Of a stretch of DNA of 64,000 nt, positions 1 through 64,000 are shown piece by piece. The DNA lies in assembly GCA_964508365.1 (NCBI GenBank), contig CAZDTP010000011.1, forward strand, positions 14,234-78,233. Direction: 5' to 3'. The stretch comes from an uncultured archaeon. Its GTDB lineage: Archaea; Asgardarchaeota; Lokiarchaeia; Sigyniarchaeales; SOKP01. Each line of letters opens with the position of its first letter. Position 1 is the first letter of the stretch. Made by a program: the position numbers and the translations under genes. The notes beneath the pieces are model-generated. The model did not search any database. It was not told the DNA's origin and saw only the letters and a program-made list of their open reading frames with translations.

Positions 1-2
1 CT

Positions 3-2771
3 CCAGATTCGATAATTTCTGACAGAAATCGATTTCTTGGAGGATATTTCGATTTTTCAGGTGATGCAGATTATATTCCTCTAAGTGGAACGAGTATGTC
101 ATGTCCTATTGTCGCGGGTGCGTTAGCTATTATGAAACAAGCGTATCCATCGATCTCACCTGAAACCGCAAGAATTGCGCTATTAGAGGGGGCTCAAGAT
201 ATATCTAACGCTGATAATTCTGAATTCATGAAATCTGGGTTCGGGCTTATTAACATTACCGCATCTCTTGAGTATTTAGATTATTTAAATACAACCTATT
301 CAAATATCAATAACATTGCCAAACTCTCTCCTGACGAGTTACCTATAGAACCTTTCGATTTAATCAATTTTCCAGGAGATATACAAGAATTTAATTTAAC
401 GGTAATATCTGGCACTAATAATACTTTAAATGTTAATTACTCGAATTATGTTGATGGGATTTCTTTATCTTTAGATAAATCTCAGATAATTTTTAACAAC
501 GCGGGAGTTCAATTCGTTACATTCAGAGTAGAAATAAATACAAACGCTACACCTGGCTTACGAACATTAGAATTAAACATTACATCTGGTATGAGGGCAT
601 ACGATACAATTATGATATCAATAGATATACGTTTCCCTGAGCATAAAATTTTAATGGAATCTTACCATGGATTGAACGATTGGTTCCCTGAACTTTCGTT
701 TTACCAAATGGATTCATACAAATGGATGAAAGATCTCTCAAACCTGAACATCTCTATAGATTATTTGGCAGAATTTTGGACTCCTAATTATGATAGCGAC
801 TTGGAAAACTCTATTTTGACTCAAGAACGATTGGCTCAGTACGATTTGGTAGTATTACAAAATCCAATTTTACCTTATAGTCCATTGGAATTTGTAAATT
901 TGAAAAATTATTTTGAGAGTGGCGGAAATTTGCTATTTTTAGGGACGCGATATCAAGACTTATGCGTTGAGAATATAAATGATTTATTCTCGTATATTGA
1001 TATAGGAATAACTATTAATGAGGAGAATGTAGCCAATGAAGAATGGATCGGAGTTGGAGCTACAGTTTCTACTCAGTCCATAACATCCTTTAATAATTCT
1101 TTGATTTTTCAAGATGTAAGTAAATTTTCATGGGAATATGGAAGTACTTTAAGTCTTATGGGGAATGCAGAAGTACTTGCTTCAACAGGGGATAAAACCA
1201 TCGCTGCTGCATACGATCATAATCCGTTTGGAGGAGGTCGTTTTGTAGCATTTGGAGATCTTCATTGGACTACAGATCTTTACGATTCACCAATGTATAA
1301 ACAAGATCATTCAAGCCTAACACGAAATCTAATGGATTATTTCTTTGAAAGCGAAAATGTCTCTATAGAAATTATTTTAAATTCTGAAAACACTCCAGCT
1401 TCTCAAATAAACCTCTCGCTCTATGTAAAAAACCAAAACTTAGATGCTCCTGTTAGTTCCATAGTACTAAATTCTTATCTTAACGTATCCCTACAAAACG
1501 ACAGCTATTTTAAATCGATTAAAATGATTTCAAGTTCAGATGGCATCGCGATCAATCACTCTATTACTTTACCTTCTCCAAATACAGAACCTTATATTAT
1601 TAATGTAAATATAACAATTGGTTCACAAACTTACAAGAAATCGTCTAAAATCTTATATTATGATAATAATATGGTCCCCCAGATAACAAACATAATAACA
1701 ACCACAGATCTTGAAAGAAATGGTATTGATTCGCTAAATATTGACGTTACTCTCGATGGTATTACTTACAATGCAACTGCTTATTTATCGTTGTACCCCT
1801 TAACATATTACACTGAAAAAGGAACCATTAACAAAACTTTCCCTTTATCAAACGTACCATATCCTTTTGAATATTCTTATGTTTACACCCCAACCTCTAC
1901 GGATGTGCCTGGTTTTGCTATTTTTTATATCGTACCTTTCAACCCGGGTTCCAATTATTACAATCCGCATTCTCCAAGACTTGTATCGTTAATCAACAAT
2001 AACTCCCCTGAATTTATAGAAGAAAGTTCCACAATCTTAATAGATAATTCTCAATCAATTGCCTTTGATGAAACTCACGATGAGGATAGTTTAAATGTGT
2101 ATACAATATCGCAAGGATCCCGTCTTGACTTTCGAATAAATATAACGGATTCCGTTTCATATGAAGACCAAGATAGTTCTGAGATGAGGGTTTCCGTAAA
2201 CTTTTTTATCGCATCTATCTCAGAAGATAATACAATAGTTCCTATTAATCCTAGAACCTACATCTTTTCTGAGATGACTTACGAATCGAGTTCGGGCACT
2301 CATACTGGTAGTTTTGTAATTCCTTACACGATGGAATTTTCCACTATAACTGGGACTAAGCAATTATCTACTGCTTCTCAATATGATACTAGCTCTCAAG
2401 ATGGGTATTTAGCATTCTTATTAGTAACAGCTTTCGATAGCGAAGGAGAATCTGAAGATTTCATAATAGTTGTGTTAATACAAGCATCGCTCCAATTAGA
2501 CTTATTGTTAGTGATAATCATTATAGGTGTGGTTGTTGTATTTGCCCTAATACTGGGAGTTTCAATGTATCTTAGAAAAAAGAAAAGGAAATCTTATCTA
2601 TCAACACCTTCTGAGAGTTATTATGAGCATCATTATGATGATGGCTCATCACTAGATTCTTACGATTATACTCCGGGAATTGTTTCCTATTGTCCTTATT
2701 GTGGTTATAACTTAACTACTCAACAAAAGTTTTGTCCCAGTTGCGGTAAATCTTTAACATTTCACGACTAG
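3..2771 (+). CDS. Membrane-anchored subtilisin-like (S8) serine protease, 5'-truncated by the window edge; S8 C-terminal part, Ig-like region, GIFT/GATase-like domain, C-terminal TM helix and zinc-ribbon tail
   Basis: The frame is open from base 3. Translating upstream of ATG96 gives PLSGTSMSCPIVAGALA, the S8 catalytic-Ser motif (Ser at 93-95). A hydrophobic stretch LLLVIIIIGVVVVFALILGVSMYL is followed by RKKKRK, and the tail ends CPYCG...CPSCG. Confidence 0.85.
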   Translation, partial: PDSIISDRNRFLGGYFDFSGDADYIPLSGTSMSCPIVAGALAIMKQAYPSISPETARIALLEGAQDISNADNSEFMKSGFGLINITASLEYLDYLNTTYSNINNIAKLSPDELPIEPFDLINFPGDIQEFNLTVISGTNNTLNVNYSNYVDGISLSLDKSQIIFNNAGVQFVTFRVEINTNATPGLRTLELNITSGMRAYDTIMISIDIRFPEHKILMESYHGLNDWFPELSFYQMDSYKWMKDLSNLNISIDYLAEFWTPNYDSDLENSILTQERLAQYDLVVLQNPILPYSPLEFVNLKNYFESGGNLLFLGTRYQDLCVENINDLFSYIDIGITINEENVANEEWIGVGATVSTQSITSFNNSLIFQDVSKFSWEYGSTLSLMGNAEVLASTGDKTIAAAYDHNPFGGGRFVAFGDLHWTTDLYDSPMYKQDHSSLTRNLMDYFFESENVSIEIILNSENTPASQINLSLYVKNQNLDAPVSSIVLNSYLNVSLQNDSYFKSIKMISSSDGIAINHSITLPSPNTEPYIINVNITIGSQTYKKSSKILYYDNNMVPQITNIITTTDLERNGIDSLNIDVTLDGITYNATAYLSLYPLTYYTEKGTINKTFPLSNVPYPFEYSYVYTPTSTDVPGFAIFYIVPFNPGSNYYNPHSPRLVSLINNNSPEFIEESSTILIDNSQSIAFDETHDEDSLNVYTISQGSRLDFRINITDSVSYEDQDSSEMRVSVNFFIASISEDNTIVPINPRTYIFSEMTYESSSGTHTGSFVIPYTMEFSTITGTKQLSTASQYDTSSQDGYLAFLLVTAFDSEGESEDFIIVVLIQASLQLDLLLVIIIIGVVVVFALILGVSMYLRKKKRKSYLSTPSESYYEHHYDDGSSLDSYDYTPGIVSYCPYCGYNLTTQQKFCPSCGKSLTFHD

Positions 2772-2790
2772 TTTAGTTTTTTTTTATTAT
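2772..2790 (+). terminator. Oligo-T tract after the protease stop, probable archaeal terminator
   Basis: GTTTAGTTTTTTTTTT immediately 3' of the stop codon. Confidence 0.4.
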
Positions 2791-2915
2791 GCTATAGGAA
2801 ATGGTATTCATGTTTATATTGATTTATCATCCTCGCGTATTCCTATATAGATAACACACCAATTAGTAGAATGTCCATTAAAAAGATTCATTAATGGTAA
2901 AAAAAATATATCACT

Positions 2916-4559
2916 ATGGATTACTTTCTTGGTTTGGATTGTTCAACACAGAGCTTCTCCGGTATTCTCATAGATTTCCAAGAAAAAAAAACGCTATTTT
3001 CACATAGCATTAATTTTGATGTAAGTTTACCTCAATACGGTACTCAACATGGAGTTTATACTTCTAATGACGGTAAAGTTGTTCATTCTAACCCTTTAAT
3101 GTGGGTAGAAGCATTGGAGTTATTATTTGCTATTTTTTTGCAGGAAGACTTACCGTTGAATGATATAAAACTAATAACTGGATCGGGTCAGCAACATGGA
3201 ACCGTTTACCTAAACAAATCTTTTGAACCAACCGTGAAGAATTTAAATAATGAAAAATCTTTAGTAAGTCAAATCAAGGGAACATTTTCAAGAGAGACTA
3301 GTCCAGTCTGGATGGATTCTAGCACCACTAAAGAGTGTGAAGAAATCCGAAATCAGCTCGGGGGTTTAAAGTCTACAATACAAATAACAGGATCAAACAC
3401 ATTTGAAAGGTTTTCTGGACCTCAAATTAGGAAATTTTATAAAGATAATCACGATAATTACGTGCAAACTTCAGTAATTCATCTCGTAAGCTCTTTTCTT
3501 TCATCAGTTTTACTGGGAAAAAACTCTCCAATTGACCATTCAGATGGAGCAGGGATGAATTTAATGAATATTAAAACTAAAGAATGGGATAATAGAGCTT
3601 TAGACTCCACCGCTCCAGATTTAAAGAAAAAATTACCCCCATTAACAAATCCCTATAGTATTATTGGCAAAATAGCCCCCTTTTTTGTTGATCGTTATGG
3701 ATTTTCTTCAGAAACACTCCTTATTCCATGGTCAGGGGATAATCCTAGTAGCTTAATTGGAGTAGGTCTTACAGAAAAAGGAAAAGCAGCGATCAGTTTA
3801 GGTACTAGTGATACTTTCTTTAGTTATTTAAAAGACCTATTCGTCGATTTAAGCGGTGAGGGTCATGTTTTCGGAGCTCCCACTGGGGATTATATGGGAT
3901 TAATTTGCTATAAAAATGGTTCTCTTGCAAGAGAGAAAGTTAAAGATAGTTTTAACCTTAATTGGACTGACTTTTCAAACATTTTAGCGAAAACACCCCC
4001 TGGAAATTACGGTAAAATTATGCTTCCTTATTTTTTCCCTGAAATCGTACCTCTTGTTTCAAAGCCTAAAGTTCACCGATTCGGTTTCGATGAAAATGAT
4101 TTGGAAGGGAATGTTAGAGCAGTTATTGAAGCACAATTTCTTTCGATGAAAATACATTCTGAATGGACTCAAGAACCCCCAGAAGAAATATACGCCACTG
4201 GGGGCGCATCAACAAATTTAGAAATTTTAAAAATAGTAGCAAATATATTTAACACTAAAGTACGCCAATTTGAAGCAACTAATTCAGCAGCACTAGGTGC
4301 AGCTCTTCGTAGCGCTAAGTCTTACTACAACTTGAAAAATCAAATTTTTGATTGGACGGAGTTAGTAGAGGGTTTTTTAAAAATAGAAGAGAGTATCATA
4401 ATTCACCCTGACAAAAAGTATGAGCTATTATATAACGATATGCTTACTATTTATCAAAAATACGAAGATTACATTTTAAGGAACGGAAAAGATCCAGAAT
4501 TATCTCGACAAAACTTTATTAAGAAATACTTCAAAAACCAAAGAGACAATCAGAGTTAA
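2916..4559 (+). CDS. xylB: Xylulokinase (FGGY family, XYLB/XKS1-like)
   Basis: Motifs [54 protein letters not shown] and ATGGAS; next to rpe and rpiA. Confidence 0.85.
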
Positions 4560-5179
4560 CTAGAATATTTTAATGATTCTATAACTTTATTTGGATCTTT
4601 CGCGTTTAAAATTGTACTTGTGCTACTTATAATATCAACATTTAATTCTGGAGCATTTTTAAGGTTAATTCCTCCATCGATATCTATAAGAAAGTTATAT
4701 TTCTTTTTATATTCTCTAAGGTGATTAACTTTTTCGATGGAATTAGGAATAAATTTTTGACCAGAACCACCTGGTTTGACTGACATTACTAAGACTAAAT
4801 CAATTGATCCTAAGTAAGACAGAATCTCTGCTATATCTGTATCAGGATTGATTGCTATACCTACTTTTTTGTTCTTCTTTTTCACTTTTCTAATTATCGC
4901 ATCTATATCCCCCTCAACCTCTTTATGAAAGGTAAAAATATCGACAAAATCAATGATTTGTTCTATGAATTCAGAAGGGTTGATAACCATCATATGAGCT
5001 ATGATCGGTAAGTCATACTTCTCATGCAAAATTCGGAAAACTTCTAAATTAAGATTTTGAAAAGATGTAAATTCTCCATCTGACACATCTACGTGTATAT
5101 AATCAAGTCCTTTCAACTTTGTAATGACATCTGTGTTAAAATCATCAGTTGCATGTATTGAAACTGCTACTTTTTTCAT
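4556..5179 (-). CDS. rpe: Ribulose-phosphate 3-epimerase
   Basis: Motifs [25 protein letters not shown] and IDGGI; overlaps the xylulokinase stop by 4 bp. Confidence 0.92.
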
Positions 5180-5225
5180 AGTTACTACAGATAGTATTTA
5201 TTAAAAAAATGAATGTTCATTAAAA

Positions 5226-5945
5226 TCAAATTTGGAGCTTCTTAACTGTGCCATCTTTTTGACCAATATAAGCCGTTTGAGCCAATCCTAAAAATAAGCC
5301 AGAATCCACAATACCAGGTATTTGCAAAATCTTTAAATTTAAATCTAAAGGATTTTTAATTAGACCGAAATCAACGTCTATAATAAAATTCCCATTATCA
5401 CTTACAACTGGTCCTGATTTTGCTTGAGCCATCCTTAAAACGGGGGTACCCCCTAATTTTTCTAATTTCTTCATAATAGGAATGTGTGCTAAAGGAATTA
5501 TCTCAATTGGTACTCCTTTTCTCCAGTTTTCTCCCAGATATTCCGATTTTTTAGTATAATCTGCAATAATAACTAACTTCTTTGAAGACGACGCTATAAT
5601 TTTCTCTTGGACTAAACATCCTCCACCACCCTTAATTAAATTTAGAGACTTGTCAATTTCATCTGCTCCATCAATATCCAGATCAATCTCAGGATATTGG
5701 TCTAGCGAAACTAGGGTAAGTCCGTTTTCCACTATTAACTGGTGAGATTGAAAAGAGGTGGGAATGCATTTTAGATTTAAAATGTTATTTTGATTGATCT
5801 CCGCGATTTTTTTCACGGCATATACAACAGTAGAACCACTTCCGATTCCTAAGATCATGTTTTTTTTAACATTTTCTTCAACTGCCCTAAAAGCAGCGTT
5901 CTTCTTTCCGAGTTCAATTAAGTTTTCATCCACAATTTCCACCAT
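5226..5945 (-). CDS. rpiA: Ribose-5-phosphate isomerase A
   Basis: Motifs GIGSGSTV, DGADE, KGGGGCLVQEKI and SDNGNFIID. Confidence 0.95.
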   Translation of the reverse strand: MVEIVDENLIELGKKNAAFRAVEENVKKNMILGIGSGSTVVYAVKKIAEINQNNILNLKCIPTSFQSHQLIVENGLTLVSLDQYPEIDLDIDGADEIDKSLNLIKGGGGCLVQEKIIASSSKKLVIIADYTKKSEYLGENWRKGVPIEIIPLAHIPIMKKLEKLGGTPVLRMAQAKSGPVVSDNGNFIIDVDFGLIKNPLDLNLKILQIPGIVDSGLFLGLAQTAYIGQKDGTVKKLQI

Positions 5946-5949
5946 AGTA

Positions 5950-6348
5950 TTATTTCTTGGACAAATTGAGAATTCTTATTGCTAAATATGCTGCGTTTTC
6001 ACCTCTATCTATTCCTACACAAGCTACAGGGATTTTAGGAGGCATTTGCACAATTGATAAAAGCGCATCTAAACCCCCTAATTTAGTGCTAACAGGTACT
6101 CCAATAACAGGTTTTTCTGTTTTAGAAGCTACTATGCCAGGTAAAGCTGCTGACAATCCAGCGACAGTAATAAATAGTAAGGATTGGCAACTTTTTAAAT
6201 AATCGTCTAGTTTGTCTGGATCCCGGTGTGCAGAAATGATTTTAAGTTCATATGGGATGTTATTTTCCTTCAATACATTTTCTGCTTTTTCGTAAACATC
6301 TTTGTCTGATTCAGATCCAGCAATGATTGATACAATCGTGTCTGCCAT
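5950..6348 (-). CDS. purE: AIR carboxylase / N5-CAIR mutase catalytic subunit
   Basis: Motifs [26 protein letters not shown] and [12 protein letters not shown]. Confidence 0.93.
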
Positions 6349-6543
6349 ATTTTAACTAAATGTTCCAAAAATAAAAATGATACTAATTAAATCTTAATTA
6401 TTTTTAGTTAAATTATCAAAATGAGTAATTGATTGTTTTAAGTCCCTAGCCTTATTATCAAAAACTTTAATACATTTTTGAACATTCATAACTTAATATC
6501 AAAATTTTTTTGAAAACTTCGTTTTAAAATTATTATAAAATAA

Positions 6544-6548
6544 GAGGG
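6544..6548 (+). promoter_or_regulatory. Shine-Dalgarno-like element of the thiolase gene
   Basis: GAGGG lies about 10 nt before ATG6559. Confidence 0.45.
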
Positions 6549-6558
6549 ATATACAAGT

Positions 6559-7836
6559 ATGAAAGAAGTATGGTTAATTGATTACGCCCGAACAGGTTTT
6601 TCTCGGTCTAGACCAAAACAGCCCGAGAGAGATGTTTTTGGTGAGATTAGAAGTGATGAACTATTAGCTACATTGTTGATGAAGTTTTTTGATCAAAAAT
6701 TAGCAGATAAAGGCATCGAGAAAAAGGATATTGATGAGTTTACAGTAGGAACTGCTATGGGAGTTTATGAAAATTGGACTTATGGGGGTAGACTTCCGTT
6801 ATTTTTAGCAGAATTTCCTGTTTCAGTACCTGCTATGTTTGTAGATCGGCAATGCGGCTCTGCTGGGAGTGGAATGCATGTTGGGATTATGGAAATCATG
6901 ACAGGATATAGTAAAATCTGTTTAGCAGGAGGAGTTGAACATATGACGCGCGTTGATATGCAAAATACTCATGTCAACCCAAACTTAGGCATGGTGAATA
7001 AGAAGAGCAAATGGTATCGACCCCAATATGATCTCATGACAACTATTAATATGCTACAAACGGCTCAGAAATTATACGAACAAGAAATTCCCAATTTCAC
7101 GAAAGAAGATATGGATAAATTTGGAGTAAGAGCCCACAACTTGACTGTCGATAATCAAGAAGCTGGTTGGTTTAAAGGCGAAATTATCGGCATTGAAGGC
7201 CATGTAGAAGGTAATATCGAAGAACCTATGATGGTAGAGAAGGATTTAGCTGCGAGAAAATCAACCCTTGAAAGCGTTGCTGGTTTGAGAAGACTATCAA
7301 AACCGTTTTACTTGGAAAAAAATGGAGGCAGAGCAGGCTATAAAGAAAGAGAGGGAACTCCTGAAGGTGTTATTACCGCTGGAAATTCTTCCCCATTAAA
7401 CGCAGGTGCTACTGCTTGTATTATGATGGAAGCTGAGGAAGCAAAAAAGCGAGGATTGGAACCTATGGCAAGAATAGTTTCACTTGGCTGGGCTGGTGTT
7501 GACCCTAGTGTTATGGGTCGTGGTCCAGTGCCAGCAACTGAAATGGCTCTAAAACACGCAGGATTAACTGCTGATGACATAGATTATTGGGAAATTAATG
7601 AAGCATTTTGCATAGTTGCTTTAAATTGTATGAAACATTTTAACATCGCTGAAGAAAAGGTAAATGTTATGGGAGGATCAACTGCAATTGGGCATCCATT
7701 AGGTGCTACCATGATAAGATTACCTGGTACATTAGCTCGGATATTGAAAGATAAAAAAGCAAAATATGGGATTGCTAATGCCTGTTGTGGTGGCGGGCAA
7801 GGAGTCGCAACATTAATCGAAAATATTGATGCCTAA
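6559..7836 (+). CDS. Thiolase (acetyl-CoA C-acyltransferase)
   Basis: Motifs RQCGS (catalytic Cys), NEAF, GHPLGAT and CCGGGQG. Confidence 0.93.
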   Translation: MKEVWLIDYARTGFSRSRPKQPERDVFGEIRSDELLATLLMKFFDQKLADKGIEKKDIDEFTVGTAMGVYENWTYGGRLPLFLAEFPVSVPAMFVDRQCGSAGSGMHVGIMEIMTGYSKICLAGGVEHMTRVDMQNTHVNPNLGMVNKKSKWYRPQYDLMTTINMLQTAQKLYEQEIPNFTKEDMDKFGVRAHNLTVDNQEAGWFKGEIIGIEGHVEGNIEEPMMVEKDLAARKSTLESVAGLRRLSKPFYLEKNGGRAGYKEREGTPEGVITAGNSSPLNAGATACIMMEAEEAKKRGLEPMARIVSLGWAGVDPSVMGRGPVPATEMALKHAGLTADDIDYWEINEAFCIVALNCMKHFNIAEEKVNVMGGSTAIGHPLGATMIRLPGTLARILKDKKAKYGIANACCGGGQGVATLIENIDA

Positions 7837-7857
7837 TCGAATATTTCGGCATAAAAC

Positions 7858-7894
7858 TTCTTTTTCTATTTTTTTTTTTTTCATTTATTTTTTT
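7858..7894 (+). terminator. Long oligo-T tract downstream of the thiolase
   Basis: T-rich run including more than 13 consecutive T, about 20 nt after the stop. Confidence 0.5.
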
Positions 7895-7996
7895 AAGATT
7901 TATTCTAGAAATATTTAAATAATAACCAAAAACAATTAGTCTTACTATAATATCTACAATAAAATTAATACCATAATAACTAGAAGGTGAAATAAA

Positions 7997-8203
7997 ATTA
8001 CTGTATATAAAAGCATTCAGTTAGTAGCTACAAGCGATAAAAATTGGTCCGACGCTGTGCGTGTTGCTTTCGATGAGGCTAAAAAATCGCTTCGTGGTAT
8101 CAGAAATATTCAAATTATCGAATCTGATGTGAAAGTTAAAGAAGATCAAGATAAATTAATTTATCGAGTTCGAGTACAAGTTAACTTTCAGATCGAGCGA
8201 TAA
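7997..8203 (+). CDS. Dodecin-family protein (68 aa), absent from the ORF track; probable ATT start
   Basis: Manual translation: (M)TVYKSIQLVATSDKNWSDAVRVAFDEAKKSLRGIRNIQIIESDVKVKEDQDKLIYRVRVQVNFQIER*. This matches the dodecin pattern VYK-I-LV-TS--W-DA---A---A-KSLR...YRV-----F. SD GGTGA at 7986-7990; T-tract after the stop. Confidence 0.82.
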   Translation: MTVYKSIQLVATSDKNWSDAVRVAFDEAKKSLRGIRNIQIIESDVKVKEDQDKLIYRVRVQVNFQIER

Positions 8204-8218
8204 AAAGAGTTTAGAAAT

Positions 8219-8240
8219 ATTTTTTTTTATTTTTTTTTAT
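8219..8240 (+). terminator. Oligo-T terminator-like tract after the dodecin gene
   Basis: Two runs of 8-9 T separated by A. Confidence 0.45.
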
Positions 8241-8352
8241 TACCTTAAAATTTCAAAACCTATTAAATTTAAAAAATAATTTTAAAAAGAGTAATCGTTA
8301 TGATTTTCATAGAATGAAATTTTGAAATCACAAAATAATATCAAATAATATT

Positions 8353-8460
8353 ATGGAAGGACTTCTAGAAACCTTTGGTGGTTACATAATTGCTGGTGTT
8401 ATAACTTTAGTAGTTCTTATAGCTTGTTGTGTTATAAATAATAGACTATTGAAGAAATAG
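8353..8460 (+). CDS. Small single-TM protein (35 aa), absent from the ORF track
   Basis: MEGLLETFGGYIIAGVITLVVLIACCVINNRLLKK*: ATG start, one hydrophobic helix, basic C-terminus, alone in an intergenic gap. Confidence 0.5.
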   Translation: MEGLLETFGGYIIAGVITLVVLIACCVINNRLLKK

Positions 8461-8494
8461 CATCATATTTTATAATGGGATTTAGGTTATTAAG

Positions 8495-9241
8495 TTAAAT
8501 TCCTATTTGGTTTAAATTTAAATATTCTAATAATTCGTCTAAGTATTCTTTATTAATAATAATGTAGTCTCCGTCAATTTTACAATTAAACTTTTCTCCC
8601 CATTTAATCAAAAGTTCAATAAGAGTCTCCTTACTTATTTTTAAAATTTCTTGGATCATATCTATTCGAATTCGTTTAGAAACTTTAAGTAAAGAGATCA
8701 ATTGTTTAACAGCACCTTTTTCTTTTCTAGCTTTATTATCTTTATTAGTTTCGTTATCTAAATTTTTCCTTACTGAATTAAGGGCATGCAATGCATATAT
8801 GTAATTAGGATCAATTTCTAAAGCTTTTCTGTAAGCTTCAACAGCTTTTTGAAAATCTCCGGTCGATTCGTATACTAATCCTATGTTATAATAACCGTGT
8901 TTATAATTTGGATTAAGTTTAATCGCTGTTTTATAAGCATCTAAAGCATCTTCAAACTGTTCTAAATTATAGTAGGAAATACCAAGATTATAATACGCTT
9001 TGTAATTTGTTGGCTCAAGCACGATGATTCTTCTAAAAAATTCCATAGATTTCTCGTATTCTAAAACAAAATCATCATTGAGGTATCCTCCGTATGAAAA
9101 TAAAGCCCTTATTAGGATTTCTTTAATTTTTTCAGAAGGATTATCAGCGTATAAAGCTTCCAAAATCTCTATAGCTTTTCTAAAATCTTCATTTTTCAAT
9201 AAATCTTTGACTTCATTAAGGAGATTATCTATATCTACCAA
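8495..9241 (-). CDS. TPR protein with a C-terminal winged-helix/PCI-like domain
   Basis: TPR consensus (AYYNLGISY...ALDAYKTAIKLNP; GYYNIGLVY...AVEAYRKALEIDP). The C-terminus LKVSKRIRIDMIQEILKIS...CKIDGDYIII looks like a wHTH. Confidence 0.75.
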   Translation of the reverse strand: MVDIDNLLNEVKDLLKNEDFRKAIEILEALYADNPSEKIKEILIRALFSYGGYLNDDFVLEYEKSMEFFRRIIVLEPTNYKAYYNLGISYYNLEQFEDALDAYKTAIKLNPNYKHGYYNIGLVYESTGDFQKAVEAYRKALEIDPNYIYALHALNSVRKNLDNETNKDNKARKEKGAVKQLISLLKVSKRIRIDMIQEILKISKETLIELLIKWGEKFNCKIDGDYIIINKEYLDELLEYLNLNQIGI

Positions 9242-9251
9242 AATTTTTCAC

Positions 9252-9707
9252 TTAAATATCATTTTCATACCAATAATTTTTAGATTTTTTTGCACCTAAT
9301 TTCATAACTAAGTTTCTTAGAGCGCTATCTGAATCTTGGCAAAGCAAAAATACTTTATCTAAATTAAGAGTCTTTTTAACATACAATTTCAATTCTCGAA
9401 TTATTTGTTCCTCAATACCCTTTCTATAAGAATCTTCTTTTTTAGTTAGAACTTGGTGGATAAGAGCTCGTTTATTACCTAAATAATCTTTAATCAAGGT
9501 GTAGGTCCCCCAACCGACAATTTCTCCTTCTTCTTTAGCAACTACCATAGAATTTCGATACTGAAGGTCCAAAACTCTTTTATTTATTTCCCTTTCAAAT
9601 TCTTGCCAAGTTGATATGAAATATGATTTATTTTCAATAAAATCTTCAAAAATCTCTTTAAGTGCGTCTCTATCTAATCGGGGGTCGTATCTATCAGTTA
9701 CAATCAT
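9252..9707 (-). CDS. GNAT-like acetyltransferase-fold protein
   Basis: VVAKEEGEIVGWG strand motif, then RKGIEEQII; size fits a GNAT domain. Confidence 0.55.
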   Translation of the reverse strand: MIVTDRYDPRLDRDALKEIFEDFIENKSYFISTWQEFEREINKRVLDLQYRNSMVVAKEEGEIVGWGTYTLIKDYLGNKRALIHQVLTKKEDSYRKGIEEQIIRELKLYVKKTLNLDKVFLLCQDSDSALRNLVMKLGAKKSKNYWYENDI

Positions 9708-9857
9708 ATTTTCTCACTTAATAATAATTTAAATAGTTGAATCTTCAATTGATAATTCTGTTAATGATTAATGGTTTTATAATATTTTTTCTTATCAGTT
9801 TTAATTATTCTTTAATAAAAACTCTTTTTTATATTCTGAAATATAAGATGTATTAAG

Positions 9858-10367
9858 ATGAAAAAGGATACAGAGGAATTAACTATCCCTTTCAAGAAAG
9901 TTAATAAAGAAACAATCATCCCTAAACCTTCAAAGAAAGGAGATGCTGGTGCTGATGCCCATATAATGGGTTTTAAGAAAATTATTAATGAAAACGGTAA
10001 AAAAGAATTAATAGAAATTAATTCTGACACTTATACCCTAAAACCATTAGAGCGAATCGGCTGCCCCTTAGGTTTTGCAACAGCTATCCCAAAAGGATAT
10101 TACTTTAAGGTCGTTCCTCGTAGTGGCTTAGGTTTGTGGGAAGGTTTATCTATAGTAAATTCTCCCGGCACGATTGATACTGGGTATAGAAATGAATGGA
10201 TGGCGGTCGTTGTAAACCTTTCAAATATAGATATAACTTTAAGAAGAGGAGAAAGGATATGTCAGATAATTCTAGGCAAAATCCATCATTACAAATTTAA
10301 AGAAACTGATGAATTACCAGAATCCGAGCGAGGATTAGCAGGTTTCGGCAGTACTGGTAAAAAATGA
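9858..10367 (+). CDS. dut: dUTP diphosphatase
   Basis: Motifs AGAD, PRSGL, GTIDTGYR, GERICQ and RGLAGFGSTG. Confidence 0.93.
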   Translation: MKKDTEELTIPFKKVNKETIIPKPSKKGDAGADAHIMGFKKIINENGKKELIEINSDTYTLKPLERIGCPLGFATAIPKGYYFKVVPRSGLGLWEGLSIVNSPGTIDTGYRNEWMAVVVNLSNIDITLRRGERICQIILGKIHHYKFKETDELPESERGLAGFGSTGKK

Positions 10368-10408
10368 AATGGATTAAATATTAATCTCAAAATTTTAACT
10401 TCATTATT

Positions 10409-10621
10409 ATGTCAGAACTATCAATAGAAGAAGTTTTTATTATCAAAAAGTTAGAAGAAAATAGCGGAAAATTGATTTATAAAGAATTACAAACGCTCTG
10501 CCAAGAGGAATTTGAGGGTGTTAGGTTAATCTTGAAAAAATTAAAGGAAAAACAGATTGTAAGTTATGAGGGAGTAATCCCAGGGTATTCCGCGGAAATT
10601 ATACTTAAAGAAATCTCTTAG
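10409..10621 (+). CDS. Small hypothetical protein, winged-helix-like
   Basis: 70 aa with a helix-helix-helix-beta pattern (LKKLKEKQIVSYEG); directly after dut. Confidence 0.55.
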   Translation: MSELSIEEVFIIKKLEENSGKLIYKELQTLCQEEFEGVRLILKKLKEKQIVSYEGVIPGYSAEIILKEIS

Positions 10622-10765
10622 GTTTAAAAGTATATTGATTTGAACTTCCCTCGAATTTTTTTATATGATATATTGACATTAGTTTTAAATAAAATCTATA
10701 TTTTAAGATTAATTACTAAAATTAATTGGTTATATTGAATAAAACCCAAACATTTTTGTCTAATT

Positions 10766-12277
10766 TTGATTGAAAATAAAAATATTGAGCTATTTAAAGA
10801 TCATTTTCTCCATTCCTTCTTAAACCCGAGAAGTATAGCAGTATTTGGGGCAAATAATGACTTACTTAATACGATGGGTTCGATGCAGCTTCGAAATATC
10901 ATTGCAGGAGAGGGGGTTGATGATATTTATCCAGTTCATCCACGATTAGATAAAATTCAGGGCTTTAAAGCTTATCAATCAGTATTAGAGCTTCCTGTTA
11001 CACCTGATCTTGCATTTCTTATATTACCTACAAGAATAGTTCCTCAGGTTATGGAAGAATGTGGAGAAAAAGGAATAAAAAACCTTTTAATAACTTCTGG
11101 TGGATTTAGAGAAATTGGAAAAGATGGTGTTCAGTTATCACAAGAAATTGATAAAATTGCTAAAAAATACAAGATGAGGTTTATTGGTCCAAATTGTTTG
11201 GGAATATATAACGCTTGGTATAGGTTTCCTGAAAAAGAAGATGCATACTTAAACACTTTTTGGCCTTACGCTGTTCCAAAAAAAGGGAATATTTCTATTA
11301 TAAGCCAATCCGGAACAGTAGCAGCTCAAACTTTTTGGCACGCAAAAGAGATGGGCGTAAACATTAGTAAATCTCTTTCTGTTGGAAATGAAAGAAATAT
11401 TGACATGGTAGATTTCTTAGAATATTTTAAAAACGATCCTCACACTGGCGTCATCGGGCTTTACATAGAAGAAATTAAGCGGGGTAAAGAATTTATTCAA
11501 TTAATAAAGGAAATAACCCCAAATAAGCCTGTTGTGGCTATATACACGGGAGGAACTAAAGCAGCAAATAGATCTATTAAAAGCCACACTGGTTCTTTAG
11601 GGGGGGATCAAAAGATTTATGACGCAGTTTTTAAAGAAGTAGGTATAATTCCAACAAATTCCATTACGGATTTCTTATATTATTTGAGGACATTGTCTTT
11701 CGCTCAAAAATACAATATATTTATGAAAGGAAATAGAGTAGGGATTATTACTGATTCTGGTGGAAGTGGCTCAATGATGACAAAATCTTCAGAGTTATAT
11801 GGGTTAGTGGTTCCAGAATTTTCTAAACAACTAAAGGACGAGCTTACGGAGTTAATACCGTTTACTGCCAGTGCTAGGAATCCTATCGATGTTACTTTCG
11901 ATGTTAACTTCCTAAATATTTTCTATAAATTTCCAAAAATGCTTATGAAATCGGGAGAAGTAGATTGCATTATTGCCTGGGGTGTGTTCGATTTCGATGA
12001 TATTATAAAGACTATTGAACAATCGGGAATGAAAGTCGATGAAAATCTAAAAAATATGGATACAATGCTTGATCGAACTATTTTACGACCTATTAGAAAA
12101 CTAATGAAAAAATTTTCTATCCCTGTTTATTTTTGTGGACCTTTTCCATATAGATTTCCATGGTTTCAAAAATTTATATCGTACGATCTACCTATTTTTG
12201 ACTTTTGGGATGCTCCGCCTAAATGTTTGAAGATTTTATATGAATATTCCCAGTATCGCAGAGATCATTCCTTATAG
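10766..12277 (+). CDS. acdA: Acyl-CoA synthetase (ADP-forming), alpha subunit
   Basis: CoA-binding start PRSIAVFGA; motifs IGPNCLG, SQSG, SHTGSL (phospho-His) and NPIDVT; TTG start. Confidence 0.85.
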   Translation: MIENKNIELFKDHFLHSFLNPRSIAVFGANNDLLNTMGSMQLRNIIAGEGVDDIYPVHPRLDKIQGFKAYQSVLELPVTPDLAFLILPTRIVPQVMEECGEKGIKNLLITSGGFREIGKDGVQLSQEIDKIAKKYKMRFIGPNCLGIYNAWYRFPEKEDAYLNTFWPYAVPKKGNISIISQSGTVAAQTFWHAKEMGVNISKSLSVGNERNIDMVDFLEYFKNDPHTGVIGLYIEEIKRGKEFIQLIKEITPNKPVVAIYTGGTKAANRSIKSHTGSLGGDQKIYDAVFKEVGIIPTNSITDFLYYLRTLSFAQKYNIFMKGNRVGIITDSGGSGSMMTKSSELYGLVVPEFSKQLKDELTELIPFTASARNPIDVTFDVNFLNIFYKFPKMLMKSGEVDCIIAWGVFDFDDIIKTIEQSGMKVDENLKNMDTMLDRTILRPIRKLMKKFSIPVYFCGPFPYRFPWFQKFISYDLPIFDFWDAPPKCLKILYEYSQYRRDHSL

Positions 12278-12488
12278 GTTGTTCAAAATCTGAAGTTTTT
12301 ATCAAATAAACTACATCGCTTTTATTTTATGTAAGAGAATGGGTTTCTATTTCTCGGTCTAAAATTCGATCTAAGATAACTGAACGCACATCGAGAATAA
12401 AGAGAATATTAAATAGTATAGGATTTATTATTTTAATAATTTATAAATTAGATTTCATGTTCAATTAGGAATAAAATAGTTAAGTAAT

Positions 12489-15400
12489 TTGACACACCCC
12501 AATAGTAGAATAACCGAGTCTATATCTCATCAAGACAATTATAAATTGCTCTTTGATAAAATTCCAATTTCAATTGTATTAATTGACTCCAATGGTCAAG
12601 TGGTTGATATCAACTATGCTACGGAAAATATTTTTGGTTTCGAAAGAAAGGAATTAATTGGTTTTGAGTTTTCAGAATTGTTTATGCTTCCCGCAGCAGA
12701 CAAGGTACCAATGAATAAGGTATTTGATCAATTACTAAAAGGTGGTATCTTTGGTCCAGAAGATATTCAGATATATGACAAACATAAAAATCTCATCTGG
12801 GTTAATGTTATTGCCTCTAAAATTGAGATCGAAAAAAAGAGTTATATTCAAGTTTTAACCCAGGATATCAGTCAGCGTAAAATTTTAGAACAAGAAGTTA
12901 ACGAATCAGAGAAAAGATTTCGTGTTTTGTACGAGTCGTCTCCAATTTCTCTCACAGTAACCAACAGTAAGGGGATAATTCTTAATATTAATTCAGCTAC
13001 AGAAAAAATTTTCGGATACACCAAACGAGAAGCGATTGGTAAAAAATATACCGATTTAGGAATTTATTCTCCGGAGCAAATTGAGATTTTTAAAAATAAT
13101 TTTAAAGAAGCTTTAGCCGGAAAGAAGATAAAACCACAAGATATTAAGATTAAGAGAAAAGATGGAACTTTCGCTTGGATTAACCTTCAAAATTCACTAA
13201 AAAAAATTAACGATGAGGTTTTAATAGAAGGTATAGCTCAAGATATAACAGATAGGAAAAATGCTGAAAAAAAGTTAAGAGAATCAGAAGAGAAATACAG
13301 AAATCTAGCAGATTCTTTACCAGAAGTAATTTTTGAGCTCGATTTAAGTTTTATTATAACATATACCAATTCGATTGCATCCAAAATATTTGGATATACA
13401 AGTGAAGAATTTAAGAAGGGTATGATCATATTTGATTTCATACCACCTGAGGATAAAGAATTAATTCTGAAGCAGACGAAACAAATATTTCGAGGTGAAT
13501 ACATAAAACCTTTACAAACTTGGTTAAAGAGAAAAGATGGAACATTATTTTTCGCATATATTCATGCAAGTCGGATTTTCAAGGAGAATTCAGTCTCTGG
13601 AATGAGATGTATTATACATGATATTACAGAATTGAAAAATTCACAAGAAAAGATTAAGGAATCGGAAGAAAAGTATAGATTATTATCAGAAAATGCACAA
13701 GATTTAATAACAGTCATAGACAATCATTTAAAAATAGATTATATCAATGCGAAAGCTCATAAAAGATTGATGGGATATTCTTCAGAGGATCTTATTGGTA
13801 AAAAAGCATTAGATTTAATCCATCCAGAAGATCGAGAATTAGTCATTAAAGCATTGAATGAAAGATATAGTTCAATAGAAGCAAGGATTAGAAAAAAAAA
13901 CGGGGGATATGTCTGGATGGATACATCTGCTGAGTACTATAAAAATCAAGAAGGTAAAAACTATTTTCTCACAATTTCAAGAGATATAAGCGAAAGAAAG
14001 GAAGCTGCTCAAAAATTAATTGAATCTAAAAAGAAATATAAAGAATTAGCTAACTCATTGCCAGAAGTTATCTTTGATATTGATTTAAATTTTAAACTAG
14101 TCTATACAAACGCGATCGCTTCAAAAGTTTTCGGATATTCTCATGAAGACTTTAAAAAAGGATTAAATGCGTTTCATTTCATTCTGGAAGAAGATAGAGA
14201 TGAAGTTATAAGTAATCTTAGCCTAATTTTTAGGGGTAAAACTATCGATCCTTTAATTATGCAATTAAGAAAAAAAGACGGAACAATTTTTTATGGAAGT
14301 ATAAATGCTACTCCTATTCATGAAGGTACTAAGATTATTGGTATGAGGAGTATTATTCACGATGTTACTGAAATGGTAAAAGCTGAAGAAAGAATAAAAG
14401 AATCTGAAGAGCAGTTCCGAACAATTTCAGAGCAATCTTTAATGGGAATTTCTATAATCCAAGAAGAAAGAATTAAGTATGTGAATAAAACGCTCGCTCA
14501 CTTACTTGGATATTCAGTCGAAGAAATGGTGAATTGGGGTCAGGGAGAGTTTTTTAAAACGATTCATCCCGAGGATAAGAGAAAAATTATTGAGCTCGCT
14601 ACAAAAATTGAAAATCAGGATAATGCTAATCTTCAATATTATGAAGCTCGTGGGATTCATAGAAATGGGAGCACTATATGGTTAGAAATTTACAACAAGC
14701 ATATAAAGTTCCAGAATAAACCTGCATTCTTAGTATCATACATAGATGTAACAGAAAAGAAGAAGGCTAAGGAGGAATTACGACAATCAGAAGAGAAATA
14801 TAGATTCCTTTTTGAGAAATCACCAGTTTCGATTCTACTTATGGACACGAAGGGTAAAATAGAGGATTGCAATCCAGCTTTAGAAAAATTAATTAAATAC
14901 AAGAAGAGTGAACTTATTGGTAATAAATTCGGTAGCCTTTCATTTATTCTTCCAAAATATTTACCCCATTTGTTTAAAAGACTTAAGCAAATTTCAGATG
15001 GAGAAACTATACCCTCTATAGAGATTCAATTAGTTAAAAAAGATGGGAGCCTAGTATGGGTAAATTATGAATCCTCTTTAGTGAAAGTGGGCGATAAAAC
15101 CTACATTATGGTTATGGGTCATGACATATCAGACACAAAAGAAATAGAGATAAAATTAAAGGAATTAAATGAAATGAGAAAGGAATTTATTGATAGAGCT
15201 TCTCACGAATTAAAGACTCCCATAACTACGGTATATGGTGCGTATCAGTTGTTAGACTTGTTACATAAAGATAAGTTCAATCCAGAACAGCTTGAGCTTC
15301 TAGAAATGGCGTCCATTGGAACTAAAAGAATAAAAAAATTAGTTGACGATCTACTTGATGTGTCTCAATTGGAATCTAAAAGTTTTAAAGTAAATAAGAG

Positions 15401-15866
15401 CAGAGCTAACTTAAGCAATATTATTATAAATTGCATCAAAGAAATGAAATATTTTAGCAATAAACGGAATCACGAAATAGACGTTGACATTTTACCCGAA
15501 CTCTATGTGAACATTGATGACTCCCGAATCGAACTGGTATTTACAAATTTAATCTCAAATGCAATTAAATACACTCCTTCAAACGGTAAAATTCAAATAA
15601 ATATGCAGTCTGATGGTAAATTTGCTCAGATAAAAATAAGCGATTCTGGTGTAGGTTTATCTAGCGAAGAAATAAAAAATCTTTTCAAGAAATTTAGCAC
15701 AATTGAATCCCCGCTGAAGAAGGATCTAGATATGGATTTAGGTAGCACCGGTTTAGGGTTATTTCTATCAAAAGAAATTATTAAGCTCCACGGAGGAGAA
15801 ATCTGGGCTGAATCTGAAGGAAAAGGAAAAGGTTCCACCTTTATAGTTAAAATTCCTGTAGAATAA
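12489..15866 (+). CDS. Soluble sensor histidine kinase with seven PAS domains
   Basis: Seven PAS starts (YKLLFDKIP, FRVLYESSP, YRNLADSLP, YRLLSENAQ, YKELANSLP, FRTISEQSL, YRFLFEKSP); H-box ASHELKTP; N-box NLISNAIKY; G-boxes DSGVG and GTGLGL. No TM helix. Confidence 0.93.
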   Translation: MTHPNSRITESISHQDNYKLLFDKIPISIVLIDSNGQVVDINYATENIFGFERKELIGFEFSELFMLPAADKVPMNKVFDQLLKGGIFGPEDIQIYDKHKNLIWVNVIASKIEIEKKSYIQVLTQDISQRKILEQEVNESEKRFRVLYESSPISLTVTNSKGIILNINSATEKIFGYTKREAIGKKYTDLGIYSPEQIEIFKNNFKEALAGKKIKPQDIKIKRKDGTFAWINLQNSLKKINDEVLIEGIAQDITDRKNAEKKLRESEEKYRNLADSLPEVIFELDLSFIITYTNSIASKIFGYTSEEFKKGMIIFDFIPPEDKELILKQTKQIFRGEYIKPLQTWLKRKDGTLFFAYIHASRIFKENSVSGMRCIIHDITELKNSQEKIKESEEKYRLLSENAQDLITVIDNHLKIDYINAKAHKRLMGYSSEDLIGKKALDLIHPEDRELVIKALNERYSSIEARIRKKNGGYVWMDTSAEYYKNQEGKNYFLTISRDISERKEAAQKLIESKKKYKELANSLPEVIFDIDLNFKLVYTNAIASKVFGYSHEDFKKGLNAFHFILEEDRDEVISNLSLIFRGKTIDPLIMQLRKKDGTIFYGSINATPIHEGTKIIGMRSIIHDVTEMVKAEERIKESEEQFRTISEQSLMGISIIQEERIKYVNKTLAHLLGYSVEEMVNWGQGEFFKTIHPEDKRKIIELATKIENQDNANLQYYEARGIHRNGSTIWLEIYNKHIKFQNKPAFLVSYIDVTEKKKAKEELRQSEEKYRFLFEKSPVSILLMDTKGKIEDCNPALEKLIKYKKSELIGNKFGSLSFILPKYLPHLFKRLKQISDGETIPSIEIQLVKKDGSLVWVNYESSLVKVGDKTYIMVMGHDISDTKEIEIKLKELNEMRKEFIDRASHELKTPITTVYGAYQLLDLLHKDKFNPEQLELLEMASIGTKRIKKLVDDLLDVSQLESKSFKVNKSRANLSNIIINCIKEMKYFSNKRNHEIDVDILPELYVNIDDSRIELVFTNLISNAIKYTPSNGKIQINMQSDGKFAQIKISDSGVGLSSEEIKNLFKKFSTIESPLKKDLDMDLGSTGLGLFLSKEIIKLHGGEIWAESEGKGKGSTFIVKIPVE

Positions 15867-15997
15867 TTATTTACTAATCTCGCTTTTTTTCTAAAAATTA
15901 CTCTATTCACTATGTTCAGTTAAATTGAAAAAACCAAATTTAATAGTATTAACTCTATTATTATTTTAAAGCTAAAATGAATAAATTGGTTATTTAG

Positions 15998-17002
15998 ATG
16001 CCTCTCAATTTTTACGATCCACCATTAAAAATATTCAGTTCTTCAAGTACTAAAAAGGGCGTTGAAATTGGGGGAGCCAAATCGATTATAAGTATAGATA
16101 GTGACCATAATTTCTACAACGAAGGAAATGTATATACTGAAATGTCATGGGCTGCTTTCTACGAAGAGGAGGGATTAGAGGATTCTATTGATACTTTTAC
16201 TACCACCGAATTTGACTCGATCCGAGAAGATCCCGAAGCATTAGTAGATACAATTGTAAAAATTATTTATCAGATTATTAATAACCAAAAAATTTTTTAT
16301 GGTATCGCTGACTTTGAGGTAGACGCATTCTTAAATGCGAACACAACTGTGATCCAGGGATTGAAGTTAGATTACGATATCATCAATAAATTACTAGAAG
16401 CTCATAAAAGTACTAGAGAAAGAGACTTATTTCCAAAAATAATAAGTGATAATAAAGACATAATAAAAATTCAAATTGAATTTCAAGGAACAAAGAAAAA
16501 AAATGTTCATATCCAAGGCTCAAAATTAGAGGATTTGATAAATCAATTGCGGTTAGCAAAGGGATTTGCTGTTGGAATTGTATGTACGTCAAGAAACGCT
16601 GCGAATATGTATATAATTAGCGATAATATAGTGTTTAGTAAAGATGAAATCGCCGAAATTTATATTGATAACGATAACATCAAAGTTATAGAATACGGTA
16701 TAAAAAAGAAGTTACTCTTTCCTATTAGTTGGTTTAGGATTGATATTGGAATTCGGAGCTTAGAAACTCTCGAGTTATGGGAACAAATTAAAGATAACCC
16801 AGAACTTAATAAAGCTCTTAGTCATTATGAGCGTTACATAAACGCATTAGTTTATAAAAAATTCAGATCACAAGCTGAATCCCAAAAAATTGGAACGGAT
16901 TCCGAAGAAGATTGGATGATTATGACACCTAAAGAGAGGAAAAAAGCCTTAAGAGATATGGAAAAAGCTATAGATATTCTAAATAAAGAATACAAGGATT
17001 GA
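15998..17002 (+). CDS. Hypothetical protein (334 aa)
   Basis: Long ORF with a normal amino-acid composition; no motif recognised. Confidence 0.7.
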   Translation: MPLNFYDPPLKIFSSSSTKKGVEIGGAKSIISIDSDHNFYNEGNVYTEMSWAAFYEEEGLEDSIDTFTTTEFDSIREDPEALVDTIVKIIYQIINNQKIFYGIADFEVDAFLNANTTVIQGLKLDYDIINKLLEAHKSTRERDLFPKIISDNKDIIKIQIEFQGTKKKNVHIQGSKLEDLINQLRLAKGFAVGIVCTSRNAANMYIISDNIVFSKDEIAEIYIDNDNIKVIEYGIKKKLLFPISWFRIDIGIRSLETLELWEQIKDNPELNKALSHYERYINALVYKKFRSQAESQKIGTDSEEDWMIMTPKERKKALRDMEKAIDILNKEYKD

Positions 17003-17006
17003 GAAG

Positions 17007-17312
17007 TTAATCTTTTACTACTTTTCCTGCTTTAAAAAACCCATCTTTGGTATATTTAGCATTCATTAAAGCTTCTTTATTCGTTAGAGATTTCCAAGGA
17101 ACGTCTTCTCTAAAGATGTTTTTAAGCCCTTCGATTGGATGCGTCATAGGTTTTACATTTGAAGTATCTAGTGAGTCTAATTTCTTAAAATAGCTGAGGA
17201 TGTCCCCTAATTCTTGAGCTAATTTATTCTTTTCTTCCTCTGATAATTCTAAAAGAGCTAACTTAGATATATGTTCTAATGTTTCTTTGGAAAAAGCTTC
17301 TTTTTCTGGCAT
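17007..17312 (-). CDS. gatC: Asp-tRNA(Asn)/Glu-tRNA(Gln) amidotransferase subunit C
   Basis: HISKLALLELSEEE...ILSYFKKLDSLDT..VKPMTHP...NIFRED...DGFFK pattern. Confidence 0.9.
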   Translation of the reverse strand: MPEKEAFSKETLEHISKLALLELSEEEKNKLAQELGDILSYFKKLDSLDTSNVKPMTHPIEGLKNIFREDVPWKSLTNKEALMNAKYTKDGFFKAGKVVKD

Positions 17313-17458
17313 ACTTTGATGGTTAAATTATTCACTAATATGGAAATAATAATTCTTGTTCCTAATTAAGCTTAATCCTCTAATTCTTAAGCTCGCATAA
17401 AAATTGTTCAATAAATAATAATGATAAGAGTTAATTACCTTTTTTTTTTAATTCATAT

Positions 17459-17812
17459 ATGACTGACAAAAAAGAATTAAGAGATGAAATTCCTAGTTAC
17501 GCATATATATCACTTGCACGAAGAGGTATGGAAAAAATTTCTCTAGATCAGTGTTTTTTGAAAAATTGTGATAATGATAGTAGAGAATTGTTAGAACCTT
17601 TTGAAAAAGAAGAATTTGAAGATGATAAAAAAAAAATTACGAAAATTCATATAAAATGTAAGAAGTGTGGAGGAATATTCATCTTAAAATTGGAAGATAT
17701 TAAATCTGTGGCAAAATCTACAAAGGAAATTGAACAAGAACCACTTTCTATGGGATTGGTGTTCGCTCTAGATGAGGAGGGTAATAATTTAGGTCATATC
17801 GGTTATTTTTAA
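17459..17812 (+). CDS. Small Cys-containing hypothetical protein, possible Zn-binding
   Basis: C-x4-C (CFLKNC) and C-x2-C (CKKC) pairs. Confidence 0.6.
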   Translation: MTDKKELRDEIPSYAYISLARRGMEKISLDQCFLKNCDNDSRELLEPFEKEEFEDDKKKITKIHIKCKKCGGIFILKLEDIKSVAKSTKEIEQEPLSMGLVFALDEEGNNLGHIGYF

Positions 17813-17963
17813 TTCAAACGCAAGTTTAATCAAAATGTATATTTACAGGCTTTTTGTGTTTTAGTCATTAGCAAAAATAAATAACTCATCTCTTAAGATA
17901 TTAAATAAACCGTATCATATTTTTTTATTAATAGAAAAACCAATTTATAAATAAGTAAATCAA

Positions 17964-18004
17964 TTTTTATTTTATATTAAAAATCTTACGAGAATTCCCT
18001 AAAT
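17964..18004 (+). repeat. Direct repeat copy 1 (41 bp) upstream of the toxin-antitoxin pair
   Basis: TTTTTATTTTATATTAAAAATCTTACGAGAATTCCCTAAAT; 37/41 identical to copy 2, with a perfect 15-mer AAAAATCTTACGAGA. Confidence 0.8.
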
Positions 18005-18083
18005 TAAATCAGTATGGCAAAAAATAAAAGGGAATACGATACCTTATATTATAGATTCCTATTAATTATTAAAGGAAAATATC

Positions 18084-18269
18084 ATGGCAACTCAAAAGGA
18101 AAATATCATACAAATGATAAAAAATCTTCCTGAGGATATAAGTTTGGAAGATATCATCGAAGCAATATATGTAAGACAAAAAATTGAGAAGGGATTAAAA
18201 GATTCAAAGGAAGGAAATTTATATACACACGAAGAAGCTAAAGAACGCTTAGAAAAATGGTTAAAATAA
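18084..18269 (+). CDS. Putative type II antitoxin
   Basis: 61 aa, acidic core, KIEKGLKDSKEG..THEEAKERL pattern; overlaps the start of the toxin gene. Confidence 0.75.
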   Translation: MATQKENIIQMIKNLPEDISLEDIIEAIYVRQKIEKGLKDSKEGNLYTHEEAKERLEKWLK

Positions 18270-18541
18270 AATGGACTAATCATGCCCTTGAAGAATTGGA
18301 TGATATTGCAAATTATATCTTAAAAGATTCGCCAAAATACGCTCAAATTTTAGTAAAACAAATTTATGAAATGGTGAGTCATCTAAAACAATTTCCAAAA
18401 CTTGGCAGGAAAGTTCCTGAATACGGGGATTCAGATTTAAGAGAGATTCTTTTTAAAACCTATCGTATTATTTATTTAGTCAAGAAGGAGCATCTTGAAA
18501 TTATATCTATTATACATGGAAGTCGAAAACTAAACCTTTAA
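18257..18541 (+). CDS. RelE/ParE-family toxin
   Basis: IKWTNHALEELDDIANYI...LKQFPKLGRKVPE...REILFKTYRIIY...IHGSRKL. Confidence 0.88.
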   Translation: MVKIKWTNHALEELDDIANYILKDSPKYAQILVKQIYEMVSHLKQFPKLGRKVPEYGDSDLREILFKTYRIIYLVKKEHLEIISIIHGSRKLNL

Positions 18542-18615
18542 ATTCTTTTAGTCTAATAGTGTTAAATTAATGGAGTAACCGATATTAAATGGTTAAAATT
18601 AAATCAATGAACTGA

Positions 18616-18656
18616 TTTTTATTTAATATCAAAAATCTTACGAGATTTCCCCAAAT
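18616..18656 (+). repeat. Direct repeat copy 2 (41 bp), abutting the start of the AAA gene
   Basis: TTTTTATTTAATATCAAAAATCTTACGAGATTTCCCCAAAT; its last two bases are the AT of ATG18655. Confidence 0.8.
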
Positions 18657-20382
18657 GTCGACAGAAACAGTAGAAGAAGAATTATTGAGGAAAAAGGTAT
18701 GGAAAATAATCAATATTACCCAAGCGAATCAACTCTTCGTTCACTCCAAGAATCTGGCTATAAATTATTATGACGAAGATACAGCTAAGGTTAAAACAAA
18801 AGTACTGCCAGAAATACTCTCCTTATGCGTTTTAAACGCATTAGTTCCAAATTCAGCAATGTTGCTCGTCGGCGGACACGGTGGGGGAAAAACTAGTCTT
18901 ACAAAACTTTTAGGACGCATGTTTACTGGAAACTCTTTAAACGAGATAGAAAATTCAATAATCCGTGGCCATCCACAATTAACTGAAGAAAAGTTAGTTG
19001 GGACTCTTAAATTAGGTAAATTGATACATGACGGTGAAGAAGAAGTTGTATGGCGACAATTTGTATTGAACTTCTGGAAAATTATAGATGAGGTAAATCG
19101 ATTAACACCTTATGCTCAGGATATACTTTTATCTTTATTGGCTGAGGGAACTATAAAATATTACGATGAAATTAAGTCAATTGATAAATATTGCTTATTT
19201 GCGACAATTAATCCTCAAGATGTCGGTACGTTTGAATTATCTAACCCATTTTTAGACAGATTTGGCATATCGGTACCAATTGTAATGCCTGCAAGTCAAG
19301 ATTTAGAATTGATATTAACTGGCAAAGACGAAAAGTACAGTGGTTTCGACGAACTTATTCAAGTTCCCAAAGTTTTAACTATAGATGAATTAATGGAAAT
19401 CTGGTATTTTGTTAATAAGATTAGCATAAATAAAGAAGTAAATAATTACATTCATGCTATCATAAGGGATTTTACATTATGTGAAAGGGTAGACAAAGGG
19501 AGTTCTGAAAATCTCAAGCCAAGCACGGGTCTATGTTCTGGATGTCACTTTAACACAAATCAGAATGTGTGTAATAAAATCGAGTCAATATTAAGCGTAA
19601 GAGCAGCAAAGGATCTCTTAAGGTATTCGAAAGCTCTTACATGGCTTCTTGATCTCGAAAAAATGGATATAAACCTTGTAAATACTATAGCACCTTATGT
19701 GATTTCTCATAGAGTAAAATATACAAAAAGAGAATTGGAAAAATCACCTTATTGGGGGAACCCTTACGATTTTTCTCGGAGTATTTTAGAACTTATTCAA
19801 AATCGCTTTATTAATCGAGCAGAATGTTATCTAATAGCTGAGCGTTTTAGAGACGGTGAGTCTAAAAGCGATGATTTAACCACTCTAAAGAACTACCAAA
19901 AGAACGATTTAATCGTTAAATACGATTTGATACCTTTTGTAAATTCTGTCAATGACAAGAAATATCCTAAAATAGCCCAAAAAATAAAGGAGGCTTCAAA
20001 GAACGGAAATATTGAAGTTTTAGCTAGTATTCGGAATGATCTAATTGAAAACATTGATTTTCCTAACAGAGCCTATTTAATTAACTTTTGCAATCAAGAG
20101 TTATATAAACAAACAGTTTCAGATTACATTTTTAAGTATGTAAACAACAAAGAGATTTGGGCAGACATAGCAAGCGAGTTTCCTAAATTAGATAAACCAC
20201 TAAAGGAAGCTTTCATGCGGAGACAGACTAAACAAATTAGGACTGAAGATTTACTCATAGAGATCAATGTTACTGGAACAAATGACGATTCTTTGGTCAA
20301 TATTCAAATATCCGGAGGTTCTGAAGCACTGCGATTGAGAAAAATCATAGAACGATTAGATTATATTCAAAGGGAGGATTAA
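18655..20382 (+). CDS. MoxR-like AAA+ ATPase
   Basis: Walker A GGHGGGKT, Walker B IIDEVNR, ATINP, FLDRF; Cys-rich insert CERV...CSGC...C. Confidence 0.82.
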   Translation: MSTETVEEELLRKKVWKIINITQANQLFVHSKNLAINYYDEDTAKVKTKVLPEILSLCVLNALVPNSAMLLVGGHGGGKTSLTKLLGRMFTGNSLNEIENSIIRGHPQLTEEKLVGTLKLGKLIHDGEEEVVWRQFVLNFWKIIDEVNRLTPYAQDILLSLLAEGTIKYYDEIKSIDKYCLFATINPQDVGTFELSNPFLDRFGISVPIVMPASQDLELILTGKDEKYSGFDELIQVPKVLTIDELMEIWYFVNKISINKEVNNYIHAIIRDFTLCERVDKGSSENLKPSTGLCSGCHFNTNQNVCNKIESILSVRAAKDLLRYSKALTWLLDLEKMDINLVNTIAPYVISHRVKYTKRELEKSPYWGNPYDFSRSILELIQNRFINRAECYLIAERFRDGESKSDDLTTLKNYQKNDLIVKYDLIPFVNSVNDKKYPKIAQKIKEASKNGNIEVLASIRNDLIENIDFPNRAYLINFCNQELYKQTVSDYIFKYVNNKEIWADIASEFPKLDKPLKEAFMRRQTKQIRTEDLLIEINVTGTNDDSLVNIQISGGSEALRLRKIIERLDYIQRED

Positions 20383-20399
20383 TTTAATCTTTTTTTGAA

Positions 20400-22130
20400 A
20401 TGTCGAGATCTAGAAAAAAAAGACCAAAAACAATTCCAAAAAAGGAATTAAACCAAAAAGAACAACATCTTATTGAATTAGCTAATATAGCTTGGGATAA
20501 GACTCAAAAAGCTTTATATTTTCCGCCTTTAGACCTACCCACCTTTATCTTCGACTACACTCACTTGGAAGGATTTTATATAGATCCCCAAAATAAATGG
20601 AAAATATCAATGAATTTAGCAAATGTTCCTATTTTCATTGATGATCAGGAATATATAAACTACTTTCACGCCATCTCTCTTCATGAAGTTTCTCACTACC
20701 AAATTATTCCATATGACGGATTAATTAACGCAAGATTATTAAAGGCTGCTATGAAACATGTCAACGAAAATTTTGCTCCAATCGTCGTAAATGTGTTTGC
20801 TGATTTGATTATTGACGCTAAACTTCATAAAAAAGAACCAGATCTGATTGTATGGGAACTTAAAACAACTTTTAATCACTTATTTGAAAGAAACAAAAAC
20901 AAACTGAGCGAATTCTCAAAATTTCTTTTTCGAGCGTATGAAAAACTATTAAATATTAAAATTGTAAATAGTGATTTATTTACGAGTGTAGAGAGTGTTG
21001 CGGAAAAAGTAGTAAATATCATCAAGAAAAATTTTGAAGACGATACACTATGGGAAGAAAAGGTTTCTAAAGTTGCTTATCATCTTAGAACACTAGTGAA
21101 CAACACATTTACAATGGTAGGAGCAGGAGTCCGTAAGGGCGAGGGTAATACCAGACGAAAATCTCCAGGTAGAAGTAGTTCTACTGTTGAATTTCCAGAG
21201 GACATTTTAGAAATCATGGATAATCCACTCGAAAATAAAAATCTAGATAAATTGAAAGAAGACAACGAGGAAGATCTAAGGCAAAAAGCAGAGGAATTTG
21301 CTAAAGAAACACCTTATTCGAATTATGGGGCTCCTGCTGGTCAAGCAGGGATTCTAATTGATGGGAATCCTTTAACTGCATGGTATAGAGGGCTCGCTAA
21401 GAATCTTATTGAAATTAGAATTTTTGAAGAAAAACCAGGAGGCCAGCTTCCAGTTTTTCCAGAAGTTTGGCATTTAGGAGAACCTATTGAAGATTTAGAC
21501 ATTGTTCAAACAATCTTAAATAGCCCAATAATCATTCCAAATATCACAACCCGAAAATGGTTAAAGAATTATGGTAAGGGCCATTTAACTGAAAAACAGA
21601 TTCCAGATTTACTCCTTGTTCTCGACTCTTCTGGATCAATGAACTGGAATTATTTGGCAAAAAGTTCTAGGGGCGTTTATCACACCGCATTAGTGGCTTC
21701 TTTTGCTGCTCTCCATTTTGCTGCCAATAAAGGAGCCAAATTTAGCGTAATCAATTTTTCTAATCGTGCTGATGTTTGTGATTGGACTGTTGACTATAGA
21801 AAAGCAGAACGGACTCTATTAAGATATCAGGGTGGGGGAACACATTTACCGATTAAAGATATTGTAAAACAGACTGAGAAATCAGAAAGAGATACCTTAA
21901 TTTTTATTATAACTGATTTCGGAATATATAATTGGAATAGCGCAAAGAAATTATTTTCAAACTTATCTAACAAAGGACATAAAATTGTGGGCTTTTTTAT
22001 TGGGAGCGTAAAAATTCCTAAAGAAAAGTTTAAAGATCTTATCGAGAAAGTAACATTTTATCCAATTAAAAACCCTAAAGATTTAATTAATTTAGTTATA
22101 GAAGAAGTAAAGAAGTATTATTTAGCGTGA
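20400..22130 (+). CDS. HEXXH-domain plus von Willebrand factor A (VWA) protein
   Basis: LHEVSHY near the N-terminus; MIDAS LDSSGS, GGGT and IITD near the C-terminus; 17 bp downstream of the AAA gene. Confidence 0.82.
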   Translation: MSRSRKKRPKTIPKKELNQKEQHLIELANIAWDKTQKALYFPPLDLPTFIFDYTHLEGFYIDPQNKWKISMNLANVPIFIDDQEYINYFHAISLHEVSHYQIIPYDGLINARLLKAAMKHVNENFAPIVVNVFADLIIDAKLHKKEPDLIVWELKTTFNHLFERNKNKLSEFSKFLFRAYEKLLNIKIVNSDLFTSVESVAEKVVNIIKKNFEDDTLWEEKVSKVAYHLRTLVNNTFTMVGAGVRKGEGNTRRKSPGRSSSTVEFPEDILEIMDNPLENKNLDKLKEDNEEDLRQKAEEFAKETPYSNYGAPAGQAGILIDGNPLTAWYRGLAKNLIEIRIFEEKPGGQLPVFPEVWHLGEPIEDLDIVQTILNSPIIIPNITTRKWLKNYGKGHLTEKQIPDLLLVLDSSGSMNWNYLAKSSRGVYHTALVASFAALHFAANKGAKFSVINFSNRADVCDWTVDYRKAERTLLRYQGGGTHLPIKDIVKQTEKSERDTLIFIITDFGIYNWNSAKKLFSNLSNKGHKIVGFFIGSVKIPKEKFKDLIEKVTFYPIKNPKDLINLVIEEVKKYYLA

Positions 22131-22133
22131 CTT

Positions 22134-22406
22134 TCAATGCTGTTTATTCATTTCACGCAAGTATTGTTTCATGAAGTATCTTTGACTTTCGCAATACATT
22201 AATCGTTGTTTTTCCGTTAAGTGTGTGCATCGTTGTAGCACGGTTTGAATTTCTTGTAAAAGATTTAGATTGGATCTTTTATTTTTTTCAGGAAGTTGAT
22301 TTATTTTATCAACAATTTCATCCTTAAAATTTTCTTCATAAAATAAGTCTTTGAGATTGAGAATTGGTTCTTGATCTGTTAGTCTTGAGCTAATCATAAT
22401 TAACAT
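22134..22406 (-). CDS. Hypothetical protein (90 aa)
   Basis: ATG ORF convergent with the VWA gene; no motif. Confidence 0.45.
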   Translation of the reverse strand: MLIMISSRLTDQEPILNLKDLFYEENFKDEIVDKINQLPEKNKRSNLNLLQEIQTVLQRCTHLTEKQRLMYCESQRYFMKQYLREMNKQH

Positions 22407-22653
22407 TCCTTAGACATATTTTATATGAGATATTTTCTCCGCCTAGATATTCTGATAATAGCCTTGAAATATCCACATATATATAAAAATCAGAATTTAG
22501 ATTCTTTTAAGACTTTATAATATGGTCGTAATACGTTTAGGAATTTTATTAACCGACTAAATTATTTTTTTAACCAAATCAATGAGAAAATAAAAATAAT
22601 AAAAATAGGGAAAAATAATTTTTACAAAATCTATAAATGATATTTTATTCCAC

Positions 22654-23172
22654 TTAGAGAACCGCGAAAATTTCTGGAAGAAATAACCAGCCTTTTCTTT
22701 CGTGTATAATGTTTCCTTCTTCGTCTATAACGAATTGACCGGGATCTTGATTTTCCCAGCCTTCGTACTCACCGTGGACAAATCCTCGTTCAGTTGCTTC
22801 TTTAAATTTACTCCTAACTTTTGCGACAGCTCCCGCGTTCATCAAACCCAACCCATACTCTGCGTATAATTCTTTTTTTGAAGAAGGTATTACTGGAAAG
22901 TCAACACTATATCTTTCAATAAATTCTTCTGCAACCATTTCACTGGATTGAGTTATATAAAGCAGTTTTGCGCCTTTTTTTTTAATTTCTGGAACCGCTT
23001 CTAATAAAATATTAAAATCTAGTTGACATATAGGACAACCGAAATATCTTGAAAAAATCAAGACTATTTTCTGCTTCCCTATTAATTCACTTAAATCAAT
23101 CAACCCCGCATTGTAAGATTCTATTTTAAATTGAGGTGCTTTATCTCCCACTTTTATCTTATTCTTAACCAT
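22654..23172 (-). CDS. AhpC/TSA (peroxiredoxin-like) thioredoxin-fold protein
   Basis: GDKAPQF start; FSRYFGCPICQ (CxxC); PGQFVIDEEGNI. Confidence 0.82.
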   Translation of the reverse strand: MVKNKIKVGDKAPQFKIESYNAGLIDLSELIGKQKIVLIFSRYFGCPICQLDFNILLEAVPEIKKKGAKLLYITQSSEMVAEEFIERYSVDFPVIPSSKKELYAEYGLGLMNAGAVAKVRSKFKEATERGFVHGEYEGWENQDPGQFVIDEEGNIIHERKGWLFLPEIFAVL

Positions 23173-23355
23173 CTTTAATTTTCACTAATTTAAATTTTAA
23201 TTAGTTTAAATCAACTTTTATTTTATATATAATTTTGTATCATCTTAATAGATTGCTTCTCGGTATCTTAAGATGGTTATCTAAAATGAATTAGCATAAA
23301 GAAAAGTAAATTTAAAATTAGAGTTTTTTGCTGTCATTAATGGAGTAACTGTCAA

Positions 23356-23487
23356 TTACCAGTAAAAGCCAAGACTTCTTATCCAGATCAGAAAGAATAA
23401 CGCAGCGAAAAAGGTCGTAAGTCCTAATATGGAAGATCTATTTTCCTTTATTAGTTCCTTTTTTTTCTTAATTTCTGTTTTATTCAT
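23356..23487 (-). CDS. Small protein (43 aa) with a C-terminal TM helix, absent from the ORF track
   Basis: MNKTEIKKKKELIKENRSSILGLTTFFAALFFLIWIRSLGFYW*; AAGGA a few nt upstream of the ATG on the minus strand. Confidence 0.55.
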   Translation of the reverse strand: MNKTEIKKKKELIKENRSSILGLTTFFAALFFLIWIRSLGFYW

Positions 23488-23968
23488 GATCGATCCTTGA
23501 AAAACAGATTATTTATCTCTACAGATAAGAAAAAATAAAAATATGTTAGATCCGTCCTTTTCTTTTTATTCGGGTTTCTATTTATTTTTATAAAACAAAT
23601 GGTCACTGAATGCGAAGCTTTACTAAGGATTTGAATAATTTTTTGCTTAAATTAACACAAATCCCGTTTATAATGAGTGTTTTCTTATTAAAAATCAAAT
23701 TTTGCATATATCATCATGATTTAATAAAAAATTTCAAATATTTCTGAAGTCTAAGAATTCTCAACATTTAGTAATATTTTATTTGGAAGGTTGTTTTACT
23801 TGTTTCTTAAATAATTGAAGATAATTAATCCATTGAGAATTCATAAAAGGTTAATTTAATAGTGATATGTTTACTAGAAATTTATTGTAAGCATTTAAAA
23901 TGAAATCAAAAAATTAAATACAAATAGAATTAAAAATTAAATTGCTTATTAATATAAGAGGAGATTTT

Positions 23969-24763
23969 ATGGTAAAAAAGGAATATATATGTCAAAAGGG
24001 TAAAAAATCTTCAATTATCATTGAAGATCTGAAAACTGAGATTAAAGAAGGAGCATCTATGATTTTGGGATTTGCTGGGATTGGATTAATAGGACCAATC
24101 GTAGCAAATACTTTAATCGAGCAAATTTCAGACATTAAAGAGATAGGATTTATCATCAGTGAATATTTGCCTCCAATTTCCGTCTTTTACGATGGAGTAT
24201 TAAAACATCCATTTCGATTATATTATTCTCCTATGCACAATCTCATTGTTGGGATATCAGAGGTTCCTTTTCAAGTAGCTACAGCATATAACGATTTAGC
24301 AAGGACCATTAATAATTGGTTATTATCTGAAGACGTTAAAGCTAAAGAAGTTGTAATTTTTCAAGGGATTCCTAACCGGGGTATTATTGACGATTATCCT
24401 GTATATTATGCGGCGGAAGCTAATATGATCGAAAGTTTGGAAAAATACGAATTAAAGAAGGTAGAGAAAGGGATTATTGTAGGAGCTGAAGCGACAGTGT
24501 TAAACGAAGCTTTAGCAACCAAGTTAAACGCATACGCACTATTCACTCCTGTTTTAGAAATTCCAACACCTGAAGCTGCTGCGGCAATTATAGAAGTCTT
24601 GAATAAAATCTATAATTTAAATATTGAAACGACTAAATTAATTGAAGAAGGTAAAGAGATTAAGGCTAAAATGCTTGAACTAGCCGAAAAAGCTCAACAA
24701 TATCAAAACCAACAACAATTACCTGATCGTCCTAAGGAAAGCTACACACAATATTTTCAATAA
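23969..24763 (+). CDS. PAC2-family proteasome assembly chaperone
   Basis: GFAGIGLIGPIVANTLI, HPFRLY and PTPEAAAAIIEVL patterns. ATG23969 follows SD GAGGAG and is preferred over the track's TTG23942. Confidence 0.82.
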   Translation: MVKKEYICQKGKKSSIIIEDLKTEIKEGASMILGFAGIGLIGPIVANTLIEQISDIKEIGFIISEYLPPISVFYDGVLKHPFRLYYSPMHNLIVGISEVPFQVATAYNDLARTINNWLLSEDVKAKEVVIFQGIPNRGIIDDYPVYYAAEANMIESLEKYELKKVEKGIIVGAEATVLNEALATKLNAYALFTPVLEIPTPEAAAAIIEVLNKIYNLNIETTKLIEEGKEIKAKMLELAEKAQQYQNQQQLPDRPKESYTQYFQ

Positions 24764-24887
24764 TAATTTTATTTCTATTTTTTTATCAGTTTAAACTGGA
24801 GAGATATTTTTTTTTATAAAAACTAATTTTATTATTATTCGGCAATTTTTCTTAATTAATGTTATTAGTAGGAAGAGGTCAATTTTT

Positions 24888-25337
24888 ATTAAAGAAAAGT
24901 TCATTCCAATTCAAATAAACCAAGAGCTCTGTATGCGCTGCGAGAGGTGTGTAAAAGCGTGTAGAAACGATGCAATTTACTTTGATCATTCAGTTAGGCT
25001 TGTTGACTATACTAAATGTAAAGGATGTTTATCATGTGTTCAAGTTTGTCCTCGAAATGCAATTCAAGTCACTTCAGTGATACCCCACCAGGTTCTTACT
25101 GTAAAAATAGATCATACGAAATGTTCCATGTGCGAACAATGTCTTGAGGAAAACGGTAAATTTTGTCCACAAAATTTATTTTATATAGGTAAAGTGAAAA
25201 AGGATGGACAAGAAGTGGATGGGATTCTCTATAATTTTAATGAAGTTGATAAGTGTCAAGGGTGCTTGAAGTGTGAGTCTTCCTGCCCTGAGGGTGCAAT
25301 TAAGCCTGTTGTATATAATACGGAATCTTTTTTATGA
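24888..25337 (+). CDS. Polyferredoxin, four 4Fe-4S motifs; probable ATT start
   Basis: CMRCERCVKAC, CKGCLSCVQVCP, CSMCEQC-x7-CP and CQGCLKCESSCP. The first Cys (24930-24932) lies upstream of the track's ATG24933, so the start must be earlier. SD AGAGGT at 24874-24879 precedes ATT24888. Confidence 0.85.
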   Translation: MKEKFIPIQINQELCMRCERCVKACRNDAIYFDHSVRLVDYTKCKGCLSCVQVCPRNAIQVTSVIPHQVLTVKIDHTKCSMCEQCLEENGKFCPQNLFYIGKVKKDGQEVDGILYNFNEVDKCQGCLKCESSCPEGAIKPVVYNTESFL

Positions 25338-25346
25338 ACAAGTAAC

Positions 25347-25907
25347 TTAATCTGATTTTTCTTTAACTTTTTGAATGATATGGTTTTTAATTTCAGAAAA
25401 ATCAGAAATTACTACAATACCTTCCATTTGTTTCAATTTCTTAATATTTTCAAGTTCAATATCTCTTATTTTCAATACTAATGGCGAACCATCAGGTCGA
25501 GAAGTTACTATAGGTTCAGTGTCTTGGTCCGAAGGAAATAGGTATACTATTTGTCCCCCTTTAATTGCTTGAGCAACACCGTTAGTAACAAGCGTATCTG
25601 CAATACCATGTACGATTTTAGCCACCGTATTTGCAGAAACGGGGCAACATAAGAAGAAATCGAATTTACCAAGCTGTAAAGGTCCTGCGTAAAAAGGAAT
25701 GTTTGGTGTTATTTCTACTTTAACTTTTTCAACTGCTTTAGTCAGAGCTAACCATAGTTTATACCACTTGACAACCGCCGCACCTTCCTTTGATAGAATT
25801 ACAGTAATATCAATATCATGATTATTTTGCAAATCAACCAGTAAATCAATTAACTCTTGAAGTAAATAACCCGTGCCAGTTATACCAACCATTAGTTTAA
25901 ATGTCAT
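25347..25907 (-). CDS. Archaeal flavoprotein (AfpA / dihydromethanopterin reductase-like, HFCD family)
   Basis: VGITGTG and CPVSANTVAKIVHGIADTLVTNGVAQAIKG. Confidence 0.8.
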   Translation of the reverse strand: MTFKLMVGITGTGYLLQELIDLLVDLQNNHDIDITVILSKEGAAVVKWYKLWLALTKAVEKVKVEITPNIPFYAGPLQLGKFDFFLCCPVSANTVAKIVHGIADTLVTNGVAQAIKGGQIVYLFPSDQDTEPIVTSRPDGSPLVLKIRDIELENIKKLKQMEGIVVISDFSEIKNHIIQKVKEKSD

Positions 25908-26264
25908 GCGTATAAATTATAAATAATTGTTTTTTAATATAAATTCAAATCATTAAATTAAAAACTTTAAGGTTTTACTTTATTATAAGATTTAATTACC
26001 ATCCTAGGATATTCATAAACTTTAGCAAGCTGAATTTGTTAAATAGTGTTAAAATTGATTAATTTAAATAGATAATAAATAATATAAAAAAACTTGAATG
26101 TATGATGCCAAATGCTAATGAAGAAGACCCAAACGATTAAAATTGCAATGATGAAGAATACAGAGTTGTTTAAAAAAAAAGAAACGGAGACTCGATAGCC
26201 CCCAGAAGGGTAAAAAACGCGCTAAAGATGACGATTCATCTAAAATATAACGATATCTTTAGAA

Positions 26265-27857
26265 TTATTCCTCCAATTTTTTAATCCTTTCCTCAAGTTG
26301 AGTGATTTTTCGGTTCAAATTGTCTAAATTTTCATTTAGTAGAATGCGAAATCTTTCATAAATGTCAGTAATACCTTGTTTTCGTCCTTTTTCTGACATT
26401 AAATCGATCTCTCGCTTGAAATTAAGTATATATTTATAAAGATCGGTGCAGAAATCATCAAATCTATTTTTATCAAATTCAATACCTAATTCTCGGGATA
26501 ATTTTAATTCTGCTAAATCTCCCCAATCTATGTCTTCACCTTTTAAAGGAATTACTGGTATTGAAAATTTATCTGCAAGTTGTAATTCATTTTGACAATC
26601 AATTGAATCAAATACAGATTTTTTCGTCGCAATAAACAATAAAAGCTGTGACTTTTGAACCGTATCCAACATCCATTCGTCAATATTTCCAGCAAGATCC
26701 TCTTCACAAAAATATGCCTCAGAAATCTCCTTCTGTTTATTTAAAAATTCTACGAGTTTTTCAATTCGATATTCCTCAAAATCAATAACCGCATGAGATA
26801 TGAAAACCTTAATAGTAGCTTTTTTTCTCAAATAATCTCTAATAATATCCGGAATTTTCATAATGATGTTTTTCTCCTCATCATTTAGGGGATTATCGGA
26901 TAGGTTTAATTCTGTTAATTCAACGAAGTTCCATATTTGCGTGGGAATCTGGTTAAAATTATTTTTACTTAAATTCAATTTCGAAATCAATACAAGATTT
27001 CCAAATGACTCCGGCAATTGAGAAAGATTATTACTTGACAAATCAAGAAATTCAAGATTTGTTAATTCTCCAAAAGACTCTGGTAACACTTCGAGAGGTG
27101 TGTGTGTAATGATTAAGGATTTCAAATCTTTAAACACTCCAAAGTTTTCTGGTAGCGTTTTAAATGAATATTCATATAATTTCCATTTAACTAATTTATT
27201 GTTTTCAAATTCTACATTAATTGGATTTACATATTGCTTCATCCTCTCCTTTTCAATATTATCTTTTTCAAGTACTCTTATTATTTCTATTTGTTCGCTA
27301 GGTAAATTGTACTTAAGTTGAAAACGAAATAACCTAGGCGCTGAAATTTTTGCCCCTCTATCCTGTAAATCTCTTAAAATCTTAAGATTTACTTGGTTCC
27401 AGTCAAGATAAGAATTACGATCCAAGTTTAACTCATTTAATCCACTTAAATCCAACAACCAATCGGGTAATCTAATGATATTATTCGATGCCAAGTTTAA
27501 TGACTTAAGAGATGTAAAATTTCTTAAACCATCAGGTATGATCTGTAAATTATTATCTCGTAAACTAAGTAGCTCTAATTTTGTAAGTTGTATTAGCCAA
27601 TTAGGAAGATCATCCTTCTTGGAGAACTTTATATAAAGGCTTTTAAGATTTTGTAGTTTTTTTATCAATTCACCAACGAAAGTTAGCTTACTTTCATCTA
27701 AATCAAGTTTGGATAGATCTAAACCAAGCTCAGTTATATTTTCATTATCAAATTTATAGGAAAAGCCAACAGAAGTATCATTTATGGCACTCACCTGATT
27801 TAATTCATTACCAATTGCTTTTGAGAGATCTTTAATTATATTTTTATCATCATTCAA
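26265..27857 (-). CDS. Leucine-rich-repeat protein with a C-terminal TIR domain and coiled-coil tail
   Basis: Two LRR blocks (LxxLxLxxNxL, e.g. LTNLEFLDLSSNNLSQLPESFG). TIR-type KVFISHA...LLFIATKKSVFDSIDCQNELQLA...PVIPL. Tail LDNLNRKITQLEERIKKLEE. Confidence 0.85.
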   Translation of the reverse strand: MNDDKNIIKDLSKAIGNELNQVSAINDTSVGFSYKFDNENITELGLDLSKLDLDESKLTFVGELIKKLQNLKSLYIKFSKKDDLPNWLIQLTKLELLSLRDNNLQIIPDGLRNFTSLKSLNLASNNIIRLPDWLLDLSGLNELNLDRNSYLDWNQVNLKILRDLQDRGAKISAPRLFRFQLKYNLPSEQIEIIRVLEKDNIEKERMKQYVNPINVEFENNKLVKWKLYEYSFKTLPENFGVFKDLKSLIITHTPLEVLPESFGELTNLEFLDLSSNNLSQLPESFGNLVLISKLNLSKNNFNQIPTQIWNFVELTELNLSDNPLNDEEKNIIMKIPDIIRDYLRKKATIKVFISHAVIDFEEYRIEKLVEFLNKQKEISEAYFCEEDLAGNIDEWMLDTVQKSQLLLFIATKKSVFDSIDCQNELQLADKFSIPVIPLKGEDIDWGDLAELKLSRELGIEFDKNRFDDFCTDLYKYILNFKREIDLMSEKGRKQGITDIYERFRILLNENLDNLNRKITQLEERIKKLEE

Positions 27858-28148
27858 TTTTTTAACACTTCAATTTCTTTTTATTTAAAGATGGATAGAA
27901 TAATTTCTCTTTAATAATATTTAAATTTCTCTTTTTAGAGACTTTTATTAATACTTTAAGCTGTAAATTGATATTTCAAGGATTAAAAATTAATTTGCCG
28001 GGTTATCAATTTGAAAATGTGTTTTTTTATTGTAAAATAGATTAAGTTAACGAATAAAGATTTCAAAAATTCCAATTGTAAGAGTTAATAATTTAAGCAT
28101 GATAATTATTAAAATAGAATAATCGAAAATTATTGTACGTAACTAATT

Positions 28149-29339
28149 ATGGAAGCATCGAAGTATGTTTATCTTGACAACGCAGCAACTACTCCAATGG
28201 ATCCTCGTGTGATTGAAGAAATCGATAAACATTTTAAAGAGTCGTATGGAAATTCATCAAGTTTGCATTCTATTGGTCAAAAAGCCGCACAAACTTTAGT
28301 TAAATCCCGGGAAATAGTAGCATCTTTAATAAACGCTAAGAGAGACGAGATTATATTTACATCCTCAGGTACGGAAGCAGATAATATCGCAATTTTAGGT
28401 GTAGCGCTTAAAAATCAAAATCGTGGCAAGAATATAATCACATCAGCGATAGAACATCACGGAGTTGAAAATCCGTGTAAAAATTTAAAGAAGAAGGGAT
28501 TTAGTATAACATTTTTACCTGTCGATAAATACGGTCTAATCGATCTAAGAGAACTGGAAGATATGATTACCGACGAAACGACTCTTATCAGTATTATGTT
28601 CGCAAACAATGAAATAGGAACAATAGAACCTATTAAAGAAATTGGAGCTATAGCAAAGAAACACGATGTATTGTTCCATACTGACGCAGTTCAAGCGTTT
28701 GGGAAAATCCCAATTGATGTTAAGGCAATGAATATCGATTTGCTATCAGCGTCTGCTCATAAATTATATGGTCCTAAGGGTGTAGGAATGTTGTACCTAC
28801 GAAATAAAGGAGTTAGAGAGAGCTGGGGAAAATTTATTGAGCCTATAATGTATGGTGGTGGACATGAGAGTGATATGAGACCCAGTACTGTGAATGTTCC
28901 GGGTATAGCTGGATTTGCTAAAGCAGTAGAACTTGCTAAAAACGAAATGCCAAAAGAAATTGAAATACAAACCAATTTTAGGGATAAAATTATAAGAAAT
29001 GTATTAAAAAATATTGGAGATTCATATTTAAACGGACATCCTACTAAGAGATTGCCCAATAATGTTAATTTGGGTATAAGGTTTATAGAAGGAGAATCCA
29101 TCGTATTAGATTTGGATTCGGAGGGCATAGCAACATCAACAGGATCTGCCTGCTCCTCAAAATCATTAGATCCATCACATGTACTATTAGCTATAGGTTT
29201 GAAACCTCATGAAGCTCATGGTTCTTTAAGGGTGACAGTTGGAAGGTTCACTACGGAAGATGATGTAAATTACTTCTTAGAAAAATTACCTCCCATAATT
29301 AACAGATTAAGAAAAATATCCCCCTTAACAAAATTATGA
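28149..29339 (+). CDS. iscS: Cysteine desulfurase (IscS/NifS group I)
   Basis: YLDNAATT, HTDAVQ, SAHKLYGPKGVG (PLP Lys) and STGSACSS (catalytic Cys). Confidence 0.95.
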   Translation: MEASKYVYLDNAATTPMDPRVIEEIDKHFKESYGNSSSLHSIGQKAAQTLVKSREIVASLINAKRDEIIFTSSGTEADNIAILGVALKNQNRGKNIITSAIEHHGVENPCKNLKKKGFSITFLPVDKYGLIDLRELEDMITDETTLISIMFANNEIGTIEPIKEIGAIAKKHDVLFHTDAVQAFGKIPIDVKAMNIDLLSASAHKLYGPKGVGMLYLRNKGVRESWGKFIEPIMYGGGHESDMRPSTVNVPGIAGFAKAVELAKNEMPKEIEIQTNFRDKIIRNVLKNIGDSYLNGHPTKRLPNNVNLGIRFIEGESIVLDLDSEGIATSTGSACSSKSLDPSHVLLAIGLKPHEAHGSLRVTVGRFTTEDDVNYFLEKLPPIINRLRKISPLTKL

Positions 29340-29347
29340 ATAAGTTA

Positions 29348-29577
29348 GCAATTCTAAATGAAGCTTTATCCAATAGATTGAAAGCTTTTGCATTATTCAC
29401 GCCTGTTTTAGAAATTCCTACTCCCGAAGCTGGTGCAGCTATCATCGAAGTGCTAAATAAAGTGTATAATTTAAACATTGACACCTCAAGAAGAGGGAAA
29501 AGTAATTAAGAAAAAAATGTTAGAATTAGCAGAGAAAGCTCAGCAATATCAACAAGCACAACAATAACTACCCGACA
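29348..29577 (+). pseudogene. Decayed 3' fragment of a PAC2-family paralogue
   Basis: AILNEALSNRLKAFALFTPVLEIPTPEAGAAIIEVLNKVYNLNIDTS, then a frameshift, then EEGKVIKKKMLELAEKAQQYQQAQQ*LPD. This aligns to the C-terminal third of 23969..24763. It has no start codon, a short deletion and a premature TAA. Confidence 0.88.
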
Positions 29578-29710
29578 CACATTGCAATATTGGAGGTTGC
29601 CAGAAGAAACAAATCACTCAGAAATCATTTAACTTTAAATAAAATTAAGTAATACTAAATATTGTAAGAAACCATTTCTTAGAAAAAAATTTAAGAAGTG
29701 AGAAATCACA

Positions 29711-30145
29711 ATGAAATTCGGAAGAGAGCAAGTCAAATATGTATGTATCATTTTGTCTGGAGCGAATATTGCTTCAATTATATTAGGGATTTTACACTAT
29801 ATTATTGGTTTAAACATTGTTATTGGAACGATCTTTAGTATTCTCATAGTTCTTGCCTGGTTCTTGAACGTTGCCTTAATTGTATTTGATGATTATAAAG
29901 TAGTTAAAAATAGTTCCATTGGAAAACGAATCAATCGATTTGGTTATGGATTTGTTGGCGTTCAGATTATCGCTATTTTCTGTTTAATAGGGGGATTATT
30001 TACTTTAAATGCTAATTGGTTCTCTCCTGTACTTCAATATTCATTGATATGGATTGGATTTTTTAGTTTTTTCGTCTATGCATCTCTATTTTCATATCTA
30101 AATATTAAAGCTCTTAATAATCGGGAGGTGTGGAAATTTGAATAA
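29711..30145 (+). CDS. Small multi-pass membrane protein
   Basis: Four hydrophobic segments; overlaps the next gene by 8 bp. Confidence 0.7.
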   Translation: MKFGREQVKYVCIILSGANIASIILGILHYIIGLNIVIGTIFSILIVLAWFLNVALIVFDDYKVVKNSSIGKRINRFGYGFVGVQIIAIFCLIGGLFTLNANWFSPVLQYSLIWIGFFSFFVYASLFSYLNIKALNNREVWKFE

Positions 30146-31418
30146 ACTCAGAATTGTTAAGGTCATCTTAGGAATTTTATCGATTCTAATGTTAATTTGG
30201 GGCGCATTCTGGGCTTATATGCTTTTTTTTGGAGGAAGAATTTTACGAGGGATAACAATTGTTATAGAAGAATTCGTCGCTCAGAGTTCCGTTTTAATGC
30301 TGGCTTTGTGTATAGCAGTTACCATTTTATTAATGAAGTTATTAGCATCGAGACGAGTTAAACATCCCAAGCAATACTATGCCATCATTATTATTGGGTT
30401 AACCATTTCAGGGTTTAATGCCGCCTCTTTACTCGCAACTCCTTATACCATTTTAAATGCAGAACAAGAGTTTGAAGATGCCTTTGGAGTTAACTGGGGT
30501 AATTCAATTCCTCTAAATGTTCAAAATTATTTTCTTCCATCACCATACCTTTTCTCTTCACATTTTCTTTCTATTCCGGAAAAAGCAATCATCGTAGAAA
30601 AGGATATTTTGTTTTACACTGGAGAGAATATAACCCTATATTTCGATGTATACAGACCTGTAGAACCAGCATCACTGTTACCGGGTAATGGAAGTATCAT
30701 TATAAATCTCCATCCAGGTGCTTGGATGTCAGGAGGAAAGGGGACTTGGAATATGATATCCACAAGCAAGTATTTAGCAGGTCAAGGTTACGTGGTTTTT
30801 GATATAGAGTATGGATTAATTGATTGGTTCGAATACGGAGCTGCTGCGCCTGATACTCCAGAATATGTTATGGGAAATTTCACCATCGAAGATCAAGTTA
30901 GACATATAGGTATTTTTACAAATCGATGTGAAAGTGAATTTGCAGCAACTTATGGTGCAAATCTGGATTCTGTGTACTTTATGGGCAGATCAGCTGGAGC
31001 GCACTTAGCAGGAGTAGCAGGATTAGGATACAATTATGATTTTCATAATACAACTTTTAGCCCTAATATGGTGGTAAAAGGTGTAATTCCATTATATAGC
31101 CCCTCTGCAGCTCCAGAGTTTCTTCTTAAAGAGAAAAGAAGCGCTAATCCCGATCTTTATAATGCATATGACTTAGTTCATTTAGCGGATGATGAAGACC
31201 CACCAGTGCTCATTTTTCAAGGGACAAGCGATGGTCAAGTCAGGATTGAGGGCGCAATTGAATTAGAAGAAGATTTAGAATCTAAGGGAACAGATTGCTG
31301 TCTATTAATGTTTCCATTCGCAGGACACGCCAATGATTTTGTCTTGAGTACAAATATAGGTCAAGTCTGGATATACTACTTAGAGCGATTCCTATACTTG
31401 ACGCAAAATATTTCTTAA
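30138..31418 (+). CDS. Membrane-anchored alpha/beta-hydrolase (esterase/lipase-like)
   Basis: Three N-terminal TM segments; HPGAW oxyanion motif; GRSAG nucleophile; GTSDGQV; AGHA. Confidence 0.82.
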   Translation: MNKLRIVKVILGILSILMLIWGAFWAYMLFFGGRILRGITIVIEEFVAQSSVLMLALCIAVTILLMKLLASRRVKHPKQYYAIIIIGLTISGFNAASLLATPYTILNAEQEFEDAFGVNWGNSIPLNVQNYFLPSPYLFSSHFLSIPEKAIIVEKDILFYTGENITLYFDVYRPVEPASLLPGNGSIIINLHPGAWMSGGKGTWNMISTSKYLAGQGYVVFDIEYGLIDWFEYGAAAPDTPEYVMGNFTIEDQVRHIGIFTNRCESEFAATYGANLDSVYFMGRSAGAHLAGVAGLGYNYDFHNTTFSPNMVVKGVIPLYSPSAAPEFLLKEKRSANPDLYNAYDLVHLADDEDPPVLIFQGTSDGQVRIEGAIELEEDLESKGTDCCLLMFPFAGHANDFVLSTNIGQVWIYYLERFLYLTQNIS

Positions 31419-31605
31419 TTTCTTTTTTTTTTTAAAGAAGGAGAGTCTAAATTCAAAATAATTAAATTTCTGAGAGGATATTAAACTTTAAAATTAATTT
31501 TTAACGTATCCACAGTTAAGCTCCATTCAAACCCGCGTTTTATAATTACCTTAAATGATAATACAAGGTTGATTTTTTAACAAAATTATGAATAAGTTAG
31601 AATTT

Positions 31606-32718
31606 TTATAATGATTCATTTATTTGATTAAAAGGAATTATCCCAGGTGTATTTTGATTCGGATTTCCTAATCCAAAATATAATTTTGTATTGAAAGCTA
31701 TAGTTTTGGATCTGCGGTATTTCATACGACATATAATAGGATCATCAGCTAATAAATTTAATAATCCGTCATCTGTTAATCCTTTATTATGATTATAGAC
31801 TTCATTTAATTGGTTCTCTGCATATCTTTGTCTTTTTTTTGAATATTTTGGTTTAATTAGGAACTTTTGCAAAGAATTTGAAATAAAAGTATTTGATCTT
31901 ACTATTGTATCTGTAACATCTTCTCGATAATATTTAGTCGGTAGAATTTCTAATGCTATAATTTTTGATTCATCTGCTATAAGAAGTGTGCCGCTCGTTG
32001 GACTAGGTGTACTAATTATGAAATTGTACATTGTTTCAGCATTATTACATATTTCAAATGCTATTCTTGTTTTAATTGAACATGGTATTGATATCGCTCC
32101 CCTCATACGGTTTTTAATAAGAGTTACAGATAAAGCTACACCATGAGTATTCCTTCCAACTGGCAAACTTAATAAAGCTCCAGTTCTTAATGAAAAGATA
32201 TCAGGTTTATTAGGCATTTTAATCAATGTAAATGTTAAAGTAGGCTTAAAAATCACTGCTAAATCAAAATTTTGCCCTGTTAATGTTGAATTTTGATTTA
32301 TTATACCAAATGATGTGCATCCAAAATCGTAAGAATGAAGAGCTAAGTCGTAATTATTCATTGGAATTAATTGACCATAAAGGATATCTAAAAAACAATT
32401 TTGTAAAAGAATATCTCCGTAAAAAATATTTTCTAAAGCATCAGCCATCCCTTGCATTTCCTGTTGTAAATACCTTGGAATATATTTTTCATATTCTTGG
32501 GCCATACTAATAAATTTTTGATAAGAATATCTTTTAGGAATATATTTTAGTGCAAGAACTTCAATAAGGTCTTTCAATCTATGAATTTTTTTCGAGAGAA
32601 ATTTGCCTTCAAGAAAACCTAAATCATAATGATTAAAAGCGTAGATTTCAAGATATTTTTGACCGTTAGATTCATGCCAAATAGCATAACTCCCATCTAG
32701 ATTATCAATTTTTTCCAT
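31606..32718 (-). CDS. C45-family peptidase / Ntn-hydrolase (acyltransferase-like)
   Basis: EMQGMADA before the autoprocessing site GCTSFG, followed by GQNFD. Confidence 0.75.
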   Translation of the reverse strand: MEKIDNLDGSYAIWHESNGQKYLEIYAFNHYDLGFLEGKFLSKKIHRLKDLIEVLALKYIPKRYSYQKFISMAQEYEKYIPRYLQQEMQGMADALENIFYGDILLQNCFLDILYGQLIPMNNYDLALHSYDFGCTSFGIINQNSTLTGQNFDLAVIFKPTLTFTLIKMPNKPDIFSLRTGALLSLPVGRNTHGVALSVTLIKNRMRGAISIPCSIKTRIAFEICNNAETMYNFIISTPSPTSGTLLIADESKIIALEILPTKYYREDVTDTIVRSNTFISNSLQKFLIKPKYSKKRQRYAENQLNEVYNHNKGLTDDGLLNLLADDPIICRMKYRRSKTIAFNTKLYFGLGNPNQNTPGIIPFNQINESL

Positions 32719-32845
32719 ATTTTGTTTTTAATAATGTTTTTATTTCTCAATTTTATAAGTTTACTATAAGAAAGAAAATTTTATATATTAATATCAAACA
32801 CTATTTTATTGGTTTTTAATTAGTGTAAAATGCTAGATTTTTCTT

Positions 32846-33508
32846 ATGGATAATCAAAAAAAGCTCGCAATCGTAATATTAATTGGAGGAAAAAACATCC
32901 GCTTTGGATATGAGTCGGCAGCGGTTTTAAATATCCTTGGTAAACCCTTGATTCTTCACCAAATAGAAACGCTTTCTAAGTTTGATGAAGATGTGTTCTT
33001 AGTCGCTCACTCAGAATATCAAATTAATTCTTATTATAAAAAAATAAATTTTCCACGAGATATTAACTTCATCGTTGACGATACGGAAATATTAGGAGAA
33101 GCAGAGCTTAGAACACCAATGTTAGGTGTTTATTCTGGTTTTAAAGAGTTAAAAAGATTAGGATTCGAGAAAGGATTTCTTCTTTCAGGTGATATGCCTT
33201 TAATCAAACCGAAAGTAATTGAATTTATGATTAATAGCGTTAAAGGATATGACTGTAGTATTCCAAGATGGCATAATGGTTATTTAGAACCTCTATTCGC
33301 GATATACCCGGTTAGCAGTACTTTTGAAATTGCGAAAAATTCAATTCAAGAACATAATTACGCGTTTAATAAAATTATTGATAAATTATTGCATATCAAT
33401 TACATATCCGTTGAAGATTCCATAAAGCCACTCGATCAAAATTTAGTAAGTCTCATAAATGTTAATGGACCTATAGATCTGGAAAAAGTAATTAAGTTAT
33501 ATCAATAA
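32846..33508 (+). CDS. mobA: MobA-like molybdenum cofactor guanylyltransferase
   Basis: ILIGGKNIRFG, PMLGVYSG, LSGDMPLI, LEPLFAIY and NVNGPIDL. The gene symbol is tentative because the motifs are divergent. Confidence 0.68.
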   Translation: MDNQKKLAIVILIGGKNIRFGYESAAVLNILGKPLILHQIETLSKFDEDVFLVAHSEYQINSYYKKINFPRDINFIVDDTEILGEAELRTPMLGVYSGFKELKRLGFEKGFLLSGDMPLIKPKVIEFMINSVKGYDCSIPRWHNGYLEPLFAIYPVSSTFEIAKNSIQEHNYAFNKIIDKLLHINYISVEDSIKPLDQNLVSLINVNGPIDLEKVIKLYQ

Positions 33509-33702
33509 ATTTTACTTTCTTGTATTCTTAAAACCTCTCACATTAAAAAAAAAAGTAGACTTTTTTTTTAAATGCCCAGAATTGCATAACATTCTACCCT
33601 AACAAGAATTCTAATTTTCTTTATGAAAATCAATTGATTTTTTTAACCAAAGATCAATCCAAAATCGAAATCGTTTTTTTTCTTGTTAAATTGTTAATCT
33701 TA

Positions 33703-36087
33703 ATGGTTATTGAGGAAATCAAATATTTGGAAAAAGCAATAGAACTTGAAAAAAGGGAAGAAATTGGTTCTTCCTATAAAGTTAAGTCGTATAGCGAGAA
33801 AATGAAACTAATGGAAAGTAAGGAAATTCCTCAAAAGCCGATTGAAGATGTATTAAATCATTTATTCACTGAAAATAAAGAGATAACTGATAAAACTAAA
33901 AATTCCATATCAAAAATAATATACTCACCAAACGACAGGATTATTATTCTAATCACAACTCTCGGACAAGATATTATTTGGAAAAGAAGTAAACTAATCT
34001 ATTTGTACGGTTGGTTTTTTTATGTTTCCAAACCAAAAGCAAAACCTCCTAAGCTAAAAAAAGAAAAAAGAAAGAAAGAACCTAAAACAGAAGAAAGAAC
34101 TATAAGCAAAGAAATACTTGAATTCGGAGATTTGGCTATTCCGTTAAAGGAGAAAGAGAATATGCGTTCATTATATCATAACAAAGAGTACTTTCAATAT
34201 TTAAAACTTATTAAATCGGATAATATTATACAAAAACCAATTAAAGAAGTTTTACACGATTTTTTACTTGAAAATCAAGACATCCCCATAAAGGAGAAGA
34301 AATCTATTGGAAAAATCATCTATTACCATAAAGAAAGAGTCATAGTCGTTAAATCTTTAATTGGAGATATGATGTATGAAAATTTAAAAAGTATGGTAAA
34401 GAAATATGGTTGGTATTTTTATATTACTGGTGTCCCTGTCGGAGAAAGTGATATTTCCAAAGCTATTGATAAAATCGAAAGAAAGTATGATGTCGAATAT
34501 TTTAAAGCTTTATCACTTTCAGACGGAATTAAGGATGAGAAGTTGAGAGTTACCATATATCCGATTGTGTTAAAACCAAATCATAATTGTCACATACTAG
34601 GTTTAGGTAAACTTAATATCTTATTAGATTGTGGAATTTCTGAGCCCGAGAAGATACAAAATGAAGAGCAAATGGAAGAATTAGAAAATATTGAACCACT
34701 TGGTGATGATGAGATCGAAGAAGATATAAGCAATAAAAATAAAACTAAACAAGAAAAGATTTTAACTAAACGTGATGACTTTAAGCATATCGATGATTAT
34801 CTTAAAAACCTACCTCAATTAATTACAGAAGCAGAGGAAAAAGAATTAGACAATGGTGAAAGCAAAGCTCATTTTTCTTATCTTCCAAAAATAGACGCTG
34901 TATTTATCTCACATAGCCATTTTGATCATATTTCGGGTCTAAAGAAGTTTATAAATTTAAATCCTGAAGTTCCAGTTCTATGCTCGCGCATTACATTGGA
35001 TTTATTTCTTCTAAGAGACTCGAGTTACTTGAAGCAAGAAAATAAAGATGTTATCGAGGAAGAAGAATACCGAAATCTTGTAGAAAATGTGATATACGTA
35101 GAGAACGGGGACAAGTTGGAATTTAAAGAAAAAAATTGTTTCTTATCGTTTTTTCATGCTGGTCATATGCCGGGAGCACTCATGTTTTTAGCAAAAATTA
35201 ATGATTTTCGCTTCTTATATACGGGAGACTATACTTATTACGATATAACGCCATTTGCAGGAACTAAGCGTTTTCTAGAACAAATATCACGCCCTATCGA
35301 TTATCTTTTAATAGATGGAACAAGCGCCCAAGAAGAATATGGAAATTTTGCTGACCAGTTTCACAGTTTACTTCTTTTTTTAGAACAGAAAGCCGAGTAC
35401 GAAGATAACGTGTTAATAGGAGCTGATCCTTCGAGTTTAGCAATAAGTTTTATGCTAACATTTTGGCGTTATTTTAGAAAATTACAGTTAAGAAAAGGTT
35501 ACACAAAACGGCCTAACATCTATGTCGATATGATGGTAAGGAAGAACATCCAGGTCATCAATCATCGATATGAATATATTTTTGGTCCAATTTCGAGATT
35601 GATAAGAGATAAAGCAAATCCTTTTAATAGTATCAAATTTAGATGGTTTGATAGAAGTGATTTAGAGTTTCTTAGGAAAAAAAACAATATAATCATATCT
35701 CATCCTCCCGATCTTTCCTACGGCTTAATTAGGAATATAATCAATGTAATCGGTCGTAACCCTCATAATCTAGTGTTTCTAGCTGGGGCAATTCACGAAC
35801 AGCCCGGTATGGATTTAATATCTGGGGAAACTGAGATTGAATTCTCAGAAACTTGGAGAGCACCCTTCAGGGCATTTCTAATCAACACTTTTATGCCTCA
35901 ACTAAAAATTAAACTACACGCGGATAAAATTCAACTCGCAGAAATGATCAAAGCTCTTGAACCAACGGAGGTATGTTTTTTTCATCAATCTGCAAGACGG
36001 CTTACAGAAGCCGTGGAGTATGTTAAAGAACTAGGAGTAGAAAAAGTTTCTTTGCCAATCAAGAGAAAACTCTTGATCTTGAACTAA
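33703..36087 (+). CDS. Metallo-beta-lactamase / beta-CASP nuclease with a duplicated N-terminal domain
   Basis: LLDCG, HSHFDH, HAGH, YTGD and late LHAD motifs. ATG33703 is preferred over the track's TTG33634 (same frame). Confidence 0.8.
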   Translation: MVIEEIKYLEKAIELEKREEIGSSYKVKSYSEKMKLMESKEIPQKPIEDVLNHLFTENKEITDKTKNSISKIIYSPNDRIIILITTLGQDIIWKRSKLIYLYGWFFYVSKPKAKPPKLKKEKRKKEPKTEERTISKEILEFGDLAIPLKEKENMRSLYHNKEYFQYLKLIKSDNIIQKPIKEVLHDFLLENQDIPIKEKKSIGKIIYYHKERVIVVKSLIGDMMYENLKSMVKKYGWYFYITGVPVGESDISKAIDKIERKYDVEYFKALSLSDGIKDEKLRVTIYPIVLKPNHNCHILGLGKLNILLDCGISEPEKIQNEEQMEELENIEPLGDDEIEEDISNKNKTKQEKILTKRDDFKHIDDYLKNLPQLITEAEEKELDNGESKAHFSYLPKIDAVFISHSHFDHISGLKKFINLNPEVPVLCSRITLDLFLLRDSSYLKQENKDVIEEEEYRNLVENVIYVENGDKLEFKEKNCFLSFFHAGHMPGALMFLAKINDFRFLYTGDYTYYDITPFAGTKRFLEQISRPIDYLLIDGTSAQEEYGNFADQFHSLLLFLEQKAEYEDNVLIGADPSSLAISFMLTFWRYFRKLQLRKGYTKRPNIYVDMMVRKNIQVINHRYEYIFGPISRLIRDKANPFNSIKFRWFDRSDLEFLRKKNNIIISHPPDLSYGLIRNIINVIGRNPHNLVFLAGAIHEQPGMDLISGETEIEFSETWRAPFRAFLINTFMPQLKIKLHADKIQLAEMIKALEPTEVCFFHQSARRLTEAVEYVKELGVEKVSLPIKRKLLILN
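33832..34425 (+). repeat. Intragenic tandem domain duplication (about 65 aa, two copies)
   Basis: QKPIEDVLNHLFTEN...SISKIIY...GWFFYV versus QKPIKEVLHDFLLEN...SIGKIIY...GWYFYI. Confidence 0.8.
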
Positions 36088-36201
36088 ACTTATTCTATTA
36101 TTTTAATATATACTTATTATGTCTTGAAATATTATCATAAAAAATTAATTTAAAGGATCTTTTTATTTTGTATTAGAAAATAGTAAAAGCGTTGATTAAA
36201 C

Positions 36202-36594
36202 ATATATTCAGAAAAAGTCATGGATCACTTTCGAGATCCTCGAAATATGGGAGAAATGAAAGATGCTGATTCAATTGGAGAAAATGGGAATCCCGTTTGC
36301 GGAGATCTCATGTATATCTATATTAAAGTAGAAGAAAGGGATGGAAAGGAAATAATTAGTGATATTTCGTTCCAAACGTTTGGATGTGCTGCTGCCATCG
36401 CAACATCTTCTATGATAACAGAATTAGCTAAGGGTAAAACGCTCGAAGAAGCATTGAAAATTACTAGAAATGATGTTGCTATATCTTTAGATGGTTTGCC
36501 TCCAATTAAAATGCATTGCAGCAATTTAGCCGCTGATGCTTTACAAGATGCTATTAGAAAATATCGGGAGAAGGGAAAATTAAAACACCTATAG
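36202..36594 (+). CDS. iscU: Fe-S cluster scaffold IscU/NifU; probable ATA start
   Basis: GNPVCGD, FQTFGCAAAIA and KMHCSNLA. The frame extends 5' of ATG36220 as I-Y-S-E-K-V-M-D-H-F (the conserved YSEKVMDHF start) and is closed by TGA at 36193. Confidence 0.92.
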   Translation: MYSEKVMDHFRDPRNMGEMKDADSIGENGNPVCGDLMYIYIKVEERDGKEIISDISFQTFGCAAAIATSSMITELAKGKTLEEALKITRNDVAISLDGLPPIKMHCSNLAADALQDAIRKYREKGKLKHL

Positions 36595-36740
36595 GGCCTT
36601 TAATAGCTATATGGTTCTTAGTTTGGAAAGATAGCCTTACATGCTTTTTTTTATAATGATTAGGTTTAATTATCACAGCAATTTTTATTGATTATTAGAA
36701 CAAGAATTACAATTAAAAATTAATTAATTGAGATGATAAA

Positions 36741-36986
36741 ATGAGTCTGTTACAATGTCCTATTTATTCCGGAGTATTTGGTCCATTTAGTTGGATTTTT
36801 ATGCTTATTGGAGGAATTATTTATTTGGTTATAAGTGTCTTGATCGCTAATTATCTCCATAAAGACGCTATAAAAAGAGGAATAAACGCTGAATTCTGGT
36901 TAGTTTTTGGTTTGCTTTTCAATTTTTTTGGATTAATCCTATATCTGATCGTAAGAAAAAATTATAACCAAGAAAGAAAGGAATAA
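36741..36986 (+). CDS. Small two-TM membrane protein (PLDc_N-like)
   Basis: YLHKDAIKRG...W...LLFNFFGLILYLIVRK pattern; SD GAGATGA upstream. Confidence 0.65.
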   Translation: MSLLQCPIYSGVFGPFSWIFMLIGGIIYLVISVLIANYLHKDAIKRGINAEFWLVFGLLFNFFGLILYLIVRKNYNQERKE

Positions 36987-37245
36987 AAGAACAAACTTTA
37001 GATAAGAATTTTTTTTTATTTTAGATTTTCTAAATTATCAAAATTTCATATTTTTTCTTAAATTCAACAGTTCGAAAAGAACTAGATGAAGTTTTTCTTC
37101 AATTTTAATAGACTTTTATTCTACAATTCAATAAGGTAATTTAATTTAAAAATTTAAAGAAGTGAGTTATTATCTTTTCAAATTATAAGCAAAATCTATA
37201 TGTAATTAATTCAACATTAAAGACTTAGCAGAAGAGTGATGTTAA

Positions 37246-40143
37246 ATGGTATCAGAATCTAATGAAAAGGTTAAAATTAAGCTCAGCGGAATGACATGTG
37301 CTTCTTGCGCCCTCAAGATTGAAACAAAACTAAAAAATTTAGAGGGAGTAAGTAGTTCAGCTGTAAATTTTGCAAATGAGGAAGCAACAGTTGAATTTAA
37401 TTCGAATAAAACTAATTACAATGAATTTAATAAAGCAATTAAGGATTTAGGGTATAAAGCGTCGTTAGCAAAAATAGATTTTAAAGTAATTGAGTCAATT
37501 TCTGAGCAAGAATTTAATAATCTGGTCAAAAAAGTTGCTGAAATCGAGGGTATTTACGATGTTAGAGGTAATTTTATAGCTAATAAATTATTTATCGAAT
37601 TTAATGAATTACAACTTGACGAAAGTGAAATCTTTTCAAATATTAAGCAGATTGGTTATAAAATTGAAAAGACAGCGGGAGCAATTGATAAAGAAATCGA
37701 GAAACACAAAAAAGAAATGCGATATCGATTGCGAATATTATTAATTGCATTAGCTTTCACTTTTGTAATTACGCCAATAAGTTGGTTCGTACCACCGTCT
37801 TTTGTAAGGAATTTATTTCTGTTTTTTTTTGCTACAGCTGATTACAGCGTAGCGGGGTCTTTCTTTCTCGTAGGTGCCTATAAGTCATTAAAAAATAAAT
37901 CAACTAACATGGATGTTTTAGTTGCGTTAGGAACTACGACTGCTTTTGTATATTCAATACTAACAACATTTTTGATTCGGGGAAACACATTCTACGAAGC
38001 AATGAGTATGATTCTAGCATTCCTGCTAATTGGAAAATACTTTGAACATAAAACAAAAGGACAAACTTCTGAAGCAATTAAGAAGTTAATAGGTTTACAA
38101 CCAAAGACAGCTACTCTCTTAAAAGACGGAGAAGAAACAGAAATTCCAATTGAAGAAATCGAGATTGGAGATATTTTGGTTGTTCGCCCGGGCGAAAAAA
38201 TTCCTCTTGATGGACGAGTCGTTAAAGGAAAATCAAAAGTAGATGAGTCGATGATCACCGGTGAAAGTAAATATGTGAAAAAAGAAATCGATAGCGAAGT
38301 TATTGGTGCCACGGTTAACCAAAATGGATTGATTAACATTGTAGCTGAAAAGATAGGAAAAGATACGTTTTTATTTCAAATAATTAATTTTGTAAAAGAA
38401 GCCCAAAGTAAAAAAGCTGCAAAACAACAATTAGCTGATAAAGTTAGTAATTATTTTGTCCCAGCTGTTATATTAATTGCAACTGGAGCATTTCTTTATT
38501 GGTTTTTAATTGCTGGTTTAGGATTAGAATTGTCATTGTTAGTTTTTACATCAGTTGTTGTAATCTCATGTCCATGTGCTCTCGGTTTAGCGATACCTAC
38601 TGCTGTCATGGTAGGTACTGGTAAAGGTGCTGAAAATGGAATCTTATTAAAGGGAGGAGATTCTTTAGAAGCAATAAGCAAAATCAACACCATCGTTTTT
38701 GATAAAACTGGGACTTTAACTGTAGGGAAACCAAGAGTATCAGCAATTTTTACTAAAAAAGATTTGAATGACAGCGGCTATGACGAAGAACAGTTATTAT
38801 TTTATGCAGGAAGTGCTGAAATGGGTTCTGAACACCCTCTTGGACAAGCAATCATTGAAGAAGCAAATCAAAGAGGTTTAACTCTTGAAGTTCCTATCGA
38901 ATTTGACGCTATACCTGGGAAAGGGATTAAGACTGCTATTAAAAATAATACCGTACTCATAGGAAACGAGCAGTTAATGGTAGATAATAATATTTCAATT
39001 GATTCTTATAAGGACAAATTTAATGAATTTCAAAACCAAGGAAAAACAACAATTCTAATTAGTGTTGAAAATGAGATTAAGGGAATTATTGGAATCTCAG
39101 ATAAAATGAAAGAACAAGCTCCGTATGCATTAGAGAAGTTACGTGAAAAAGGATTGGAACTTTTTATGCTTACAGGAGATAATAAACAAACTGCCTTAAA
39201 TATAGGTGAAGAGCTAGGATTTGACGAGCAACATATATTAGCAGAGGTTTTACCGAACGAAAAAGCCGAAACTATTAAAAAATTACAAAATTCCATAGAA
39301 AACAAAATCGTTGGTATGGTTGGAGATGGAATAAATGATGCTCCTGCTCTAGCTCAAGCAGATGTTGGAATCGCGATTGGATCTGGAACAGATATAGCAA
39401 TAGAGACCGCAGATATAGTACTAATGAGAGGAGATCTTAGGAATGTAGTAGCAGCTATTAATCTCTCCAAAAAAACCTACAGGAAAATGCTTACAAATTT
39501 GTTCTGGGCATTTTGCTACAACATTATAGGGATTCCGATTGCTGCGGGAATTCTTTACTTCGCAACTGGATTCTTTTTGCCTCCGTATTTAGCAGCTGTC
39601 TTTATGGCGGCTAGTTCTGTTTCAGTGGTTACTAATGCCCTTTTCTTAAAAAGATATGAACCAAAAACACCACAACAAATCGAAGAAGAAAAACTCTTAA
39701 TCTCCCAAGAAAAAGTTGTGGATCCTGTTTGTGGTATGAAAATTGATCCCAGAAGCGCAATTGAACTCGAATATCAAGGTAAAATATATCATTTTTGCAA
39801 TCCTAACTGCGAAACTCACTTCAAACGGGATCCAGAAAGATTTAAGAATTACGATAATATGAACCCTAAGTTAATGCAAATGAAGAGTACTGAAGAAGAA
39901 TTAGACACTTCTGAAGATCAGAAAAAATTTCAAGAAATCAAATCAAATAAAGAAGAAAAAGAGGTAGATAAAAAAATGGGTAAATTAAAATGTGTTGAAT
40001 GTGGATTGGAGCAAGATTTACCAATGCATTGTGGGCAAGCAATGCATCAAGAAGAAGATCAGCTAGTCTGTTGGATGGGCGCATCTTGTGGAGCTCAACC
40101 AATCCCCAAACATCATGGGAAAATCATGGAAATTGTTGAATAA
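37246..40143 (+). CDS. copA: Cu(I)-type P1B ATPase with N-terminal HMA, C-terminal YHS/TRASH and an extra Cys/His domain
   Basis: [38 protein letters not shown] and YN...P; then DPVCGM...YHFCNPNC; then CVECG...HCG...CWMGASCG...HHG. Confidence 0.93.
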
Positions 40144-40173
40144 ATTAAGTTTAAATAAAGAGGTTATAAGAAA

Positions 40174-40356
40174 ATGAAAATGTATAGATGTGTTGGCTGT
40201 GGAAAAATAATGGAAACCATTCCACAATGTTGTAGTCAAGATATGGTTTTTAATGAAGAAAAAAATCAGCTTGAGTGCTATATGGGTGATAACTGTGGAT
40301 ATTTAAGCTTAGCCGAACTTAAATGCGATGAGTGCTGCAAAAAACTAAATCACTAA
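40174..40356 (+). CDS. Small Cys-rich putative metal-binding protein
   Basis: Nine Cys in 60 aa; YRCVGCG...PQCC...LECYMGDNCG resembles the CopA C-terminal domain; SD AGAGG upstream. Confidence 0.75.
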   Translation: MKMYRCVGCGKIMETIPQCCSQDMVFNEEKNQLECYMGDNCGYLSLAELKCDECCKKLNH

Positions 40357-40376
40357 TTTTTTTTCCTTTCTAGTAA

Positions 40377-41672
40377 TTATAAATCCTTTATATGGTATTT
40401 CTTAGAACTTTTGGATTTGAGCCAGATTTCTAATGCTAAAAAAATTATTAATCCTATTCCTGTTATCAGAGCTCCTACAATAAAAGCAGCTTGATAAGAT
40501 ATAACTTCCTCAAAACCGTTATTGATTAGAAAGTCTATCAATGGTCCTGATATGATTGTACAAGCTAATCCCCAAGAAAGAAAAAAAGTCGTATTATATA
40601 CTCCAAATAATTTTGCCCTAACCTTGGAAGGTATCAAGTTAGAAGCAATGACATAAGAGGCTGCATAAATAATAACTTCAGCCGTACCTATAAAAAAGCT
40701 TCCAACAAATATCAATATCAGATTATCTGTTAATCCCGTGATAATTAAAGCGAAAATTGCTAAACTCACACCTAATATTAGAGTTCGAGAATGTCCAAAC
40801 TTTTTGCTTAAAGTACCAGCTAAAAATCCAATAGTTAGCACTGCTAAAGATCGAGTGTTTGCAATAAAGCTTAATAATATGCTATCTACTGCAAATCCAG
40901 TATCTAAAATTAAATATTGACTATAGATCGTTGCGATTGAATTGCGTCCAAAATTAATAAACGTTAAAGAAATAATGAAAACAATGAAAATAGCTTTAAA
41001 ATTAAAGTTTTGCGATGTATTTTCATTATTCTCAACTTCCATTTTCCCAATATCTTTAATTCCTCCTTCTGGTGTGAAAATCATAGGGATAGAAGACATA
41101 AACATAACCAATGATGCTACAATGAATAGTGGTCCATCACGAAAGCCAAAACCATTATTGTAGAGTATTCCTCCTATAGATATTCCTATTATTCTCCCAA
41201 ATCCACCAACACTAGTTAGTTGTCCCATAATTTTACTACGCTCTTTAGATGGATAAATATCACTAATGAGAGCGCTCCAACTGATATTCGACATTGACCA
41301 AAACGCTTCAATACACATTAATCCAACAATAATAACATATCCCGCTATTAACAAGTTAGAGACAATTGAGTGAACAAACCAGACAACTAAGGTCCCTATA
41401 CCTGCTAAAATCTCGCCTAATATGATAAATGTTCTGCGCTTTTGGAATCTGTCACTCAATGGCCCCCAAACAAAATTTTGAAAAATCACGCTCATTAACA
41501 TTGGTAAGGTTGCGTATAAAGTCGTTTCAGTTACAGATAAAAGTAAAAAATCTCTCATATAAATAGACAGGTAAGTATAAAACATACCCCTTCTAAACAT
41601 TGCTAGCATTTGAAAGGAAGATAACCCTAAAAATGTGCTCTTCAATGAGATTTTATGATTGATAGAGAGCAT
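40377..41672 (-). CDS. MFS transporter
   Basis: About 12 TM segments; motif A-like GPLSDRFQKRR; second-half GTLSKKFGHSR. Confidence 0.88.
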   Translation of the reverse strand: MLSINHKISLKSTFLGLSSFQMLAMFRRGMFYTYLSIYMRDFLLLSVTETTLYATLPMLMSVIFQNFVWGPLSDRFQKRRTFIILGEILAGIGTLVVWFVHSIVSNLLIAGYVIIVGLMCIEAFWSMSNISWSALISDIYPSKERSKIMGQLTSVGGFGRIIGISIGGILYNNGFGFRDGPLFIVASLVMFMSSIPMIFTPEGGIKDIGKMEVENNENTSQNFNFKAIFIVFIISLTFINFGRNSIATIYSQYLILDTGFAVDSILLSFIANTRSLAVLTIGFLAGTLSKKFGHSRTLILGVSLAIFALIITGLTDNLILIFVGSFFIGTAEVIIYAASYVIASNLIPSKVRAKLFGVYNTTFFLSWGLACTIISGPLIDFLINNGFEEVISYQAAFIVGALITGIGLIIFLALEIWLKSKSSKKYHIKDL

Positions 41673-41681
41673 GATTAAGAA

Positions 41682-44003
41682 TCAAAGATAAATATCAATG
41701 TCTTTTTTAGGAAATACTTTTAAGATTTTCGGTAATTCTACTCCTAATCTTATCTTCTCACAGATTTCAACATAAATAGGGTAGAAATTATTAAGTATCT
41801 TGTATATTTCATTCCATGCCTTTTGTTCTTCCGTATTCTCACCAATCTGTTTCCTGAGTTTGGGAAATATAGCACTTGATTTATTCCGATTTAAAAATTT
41901 AAAAAATTGTTTCGTTACTTTTATTCTAATCTTTTCATATGCTTCTGGTCTAAAATTAGCGATGCTGTAACTTAAGTCATCGTCAGTAATGGGAAAGAAA
42001 TTGATACGCTTATCTTCAGGTTCATCTGGATTTTTCTCTAAACTTAATTCTAAATCTTTTGCTGCAATAATTTCCAATATGGGATAGAGTTGACCTGGAT
42101 TGATATGAGTTTCCATTTGAATCTGAGACGCGATTTCTGATATACAATAATGAAAATCGGGATATTTCTCTTGATTTTCAATCCGATAAGCATACTCTTT
42201 TTTTAATATATCGATGATATTATTTTTTAATATTTGAGGAATCTCTTTTTGAGTAAAAGAAATCGATGCATCCTTTTGCATTTGTTCAAAAGATAAATCA
42301 TCTTTTTGTTTTTTTGTATAATCCGAAGTTAAAGAAGAAATAAATTGATCCGAAGCTTTATTTTGGTTAGTATCAACATGTAAGTCGAGTTTTTTAGGTT
42401 TGTCTGATCTCATGGTTGTGAAGAGTCTATCGGACAGATATTTTTTTGCTTTCTTCTGTGCTAATTCTTTTTTATCGAACTTTTCGAGAATAGAAGTAAA
42501 GTCTACGAATTTTTGATATCGCCCTTGATCATCTTTTACATCTTTCAAAATAATATTCAAATTAATCTTCGATAGAGTACCAACCAAAGAATATATCTTA
42601 TTTTTAGAAAGCCTAGTAGCTCTAATCAACTCGCGATCTAAAATCTCTAGAGGAAAACCCTCCCCCCTTCGTAAATACTCGCTCCTTAAGAGTTTATAAA
42701 TTATATCCATAATCTCCTCTTCTTGATCTACCGTTTCTTTCTGCAAACGAATAAACATTGAAGTTTCATGTGGTTTTAAATAATAAAATAGCAGAGTACT
42801 CCCTAGGAAAATAATCATTATAATAGAGATAATAAACTTATCTGCCATGAAAAACTGTCCAAGGGGGGTAATTATCTGATTTGGAATTTGTGTCTGTAAA
42901 GCATAACGAGTAAGAGTTTGAGAAAGAACACAGCCTAAAATTAAAAGTATTAAACCATCTCTTTTAAAGATAAGAAGGTTCCATTCTATTGAACGCCCTA
43001 ATTTTTTGATGATTCTATACAGGAAATACATAGATACGGCAAATTCTAAAATAAATATAAACCATACTGTAGAACTACTCGCACCTACAGTCTCTTTTAG
43101 GGCGATTATAGTTGCTGGATTTAAAATTAAGAATAGTGATAACTGAAAGACTTGGAAGAAAAAGATAAATAAAACTATTAAAGAAAAAGTGAAGTTATCA
43201 AACAATCCGGCTCTCTTTGTCTCAGCTCTTCGTCGCGTAAATACAAATTCAAATATAATGAACAAGAGAGTTAAAATTAAACTAAAATATATTAAGGGCA
43301 TTATCAAACGCATTTCTAATTCATAAACTCCTACTGCTTCACTGGGAGCAAAAGGACCAAAAAAATCAAGAGAAATATAAACTAACAGACCACGGTAAAA
43401 CAGGGCTATTATAACTAATACTCCTAAAATAAAATATGGAGCAATGAAAGCTAAAAATCGTCGAAATCCAGAATATTTAGCAATAAACTTAGCCTCTATT
43501 TTAGTTGCAAACTTTCTGGAATACATGTAGAAGCGAATACTTAATAATAAAAGCCAGATTGTTGACAATCCTAATAGATAGCTTATTAAATTTGTGTTTA
43601 TATTATAGACATATAGGAAGAGAACAAAGAAACCCGAAATAATTCCAACATATAAAATAATCTGTTTAATACCTGAATGTTTTTCAAAAATGAATATTCT
43701 AATTTTATCAATGCTATATAATATAGATAATGCGAGAAAAAAAGCCACCAATGCGTTTCCAAAAACAAATGGGTTTCCAAAAGTAAGAACGTTTAAATAT
43801 GTACCTGGAAAATTTATCCCGACTAACAATAAAAAAGAATAGATCAAAAAAATAAAGTAAATTACAAAGAATTTTCTTTCTCCAAAGTATGATTTCGAAG
43901 TTTCTTTTCCTTCTACATAATGTTCTTGTATAAATATTTTACGAATGTTCTTTTGAAGAGAATCTTTTATCTTTGTTAGATTTTCTTTAGCATTCATTTT
44001 CAT
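41682..44003 (-). CDS. Polytopic membrane protein (about 10 TM) with a large cytoplasmic C-terminal region
   Basis: Hydrophobic segments over aa ~45-410, then about 360 aa of soluble sequence containing two wHTH-like segments. Confidence 0.75.
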   Translation of the reverse strand: MKMNAKENLTKIKDSLQKNIRKIFIQEHYVEGKETSKSYFGERKFFVIYFIFLIYSFLLLVGINFPGTYLNVLTFGNPFVFGNALVAFFLALSILYSIDKIRIFIFEKHSGIKQIILYVGIISGFFVLFLYVYNINTNLISYLLGLSTIWLLLLSIRFYMYSRKFATKIEAKFIAKYSGFRRFLAFIAPYFILGVLVIIALFYRGLLVYISLDFFGPFAPSEAVGVYELEMRLIMPLIYFSLILTLLFIIFEFVFTRRRAETKRAGLFDNFTFSLIVLFIFFFQVFQLSLFLILNPATIIALKETVGASSSTVWFIFILEFAVSMYFLYRIIKKLGRSIEWNLLIFKRDGLILLILGCVLSQTLTRYALQTQIPNQIITPLGQFFMADKFIISIIMIIFLGSTLLFYYLKPHETSMFIRLQKETVDQEEEIMDIIYKLLRSEYLRRGEGFPLEILDRELIRATRLSKNKIYSLVGTLSKINLNIILKDVKDDQGRYQKFVDFTSILEKFDKKELAQKKAKKYLSDRLFTTMRSDKPKKLDLHVDTNQNKASDQFISSLTSDYTKKQKDDLSFEQMQKDASISFTQKEIPQILKNNIIDILKKEYAYRIENQEKYPDFHYCISEIASQIQMETHINPGQLYPILEIIAAKDLELSLEKNPDEPEDKRINFFPITDDDLSYSIANFRPEAYEKIRIKVTKQFFKFLNRNKSSAIFPKLRKQIGENTEEQKAWNEIYKILNNFYPIYVEICEKIRLGVELPKILKVFPKKDIDIYL

Positions 44004-44106
44004 CGAAAAAGTAAGTATAATGAGAGAAAATGTTTCATTAGAATTAAAAAAGTATTATTTTCTTAAATGAATTTTCATAAATAAAACCAACCATAAATAA
44101 TTCAGT

Positions 44107-44457
44107 TTGTCATTCATAGCTGAAAATTTAAAAGGCTTCAATTATAATATAAATATGCAAATGGATAATCAGCCAGATAAACCAGATAAAGAAAACTTGA
44201 TAAAACTGGTCAAACAAGGCATTGAAATGTTAGCGGAAAGGAACATTTCGGATATGCTGATTTTGTCCTCATATAAAATAAATTCAGTGTTAAAAGATAA
44301 CTATGGTGTGGATATTAAGGTCGATAGAATTGGACGAATTCTGTCTTCTGTAGCAAAAAATAATCAATTAAAGCGATTAAAAACACAAATCCCTAAATAT
44401 CAATTGCATATATCGAAAGTTGGTAGACTTCAGTATCCTGAGTTGTCACCTTCGTGA
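44107..44457 (+). CDS. Hypothetical protein, possibly wHTH
   Basis: 116 aa; SSYKINSVLKDNYGVDIKVDRIGRILS resembles an HTH; TTG start. Confidence 0.55.
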   Translation: MSFIAENLKGFNYNINMQMDNQPDKPDKENLIKLVKQGIEMLAERNISDMLILSSYKINSVLKDNYGVDIKVDRIGRILSSVAKNNQLKRLKTQIPKYQLHISKVGRLQYPELSPS

Positions 44458-44552
44458 AGTGAAATAAATATATCGCAAATAAAAAAAAGATAGATAAAAT
44501 TTTTTCATATGATCTCTTTGATAGAAATTTATAAAAAAGAGTAGAAATCCTA

Positions 44553-45935
44553 CTATTTCTTAATAATTCGAAAATCAGGAATTATTTTTTGTAATCTGTC
44601 AATTAACTTTTCAAGTTCTATAAAATTTTCGTTGAAATTTTCTAATTCTGAAATTAAATTATCCAAATTGGTAGTAATGTTTATTTCGAAGGGATGATTG
44701 ATAGCACTTATTCCTTTTAACATTTCAATAGAGAGATTTTCTATTTGATTCGTTAAATCTGAGATTTGTTTTGCTGAGTATTCAATTTTCTCTCTTGTGT
44801 TTGTGTCTAATTTTGATAGTTCGTATAGTTTATTAATAGATTCATTGAGCTCATCTTTTATAGACTTAGAGATATCACTGATACTTTGTTCTAAATATTC
44901 GCTAATTTCACTTTTTAAGATTTCACTAATCCCGTAGGTATTCGATTTTAATTCTTCTTGTCCCTCAAGACGTTTTCTTATGTATTCTTCCACTTTTTCC
45001 TTATATTCATCCAACCTTTCTTTAAATTTTAAGTCAATCCAATTTTCTACTTTTTCAAAACCCCTATTAATTCTGGAATTCATTTCTGATAGAGAGTTAT
45101 TTATTTTATCAAGACCTATTAAAGCTCCATCATTAAATTCCGTAGACCATAATTCCAATTCGGATTTATAATTATTCAAGACTAGGCTAGATAAATTCTG
45201 TAACCCTTTTTTAAACCCGTCTATAACCGGATTAATGTTAGGATAATTTATGTCGATTCTTGTATCAACTTGATCGACTGACTTCGGAATTTCTTGAAGA
45301 TCGCCTGGAATTCCTTCAATCGTCTCTAATCTCTCGCGTATTATATTTGGATCCTTTGCCTGACCATATTCAACAAGCTCTCGAACCCATCTGAAGAAGT
45401 CTAGGGATTTTGGCGTTTCTATTTCATATTTCACTCTAACAATTCCGCTTTTTTCGCCTAATTTGTGATTTTTTAATTGAAATACATCTAAACCTAAATG
45501 ATTGTTTTTTTTAAGTTTAGTGTGATCAAATACGATTCCAAATGCTAAGGAGTTTTGTTCATTTTGAAAGTATAAATGGTTCTTTTTATCAACATCTGAA
45601 AAGAAAAAAGAATCACTGTTGGGGTGTGAATGATACCAACCTACAACGGTAGGGTTCTCATCTTTAACTTCTTCTTTTATCTGCTCAAGTACTTTATGAA
45701 TCTTTTCTGAAAAACCTAATTCTACTTGATCACCGTGTGTAATGGGAATAGCTTTGATCACGTCAATATCATCGCTGTCAGGTTCTTTGTTTCCCAAACA
45801 AAATCCTAGAACTTGTTCATCGGAATCAAATATAGTATTAGCAAATCTTAATACATGAGTAAGAATATCTTTATACACACTCATTCGTATGAACACTTTA
45901 CCTTTTTCTCTAGTTTCAATTGTGCTCTCATTCAT
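44553..45935 (-). CDS. MPN/JAMM-domain protein with a long helical C-terminus (catalytic Glu position is Gln)
   Basis: QVLGFCLG and VVGWYHSHP-x7-SDVD; about 270 aa of amphipathic helical tail. Confidence 0.85.
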   Translation of the reverse strand: MNESTIETREKGKVFIRMSVYKDILTHVLRFANTIFDSDEQVLGFCLGNKEPDSDDIDVIKAIPITHGDQVELGFSEKIHKVLEQIKEEVKDENPTVVGWYHSHPNSDSFFFSDVDKKNHLYFQNEQNSLAFGIVFDHTKLKKNNHLGLDVFQLKNHKLGEKSGIVRVKYEIETPKSLDFFRWVRELVEYGQAKDPNIIRERLETIEGIPGDLQEIPKSVDQVDTRIDINYPNINPVIDGFKKGLQNLSSLVLNNYKSELELWSTEFNDGALIGLDKINNSLSEMNSRINRGFEKVENWIDLKFKERLDEYKEKVEEYIRKRLEGQEELKSNTYGISEILKSEISEYLEQSISDISKSIKDELNESINKLYELSKLDTNTREKIEYSAKQISDLTNQIENLSIEMLKGISAINHPFEINITTNLDNLISELENFNENFIELEKLIDRLQKIIPDFRIIKK

Positions 45936-45937
45936 CT

Positions 45938-47392
45938 CTATTCTTTACCTCCTTTTTCGAGTTCTTTGATTTTTAATAATAACTCTTTTTTCTCAGATTC
46001 CAATTTATCGATTTTTTCAAAGATGGGTGCTTTTGTTCCTTCCAAAATTAAAACTGCAGCTTTTAAGTTTGTTACAAACTTTTGAGAATTCTTTTGTAGA
46101 TCACTAATTGAATTCTTTATTAAGCCATGCTTCTTCGATGTAAGATCTGAGGTTTCTTTTTGCATTCTTTTTATCTTTTCGAGTGTAGCGTCTTTTATCG
46201 TAATTATTTTATCAGATAAAATATTTAATGAATTTTCTAATTTTTCGAGATTCTCGAGATTAGTAGTTAGATTTCCATTGAGATTCATTATTTTACTGCT
46301 CCATTCGTCGTGATCTTTTGAGAAATCATTTTTTAATGCTTCAAATTTCTCCTTAAATGAAATATTTAGTTTCTCTTGAACGAATTCTTCTATTTCTCTC
46401 AAAATTTTTCCTATCTCATCATGATATACATCTATTTGGTCTAGAAAGTCGTCAACATAACCTTCTGCGTTAAACAATTCAGAATTTAAATCGTCTTTAT
46501 ATTTCCTTTGTATTTTATCAATTCCAGAGTTCACTAAATTTTTTAATTGAGATAAATTGTTTCTGATTTCAATGTTGTTATTCTCAATTTCTCCCGAAAT
46601 GTTTTTTGATATCGAATTTAAATAGTTAATCAAGGGTGTTAAAGATAAATCTATAAAGTTAGAAAGACCGATTTGAACTGATTCAATAATTTTATGTTGA
46701 TCTATTTCAGGTTGCTTAAACCTTAATTGATTCAATTCAGGGACTTGAACATCACCAAAGATATCAGCTGTTTCGTTTTCTTCTGTAATAGGGGGCTCAT
46801 TTGAATATACACAATTAATTAGATCAACAATTTTAAAATAATACTCTAAATCGTTAGGAGGTTCAACAATAGCCTTCACATCGTGAACACTCGAATCCCT
46901 GATATCTGTTGGATTAGTTAATCTAATAGCCTTAAATCCCAGATCATCTGGATGTTCCAAATATGCGTGGTCAAAAACTAGTGCTATTCCACTTGGATTC
47001 AATTCATTTTGCCAACCGAATTGATTTTTTACATCCGTAGGCGAAAAGAAAATCTTGTGCTGGAATAACAGAGGATGTGAATGATACCAGCCCACAATAA
47101 AAAATCCTTTATCGTAGTACATCGAATTAGCTTTTTCAAAGAAAATATAATCGTTAATCGAGAATTCTACTTCTACGCTACTCCCATGAGAGATTGGTAC
47201 GGAATCTTCAATTACGACATTCTTAAACTTCTTATCTTCGCCATCTTCGAGGTGCCCAATAAGCACTCCCATTACTTCGATACACTGAGAATGATTTCGA
47301 GCCTTGTTTCCAAAACGTAATACATGTAACACCATTTTATAATAAGCAAGTGGCTTTATCTTTACAACGCTATTATCTATATCTTTACCCAA
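45938..47392 (-). CDS. MPN/JAMM-domain protein with a long helical C-terminus
   Basis: EVMGVLIG, IVGWYHSHP-x9-SPTD, GIALVFD; helical tail; 2 bp from the next gene. Confidence 0.88.
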   Translation of the reverse strand: MGKDIDNSVVKIKPLAYYKMVLHVLRFGNKARNHSQCIEVMGVLIGHLEDGEDKKFKNVVIEDSVPISHGSSVEVEFSINDYIFFEKANSMYYDKGFFIVGWYHSHPLLFQHKIFFSPTDVKNQFGWQNELNPSGIALVFDHAYLEHPDDLGFKAIRLTNPTDIRDSSVHDVKAIVEPPNDLEYYFKIVDLINCVYSNEPPITEENETADIFGDVQVPELNQLRFKQPEIDQHKIIESVQIGLSNFIDLSLTPLINYLNSISKNISGEIENNNIEIRNNLSQLKNLVNSGIDKIQRKYKDDLNSELFNAEGYVDDFLDQIDVYHDEIGKILREIEEFVQEKLNISFKEKFEALKNDFSKDHDEWSSKIMNLNGNLTTNLENLEKLENSLNILSDKIITIKDATLEKIKRMQKETSDLTSKKHGLIKNSISDLQKNSQKFVTNLKAAVLILEGTKAPIFEKIDKLESEKKELLLKIKELEKGGKE

Positions 47393-47640
47393 TATAAATC
47401 ACTTCATCTTTAGAGAAACTAATGAATTTATTCTATAATATTTTTTATTTTTAACAATAATAATTTTGAGCAGTTAATATAAATGTATTGTGAATGATAA
47501 TTTATTCTTCTTTTTCATTTATATCTTTTATTAGATTCTTAATTTTTAAAACAATCTTAATCAACACCTAGTTAAAAATAAGAATCCTACTTTTTTTTGT
47601 AAGAAAGGTTAATAGGAAATAATAGAATAAACGTTTTAAT

Positions 47641-48327
47641 TTAATGGGGTAGTGGTTTGCCGCAGTAAGGACAGAATTTCCAGTCTAAATCTTTCCCACA
47701 ATGAGGACAAAAAGTGGAAGAACCAGTTGTAGAGTTATCAGGCGTAACATATTCTACACCCTCTCCTTTTGGGATTGGAGGTAAACTTTTGGTAGTTTTT
47801 AGCGTCGATGGTGCTTGTTGACTTGCTTGAGCTCTTTTTTCTTCCTTAACATACTTCATCCTCTCTTGAAATGCTTGGCGTTTTTCGTCTTCTAATTCTT
47901 GATTTGACTTCATGCCCTCTTCTTTTACCCATCCTGTTGCTGCTGGTCTCTTCATTTCGCTTTCTGGAACTTTTTCTAATTCAACTTCTTTAGCTTCAGA
48001 AATCGGGGCTATAACTTTTTTTTCTTCTTTATTAGTAATAGCCTGCTTAGTTAATGCGTGAGTAGTTTTCATAATTTGGTGGGGATTTATATTTGGAATT
48101 GCTACTGTTCTCAGCACCCATCCCACTATGAGATTTTGGTTAGGAAAACCAGAAGCGCTCATATCTTCTTCTTTAAAAACATAGGAATCAATAACATCTT
48201 TGCCTTTTAGTAAACGGATAGCCCATTTATCGTTTATAAGCCCTAATTGAATCCTATACGAAGTTCCAGGAATCCCTAGTTGACTACTTAGAGGTTCAAA
48301 TCCTTGTTTAGAAATAATTACATCAAC
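47641..48327 (-). CDS. Hypothetical protein with a C-terminal double zinc ribbon; 5' end extends beyond the track's ATG
   Basis: The frame is open from 48327 (VDVIISKQGFEPLSSQLGIPGTSYRIQLGLINDKWAIRLLKG...) through ATG48162, then a low-complexity linker, then CPHCG..CPYCG. No ATG/GTG/TTG lies in the 55-codon extension, so the start is uncertain. Confidence 0.65.
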   Translation of the reverse strand, partial: VDVIISKQGFEPLSSQLGIPGTSYRIQLGLINDKWAIRLLKGKDVIDSYVFKEEDMSASGFPNQNLIVGWVLRTVAIPNINPHQIMKTTHALTKQAITNKEEKKVIAPISEAKEVELEKVPESEMKRPAATGWVKEEGMKSNQELEDEKRQAFQERMKYVKEEKRAQASQQAPSTLKTTKSLPPIPKGEGVEYVTPDNSTTGSSTFCPHCGKDLDWKFCPYCGKPLPH

Positions 48328-48549
48328 TCAAATTATAAGAAAATCTAATTAATTGGAAGCAAATCTAATTTGTTGAAATTATAATATTATCATAATTTTC
48401 GAGTTTAAATAATTTTATATTTGGTGGCTGAAAAAAAAAAAATATTTTGGGATTTAGACATAATTGAAGTAATATAAAATCTAAAAAAATAGACATAAAT
48501 ATGAGATCTTGTATAAGCTTATCAAAAAAGAAATCTTTGAATTAAAAAT

Positions 48550-49496
48550 ATGACTGTATTTATTCCCAAAAATGTTTATTTGACCATCGTTGCTGCATGT
48601 GGTAGGTATGCCAATAAACGAATTGATAAAGACGATTGGCTTGAGGTTAATGGTATATTGGAAGAAATGAAGGAAACGATGTATATATTACAAAAACGTA
48701 TCCCATAATGCATCAAGAACTGGATAAGGATGCTGTTATTGATCAATATAAATGGAGTATCGAAGATTATGAAACTTTTTCTATTATTGATGACGAAGCC
48801 TTTTCAAATGGTGAATTTACAGTAGGATGGTGGCACAGTCATCCTGGATTCAAGATTATGATGTCCCATATTGATATCAAAACTACTCTGAGTTATCAAA
48901 CAAATAATCCTCTTGCTGTTTCATTAGTGTTTAATCCTGATAGATTAGTGAGACAAGTTGAACTTCCTGACAAAAAAGGTGATCCAGTAAAACAACTTGA
49001 GGGCGATCCTGGATTTAAAATATTTAGACTAGATGATGTAAATAAAGGAATTCAAGCGTCCTATCATACTGTAGATTATATTGTTGAAGGTTTCGATACC
49101 AGGGAGCAATTAGTAACATTAACTCAGAAATTTTTAATTGATATTACTATCATGTTTCCAAAAGACAATATATTTGAAACATATGAAAAGTTCGTAAATG
49201 ACCGAATTAACGAGTTAAATTCACTTATTCAAGGAACGGATGAATATTTAAGTACACTTATGAGAAAAGGAGAATCTGGCAGGGTGTACGAGGTATTAGA
49301 AAATCAGACTCGAGATATTAGAAAATTTGTTGCTGAAACATTCGTCAAAATCGAGAACATTAAACAATTTATGGAATTTTTAGAGTATAAAGAGCGAGAT
49401 ATCGTTATCCCTAAAATAAAAGAAATAATGTCTAAATGGGATGAAACTATTGAACACCTAAATGAAACGCTTACAGAGATAGCTAAAAAGTATTAA
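48550..49496 (+). pseudogene. Third MPN/JAMM gene, split by a frameshift near 48658-48660 (pseudogene or assembly error)
   Basis: ATG48550 gives MTVFIPKNVYLTIVAACGRYANKRIDKDDWLEVNGIL and stops at 48706-48708. The -1 frame from 48660 gives GRNEGNDVYITKTYPIMHQE...VGWWHSHPGFKIMMSHID (canonical H-x-H-x7-S-x2-D). Confidence 0.8.
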
Positions 49497-49625
49497 TCTT
49501 TGAAAAGAATATTCTGCAATGTTTTTTCTAATTTTCCTATTTCTAATCTGTTGTTTAAAGGGAAAATCTTAATTTTAATTATTCACTATTCTACTTTATA
49601 AATTAAATAGCTATATTCGATTATT

Positions 49626-51833
49626 ATGCGTAAAGTTCAATTTCCTTTTGTTGCTATTTTAGGGCAAGAAAGAATGAAACTCGGTCTTATATTAAACGTT
49701 ATCGATCCTCAAATTGGTGGAGTATTGTTAACTGGACAACAAGGAACCGGTAAATCTACAGGAGTACGATCTCTTGTAGAAGTCATGCCTGATATTGAAG
49801 TTGTTAAAGATTGTCAGTTTTCGTGTAATCCAAAATCTCATATAGATGATCTTTGCGAAGAATGCCGCGTAAGAAAAGAAAAGGGAGAAATAGAAACTGA
49901 ATCTAAAGAAATGAGGCTCATTAACCTTCCTTTAGGCGTAACCGAAGATATGGTCACAGGATCTCTATCTATAGATAAGGTTTTAACTGAAGGGATCAGG
50001 AGTCTTCACCCTGGACTTCTTGCTAAGGCTAATCGTGGTATTCTTTATATTGATGAGATAAATCTGCTTCAGGATCATATAGTCGATACCTTATTAGATG
50101 CTTCTGCTTCGGGAGTGAATATTATCGAAAGGGAAGGAATTTCGGTTATACATCCCTCTCGGTTTATATTAGTGGGTAGTATGAACCCCGAAGAAGGCGA
50201 TCTTCGCCCACAAATTGCTGATAGGCTAGGTTTAGAGGTAAAAATAAAAGCTCCAAGAGATGCAAAACTACGTGCTGAAATTACTAAAAGAGTAATTGAT
50301 TTTGATGATAATCCTAAAGCATTCATAAAAAAATACGAGCAAGAGCAAGAAGAATTAAGAAAGAAAATCGTTAAAGCCCGTGAAATAATTAAAGATGTTC
50401 AAATTCCATCATCGGTCTATGAATTTGTATCTAAGCTTGTAAATGAATTGGATATTTTCTCACAGAGAGCAGATATTACTTTTATTCGGTGTGCTAGAGC
50501 CCACGCTGCTTTAAAGGGAAGAACTGAAGTTGTAGAAGAAGATTTAAACGCAGCAATGGATTTAGTTTTCGAACACAGGATAAGGTCGCTTCATTACGAA
50601 ATGACGCCACAAGAAGTCAAAGCAAAAATAGTTGAAGTTTACGGGAAGATACAAAAAGCCTACGAGGATCCAAAAACCTATAGGCCAAATAAAGAAACTG
50701 AAGGACCTTTGAAGCATGACGATACACCGCAAAAGGAATTCAAACGTCAATCAGTTGATCCTAAAAAAGTCGATATCCCGGAAACAAAAGAACAGAAGTT
50801 ACCTGCACCCAAATACCCAGATAATAAGAAACGGAACCCTTCTCCTGCTGGAGGTTGGAAAGTAAAAGATATACCAGAATATGACAAACGAGAATTTAAA
50901 TTTTTTGAAACAGGAAACGAATCGCTACCATTAATTTATAAAATGGAAGCCAAAATGACCTCCGTATTGGATAATATCAGAAAAGATAGAAAAGTTTCGG
51001 ATTATGGCGGTAGAGGAATTGGAAGGCGCATAAAAATCGCTTCTTCTCAAAAAGGTAGATATGTATCGTATAGAAGACCCGTTAATCGACCCAAAACTAT
51101 TGCTCTCGACGCAACCATACGGAATTATTTAAAAAATACGATATACAACCAAACAGATATTGAATTTCCTATTAAATTTGACAAATACGATTTAATGGAT
51201 AAAATTTACGAGTATCGAGCTCCTTTAGTACTTTTCTTTGTTCTCGATAGCTCAGCTTCAATGTATTATGTAATCAAACAAATGACGGATGTTATTCTTT
51301 CTCTCCAACGTGAAGGCTACAGAAAAAAGGATAAAATAAGTTTAATAATTTTTAGAGCGAAAGAAGCAGTTGTTCTTCAGACGCCTACCGTTTACTTTAA
51401 ATCTGCTGTAAACAAACTCAAAAAAGTTGAAGGTAAGTCTTATACTCCTATGGCCGCAGCTTTGACAAAATGCTTAAAATTGATTGATGCTGAAAAGCTA
51501 AAGAATAGAAACATAATTCCGGTCGTTTTTGTTTGTAGCGATTTAGGAGCGAATATTTCCTACAAATACCCCGATTTGATCGCTCAAATCCAAACAGATT
51601 ACACTTTAATCGTTAATGAATTAGAAGCGTTAACAAAACAACTCTCGAAAAAAGGAGCACATATGGTGGTGTTAGAACCTAAGAAATCATATGCTACAAG
51701 GGCGTTAGGAGTTAACACATTTGCAGCAGATCAGATAAAAAGGAATTTTAAAAAATATGGAAACGCTGAAATATTCCAATTCGATAGAGTGAATCCTAAA
51801 AACTTGATTTTAGAATTAAAGAAAATTCTATAG
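49626..51833 (+). CDS. Mg-chelatase ChlI/ChlD-like AAA+ ATPase fused to a VWA domain
   Basis: FPFVAILGQ, GQQGTGKS, PGLLAKANRGILYIDEINLL, GSMNPEEGDLRPQ; Pro/charged linker; MIDAS LDSSAS. Confidence 0.88.
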   Translation: MRKVQFPFVAILGQERMKLGLILNVIDPQIGGVLLTGQQGTGKSTGVRSLVEVMPDIEVVKDCQFSCNPKSHIDDLCEECRVRKEKGEIETESKEMRLINLPLGVTEDMVTGSLSIDKVLTEGIRSLHPGLLAKANRGILYIDEINLLQDHIVDTLLDASASGVNIIEREGISVIHPSRFILVGSMNPEEGDLRPQIADRLGLEVKIKAPRDAKLRAEITKRVIDFDDNPKAFIKKYEQEQEELRKKIVKAREIIKDVQIPSSVYEFVSKLVNELDIFSQRADITFIRCARAHAALKGRTEVVEEDLNAAMDLVFEHRIRSLHYEMTPQEVKAKIVEVYGKIQKAYEDPKTYRPNKETEGPLKHDDTPQKEFKRQSVDPKKVDIPETKEQKLPAPKYPDNKKRNPSPAGGWKVKDIPEYDKREFKFFETGNESLPLIYKMEAKMTSVLDNIRKDRKVSDYGGRGIGRRIKIASSQKGRYVSYRRPVNRPKTIALDATIRNYLKNTIYNQTDIEFPIKFDKYDLMDKIYEYRAPLVLFFVLDSSASMYYVIKQMTDVILSLQREGYRKKDKISLIIFRAKEAVVLQTPTVYFKSAVNKLKKVEGKSYTPMAAALTKCLKLIDAEKLKNRNIIPVVFVCSDLGANISYKYPDLIAQIQTDYTLIVNELEALTKQLSKKGAHMVVLEPKKSYATRALGVNTFAADQIKRNFKKYGNAEIFQFDRVNPKNLILELKKIL

Positions 51834-51876
51834 ATTTTACTTAAATTCTTAAATTTCTACAAATATATTACTTTAA

Positions 51877-53124
51877 ATGGATTTAAAAGAAATTTCAGTT
51901 TTAGTTGCTGGATTTAACACCCGGCCGTTAGTTTATTCCTTAAGCAGAGCGGGATACAAAGTATATGCGGTTGATTTCTTTGGTGATTTAGACCTTTATC
52001 CTTATGTTAAAGACTGCTTAATTCTTACTAAGAAATTAAACGTAAACTATGAATTAGTTAAAAATAATTATAGTGAATACCTCCCCCTTTTAATTTTGGA
52101 ACTTTTAGGCAAGTATCCTGAAATCGGAAACCTGATTATTGGAAGTGGTTTAGACGACCATATAGAAGAGAGAGCTCTTATTTTAAAAGAGATAAAACGA
52201 GAGAAGTACAATATTCATAACCTTAATAACGAATTAGAAGTGATTAAAAAAAGCCGAAATATCGAATTCATTTTAAATTGTTTAAAAAAAAAAGGTTACG
52301 ACGTACCACTAACAGTTTCATTCGATGATTTTAAATCCGACTTTAACAAGTTAGAATATCCAATTATTTTAAAGAAGAAGAGTGGTTCTGGTGGAACAAA
52401 TGTGTATAAAATACAAAATAAATTCGATCTCGCTTTCACCATCAACCTTATTAGTAAAGGAACCTTTGAACCAAAAGATTGGCTGATTCAGGAATATATC
52501 GAGGGGAATCCAGTTAGCTGTACGACAATATCTAATGGAATTGAAAGTAATTTAATTTCGGTAAATCATCAGATAATTGGAGATAAGTATCTTAATGCTC
52601 CAAAAGAATTTATGTATTGCGGAAATGTTGTTCCTGCTAATGTATTCGCAGAAGAAAAAGAACTGATAGTTGATATTTCGTTGAAACTATCAGCCGAGTT
52701 AGGTTTAAAGGGAATAAATGGATTCGATTTCGTGCTAAGAAACCACTATCCATATTTAATGGAGATCAATCCCCGAATTCCAGGATCAATTAGAGCTTCT
52801 GAAGAGGCAATGAACATAAATTTATTAGATTTGCATATAAAGAGTTTTACAGACAAGGGATGGGAATTCGTTAAAAAGACGCTGAAGGATGCGAAAATCG
52901 AAAATTTTACAACCAAGATGATTTTCTTTGCTCCTAAAGAAATCAATAAAAATCTATTAAATAAAATCAACGACTTGGAATATATTCACGATAAGTCAGA
53001 ATCAGTTAAGAACATTTATAAAAGCGAACCAGTTTGTACTATTTTATTTAAGGCTAAATCTTTTTCTGAATCTTATTTAGGTAGCTTAAAAGTAGTAGAT
53101 AAGATAAAGCAGATAATTAAATAG
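51877..53124 (+). CDS. ATP-grasp family ligase
   Basis: AGYKVYAVDFFGDLDL, PIILKKKSGSGG, LIQEYIEG, GINGFDF and EINPRIPGS. Confidence 0.82.
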   Translation: MDLKEISVLVAGFNTRPLVYSLSRAGYKVYAVDFFGDLDLYPYVKDCLILTKKLNVNYELVKNNYSEYLPLLILELLGKYPEIGNLIIGSGLDDHIEERALILKEIKREKYNIHNLNNELEVIKKSRNIEFILNCLKKKGYDVPLTVSFDDFKSDFNKLEYPIILKKKSGSGGTNVYKIQNKFDLAFTINLISKGTFEPKDWLIQEYIEGNPVSCTTISNGIESNLISVNHQIIGDKYLNAPKEFMYCGNVVPANVFAEEKELIVDISLKLSAELGLKGINGFDFVLRNHYPYLMEINPRIPGSIRASEEAMNINLLDLHIKSFTDKGWEFVKKTLKDAKIENFTTKMIFFAPKEINKNLLNKINDLEYIHDKSESVKNIYKSEPVCTILFKAKSFSESYLGSLKVVDKIKQIIK

Positions 53125-53132
53125 CCTAAGAA

Positions 53133-53870
53133 TTATTGTTTAATAATCATTTTGATTTTAGCTATATAATTTCTTAGGACTTTCTCATCTCCTTCAGCCA
53201 CAGCAATTGCAAGTATTCTGCTCTCGTCTAATTCGTGGATAATAATCGAACCATGATCTCCACCAATTATCGAGAATTCTAGACCTCCATCCAATAAAAT
53301 TCCTGCTAAATTATAGATTGCGGAAGTCATTGCGGATATAATCGGTTCTGGCATAGTAGATTGAACTTTAATGGGTAAACCATCTTTGGTGATGATAGCA
53401 ATGACTAGCGCATTAGGAATTGCTCTTTTAAGAGCCACAAAGATTTCTTCCTTGATGAGATCACTCGTTTCTATGATTGCTGACATTTTTATAGCGAACT
53501 TTCTTAGCGACCGTATGTAAAAATCTAATCCTTCAAGTTCTGCTAATTCACGGTCTAAATAGGCAATGAGTGCCATAAAATCAGTGAGCATTGATAAAAT
53601 AATCCTTTTTTTCCCTGTTATTAAGGTATATGAGCTTTTTTGGTTTAAAGAATCGTGTAGCATTTTGGAAGATAAAAAAACTAAACTACTACTCGCTGCA
53701 GAGATTTCGGTTTTAGTCATTAATATGTCATCTTTTAAATCGCTAACGATATGAGTGCCTCCATGCGTGGAAATAGAAATTCCAAGAATGCTCTTATGAT
53801 CTTTTATTTCTTTGTTTAATAATTCTGATAATTCTTGACTTAATAGTTCAATATTGTCCTCTTTAGACAT
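53133..53870 (-). CDS. Tandem Roadblock/LC7 domain protein
   Basis: Two ~115-aa units, each with a beta-hairpin (ISISTHGGTHI; AIITKDGLPI), a helix (ISAASSSL; ISAMTSAI) and three strands. ATG53870 is preferred. Confidence 0.8.
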   Translation of the reverse strand: MSKEDNIELLSQELSELLNKEIKDHKSILGISISTHGGTHIVSDLKDDILMTKTEISAASSSLVFLSSKMLHDSLNQKSSYTLITGKKRIILSMLTDFMALIAYLDRELAELEGLDFYIRSLRKFAIKMSAIIETSDLIKEEIFVALKRAIPNALVIAIITKDGLPIKVQSTMPEPIISAMTSAIYNLAGILLDGGLEFSIIGGDHGSIIIHELDESRILAIAVAEGDEKVLRNYIAKIKMIIKQ

Positions 53871-53943
53871 GGAAATCTTCAAATTCTTTAAGTTTTAATA
53901 TTAACATCATAGTAATAGGAATAAAATTTAAACATATTCTTTT

Positions 53944-54228
53944 ATGGAAATCATAAATAATGCATATGTAATAATATTAGCAGCGGGAAAAGCGAAGAGA
54001 TTATCACCACTTAATAATCAAATACCTAAACCTTTAATTAATGCTATTAATGAATCTATTTTGAGCGAATCTCGAGTGAAAGGAATAGAAATAATTGATC
54101 ACGATGTAATAAATGAGAATGTAGGCAGATATCATATAACTTACCTAAGTGATATAGAAAAAATGAATGAAATATTTCGAGAAATTGAAAAAAGAAAGAA
54201 AATTAAGAAGAGTGATTCTATTAAGTAA
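53944..54228 (+). pseudogene. Internally deleted sugar-phosphate nucleotidyltransferase remnant
   Basis: N-terminal IILAAGKAKRLSPL...PKPL signature joined directly to a C-terminal-like segment; only 94 aa. Confidence 0.65.
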
Positions 54229-54356
54229 GCTTTTTTATTCAATTTTGCAACTCGAGATTGAAATAAAAATATCAATTACCTAAGAATTAAAAAGCATTTC
54301 TTTTATTATATTTCTTAAAATATAAAGAAAATTCAAGTTTTTTAGGATAAGAAAAG

Positions 54357-55238
54357 ATGGGAGAAGACGATATTATTCTCGATCTACGAGATCAGCTCAA
54401 AAATGCATTGAGAAAGTTCGAGGAGTACGATTTAAAATTAAAGAGTAAAGAAGAATTAATAAATAATTTATCCAAATCTTTGGAACTAAAAGAAGATCAG
54501 ATTAAAACAATGATAGACTCGATGAATTTAAAAGAACAGCACAATGACACATTAAATACTTCCTTGCAAATAAAAAACGAGAAAATTAAAGATTTGGAAA
54601 AGAGTATTAGAGCTCTAAATGAAAAAATTAAACTATTAAATACCTCTACTGTTGATAAAGATATTATAGCTGAGAAAGAAGATGAATTAGAAGAATATAA
54701 GAATAAACTGGACATTTTGAAGGGAGAGTTAGAAAAACAAGAAGAAGATCTTGATGCGTTAGAGGCTGAAAACGAAAAATTAAGAAATGACCTTGCTTCG
54801 AGCTCAAATCCTCAAATCATTGATTGGACATATGTTGAGATTCCTAAAGAGGTTATATTGAAAAAAATTCGAGATATACTTTCTAATGCTGTTCATAATG
54901 TTACTATTGCAGTTCCCGACATTAAAGATTTACAAGATCTGCATTTATATGAAGTAAGATCCTCTGTAAATATGAAAATTCAATGTTATATTGACCCTAG
55001 TCTTGAGGATGACGAACAATTACTAATGGAATTTGAAAGCCTTGATAACATAACTATTCGAATGTATGAAGACAAGGATAGATTCTTAATAGATCGTGAT
55101 GGAGCAGAACTATTATTTTCCATAATCGGAGAAGAAGAAAATAATAATTTAGTGATTCACACAAAGGATGTGAAACATCAAAGATTACTACGAAGTCTCG
55201 TTATGGAAGGATGGTTACGAGCAAGAAAATTAGATTAA
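54357..55238 (+). CDS. Coiled-coil protein with a C-terminal TrmB/PLD-like alpha/beta domain
   Basis: About 145 aa of heptad-rich sequence, then ILSNAVHNVTIAVP...RFLIDRDGAELLFS. Confidence 0.65.
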   Translation: MGEDDIILDLRDQLKNALRKFEEYDLKLKSKEELINNLSKSLELKEDQIKTMIDSMNLKEQHNDTLNTSLQIKNEKIKDLEKSIRALNEKIKLLNTSTVDKDIIAEKEDELEEYKNKLDILKGELEKQEEDLDALEAENEKLRNDLASSSNPQIIDWTYVEIPKEVILKKIRDILSNAVHNVTIAVPDIKDLQDLHLYEVRSSVNMKIQCYIDPSLEDDEQLLMEFESLDNITIRMYEDKDRFLIDRDGAELLFSIIGEEENNNLVIHTKDVKHQRLLRSLVMEGWLRARKLD

Positions 55239-55263
55239 TGTTATTCACTAATCTAATATTGAA

Positions 55264-56124
55264 TTATATTTCGATAAATGTTCTTCTCCTTTTTTTATAA
55301 TGTGCAAAATGAGTAAAGCCTATATTTTTTAACATTTTAGTAATCTTCTTAAATTCGTAACCTACTTCAGTTGGCATGTGAGCATCTGAACCTAATAATA
55401 TAGGGATATCCAAGTCGTAAATAATTTTTATAATGTCTATACTAGGATATTGTTCCTTAACTTTTTTTCTCAAGCCACTAGTATTGATTTCTACTGTAAG
55501 ATCACGTTTTTTCACAAATTCAAGAGTTTCGATTACTTTTTCCATAACCCTATCTTTATCTTCAACTCTTTTATCAAATTTTTTTGGTAAATCGAAGTGG
55601 GTGACAATATCTAATTCAAATGTGGGTGATTTAATCATAACTTGCAGAGAATTATAGAATTCTATATAAATCTCATCGTTAACTTCGTATTCTTTATATT
55701 TATTTAAGAAACGCCCATCATCGAATGCGAATATGCCTGCTTTTCCAAAAAGAACATGAACAGACCCCAAAATGTAATCCAATTCATTGATATAGTTTTT
55801 TAGATATTTGTTGAGTAAATGGTCTTGATGTTTAAAGAAATCAATCTCGAAAGCAGACCTTACATGTATTTGATTCATATATTTCTCTTTTAGATTATCT
55901 ACTTGAAGGATATAATTTTCTAAATCATTTGTGGGCATTGCGTAACCTTCATAGGGAATATCCTCAAGAGAAGGAATTTCTGATCTTAAATATTCATAAG
56001 GAAAATGATCACTAATTCCGATAAGATTCAGACCGCGCTCAATAGCCATTTTTATGTAATCTTCAATTGAACCAACGGCATGTCTGCAAAGAGAATTGTG
56101 AGTGTGCCAATCTTCAAATTGCAT
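55264..56124 (-). CDS. PHP-family histidinol-phosphatase (HisJ/HisK-like)
   Basis: DWHTHNSLCRHA, GISDHFP, DYILGSVH, THFDLPKK, EINTSG and LGSDAH. Confidence 0.9.
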   Translation of the reverse strand: MQFEDWHTHNSLCRHAVGSIEDYIKMAIERGLNLIGISDHFPYEYLRSEIPSLEDIPYEGYAMPTNDLENYILQVDNLKEKYMNQIHVRSAFEIDFFKHQDHLLNKYLKNYINELDYILGSVHVLFGKAGIFAFDDGRFLNKYKEYEVNDEIYIEFYNSLQVMIKSPTFELDIVTHFDLPKKFDKRVEDKDRVMEKVIETLEFVKKRDLTVEINTSGLRKKVKEQYPSIDIIKIIYDLDIPILLGSDAHMPTEVGYEFKKITKMLKNIGFTHFAHYKKRRRTFIEI

Positions 56125-56222
56125 TTTGATACGAGCTTAGTATTAATGGAATTATTCTAATATCTAATACAATTAATTAAATTAGATAAATTTTTGTTAA
56201 ACTACTATTAAAGGGAAATTGA

Positions 56223-57029
56223 ATGGAATTTAAAGAGAAGCAGTACGACGGAAACTACGAAATTTCAGAGGTTGAATTTTATAATGAAAACCAAATTTTT
56301 AAGGGTTTATTATATTTTCCTCCAGATCATTATCAAAAACCCTACTCATTAATTATTTATTTTCATGGATTTCCGCAACTCTCCCCATTAAGTGAAATCA
56401 TTGAAAACTACAGCTACCTTCTTGATATGGGTTATTCCTTTTTGGTTATGAGTTTTAGAGGGTATAATTTTACTCCAGGGGAAATCTCGATCTCATCTCA
56501 GATATCCGATGGTTTAAAGGTAATAGAGTTTATTCATTTAATGGTAAAAAAAGGAATATTTAAAAAGAATAATATCAACATTCTTGCTCATGATTTTGGG
56601 GCTTATACTGCTCTCATTTTGGCGAGCAGAGTAAAATTCTTTAATAAATTGCTATTATTGAGCCCGATTATTAATTTAGAAAAGCATATAAACCACATTG
56701 ACTTCTCAAAATCACTTCATTATATTAACCGATTCCTTCCTGGATATGTAAAAGGTATACAAGATGTAGATAATTTTATCGAAATGACGAAAAATGAGTT
56801 GAAACAGAAAAAATATCAGATTAAAGAAATAATCAAGGGCGTAAATGTAGATAAAATTAGAATTATTAGTGGTAGTGATGATCGCATTACTCCAATGGAT
56901 GAGATTAACGAATACATCCGAAATCCTTTAAAAAATGTTGAACATATGATTATCAGTAGAATGGCACACGAGCCTTATAAAGAAGATGAATTTAACGAAA
57001 TCAAGGAAATGATTAAGAATTTTTTTTAA
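56223..57029 (+). CDS. Alpha/beta-hydrolase with Asp at the nucleophile elbow
   Basis: FHGFP, LAHDFGA, SGSDDRIT and MAHEP. Confidence 0.75.
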   Translation: MEFKEKQYDGNYEISEVEFYNENQIFKGLLYFPPDHYQKPYSLIIYFHGFPQLSPLSEIIENYSYLLDMGYSFLVMSFRGYNFTPGEISISSQISDGLKVIEFIHLMVKKGIFKKNNINILAHDFGAYTALILASRVKFFNKLLLLSPIINLEKHINHIDFSKSLHYINRFLPGYVKGIQDVDNFIEMTKNELKQKKYQIKEIIKGVNVDKIRIISGSDDRITPMDEINEYIRNPLKNVEHMIISRMAHEPYKEDEFNEIKEMIKNFF

Positions 57030-57124
57030 CTTATTACGATGAATATCAAATATTGAATTATTCATAAGGCAAAATTTTTTAAGAACAAAAAAGAATTAAG
57101 ATACTTACTACAAGCAATTTTTTA

Positions 57125-60100
57125 ATGGGTGAGAATAATTTGAGTCCTATAAAAAAATCAAATTTAAATATAAATGAGTTATTCAAATCAGAAGAAAAGC
57201 TTACTTTCTTAGTTGGAGCAGGAGTTTCAGTTGATTCACCGTCTCAATTGCCTTCAGCTAGTAATATGATGAAAGCACTAATTAAGTTTTCCTGTACTAG
57301 ATCTGAGGGTGAAAAAATTCTAAGCATTCAAGAATTAAGCTTTGAGACCTTATTAGGGATAATACATAATTCGCTCCATGATGATTTTACATTTTTAGAT
57401 TTTTATTTGGAAAGCGATAAACCTAATATCGAACATTTTGTTTTAGGTGAAATGCTCAAAAAAGGACATTATGTTATAACAACAAACTTTGATTCTTTAA
57501 TAGAGCATGCTCTACTTCAAACAGACTATCCTAAAAAAAAAATAGTTCCAGTTATTACTGAAAGAGATTACCAAAAGTTCAGTGATCCAGAAAAATTGTA
57601 TAAAAATAAAAGAATTCCCATTTACAAACTTCACAGCTCTCCCAAAAATATAATCACCGGAGAAGATACCCGTGAGTCTTTTATTAATACCTTAAAGCTA
57701 ATTGGATCAAACCAAGATAAGAACAATATCATTCAGTTAGAGCCGTTCAAAGCTCAAATGATAGAACGGATTTCAAATGAACGTACACTGATAATTATGG
57801 GGTACTCAGGAAAAAATGATAATGATCTTATTTCAACTCTTAAAACTATGAAAGCATTGAAAAACTTGATATGGATCAATCATAATGCAAACAGTAAAAC
57901 TAAAGGAGACCTCTATGAATATAACAAACCCGAGAACAGGGATTTAAGCAGTTTGGATGATTTAGATCAACAACTTATGGAAATTAAAAGATTAAATGGT
58001 TCTGTTAACATATTTCGGTTAAACACTAATACACCTAAATTTCTGGAGAATCTTCTAGATAAAAAAGAGGAAATCAGTAAGGAAAAATTTGAATTGAAGT
58101 TAGCCGATTGGCTTAAGGATAAACTTAATGAACCCTCCGAATTAACCAAGCTATATATCTCTAATAAGATTTATTTTGAAACTAAGAATTATATCGACGC
58201 TCTCCGGTGTTTGGAGAGAATATATCAGTTAAGTGATGAATCTGGAGATAACCATTGGAAAGCAATATCTCTAATGGAAATGGGGATAGTTAACTATGAA
58301 CAATCAAATTATGGGGACGCATTAGATTGGTTACGCAAATCTTTACAAGTTCAAATTAAATCGAAATTAATGCCGGAACGGGCGTTGATTTTTAAATACA
58401 TCGGCTTTGTGCATCAAGCACAGAGAGAATATTCCGATGCGATAAAAAATTTTGATTTAGCACTGAAGGAAATTGAAAAAAATAAAGATCTCAAACAAAT
58501 GTCAGATATATACAACAATCTAGGCTTAATTTATCAAGAACAACATAAATATGAAGAGGCTTTGATGAATTTCGAATCAGCAATAAAAATTAATGAGAAA
58601 TTTGAAAATCTTAGTAAAAAAGCATTAAATTTGAAGCTTAAGGGGAGAATCTATTATTTAAAAAAAGATTTTAGCGAAGCTTTAAAGTACCTTCAAACCG
58701 CATTAAAAATTTCCGAACAATTAGAAGATATCGAACAAAAAGCAGAGATTTTGAATATAATTGGACGATTAACTCATGAAATTGGAGATTCTCTCACTGG
58801 GTTGGAGAAATGTAATGAATCACTTAAGCTTTACAAACTTTTAGGTGGAATTGAAGGAGAGTTGGATGCCTTAAACGCTATAGGAATAATTTATAGGGAT
58901 CAATGGAATTATGTTAAAGCATTTGATTACTTTGAAGAAGGATTTCAAATTGCTGAGAGTTTAGGAAATGTGTATTTAAAGGCTAAATTTATGTGCCAAA
59001 TAGGGACTATTTTTCAAAATCAGAATAAATACTTTGATGCGCTAAAATGGTTTGAAGATTCTTTAAACTTTTTTAACCAGATTGGAGATATTCGAGGAGA
59101 AGTTGATGTTCTTATAAAGATGGGACTAATTTACAAGGAACAAAAAGTATACTTAAAAGGGTTAAAGAAGTTCGAGAAAGCTCTGCAAATATATAATCAA
59201 CTAGAAGATTTAAACAATAAAGCTTCCACTTTGATTGCTCTTGGACAAATTTTTCTCGATCAAAGAAACTTTTCAGAAGCATTTAAAAACTTCCAGGAAG
59301 CTCTTCAGCTTTACGGGATAACTGATAATCCTGAGGGGACAGCTGATACTTTAAAAAACATTGGGAATCTCTATGCTGAACAAGCTAATTTTCAAGAGGC
59401 ATTAAACAGATATAATGATGCTCTAGTAATTGTTATAGACATTGGAAAAACTGAAAAAAAAGCAGATCTTCTTAACCGGATGGGAGTAATTTTTCAAGAT
59501 CAAGGCGATTATCCTCAAGCTAAACAGAAGTTCGAAGAAGCATTAGATCTCTATAGAAATCAGAACAATATGGAGGGGCAAATTGAAAGTCTTCATTTAA
59601 TTGGAATAAATTATCATTATGTAGAAGAAAATGATATAGCCTTAAAGATGATTGAAGAAGCTATAAGAATATCTGAACAAATCGGTAATTTATATAAGAA
59701 AGCAATGTGCTTAAAAATAACTGGCAAGATTTATCGGGAACAATGGGATTTAATAGAGGCTTTAAAGCGCTACGAAGAGGCGTTATTGATTGCAGATCAA
59801 CTAGGGCATTTAGAAGAACAAGTGGAAATTCTTAGTATTATAGGAGAAATATATCAAGCTCAGAAGCATTATCCCGAAGCGGTAAGAAGATATAATGAAG
59901 CAATCTATGTCGCAGAAAGTTTAGGTAACCTTGAAATTAAAGCCGATATCTTTGCGAGCATAGGGGATATCTATTACGACGAGGATAAATATCTTGAAGC
60001 ACTAAACTTGTACGAAGAAGCTTTAAATATCGACGAACAACTAGGAAATATGAAGGGAAAGGCGTATAGGCTACTTAGCATCGGAAATATATTCTTTGTC

Positions 60101-61195
60101 AGTAAAAAATACAAGGAAACATTGGATAGATACAAAGAAGCTCTAGAGCTTGAGGAACAACTAGGAAATCTTACAAACCAAGCGATTATTATACGAAAGA
60201 TTGGAGATATTTTTAAGGCTCAAGAGCATTTTCAAGAAGCATTAAAGTGGTATCAACAAGCATACAAGCTTTTTGATGAAATTGAAAACTTAGAAGGAAT
60301 TGCAGATTGCTTTGAGAGTATTGGATTAGTGTATCAAGAATTAGATAATTATTCTGAAGCGCTAAAGTGGAACAGTGAAGCACTTAAAATAACTGATCAA
60401 ATTTATGACGACGAGAGGAAAGCTCGAATCTTATGTACTATAGGTGCTCTTTTTCATAAACAGGGTGTGTATAAAGATGCGTTTAAACGCTATAATATCG
60501 CCCTCGATCTATTTGATAAAGTAGGAGATTTAATAGGGAAAACATATTGTTTAAATAAGGTAGGCCTTGTATACCAAGATAAAGGAGATTATATAGAGGC
60601 TCTTAAATGGTACGATCGAGGAACAAAACTCTTTAAAGTATTAGGACCTTCAAGTGAAAAAGCAGAGAATTTGTATAATACCGCAATGATCTATAGAGAT
60701 CAAGGATTATATCTTGACGCTTTGAAAAGCTTTGAAGAATCTCTCAATATTGATAATGAGCTTCAAAATTTCACCAGAAAGGCAGAAAGTCTTAATAACA
60801 TTGGATTAATTTATCTTGATGAGGGCAATTATCCGGTTGCATTAAAACGCTTTGAAGAAGCTAATCAAATAGCTGAAAAAAGCGAAAATAGACAATCCAA
60901 CGCGAAATACTTAAATAATATTGGTTCATCACTTCTTTATCAAGGAAAATACACCGAAGCATGGAAAAAAAGCACCCAAGCCCTTAAAATTTACGAAGAT
61001 CTTGAAAATAATGTAGGAATAGCTGATTCTTATTACAAATTAGGGTTGAATTATCTAGAACAAAAATCTTACGCTGAAGCGTTAAAAAATCATCAAGATG
61101 CCTTAAACATTCTAATTCAAATTGGCTCTGAAAAATTACCAATCGTGAAAGTTCTTAGAAACAACATAAAAATGATCAAGACTAAAATGAAATAA
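57125..61195 (+). CDS. SIR2-like domain plus 25 tandem 40-aa TPR units
   Basis: FLVGAGVS, ITTNFD, YKLHSS and IMGYSG..D motifs in aa ~20-260, then an uninterrupted 40-aa repeat (A-x3-IG-x-IY-x3-G-x-Y-x-EAL-x2-Y-x2-AL) to the C-terminus. Confidence 0.9.
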   Translation: MGENNLSPIKKSNLNINELFKSEEKLTFLVGAGVSVDSPSQLPSASNMMKALIKFSCTRSEGEKILSIQELSFETLLGIIHNSLHDDFTFLDFYLESDKPNIEHFVLGEMLKKGHYVITTNFDSLIEHALLQTDYPKKKIVPVITERDYQKFSDPEKLYKNKRIPIYKLHSSPKNIITGEDTRESFINTLKLIGSNQDKNNIIQLEPFKAQMIERISNERTLIIMGYSGKNDNDLISTLKTMKALKNLIWINHNANSKTKGDLYEYNKPENRDLSSLDDLDQQLMEIKRLNGSVNIFRLNTNTPKFLENLLDKKEEISKEKFELKLADWLKDKLNEPSELTKLYISNKIYFETKNYIDALRCLERIYQLSDESGDNHWKAISLMEMGIVNYEQSNYGDALDWLRKSLQVQIKSKLMPERALIFKYIGFVHQAQREYSDAIKNFDLALKEIEKNKDLKQMSDIYNNLGLIYQEQHKYEEALMNFESAIKINEKFENLSKKALNLKLKGRIYYLKKDFSEALKYLQTALKISEQLEDIEQKAEILNIIGRLTHEIGDSLTGLEKCNESLKLYKLLGGIEGELDALNAIGIIYRDQWNYVKAFDYFEEGFQIAESLGNVYLKAKFMCQIGTIFQNQNKYFDALKWFEDSLNFFNQIGDIRGEVDVLIKMGLIYKEQKVYLKGLKKFEKALQIYNQLEDLNNKASTLIALGQIFLDQRNFSEAFKNFQEALQLYGITDNPEGTADTLKNIGNLYAEQANFQEALNRYNDALVIVIDIGKTEKKADLLNRMGVIFQDQGDYPQAKQKFEEALDLYRNQNNMEGQIESLHLIGINYHYVEENDIALKMIEEAIRISEQIGNLYKKAMCLKITGKIYREQWDLIEALKRYEEALLIADQLGHLEEQVEILSIIGEIYQAQKHYPEAVRRYNEAIYVAESLGNLEIKADIFASIGDIYYDEDKYLEALNLYEEALNIDEQLGNMKGKAYRLLSIGNIFFVSKKYKETLDRYKEALELEEQLGNLTNQAIIIRKIGDIFKAQEHFQEALKWYQQAYKLFDEIENLEGIADCFESIGLVYQELDNYSEALKWNSEALKITDQIYDDERKARILCTIGALFHKQGVYKDAFKRYNIALDLFDKVGDLIGKTYCLNKVGLVYQDKGDYIEALKWYDRGTKLFKVLGPSSEKAENLYNTAMIYRDQGLYLDALKSFEESLNIDNELQNFTRKAESLNNIGLIYLDEGNYPVALKRFEEANQIAEKSENRQSNAKYLNNIGSSLLYQGKYTEAWKKSTQALKIYEDLENNVGIADSYYKLGLNYLEQKSYAEALKNHQDALNILIQIGSEKLPIVKVLRNNIKMIKTKMK

Positions 61196-61221
61196 TATTA
61201 AAATTACTTTTTTTTATTACA

Positions 61222-62046
61222 TTATACGGTTATTTCAATTTCCTTATAAGGTTTTTTTCTTATTTTCACGAACAACCGTGGTAAAATCTTATCGTATAAC
61301 ACATAAAGATATGGAGCTCCTTGATTTAACATTAATAAAACATCGTATAATAAGAATAAAACACCTGTAGGTCGTATACGAAATACTAAAAGGGGAAATT
61401 CCATGAAAAAAGCTCCAACGCATCCAACTACGAAAACATATAGAATTGTTTTTGGTTTTTTACTTTCAAATTTATTTGTACCATAAACTAGGGACAAAAA
61501 TAAATACCCTACTATAAGATTGATGCTCCAAGCAATCATTTGAGTATCCATATAGCGAACAGTATCTACTAAGGTGTCATTTAAGGGAATTATCAGTGAA
61601 AATAAGGGTATTAGCATCCAAAATGTGAAGTATAATAGTGTAAATAGTAATGCCTCCTTTAAATTCTTCTTAAAAAAATTCTCAAACATGATCCATAACC
61701 ACCCGAAAGCAAACATCGCATAAGAAAATGTCATCATAAAATCTGCTCCAAATTTAATCCAAAAATAATCTCCCAGAGGGCGAGGCATATAAACACCTCC
61801 AATCCAATATTCTCTAATATAAGTACCTATGGGGTAACTATTGCCCGCTGGTAAGTTAAACCAAACAATAGAATCAATGAAATACACGACAAATCCTGTA
61901 AAGATACCAAATTTTAATGGATTCCATTTTTTATACTTAATCATGATGGCAATCCAAATAGCAAGAAAAAAACTATCGAAAAAAATGTAATCGTACTCAA
62001 ATATTCTTCTTGCTTGGTTGAATGACTCAAGTAGATTGTTAAGCAA
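61222..62046 (-). CDS. Multi-pass membrane protein, function unknown
   Basis: About 7 hydrophobic segments; TTG start. Confidence 0.7.
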   Translation of the reverse strand: MLNNLLESFNQARRIFEYDYIFFDSFFLAIWIAIMIKYKKWNPLKFGIFTGFVVYFIDSIVWFNLPAGNSYPIGTYIREYWIGGVYMPRPLGDYFWIKFGADFMMTFSYAMFAFGWLWIMFENFFKKNLKEALLFTLLYFTFWMLIPLFSLIIPLNDTLVDTVRYMDTQMIAWSINLIVGYLFLSLVYGTNKFESKKPKTILYVFVVGCVGAFFMEFPLLVFRIRPTGVLFLLYDVLLMLNQGAPYLYVLYDKILPRLFVKIRKKPYKEIEITV

Positions 62047-62187
62047 AATTTTCCCACACTCAATTTAAATTTTAATAAGGAAATATTAAATCCAAAAGGA
62101 TATAAAGCTTTTTAAAAACAGTGAGATCATTAATATATTTAAAAATAGGATGGTATGTTTACACTTTTGTTATAACTCCAAAGAAAT

Positions 62188-62850
62188 TTAGGGACGATTA
62201 CTATCCATATGACTCCTAATAAAACGATTCACTTCGCTGGCTGGTTTTATTACACCGTAATGACCTTCGCATAAAATGTCCGCGTTTAAATCTAAAAGCT
62301 TCTGCATTGATTTTTGATAATCATCAAGATTGGAACCAAACGATTTATAGAATGGCCCATGGATATCTTGTCCAAATAGAATTTTGATATCATCAATTTC
62401 AACTAGAATAGAAATAGATCCTGGGGTATGACCCGGAGTATGAATGCACTGGAATTCATATAAACCTAATTGAATCTTTTCCAAATCACCCTTCAATCTT
62501 TTTTCTAATTTCACTGGCTTATATTCAACTCCATACCAAGAGGCTGCTGTTTTACTATCATGACCCTTTTCTTCAATCGGATCTGCGTCTAATTCATGAG
62601 CATAGAATTTTACCTGTTTATTCATTTTTTTCAAGTCTGAACAAGCTGCAGTGTGATCTATATGAAAATGAGTTAAAATACAGTGTTTGATATTTTTTGG
62701 GTTTAGTCCTGCTTTGCTAATTTTATTAATGAGATCAAGGCTCATTCCACAATCGATTAAAACTAGATCTTCCCCCGAATTTGTGTTTATTAAATAAACT
62801 GAACAACCTGAGTCCCCAACATGGTATACATTTTTTAAAATTTCTTTCAC
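62188..62850 (-). CDS. Metallo-beta-lactamase-fold hydrolase (glyoxalase II-like)
   Basis: LIDCG, THFHIDH, TPGHTPGS, LFGQD and CEGH. Confidence 0.88.
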   Translation of the reverse strand: MKEILKNVYHVGDSGCSVYLINTNSGEDLVLIDCGMSLDLINKISKAGLNPKNIKHCILTHFHIDHTAACSDLKKMNKQVKFYAHELDADPIEEKGHDSKTAASWYGVEYKPVKLEKRLKGDLEKIQLGLYEFQCIHTPGHTPGSISILVEIDDIKILFGQDIHGPFYKSFGSNLDDYQKSMQKLLDLNADILCEGHYGVIKPASEVNRFIRSHMDSNRP

Positions 62851-62921
62851 TTTTTTTGTTCCTCACAGTAAATTTATTTTACGATAAAAAAAAGAGAATT
62901 TTAGGAGATTAATCTAATGTC

Positions 62922-63740
62922 TTATTTTCTCTTATTATAAAATTTAGAATAGAAAAATATCGTAACAATTGTCGCAACGCCGGTTGAAAAGAGAACATCA
63001 GAAGCATAATGTGCGCCGACGGCTATCCGAGAGAGTGCTACGAATAAACCCCATCCAATTACTAATACGGTAATTAATACTTTTAGGGGATCCTTAATTT
63101 TTCGGTCTTTAACAGCTATTAATAGTGGTAGAAACATCCAACCCATTGCTGCATGTCCTGAAGGGAACGAACTGCCCCCTCCAATTATACCTGGTGGCAA
63201 AAACCAAGGAGTAAAATTGGTATAGCCCGGATCAAGATCCCTAAAACGAATTCTTCCACAAAGTATTTTAGTTATTTGGACAAATAATAAAGGATTTAAT
63301 ACAGCTAAAAGAGCAATTACCCCAGAAATATTTCTATAGCGTTTCCAGTCTTTATTCCAAGTAATAGCAATATAAATAAGTAATGAAAAAATCAAGCTCC
63401 ATCCAATGTTAACATAATCTTCATCATTTATGAATAGAATAAATAAAACGCCAACAATAATTCCTACATAACCTGGAATTTTTTGCATTTTTAAATTTGT
63501 AAAAAGACTCCCAAGTAATGTTGCTAAGGCGATAGCAATTAACGCATAGCCAGGAATTTCACCATAATCTGCCCCAAAATTACCCCAAATAGATGTTTCA
63601 TCTACAACTGCTATTGAAATATCCAAGTCATAAAATCCAAATATTACGCTAAGAATTACCCAAATTACAATAACGATCAGGATTAGTTTTTTAACATTCG
63701 GCTTACTTGTGTTATCATTCATTTTTCTTACCGTGTCCAT
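62922..63740 (-). CDS. PAP2-family membrane phosphatase
   Basis: K-x4-GRIR, SFPSGH and SRIAVGAHYASDV. Confidence 0.9.
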   Translation of the reverse strand: MDTVRKMNDNTSKPNVKKLILIVIVIWVILSVIFGFYDLDISIAVVDETSIWGNFGADYGEIPGYALIAIALATLLGSLFTNLKMQKIPGYVGIIVGVLFILFINDEDYVNIGWSLIFSLLIYIAITWNKDWKRYRNISGVIALLAVLNPLLFVQITKILCGRIRFRDLDPGYTNFTPWFLPPGIIGGGSSFPSGHAAMGWMFLPLLIAVKDRKIKDPLKVLITVLVIGWGLFVALSRIAVGAHYASDVLFSTGVATIVTIFFYSKFYNKRK

Positions 63741-63947
63741 TTTTAATATTAAAATGTATGTTTTACTTTTGATTATTAGAAATAATTTGGTTTTTTATGA
63801 TTAAATAATCTCCGTTTTTTCAAAAAAAAATGTTTGAAATAATCGAATTATCCCCACTGAATTAAATTTTTAGAAAAAGATAAAAAATAATTAGTATAGA
63901 AATTTAAAATAGATATTACTTAAAAGTTATAAAATGAATTGATAAGC

Positions 63948-64000
63948 ATGGAAAAGAATGAGAACAATGATTCATTTTCTTCTAAATTAAAAAAATATTT
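63948..64000 (+). CDS. Possible 5' end of a gene running off the window
   Basis: ATG GAA AAG AAT... stays open to the last base (MEKNENNDSFSSKLKKY). Confidence 0.3.
   Translation, partial: MEKNENNDSFSSKLKKY

Follow-up and report, generated by a model that had tools for sequence, protein, structure and literature searches.

Within the window, i.e. the whole 64,000-nucleotide stretch of lokiarchaeal DNA analysed here, two adjoining genes of the minus strand, hereafter B and A, each encode an MPN domain followed by a long helical tail (Table 1). Only 2 nt separate the stop codon of B from the ATG of A, and the residue found in relatives at the TTG start position of B is a methionine. Their paralogy, proposed in the initial annotation along with a set of shared motifs that were all recovered in both proteins, was borne out by the list of open reading frames, by BLASTP (E = 1e-28, 27% identical residues in 401 aligned columns, with an alignment reaching into the tails) and by the Pfam JAB domain (PF01398), which scored above cut-off in A (E 1.6e-10), in B (E 1.5e-13) and in a third gene of the neighbourhood, C. 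No NCBIfam family exceeded its cut-off for A, B, C, the zinc-ribbon gene Z, a 773-aa membrane protein or a 116-aa ORF. In the AlphaFold2 model of A, residues 1-192 form an MPN domain predicted with confidence (pLDDT about 90), residues 208-260 a linker of low confidence and residues 238-459 a single helix. The closest folds to the modelled MPN domain were those of Rpn11 (4o8x_B, E 1.7e-11), BRCC36 (6gvw_B, 6h3c_B) and CSN5/CSN6, supporting, with the Pfam matches of A, B and C, the assignment to the MPN fold. For both A and B, the best sequence match in the PDB was CsRpn11 (6fju/6fjv, E 5.6e-7 to 2.4e-6), and Rpn11 was the best structural and sequence match among eukaryotic proteins.

Table 1. 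Genes and sequence features of the MPN locus, with positions numbered along the window.
Feature	Position	Strand	Description
Gene A	44553..45935	-	Downstream member of the pair; 460 aa, ATG start; MPN and helical tail
Gln41 codon of A	45813..45815	-	At the catalytic Glu position
Glu40 codon of A	45818..45816	-	Immediately before Gln41
Gene B	45938..47392	-	Upstream member of the pair; 484 aa, TTG start; MPN/JAMM and helical tail
Gene Z	47641..48315	-	Upstream of B; about 224 aa; zinc ribbon
Gene C	48550..49496	+	Third MPN paralogue, divergent; about 315 aa in relatives
4-base deletion in C	48656..48657	+	From DNA alignment against seven relatives
AAA+ plus VWA protein	49626..51833	+	Downstream of C; fused ChlI/ChlD-like; putative cobaltochelatase, below NCBIfam cut-off

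The zinc ligands of the JAMM motif are its two histidines and its aspartate, and replacing the catalytic glutamate by Gln or Ala abolishes activity in the JAMM enzymes studied. The full catalytic set is found in B (E39, H104, H106, S117 and D120), and A retains the His-x-His, Ser and Asp (H102, H104, S113 and D116), confirming that the zinc ligands are kept in both. The catalytic glutamate, present in B and in the C of relatives, is absent from A: as the initial annotation had read, a glutamine preceded by a glutamate stands there, Gln41 aligning with Glu39 of B and, by phmmer against PDB chain 3jck_G, with the yeast Rpn11 residue 48 that opens 'EVMGLMLG'. We infer that the A of this window has lost its activity. 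The spacing of the remaining residues is atypical: the second His and the Ser are separated by 8 residues in A and by 10 in B, where three residues are inserted between the His-x-His and the Ser, compared with 7 in the published motif EXnHS/THX7SXXD (PMC300881).

The fate of these residues was followed through the archaeal family of the window (f1) by counting whole copies only, i.e. 112 whole A and 104 genomes with both genes whole. The five residues (Glu/His/His/Ser/Asp) were all kept in 104/104 whole copies of B. By contrast, only 36 of the 112 copies of A possessed them all, the other 76 displaying 28 altered patterns. Where both genes were whole, an intact B was accompanied by an altered A in 70/104 genomes and by an intact A in 34/104, with no altered B (0/104), so that one member of this paralogous MPN pair keeps its catalytic residues and the other loses them. 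At the catalytic Glu position itself, A carries Glu in 82/112 copies, Gln in 24 and another residue in 6. The initial annotation, which proposed an active/inactive MPN pair, had regarded a prevalence of Glu among orthologues of A as evidence against it; this prevalence is literally what was observed, yet 46 of these 82 copies have instead lost His, Ser or Asp, which strengthens the idea. The active/inactive half of its proposal is well supported by this comparison, the physical heterodimer being a candidate feature. In the tree of A, the altered forms fall into at least ten separate clades with differing substitutions, including Glu to Gln (at least four times), Glu to Ala, first His to Ile/Val/Leu/Ser/Cys, second His to Arg, and Asp to Thr/Glu/Gly/Ala. 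The tolerance of A to the loss of His, Ser or Asp elsewhere in the family indicates that the system overall can do without its catalysis. Conversely, the 34 genomes with a canonical A indicate that the pair is functional with both sites intact as well, so that the system does not require A to be inactive.

The explanation that we favour, with a confidence slightly better than even, is that B is an active JAMM/MPN+ metallo-isopeptidase and A a catalytically impaired tandem paralogue acting as its pair partner. Z, B and A, in this order, would be carried by one transcript, and the products of the last two would pair with their MPN heads side by side and their long amphipathic C-terminal helices packed together. 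A would no longer need its own catalysis; in the window clade, its general-base Glu has become Gln and its zinc site is kept. It might serve B by scaffolding it, by acting on it allosterically or by holding its substrate, the role of Rpn8, CSN6 and Abraxas/KIAA0157 toward Rpn11, CSN5 and BRCC36. The likely substrates would be conjugates of ubiquitin-like proteins encoded elsewhere in the genome.

Conservation of the gene pair, on which the initial annotation had made its proposal depend, was found in all family loci examined: wherever both genes are whole, A directly follows B, usually within 15 nt and sometimes overlapping it. Furthermore, the pairwise distances of A and B across 60 genomes were strongly correlated (r = 0.95, and 0.89 as a partial correlation controlling for C and Z, related genomes being non-independent data points), while the other five partial correlations among A, B, C and Z ranged from -0.05 to 0.27. 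Between the window clade and the other genomes of its genus, identity fell to 34% for A and 41% for B, compared with 65% for C and 70% for Z. A and B evolve as a unit, unlike their neighbours, although this co-divergence can instead reflect joint recombination or a shared local rate. Such tight coupling, together with the constant gene order and spacing, makes it unlikely that A acts without B, as a non-catalytic 'substrate trap' or receptor for ubiquitin-like proteins, homo-oligomeric or lying on a membrane or lipid surface by means of an amphipathic helix of apolipoprotein type, its adjacency to B being a mere legacy of duplication. This alternative draws on the nature of the substitution, since exchanging Glu for Gln in an otherwise intact zinc site is the classic means of retaining binding without turnover, and on the properties of the tails.

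The helical tails of A and B span about 220-250 residues, with a hydrophobic period of 3.62 residues in both and family-wide, and none of 300 shuffles matched the observed periodic power in either tail. This common period, and a related conserved linker motif that A and B share just past the MPN domain, argue against an A acting on its own. In the monomer model, the tail of A is one helix of 220 residues, whose hydrophobic stripe could only be buried against a partner or a surface. A classical coiled coil has a period of 3.5. The departure from this value, a weak match of the tail of B to apolipoprotein A-I (E 0.0038) and the precomputed apolipoprotein (PF01442) matches borne by distant homologues suggest that the tails might lie on a lipid or other surface and not on each other.

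A second alternative, that both proteins are active, would make A and B co-transcribed isoenzymes with different substrate preferences, the base of A having moved to the acidic residue 40 (Glu/Asp) or the enzyme working slowly with Gln. Positions 40-41 of A read [E/D]-Q in 90 of 91 close homologues, among which one (P0023) has Glu at position 41 itself, and the Gln recurs in the A of 17 genomes from the window's clade, of which it is a local form; in other lineages, the residue before this position is Val/Ile/Lys. The conserved acid and the kept zinc ligands and Ser make a residual activity of A possible, and the purifying selection on A as well as the fully canonical copies of the family point in the same direction. 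However, four other lineages of A have Gln with no acid before it (QQ, KQ, TQ and SQ/YQ), ligand loss is tolerated in more than half of the Glu-keeping copies, and the effect of the same substitution in known JAMM enzymes speaks against it, leaving this second alternative improbable as well.

Selection on A was apparent from its dN/dS (median 0.13, and 0.19-0.24 for close pairs, compared with 0.105 for B), and no broken copies of A were seen in the window clade, where its ORF is whole throughout. A is therefore held by purifying selection and is not a dying gene. A sequencing error behind the Gln, or a decaying A devoid of function, has nothing in its favour beyond the substitution itself, although the neighbouring C does have a frameshift in this assembly, and can practically be dismissed given the recurrence of Gln in the window clade and close homologues, the whole ORF and a dN/dS well below 1.

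Regarding the origin of the pair, the tree placed the duplication inside Lokiarchaeia. A sister family (f2) also possesses the tandem pair, with both copies intact and a downstream copy grouping with A (support 1.00), indicating that the duplication is older than the decay. The full-length tailed form turned up only in the family of the window (15/15 in a sample of the phylum) and in a few other members of the same order, the other Asgard families matching over the MPN domain only, with proteins of 224-330 aa. This distribution suggests that the pair is a parallel to Rpn11/Rpn8 and BRCC36/Abraxas and not their ancestor, and the lokiarchaeal pair appears to have arisen independently of the eukaryotic ones; the 'prokaryotic counterpart' suggested in the initial annotation is best read as a parallel invention. 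Within the family, the full-length tree set the window-clade A beside other genera. A transfer of the B-A pair into this clade was considered but found no support, the MPN-only tree placing its A as sister to the remaining copies of its genus (support 0.95), and fast evolution of A and B in this clade is the simpler reading.

Taken more broadly, and a little short of an even chance in our estimation, these genomes would record a long-tailed MPN+/MPN- heterodimer independently invented in Lokiarchaeia, whose dead partner is caught in all degrees of decay: both sites intact in some genomes, the general base alone lost in others (as in this window), and zinc ligands lost in others still. An intron in gene C, described below, may come in addition. 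Here, across more than 100 genomes, one copy is constant while its twin repeatedly loses its active site in different ways and is still kept by selection, so that the way in which a pseudo-enzyme partner originates can be tested directly across decay stages. If true, this would provide a natural series for how partners like Rpn8, CSN6 and Abraxas arise and why a dead subunit is kept.

To our knowledge, every well-studied eukaryotic MPN deubiquitinase complex associates an active subunit with a dead paralogue. Among them, BRCC36-KIAA0157 and BRCC36-Abraxas, the cores of BRISC and BRCA1-A, resemble the lokiarchaeal pair in joining an MPN+ enzyme to a paralogous MPN- partner with helices after the MPN domain. 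In the BRCC36-KIAA0157 heterodimer, these helices pack into a shared coiled-coil bundle and the KIAA0157 pseudo-enzyme is needed for BRCC36 activity (PMC4579573). Unlike in these pairs, the lokiarchaeal tails are far longer, each with the 3.62-residue period and that of A forming one helix in the model, and A keeps its zinc ligands in the window clade; moreover, the candidate lokiarchaeal pair is specific to its lineage and not an orthologue of the BRCC36 pairs. Rpn11-Rpn8 of the proteasome lid and CSN5-CSN6 of the COP9 signalosome are likewise active/inactive pairs of MPN paralogues, as B and A would be, but the entire motif is gone from Rpn8 and CSN6 while the A of the window lacks only the Glu, and the lokiarchaeal pair has no link to proteasome genes. 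Closer in taxonomy, CsRpn11 of Caldiarchaeum subterraneum is an archaeal JAMM of eukaryotic type that, like the Rpn11-like JAMMs of Asgard ubiquitin operons, is a single short protein encoded beside ubiquitin, E1 and E2 genes. The lokiarchaeal pair differs from this type by its long tails, its decaying twin and its lack of a ubiquitin-system neighbour. Literature searches listed no description of such an MPN pair in archaea, and a 2018 article states that the active/inactive MPN arrangement was not known in archaea (PMC6043591).

The initial annotation had reported no ubiquitin, E1 or E2 gene in the window, and none was matched on its contig; ubiquitin-like, E1 and E2 matches were located on six other contigs of the same genome (C1, C3, C6, C12, C31 and C83), which provides possible substrates. 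Two of the ubiquitin-type gene clusters, those on C3 and C31, carry JAB genes of the CsRpn11-like operon kind. These separate JAB genes and the absence of a ubiquitin, E1 or E2 gene next to the pair count against the favoured explanation. No PCI-domain partner was seen within the window. Asgard archaea have ubiquitin, E1, E2 and Rpn11-like genes; with the pair described here, their MPN machinery would go beyond the lone protease, encoded in an operon, that had been known.

In most loci of the family, gene Z separates C from B. Its product opens with a conserved domain of about 95 residues, which a charged linker joins to a CxxC...CxxC zinc ribbon at the C terminus, the ribbon being the only feature returned by Pfam, NCBIfam and the protein atlas. 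Translation likely starts at an ATT (48315..48313) that precedes the first ATG (48162) by about 50 codons. AlphaFold2 modelled the N-terminal domain as beta-beta-beta-alpha-alpha with moderate confidence (pLDDT about 80), a fold with no Foldseek match in the PDB at E <= 0.001. On the other side of C, the AAA+-VWA gene is syntenic with C, and in one genus (g4) it travels with C and not with Z-B-A, so that it probably does not belong with the MPN pair. Its candidacy as a proteasome-like partner, with a VWA domain as in Rpn10, was set aside on the same ground and for its ChlI/ChlD type.

In relatives, C is a single ORF with the full JAMM motif (EHHSD in 66 of 68 whole copies, EHHTD in 2), its helical tail being about 130 residues long. 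The deletion seen in this assembly falls just past the motif of the catalytic Glu, where it changes the reading frame and leaves C broken. In addition, the C of ten related genomes contains an insert of 30-32 nt, a candidate bulge-helix-bulge mRNA intron. A repeated mobile element was rejected as its source, its core being single-copy in the three genomes matched and absent elsewhere in the five genomes searched. This insert may represent the first case, apart from the crenarchaeal cbf5, of a bulge-helix-bulge intron lying within a protein-coding region.

The best-supported account of the tandem MPN genes A and B is that B would act as an enzyme and A as its catalytically impaired partner. The sequence observation made on these genes in the initial annotation was correct in all particulars that could be checked. 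The description of two same-strand MPN paralogues 2 bp apart is upheld by the 2-base gap between the stop of B and the ATG of A, by the JAB matches of both proteins and by a BLASTP alignment covering the MPN domain and the tail (27% identity over 401 columns, E = 1e-28). The Gln at the catalytic Glu position of A, with zinc ligands kept in both proteins, was likewise borne out by alignments: Gln41 of A shares its column with Glu39 of B and with the first residue of EVMGLMLG in yeast Rpn11 (residue 48), and the His-x-His, Ser and Asp are present in both A and B. In A, 8 residues separate the second His from the Ser, and in B 10, which makes the loop longer than with the usual 7 residues of the published JAMM motif (PMC300881).

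Coordinates of the features in the window and in other contigs of its genome and, for the inserts in C, of the region around them in the loci fetched from relatives
Sequence	Feature	Position	Strand	Remarks
Window	Multi-pass membrane protein	41682-44003	-	773 aa; 3' of A; without Pfam/NCBIfam match
Window	ORF	44107-44457	+	116 aa; 3' of A; without Pfam/NCBIfam match
Window	A	44553-45935	-	460 aa, ATG start, Pfam JAB above cut-off
Window	Acidic/Pro motif of A	45300-45330	-	residues about 201-217; invariant E201, L213, I216, P217
Window	B	45938-47392	-	484 aa, TTG start, Pfam JAB above cut-off
Window	Post-MPN motif of B	46740-46790	-	residues about 203-217; E..E...F/P-G-D..Q.P
Window	Zinc-loop insertion of B	47035-47083	-	3 residues (..LFQHK..)
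Window	Z	47641-48315	-	zinc-ribbon protein
Window	C	48550-49496	+	third MPN gene, divergent from Z
Window	Frame break in C	48656/48657	+	4 bases missing
Window	Fused ChlI/ChlD-like AAA+-VWA protein	49626-51833	+	putative cobaltochelatase; 3' of C; 61-93% identity across family
Window	ATP-grasp ligase	51877-53124	+	3' of C
Window	ORF	57125-61195	+	1356 aa; farther 3' of C
Contig C3	Ubiquitin-type cluster	61637-66726		JAB gene, E2, E1, two ubiquitin-like genes
Contig C6	Ubiquitin-type cluster	43580-46365		E1, E2
Contig C31	Ubiquitin-type cluster	13557-15452		JAB gene, E1, E2-like gene
L096	Insert in C	4748-4822
L087	Insert in C	4845-4919
L083	Insert in C	4856-4930
L061	Insert in C	4814-4888
L084	Insert in C	4821-4895
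L088	Insert in C	4740-4814
L051	Insert in C	4791-4865
L080	Insert in C	1711-1785	-
L042	Insert in C	1827-1901	-
L078	Insert in C	1769-1843	-

With A as query, a match was found in 149 of 150 genomes of the class. The locus was fetched from 117 genomes, ORFs were assigned by BLAST against A, B, C and Z, and the five catalytic columns (Glu-His-His-Ser-Asp) were taken from a MAFFT alignment of whole copies from the window's archaeal family (f1, 13 genera). Conservation of the gene pair was confirmed, B preceding A in every f1 locus with both genes whole, mostly with a spacing of at most 15 nt. The canonical motif is kept in all 104 whole copies of B, in 66 of 68 of the third MPN paralogue C (the other two having Thr for Ser) and in 36 of 112 of A, whose 76 altered copies display 28 distinct patterns. 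Among the 104 genomes with both genes whole, an intact B accompanies an altered A in 70 and an intact A in 34, and B is altered in none. Altered forms occupy at least 10 clades of the A tree with differing changes, Glu having become Gln at least 4 times. The sister family (f2) also has the tandem pair, with both copies intact and the downstream copy grouping with A (support 1.00), which makes the duplication old and the decay of A later and repeated. Repeated decay of this kind is what one expects if a subunit's own catalytic activity has become dispensable.

The Gln of A proved to be fixed in the window's clade and in nearly all close homologues, but not across the family, where Glu stands in 82 of 112 copies (46 of them altered elsewhere in the motif, without a His, Ser or Asp), Gln in 24 and Ala, Asp, Lys or Asn in 6. 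In the window's clade (17 genomes within its genus), A carries [Glu/Asp]-Gln and keeps the rest of the motif, except for one genome with Ala for Ser. The motif was covered in 91 of 98 close database homologues, 90 of which have [E/D]-Q and one E-E; of the 22 more distant homologues, 20 carry Glu and two Ala. The main rival to an impaired A holds that the acidic residue conserved at position 40, next to the Gln41 aligned with the Glu of B, would keep the protein active. The clade diverges strongly from the rest of its genus in A (34% identity) and B (41%), not in C (65%) or the zinc-ribbon gene Z (70%). The zinc-loop insertion of B, between His-x-His and Ser, is found in this clade and in genome G058, with canonical spacing in other B orthologues, and occurs together with A in its Gln form.

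Within the window's clade, dN/dS is 0.19-0.24 in close pairs for A (median 0.13) and 0.13-0.14 for B (median 0.105); A is therefore retained by selection, if a little less strictly than B. Across 60 genomes in which A, B, C and Z are all whole, the pairwise distances for A correlate with those for B at r = 0.95, and at 0.89 with C and Z regressed out (-0.05 to 0.27 for the other five gene pairs), which, because related genomes are not independent data and adjacent genes may recombine jointly, supports A and B as a functional unit without proving contact.

In the AlphaFold2 model of A (75-sequence alignment), residues 1-192 form an MPN domain predicted with confidence (pLDDT about 90), residues 208-260 a linker of low confidence yet conserved in sequence, with invariant L213, I216 and P217, and residues 238-459 a single unbroken helix. 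In Foldseek, the MPN domain was nearest to Rpn11 (4o8x_B, E 1.7e-11), then to BRCC36, CSN5 and CSN6, the Caldiarchaeum Rpn11 homologue appearing lower in the list. A strong hydrophobic periodicity of 3.62 residues marks the tails of both proteins (power reached by 0 of 300 shuffles; interquartile range 3.61-3.62 in the whole family), giving a straight amphipathic stripe and not a classical heptad. Such a stripe would suit two helices paired with almost no twist, or else one helix resting on a surface, the latter kept alive by weak apolipoprotein matches. Directly after the MPN domain, A has a highly conserved acidic/Pro motif and B a similar conserved one. Conserved yet lying within a segment disordered in the A model, this motif looks like a docking site for some partner.

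With B as enzyme and A as impaired partner, the pair would be similar in design to Rpn11/Rpn8 and CSN5/CSN6, with an especially close parallel in BRCC36/KIAA0157, for which one report describes helices after the MPN domains forming a shared bundle and a dead subunit activating the live one (PMC4579573). The resemblance appears to be one of design, not of membership: unlike these eukaryotic pairs, B and A arose inside Lokiarchaeia and have much longer tails, and the impaired A of the window's clade retains its zinc site. An Rpn11-Rpn8 type of organisation is stated in one source as not known in archaea (PMC6043591), and literature searches, mostly at abstract level, found no published account of such an MPN pair in archaea.

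In a sample of the phylum, 34 of 121 genomes match B, including 15 of 15 from f1; apart from f1 and a small number of related genomes in the same order, Asgard genomes matched B over its MPN domain only, with proteins of 224-330 aa. A library of 1.84 billion proteins held only 302 relatives of B at E <= 0.001, and the window's closest database proteins bear the source labels Lokiarchaeota/Promethearchaeota. The assembly (4.07 Mb, 149 contigs), in which the window is C11:14234-78233, has seven JAB matches; the four outside the window all have canonical motifs, and two of these four sit in ubiquitin/E1/E2 clusters (contigs C3 and C31). All three ubiquitin-type clusters are outside the window, in agreement with the initial annotation, which saw no such genes in it. 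Two more MPN paralogues with long non-MPN tails were observed on contigs C7 (400 aa) and C76 (528 aa).

Z is conserved throughout the family, with a likely true start about 50 conserved codons 5' of the first ATG. At this start column, 85 orthologues have TTG (33), ATG (29), ATT (10), GTG (9), ATA (2) or CTG (2), and the window's Z most likely starts at ATT. Its N-terminal domain (about 95 residues, with three strands and two helices predicted) had no match to any family or solved fold in Pfam, NCBIfam, the protein atlas or Foldseek against the PDB. C forms a separate, older clade in the MPN tree and stays beside the downstream ChlI/ChlD-type chelatase gene, even in genus g4 where it is about 20 kb from Z-B-A, and was therefore not counted in the pair. 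The window's C lacks 4 bases found in seven relatives, which breaks it into two frames just after the catalytic Glu motif; C would be a true pseudogene here, or else the assembly is wrong at this point.

The C gene of ten genus-g2 genomes is broken by 30-32 nt at a single site, with the codons of ...HSHPGF before it and those of K-V-M-M-S-H after it. These nucleotides bring in stops or change the frame, yet the coding parts on either side remain whole and conserved. Insert and flanks may form a 4-bp helix pairing exon GG[C/U]U with insert A[G/A][C/U]U, beyond which the 5' strand has a 3-nt bulge and a hairpin and the 3' strand an AAA/AGA bulge. At archaeal splicing-endonuclease sites, each strand is cleaved behind the second nucleotide of its bulge, and cuts predicted there restore the uninterrupted C frame in 10 of 10. 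Across the insert alignment, 87% of cells pair and six pairs are changed on both sides, values reached by 0 of 500 shuffles, so that the helices have support from covariation; the hairpin beside the helix fits poorly in 4 of 10 (G042, G046, G075, G094), and pairing of exon with exon in the outer helix is weak. Alternatively, C would be split in g2 into two polypeptides, with a restart at the Met-Met codons. We regard the insert as a candidate bulge-helix-bulge-like splicing-endonuclease intron within protein-coding sequence in an Asgard archaeon; one account gives crenarchaeal cbf5 mRNA and a single 5' UTR from Haloferax as the only known substrates other than tRNA and rRNA (PMC7714728). In each genome with a match to the typed pattern, the insert core occurs only once.
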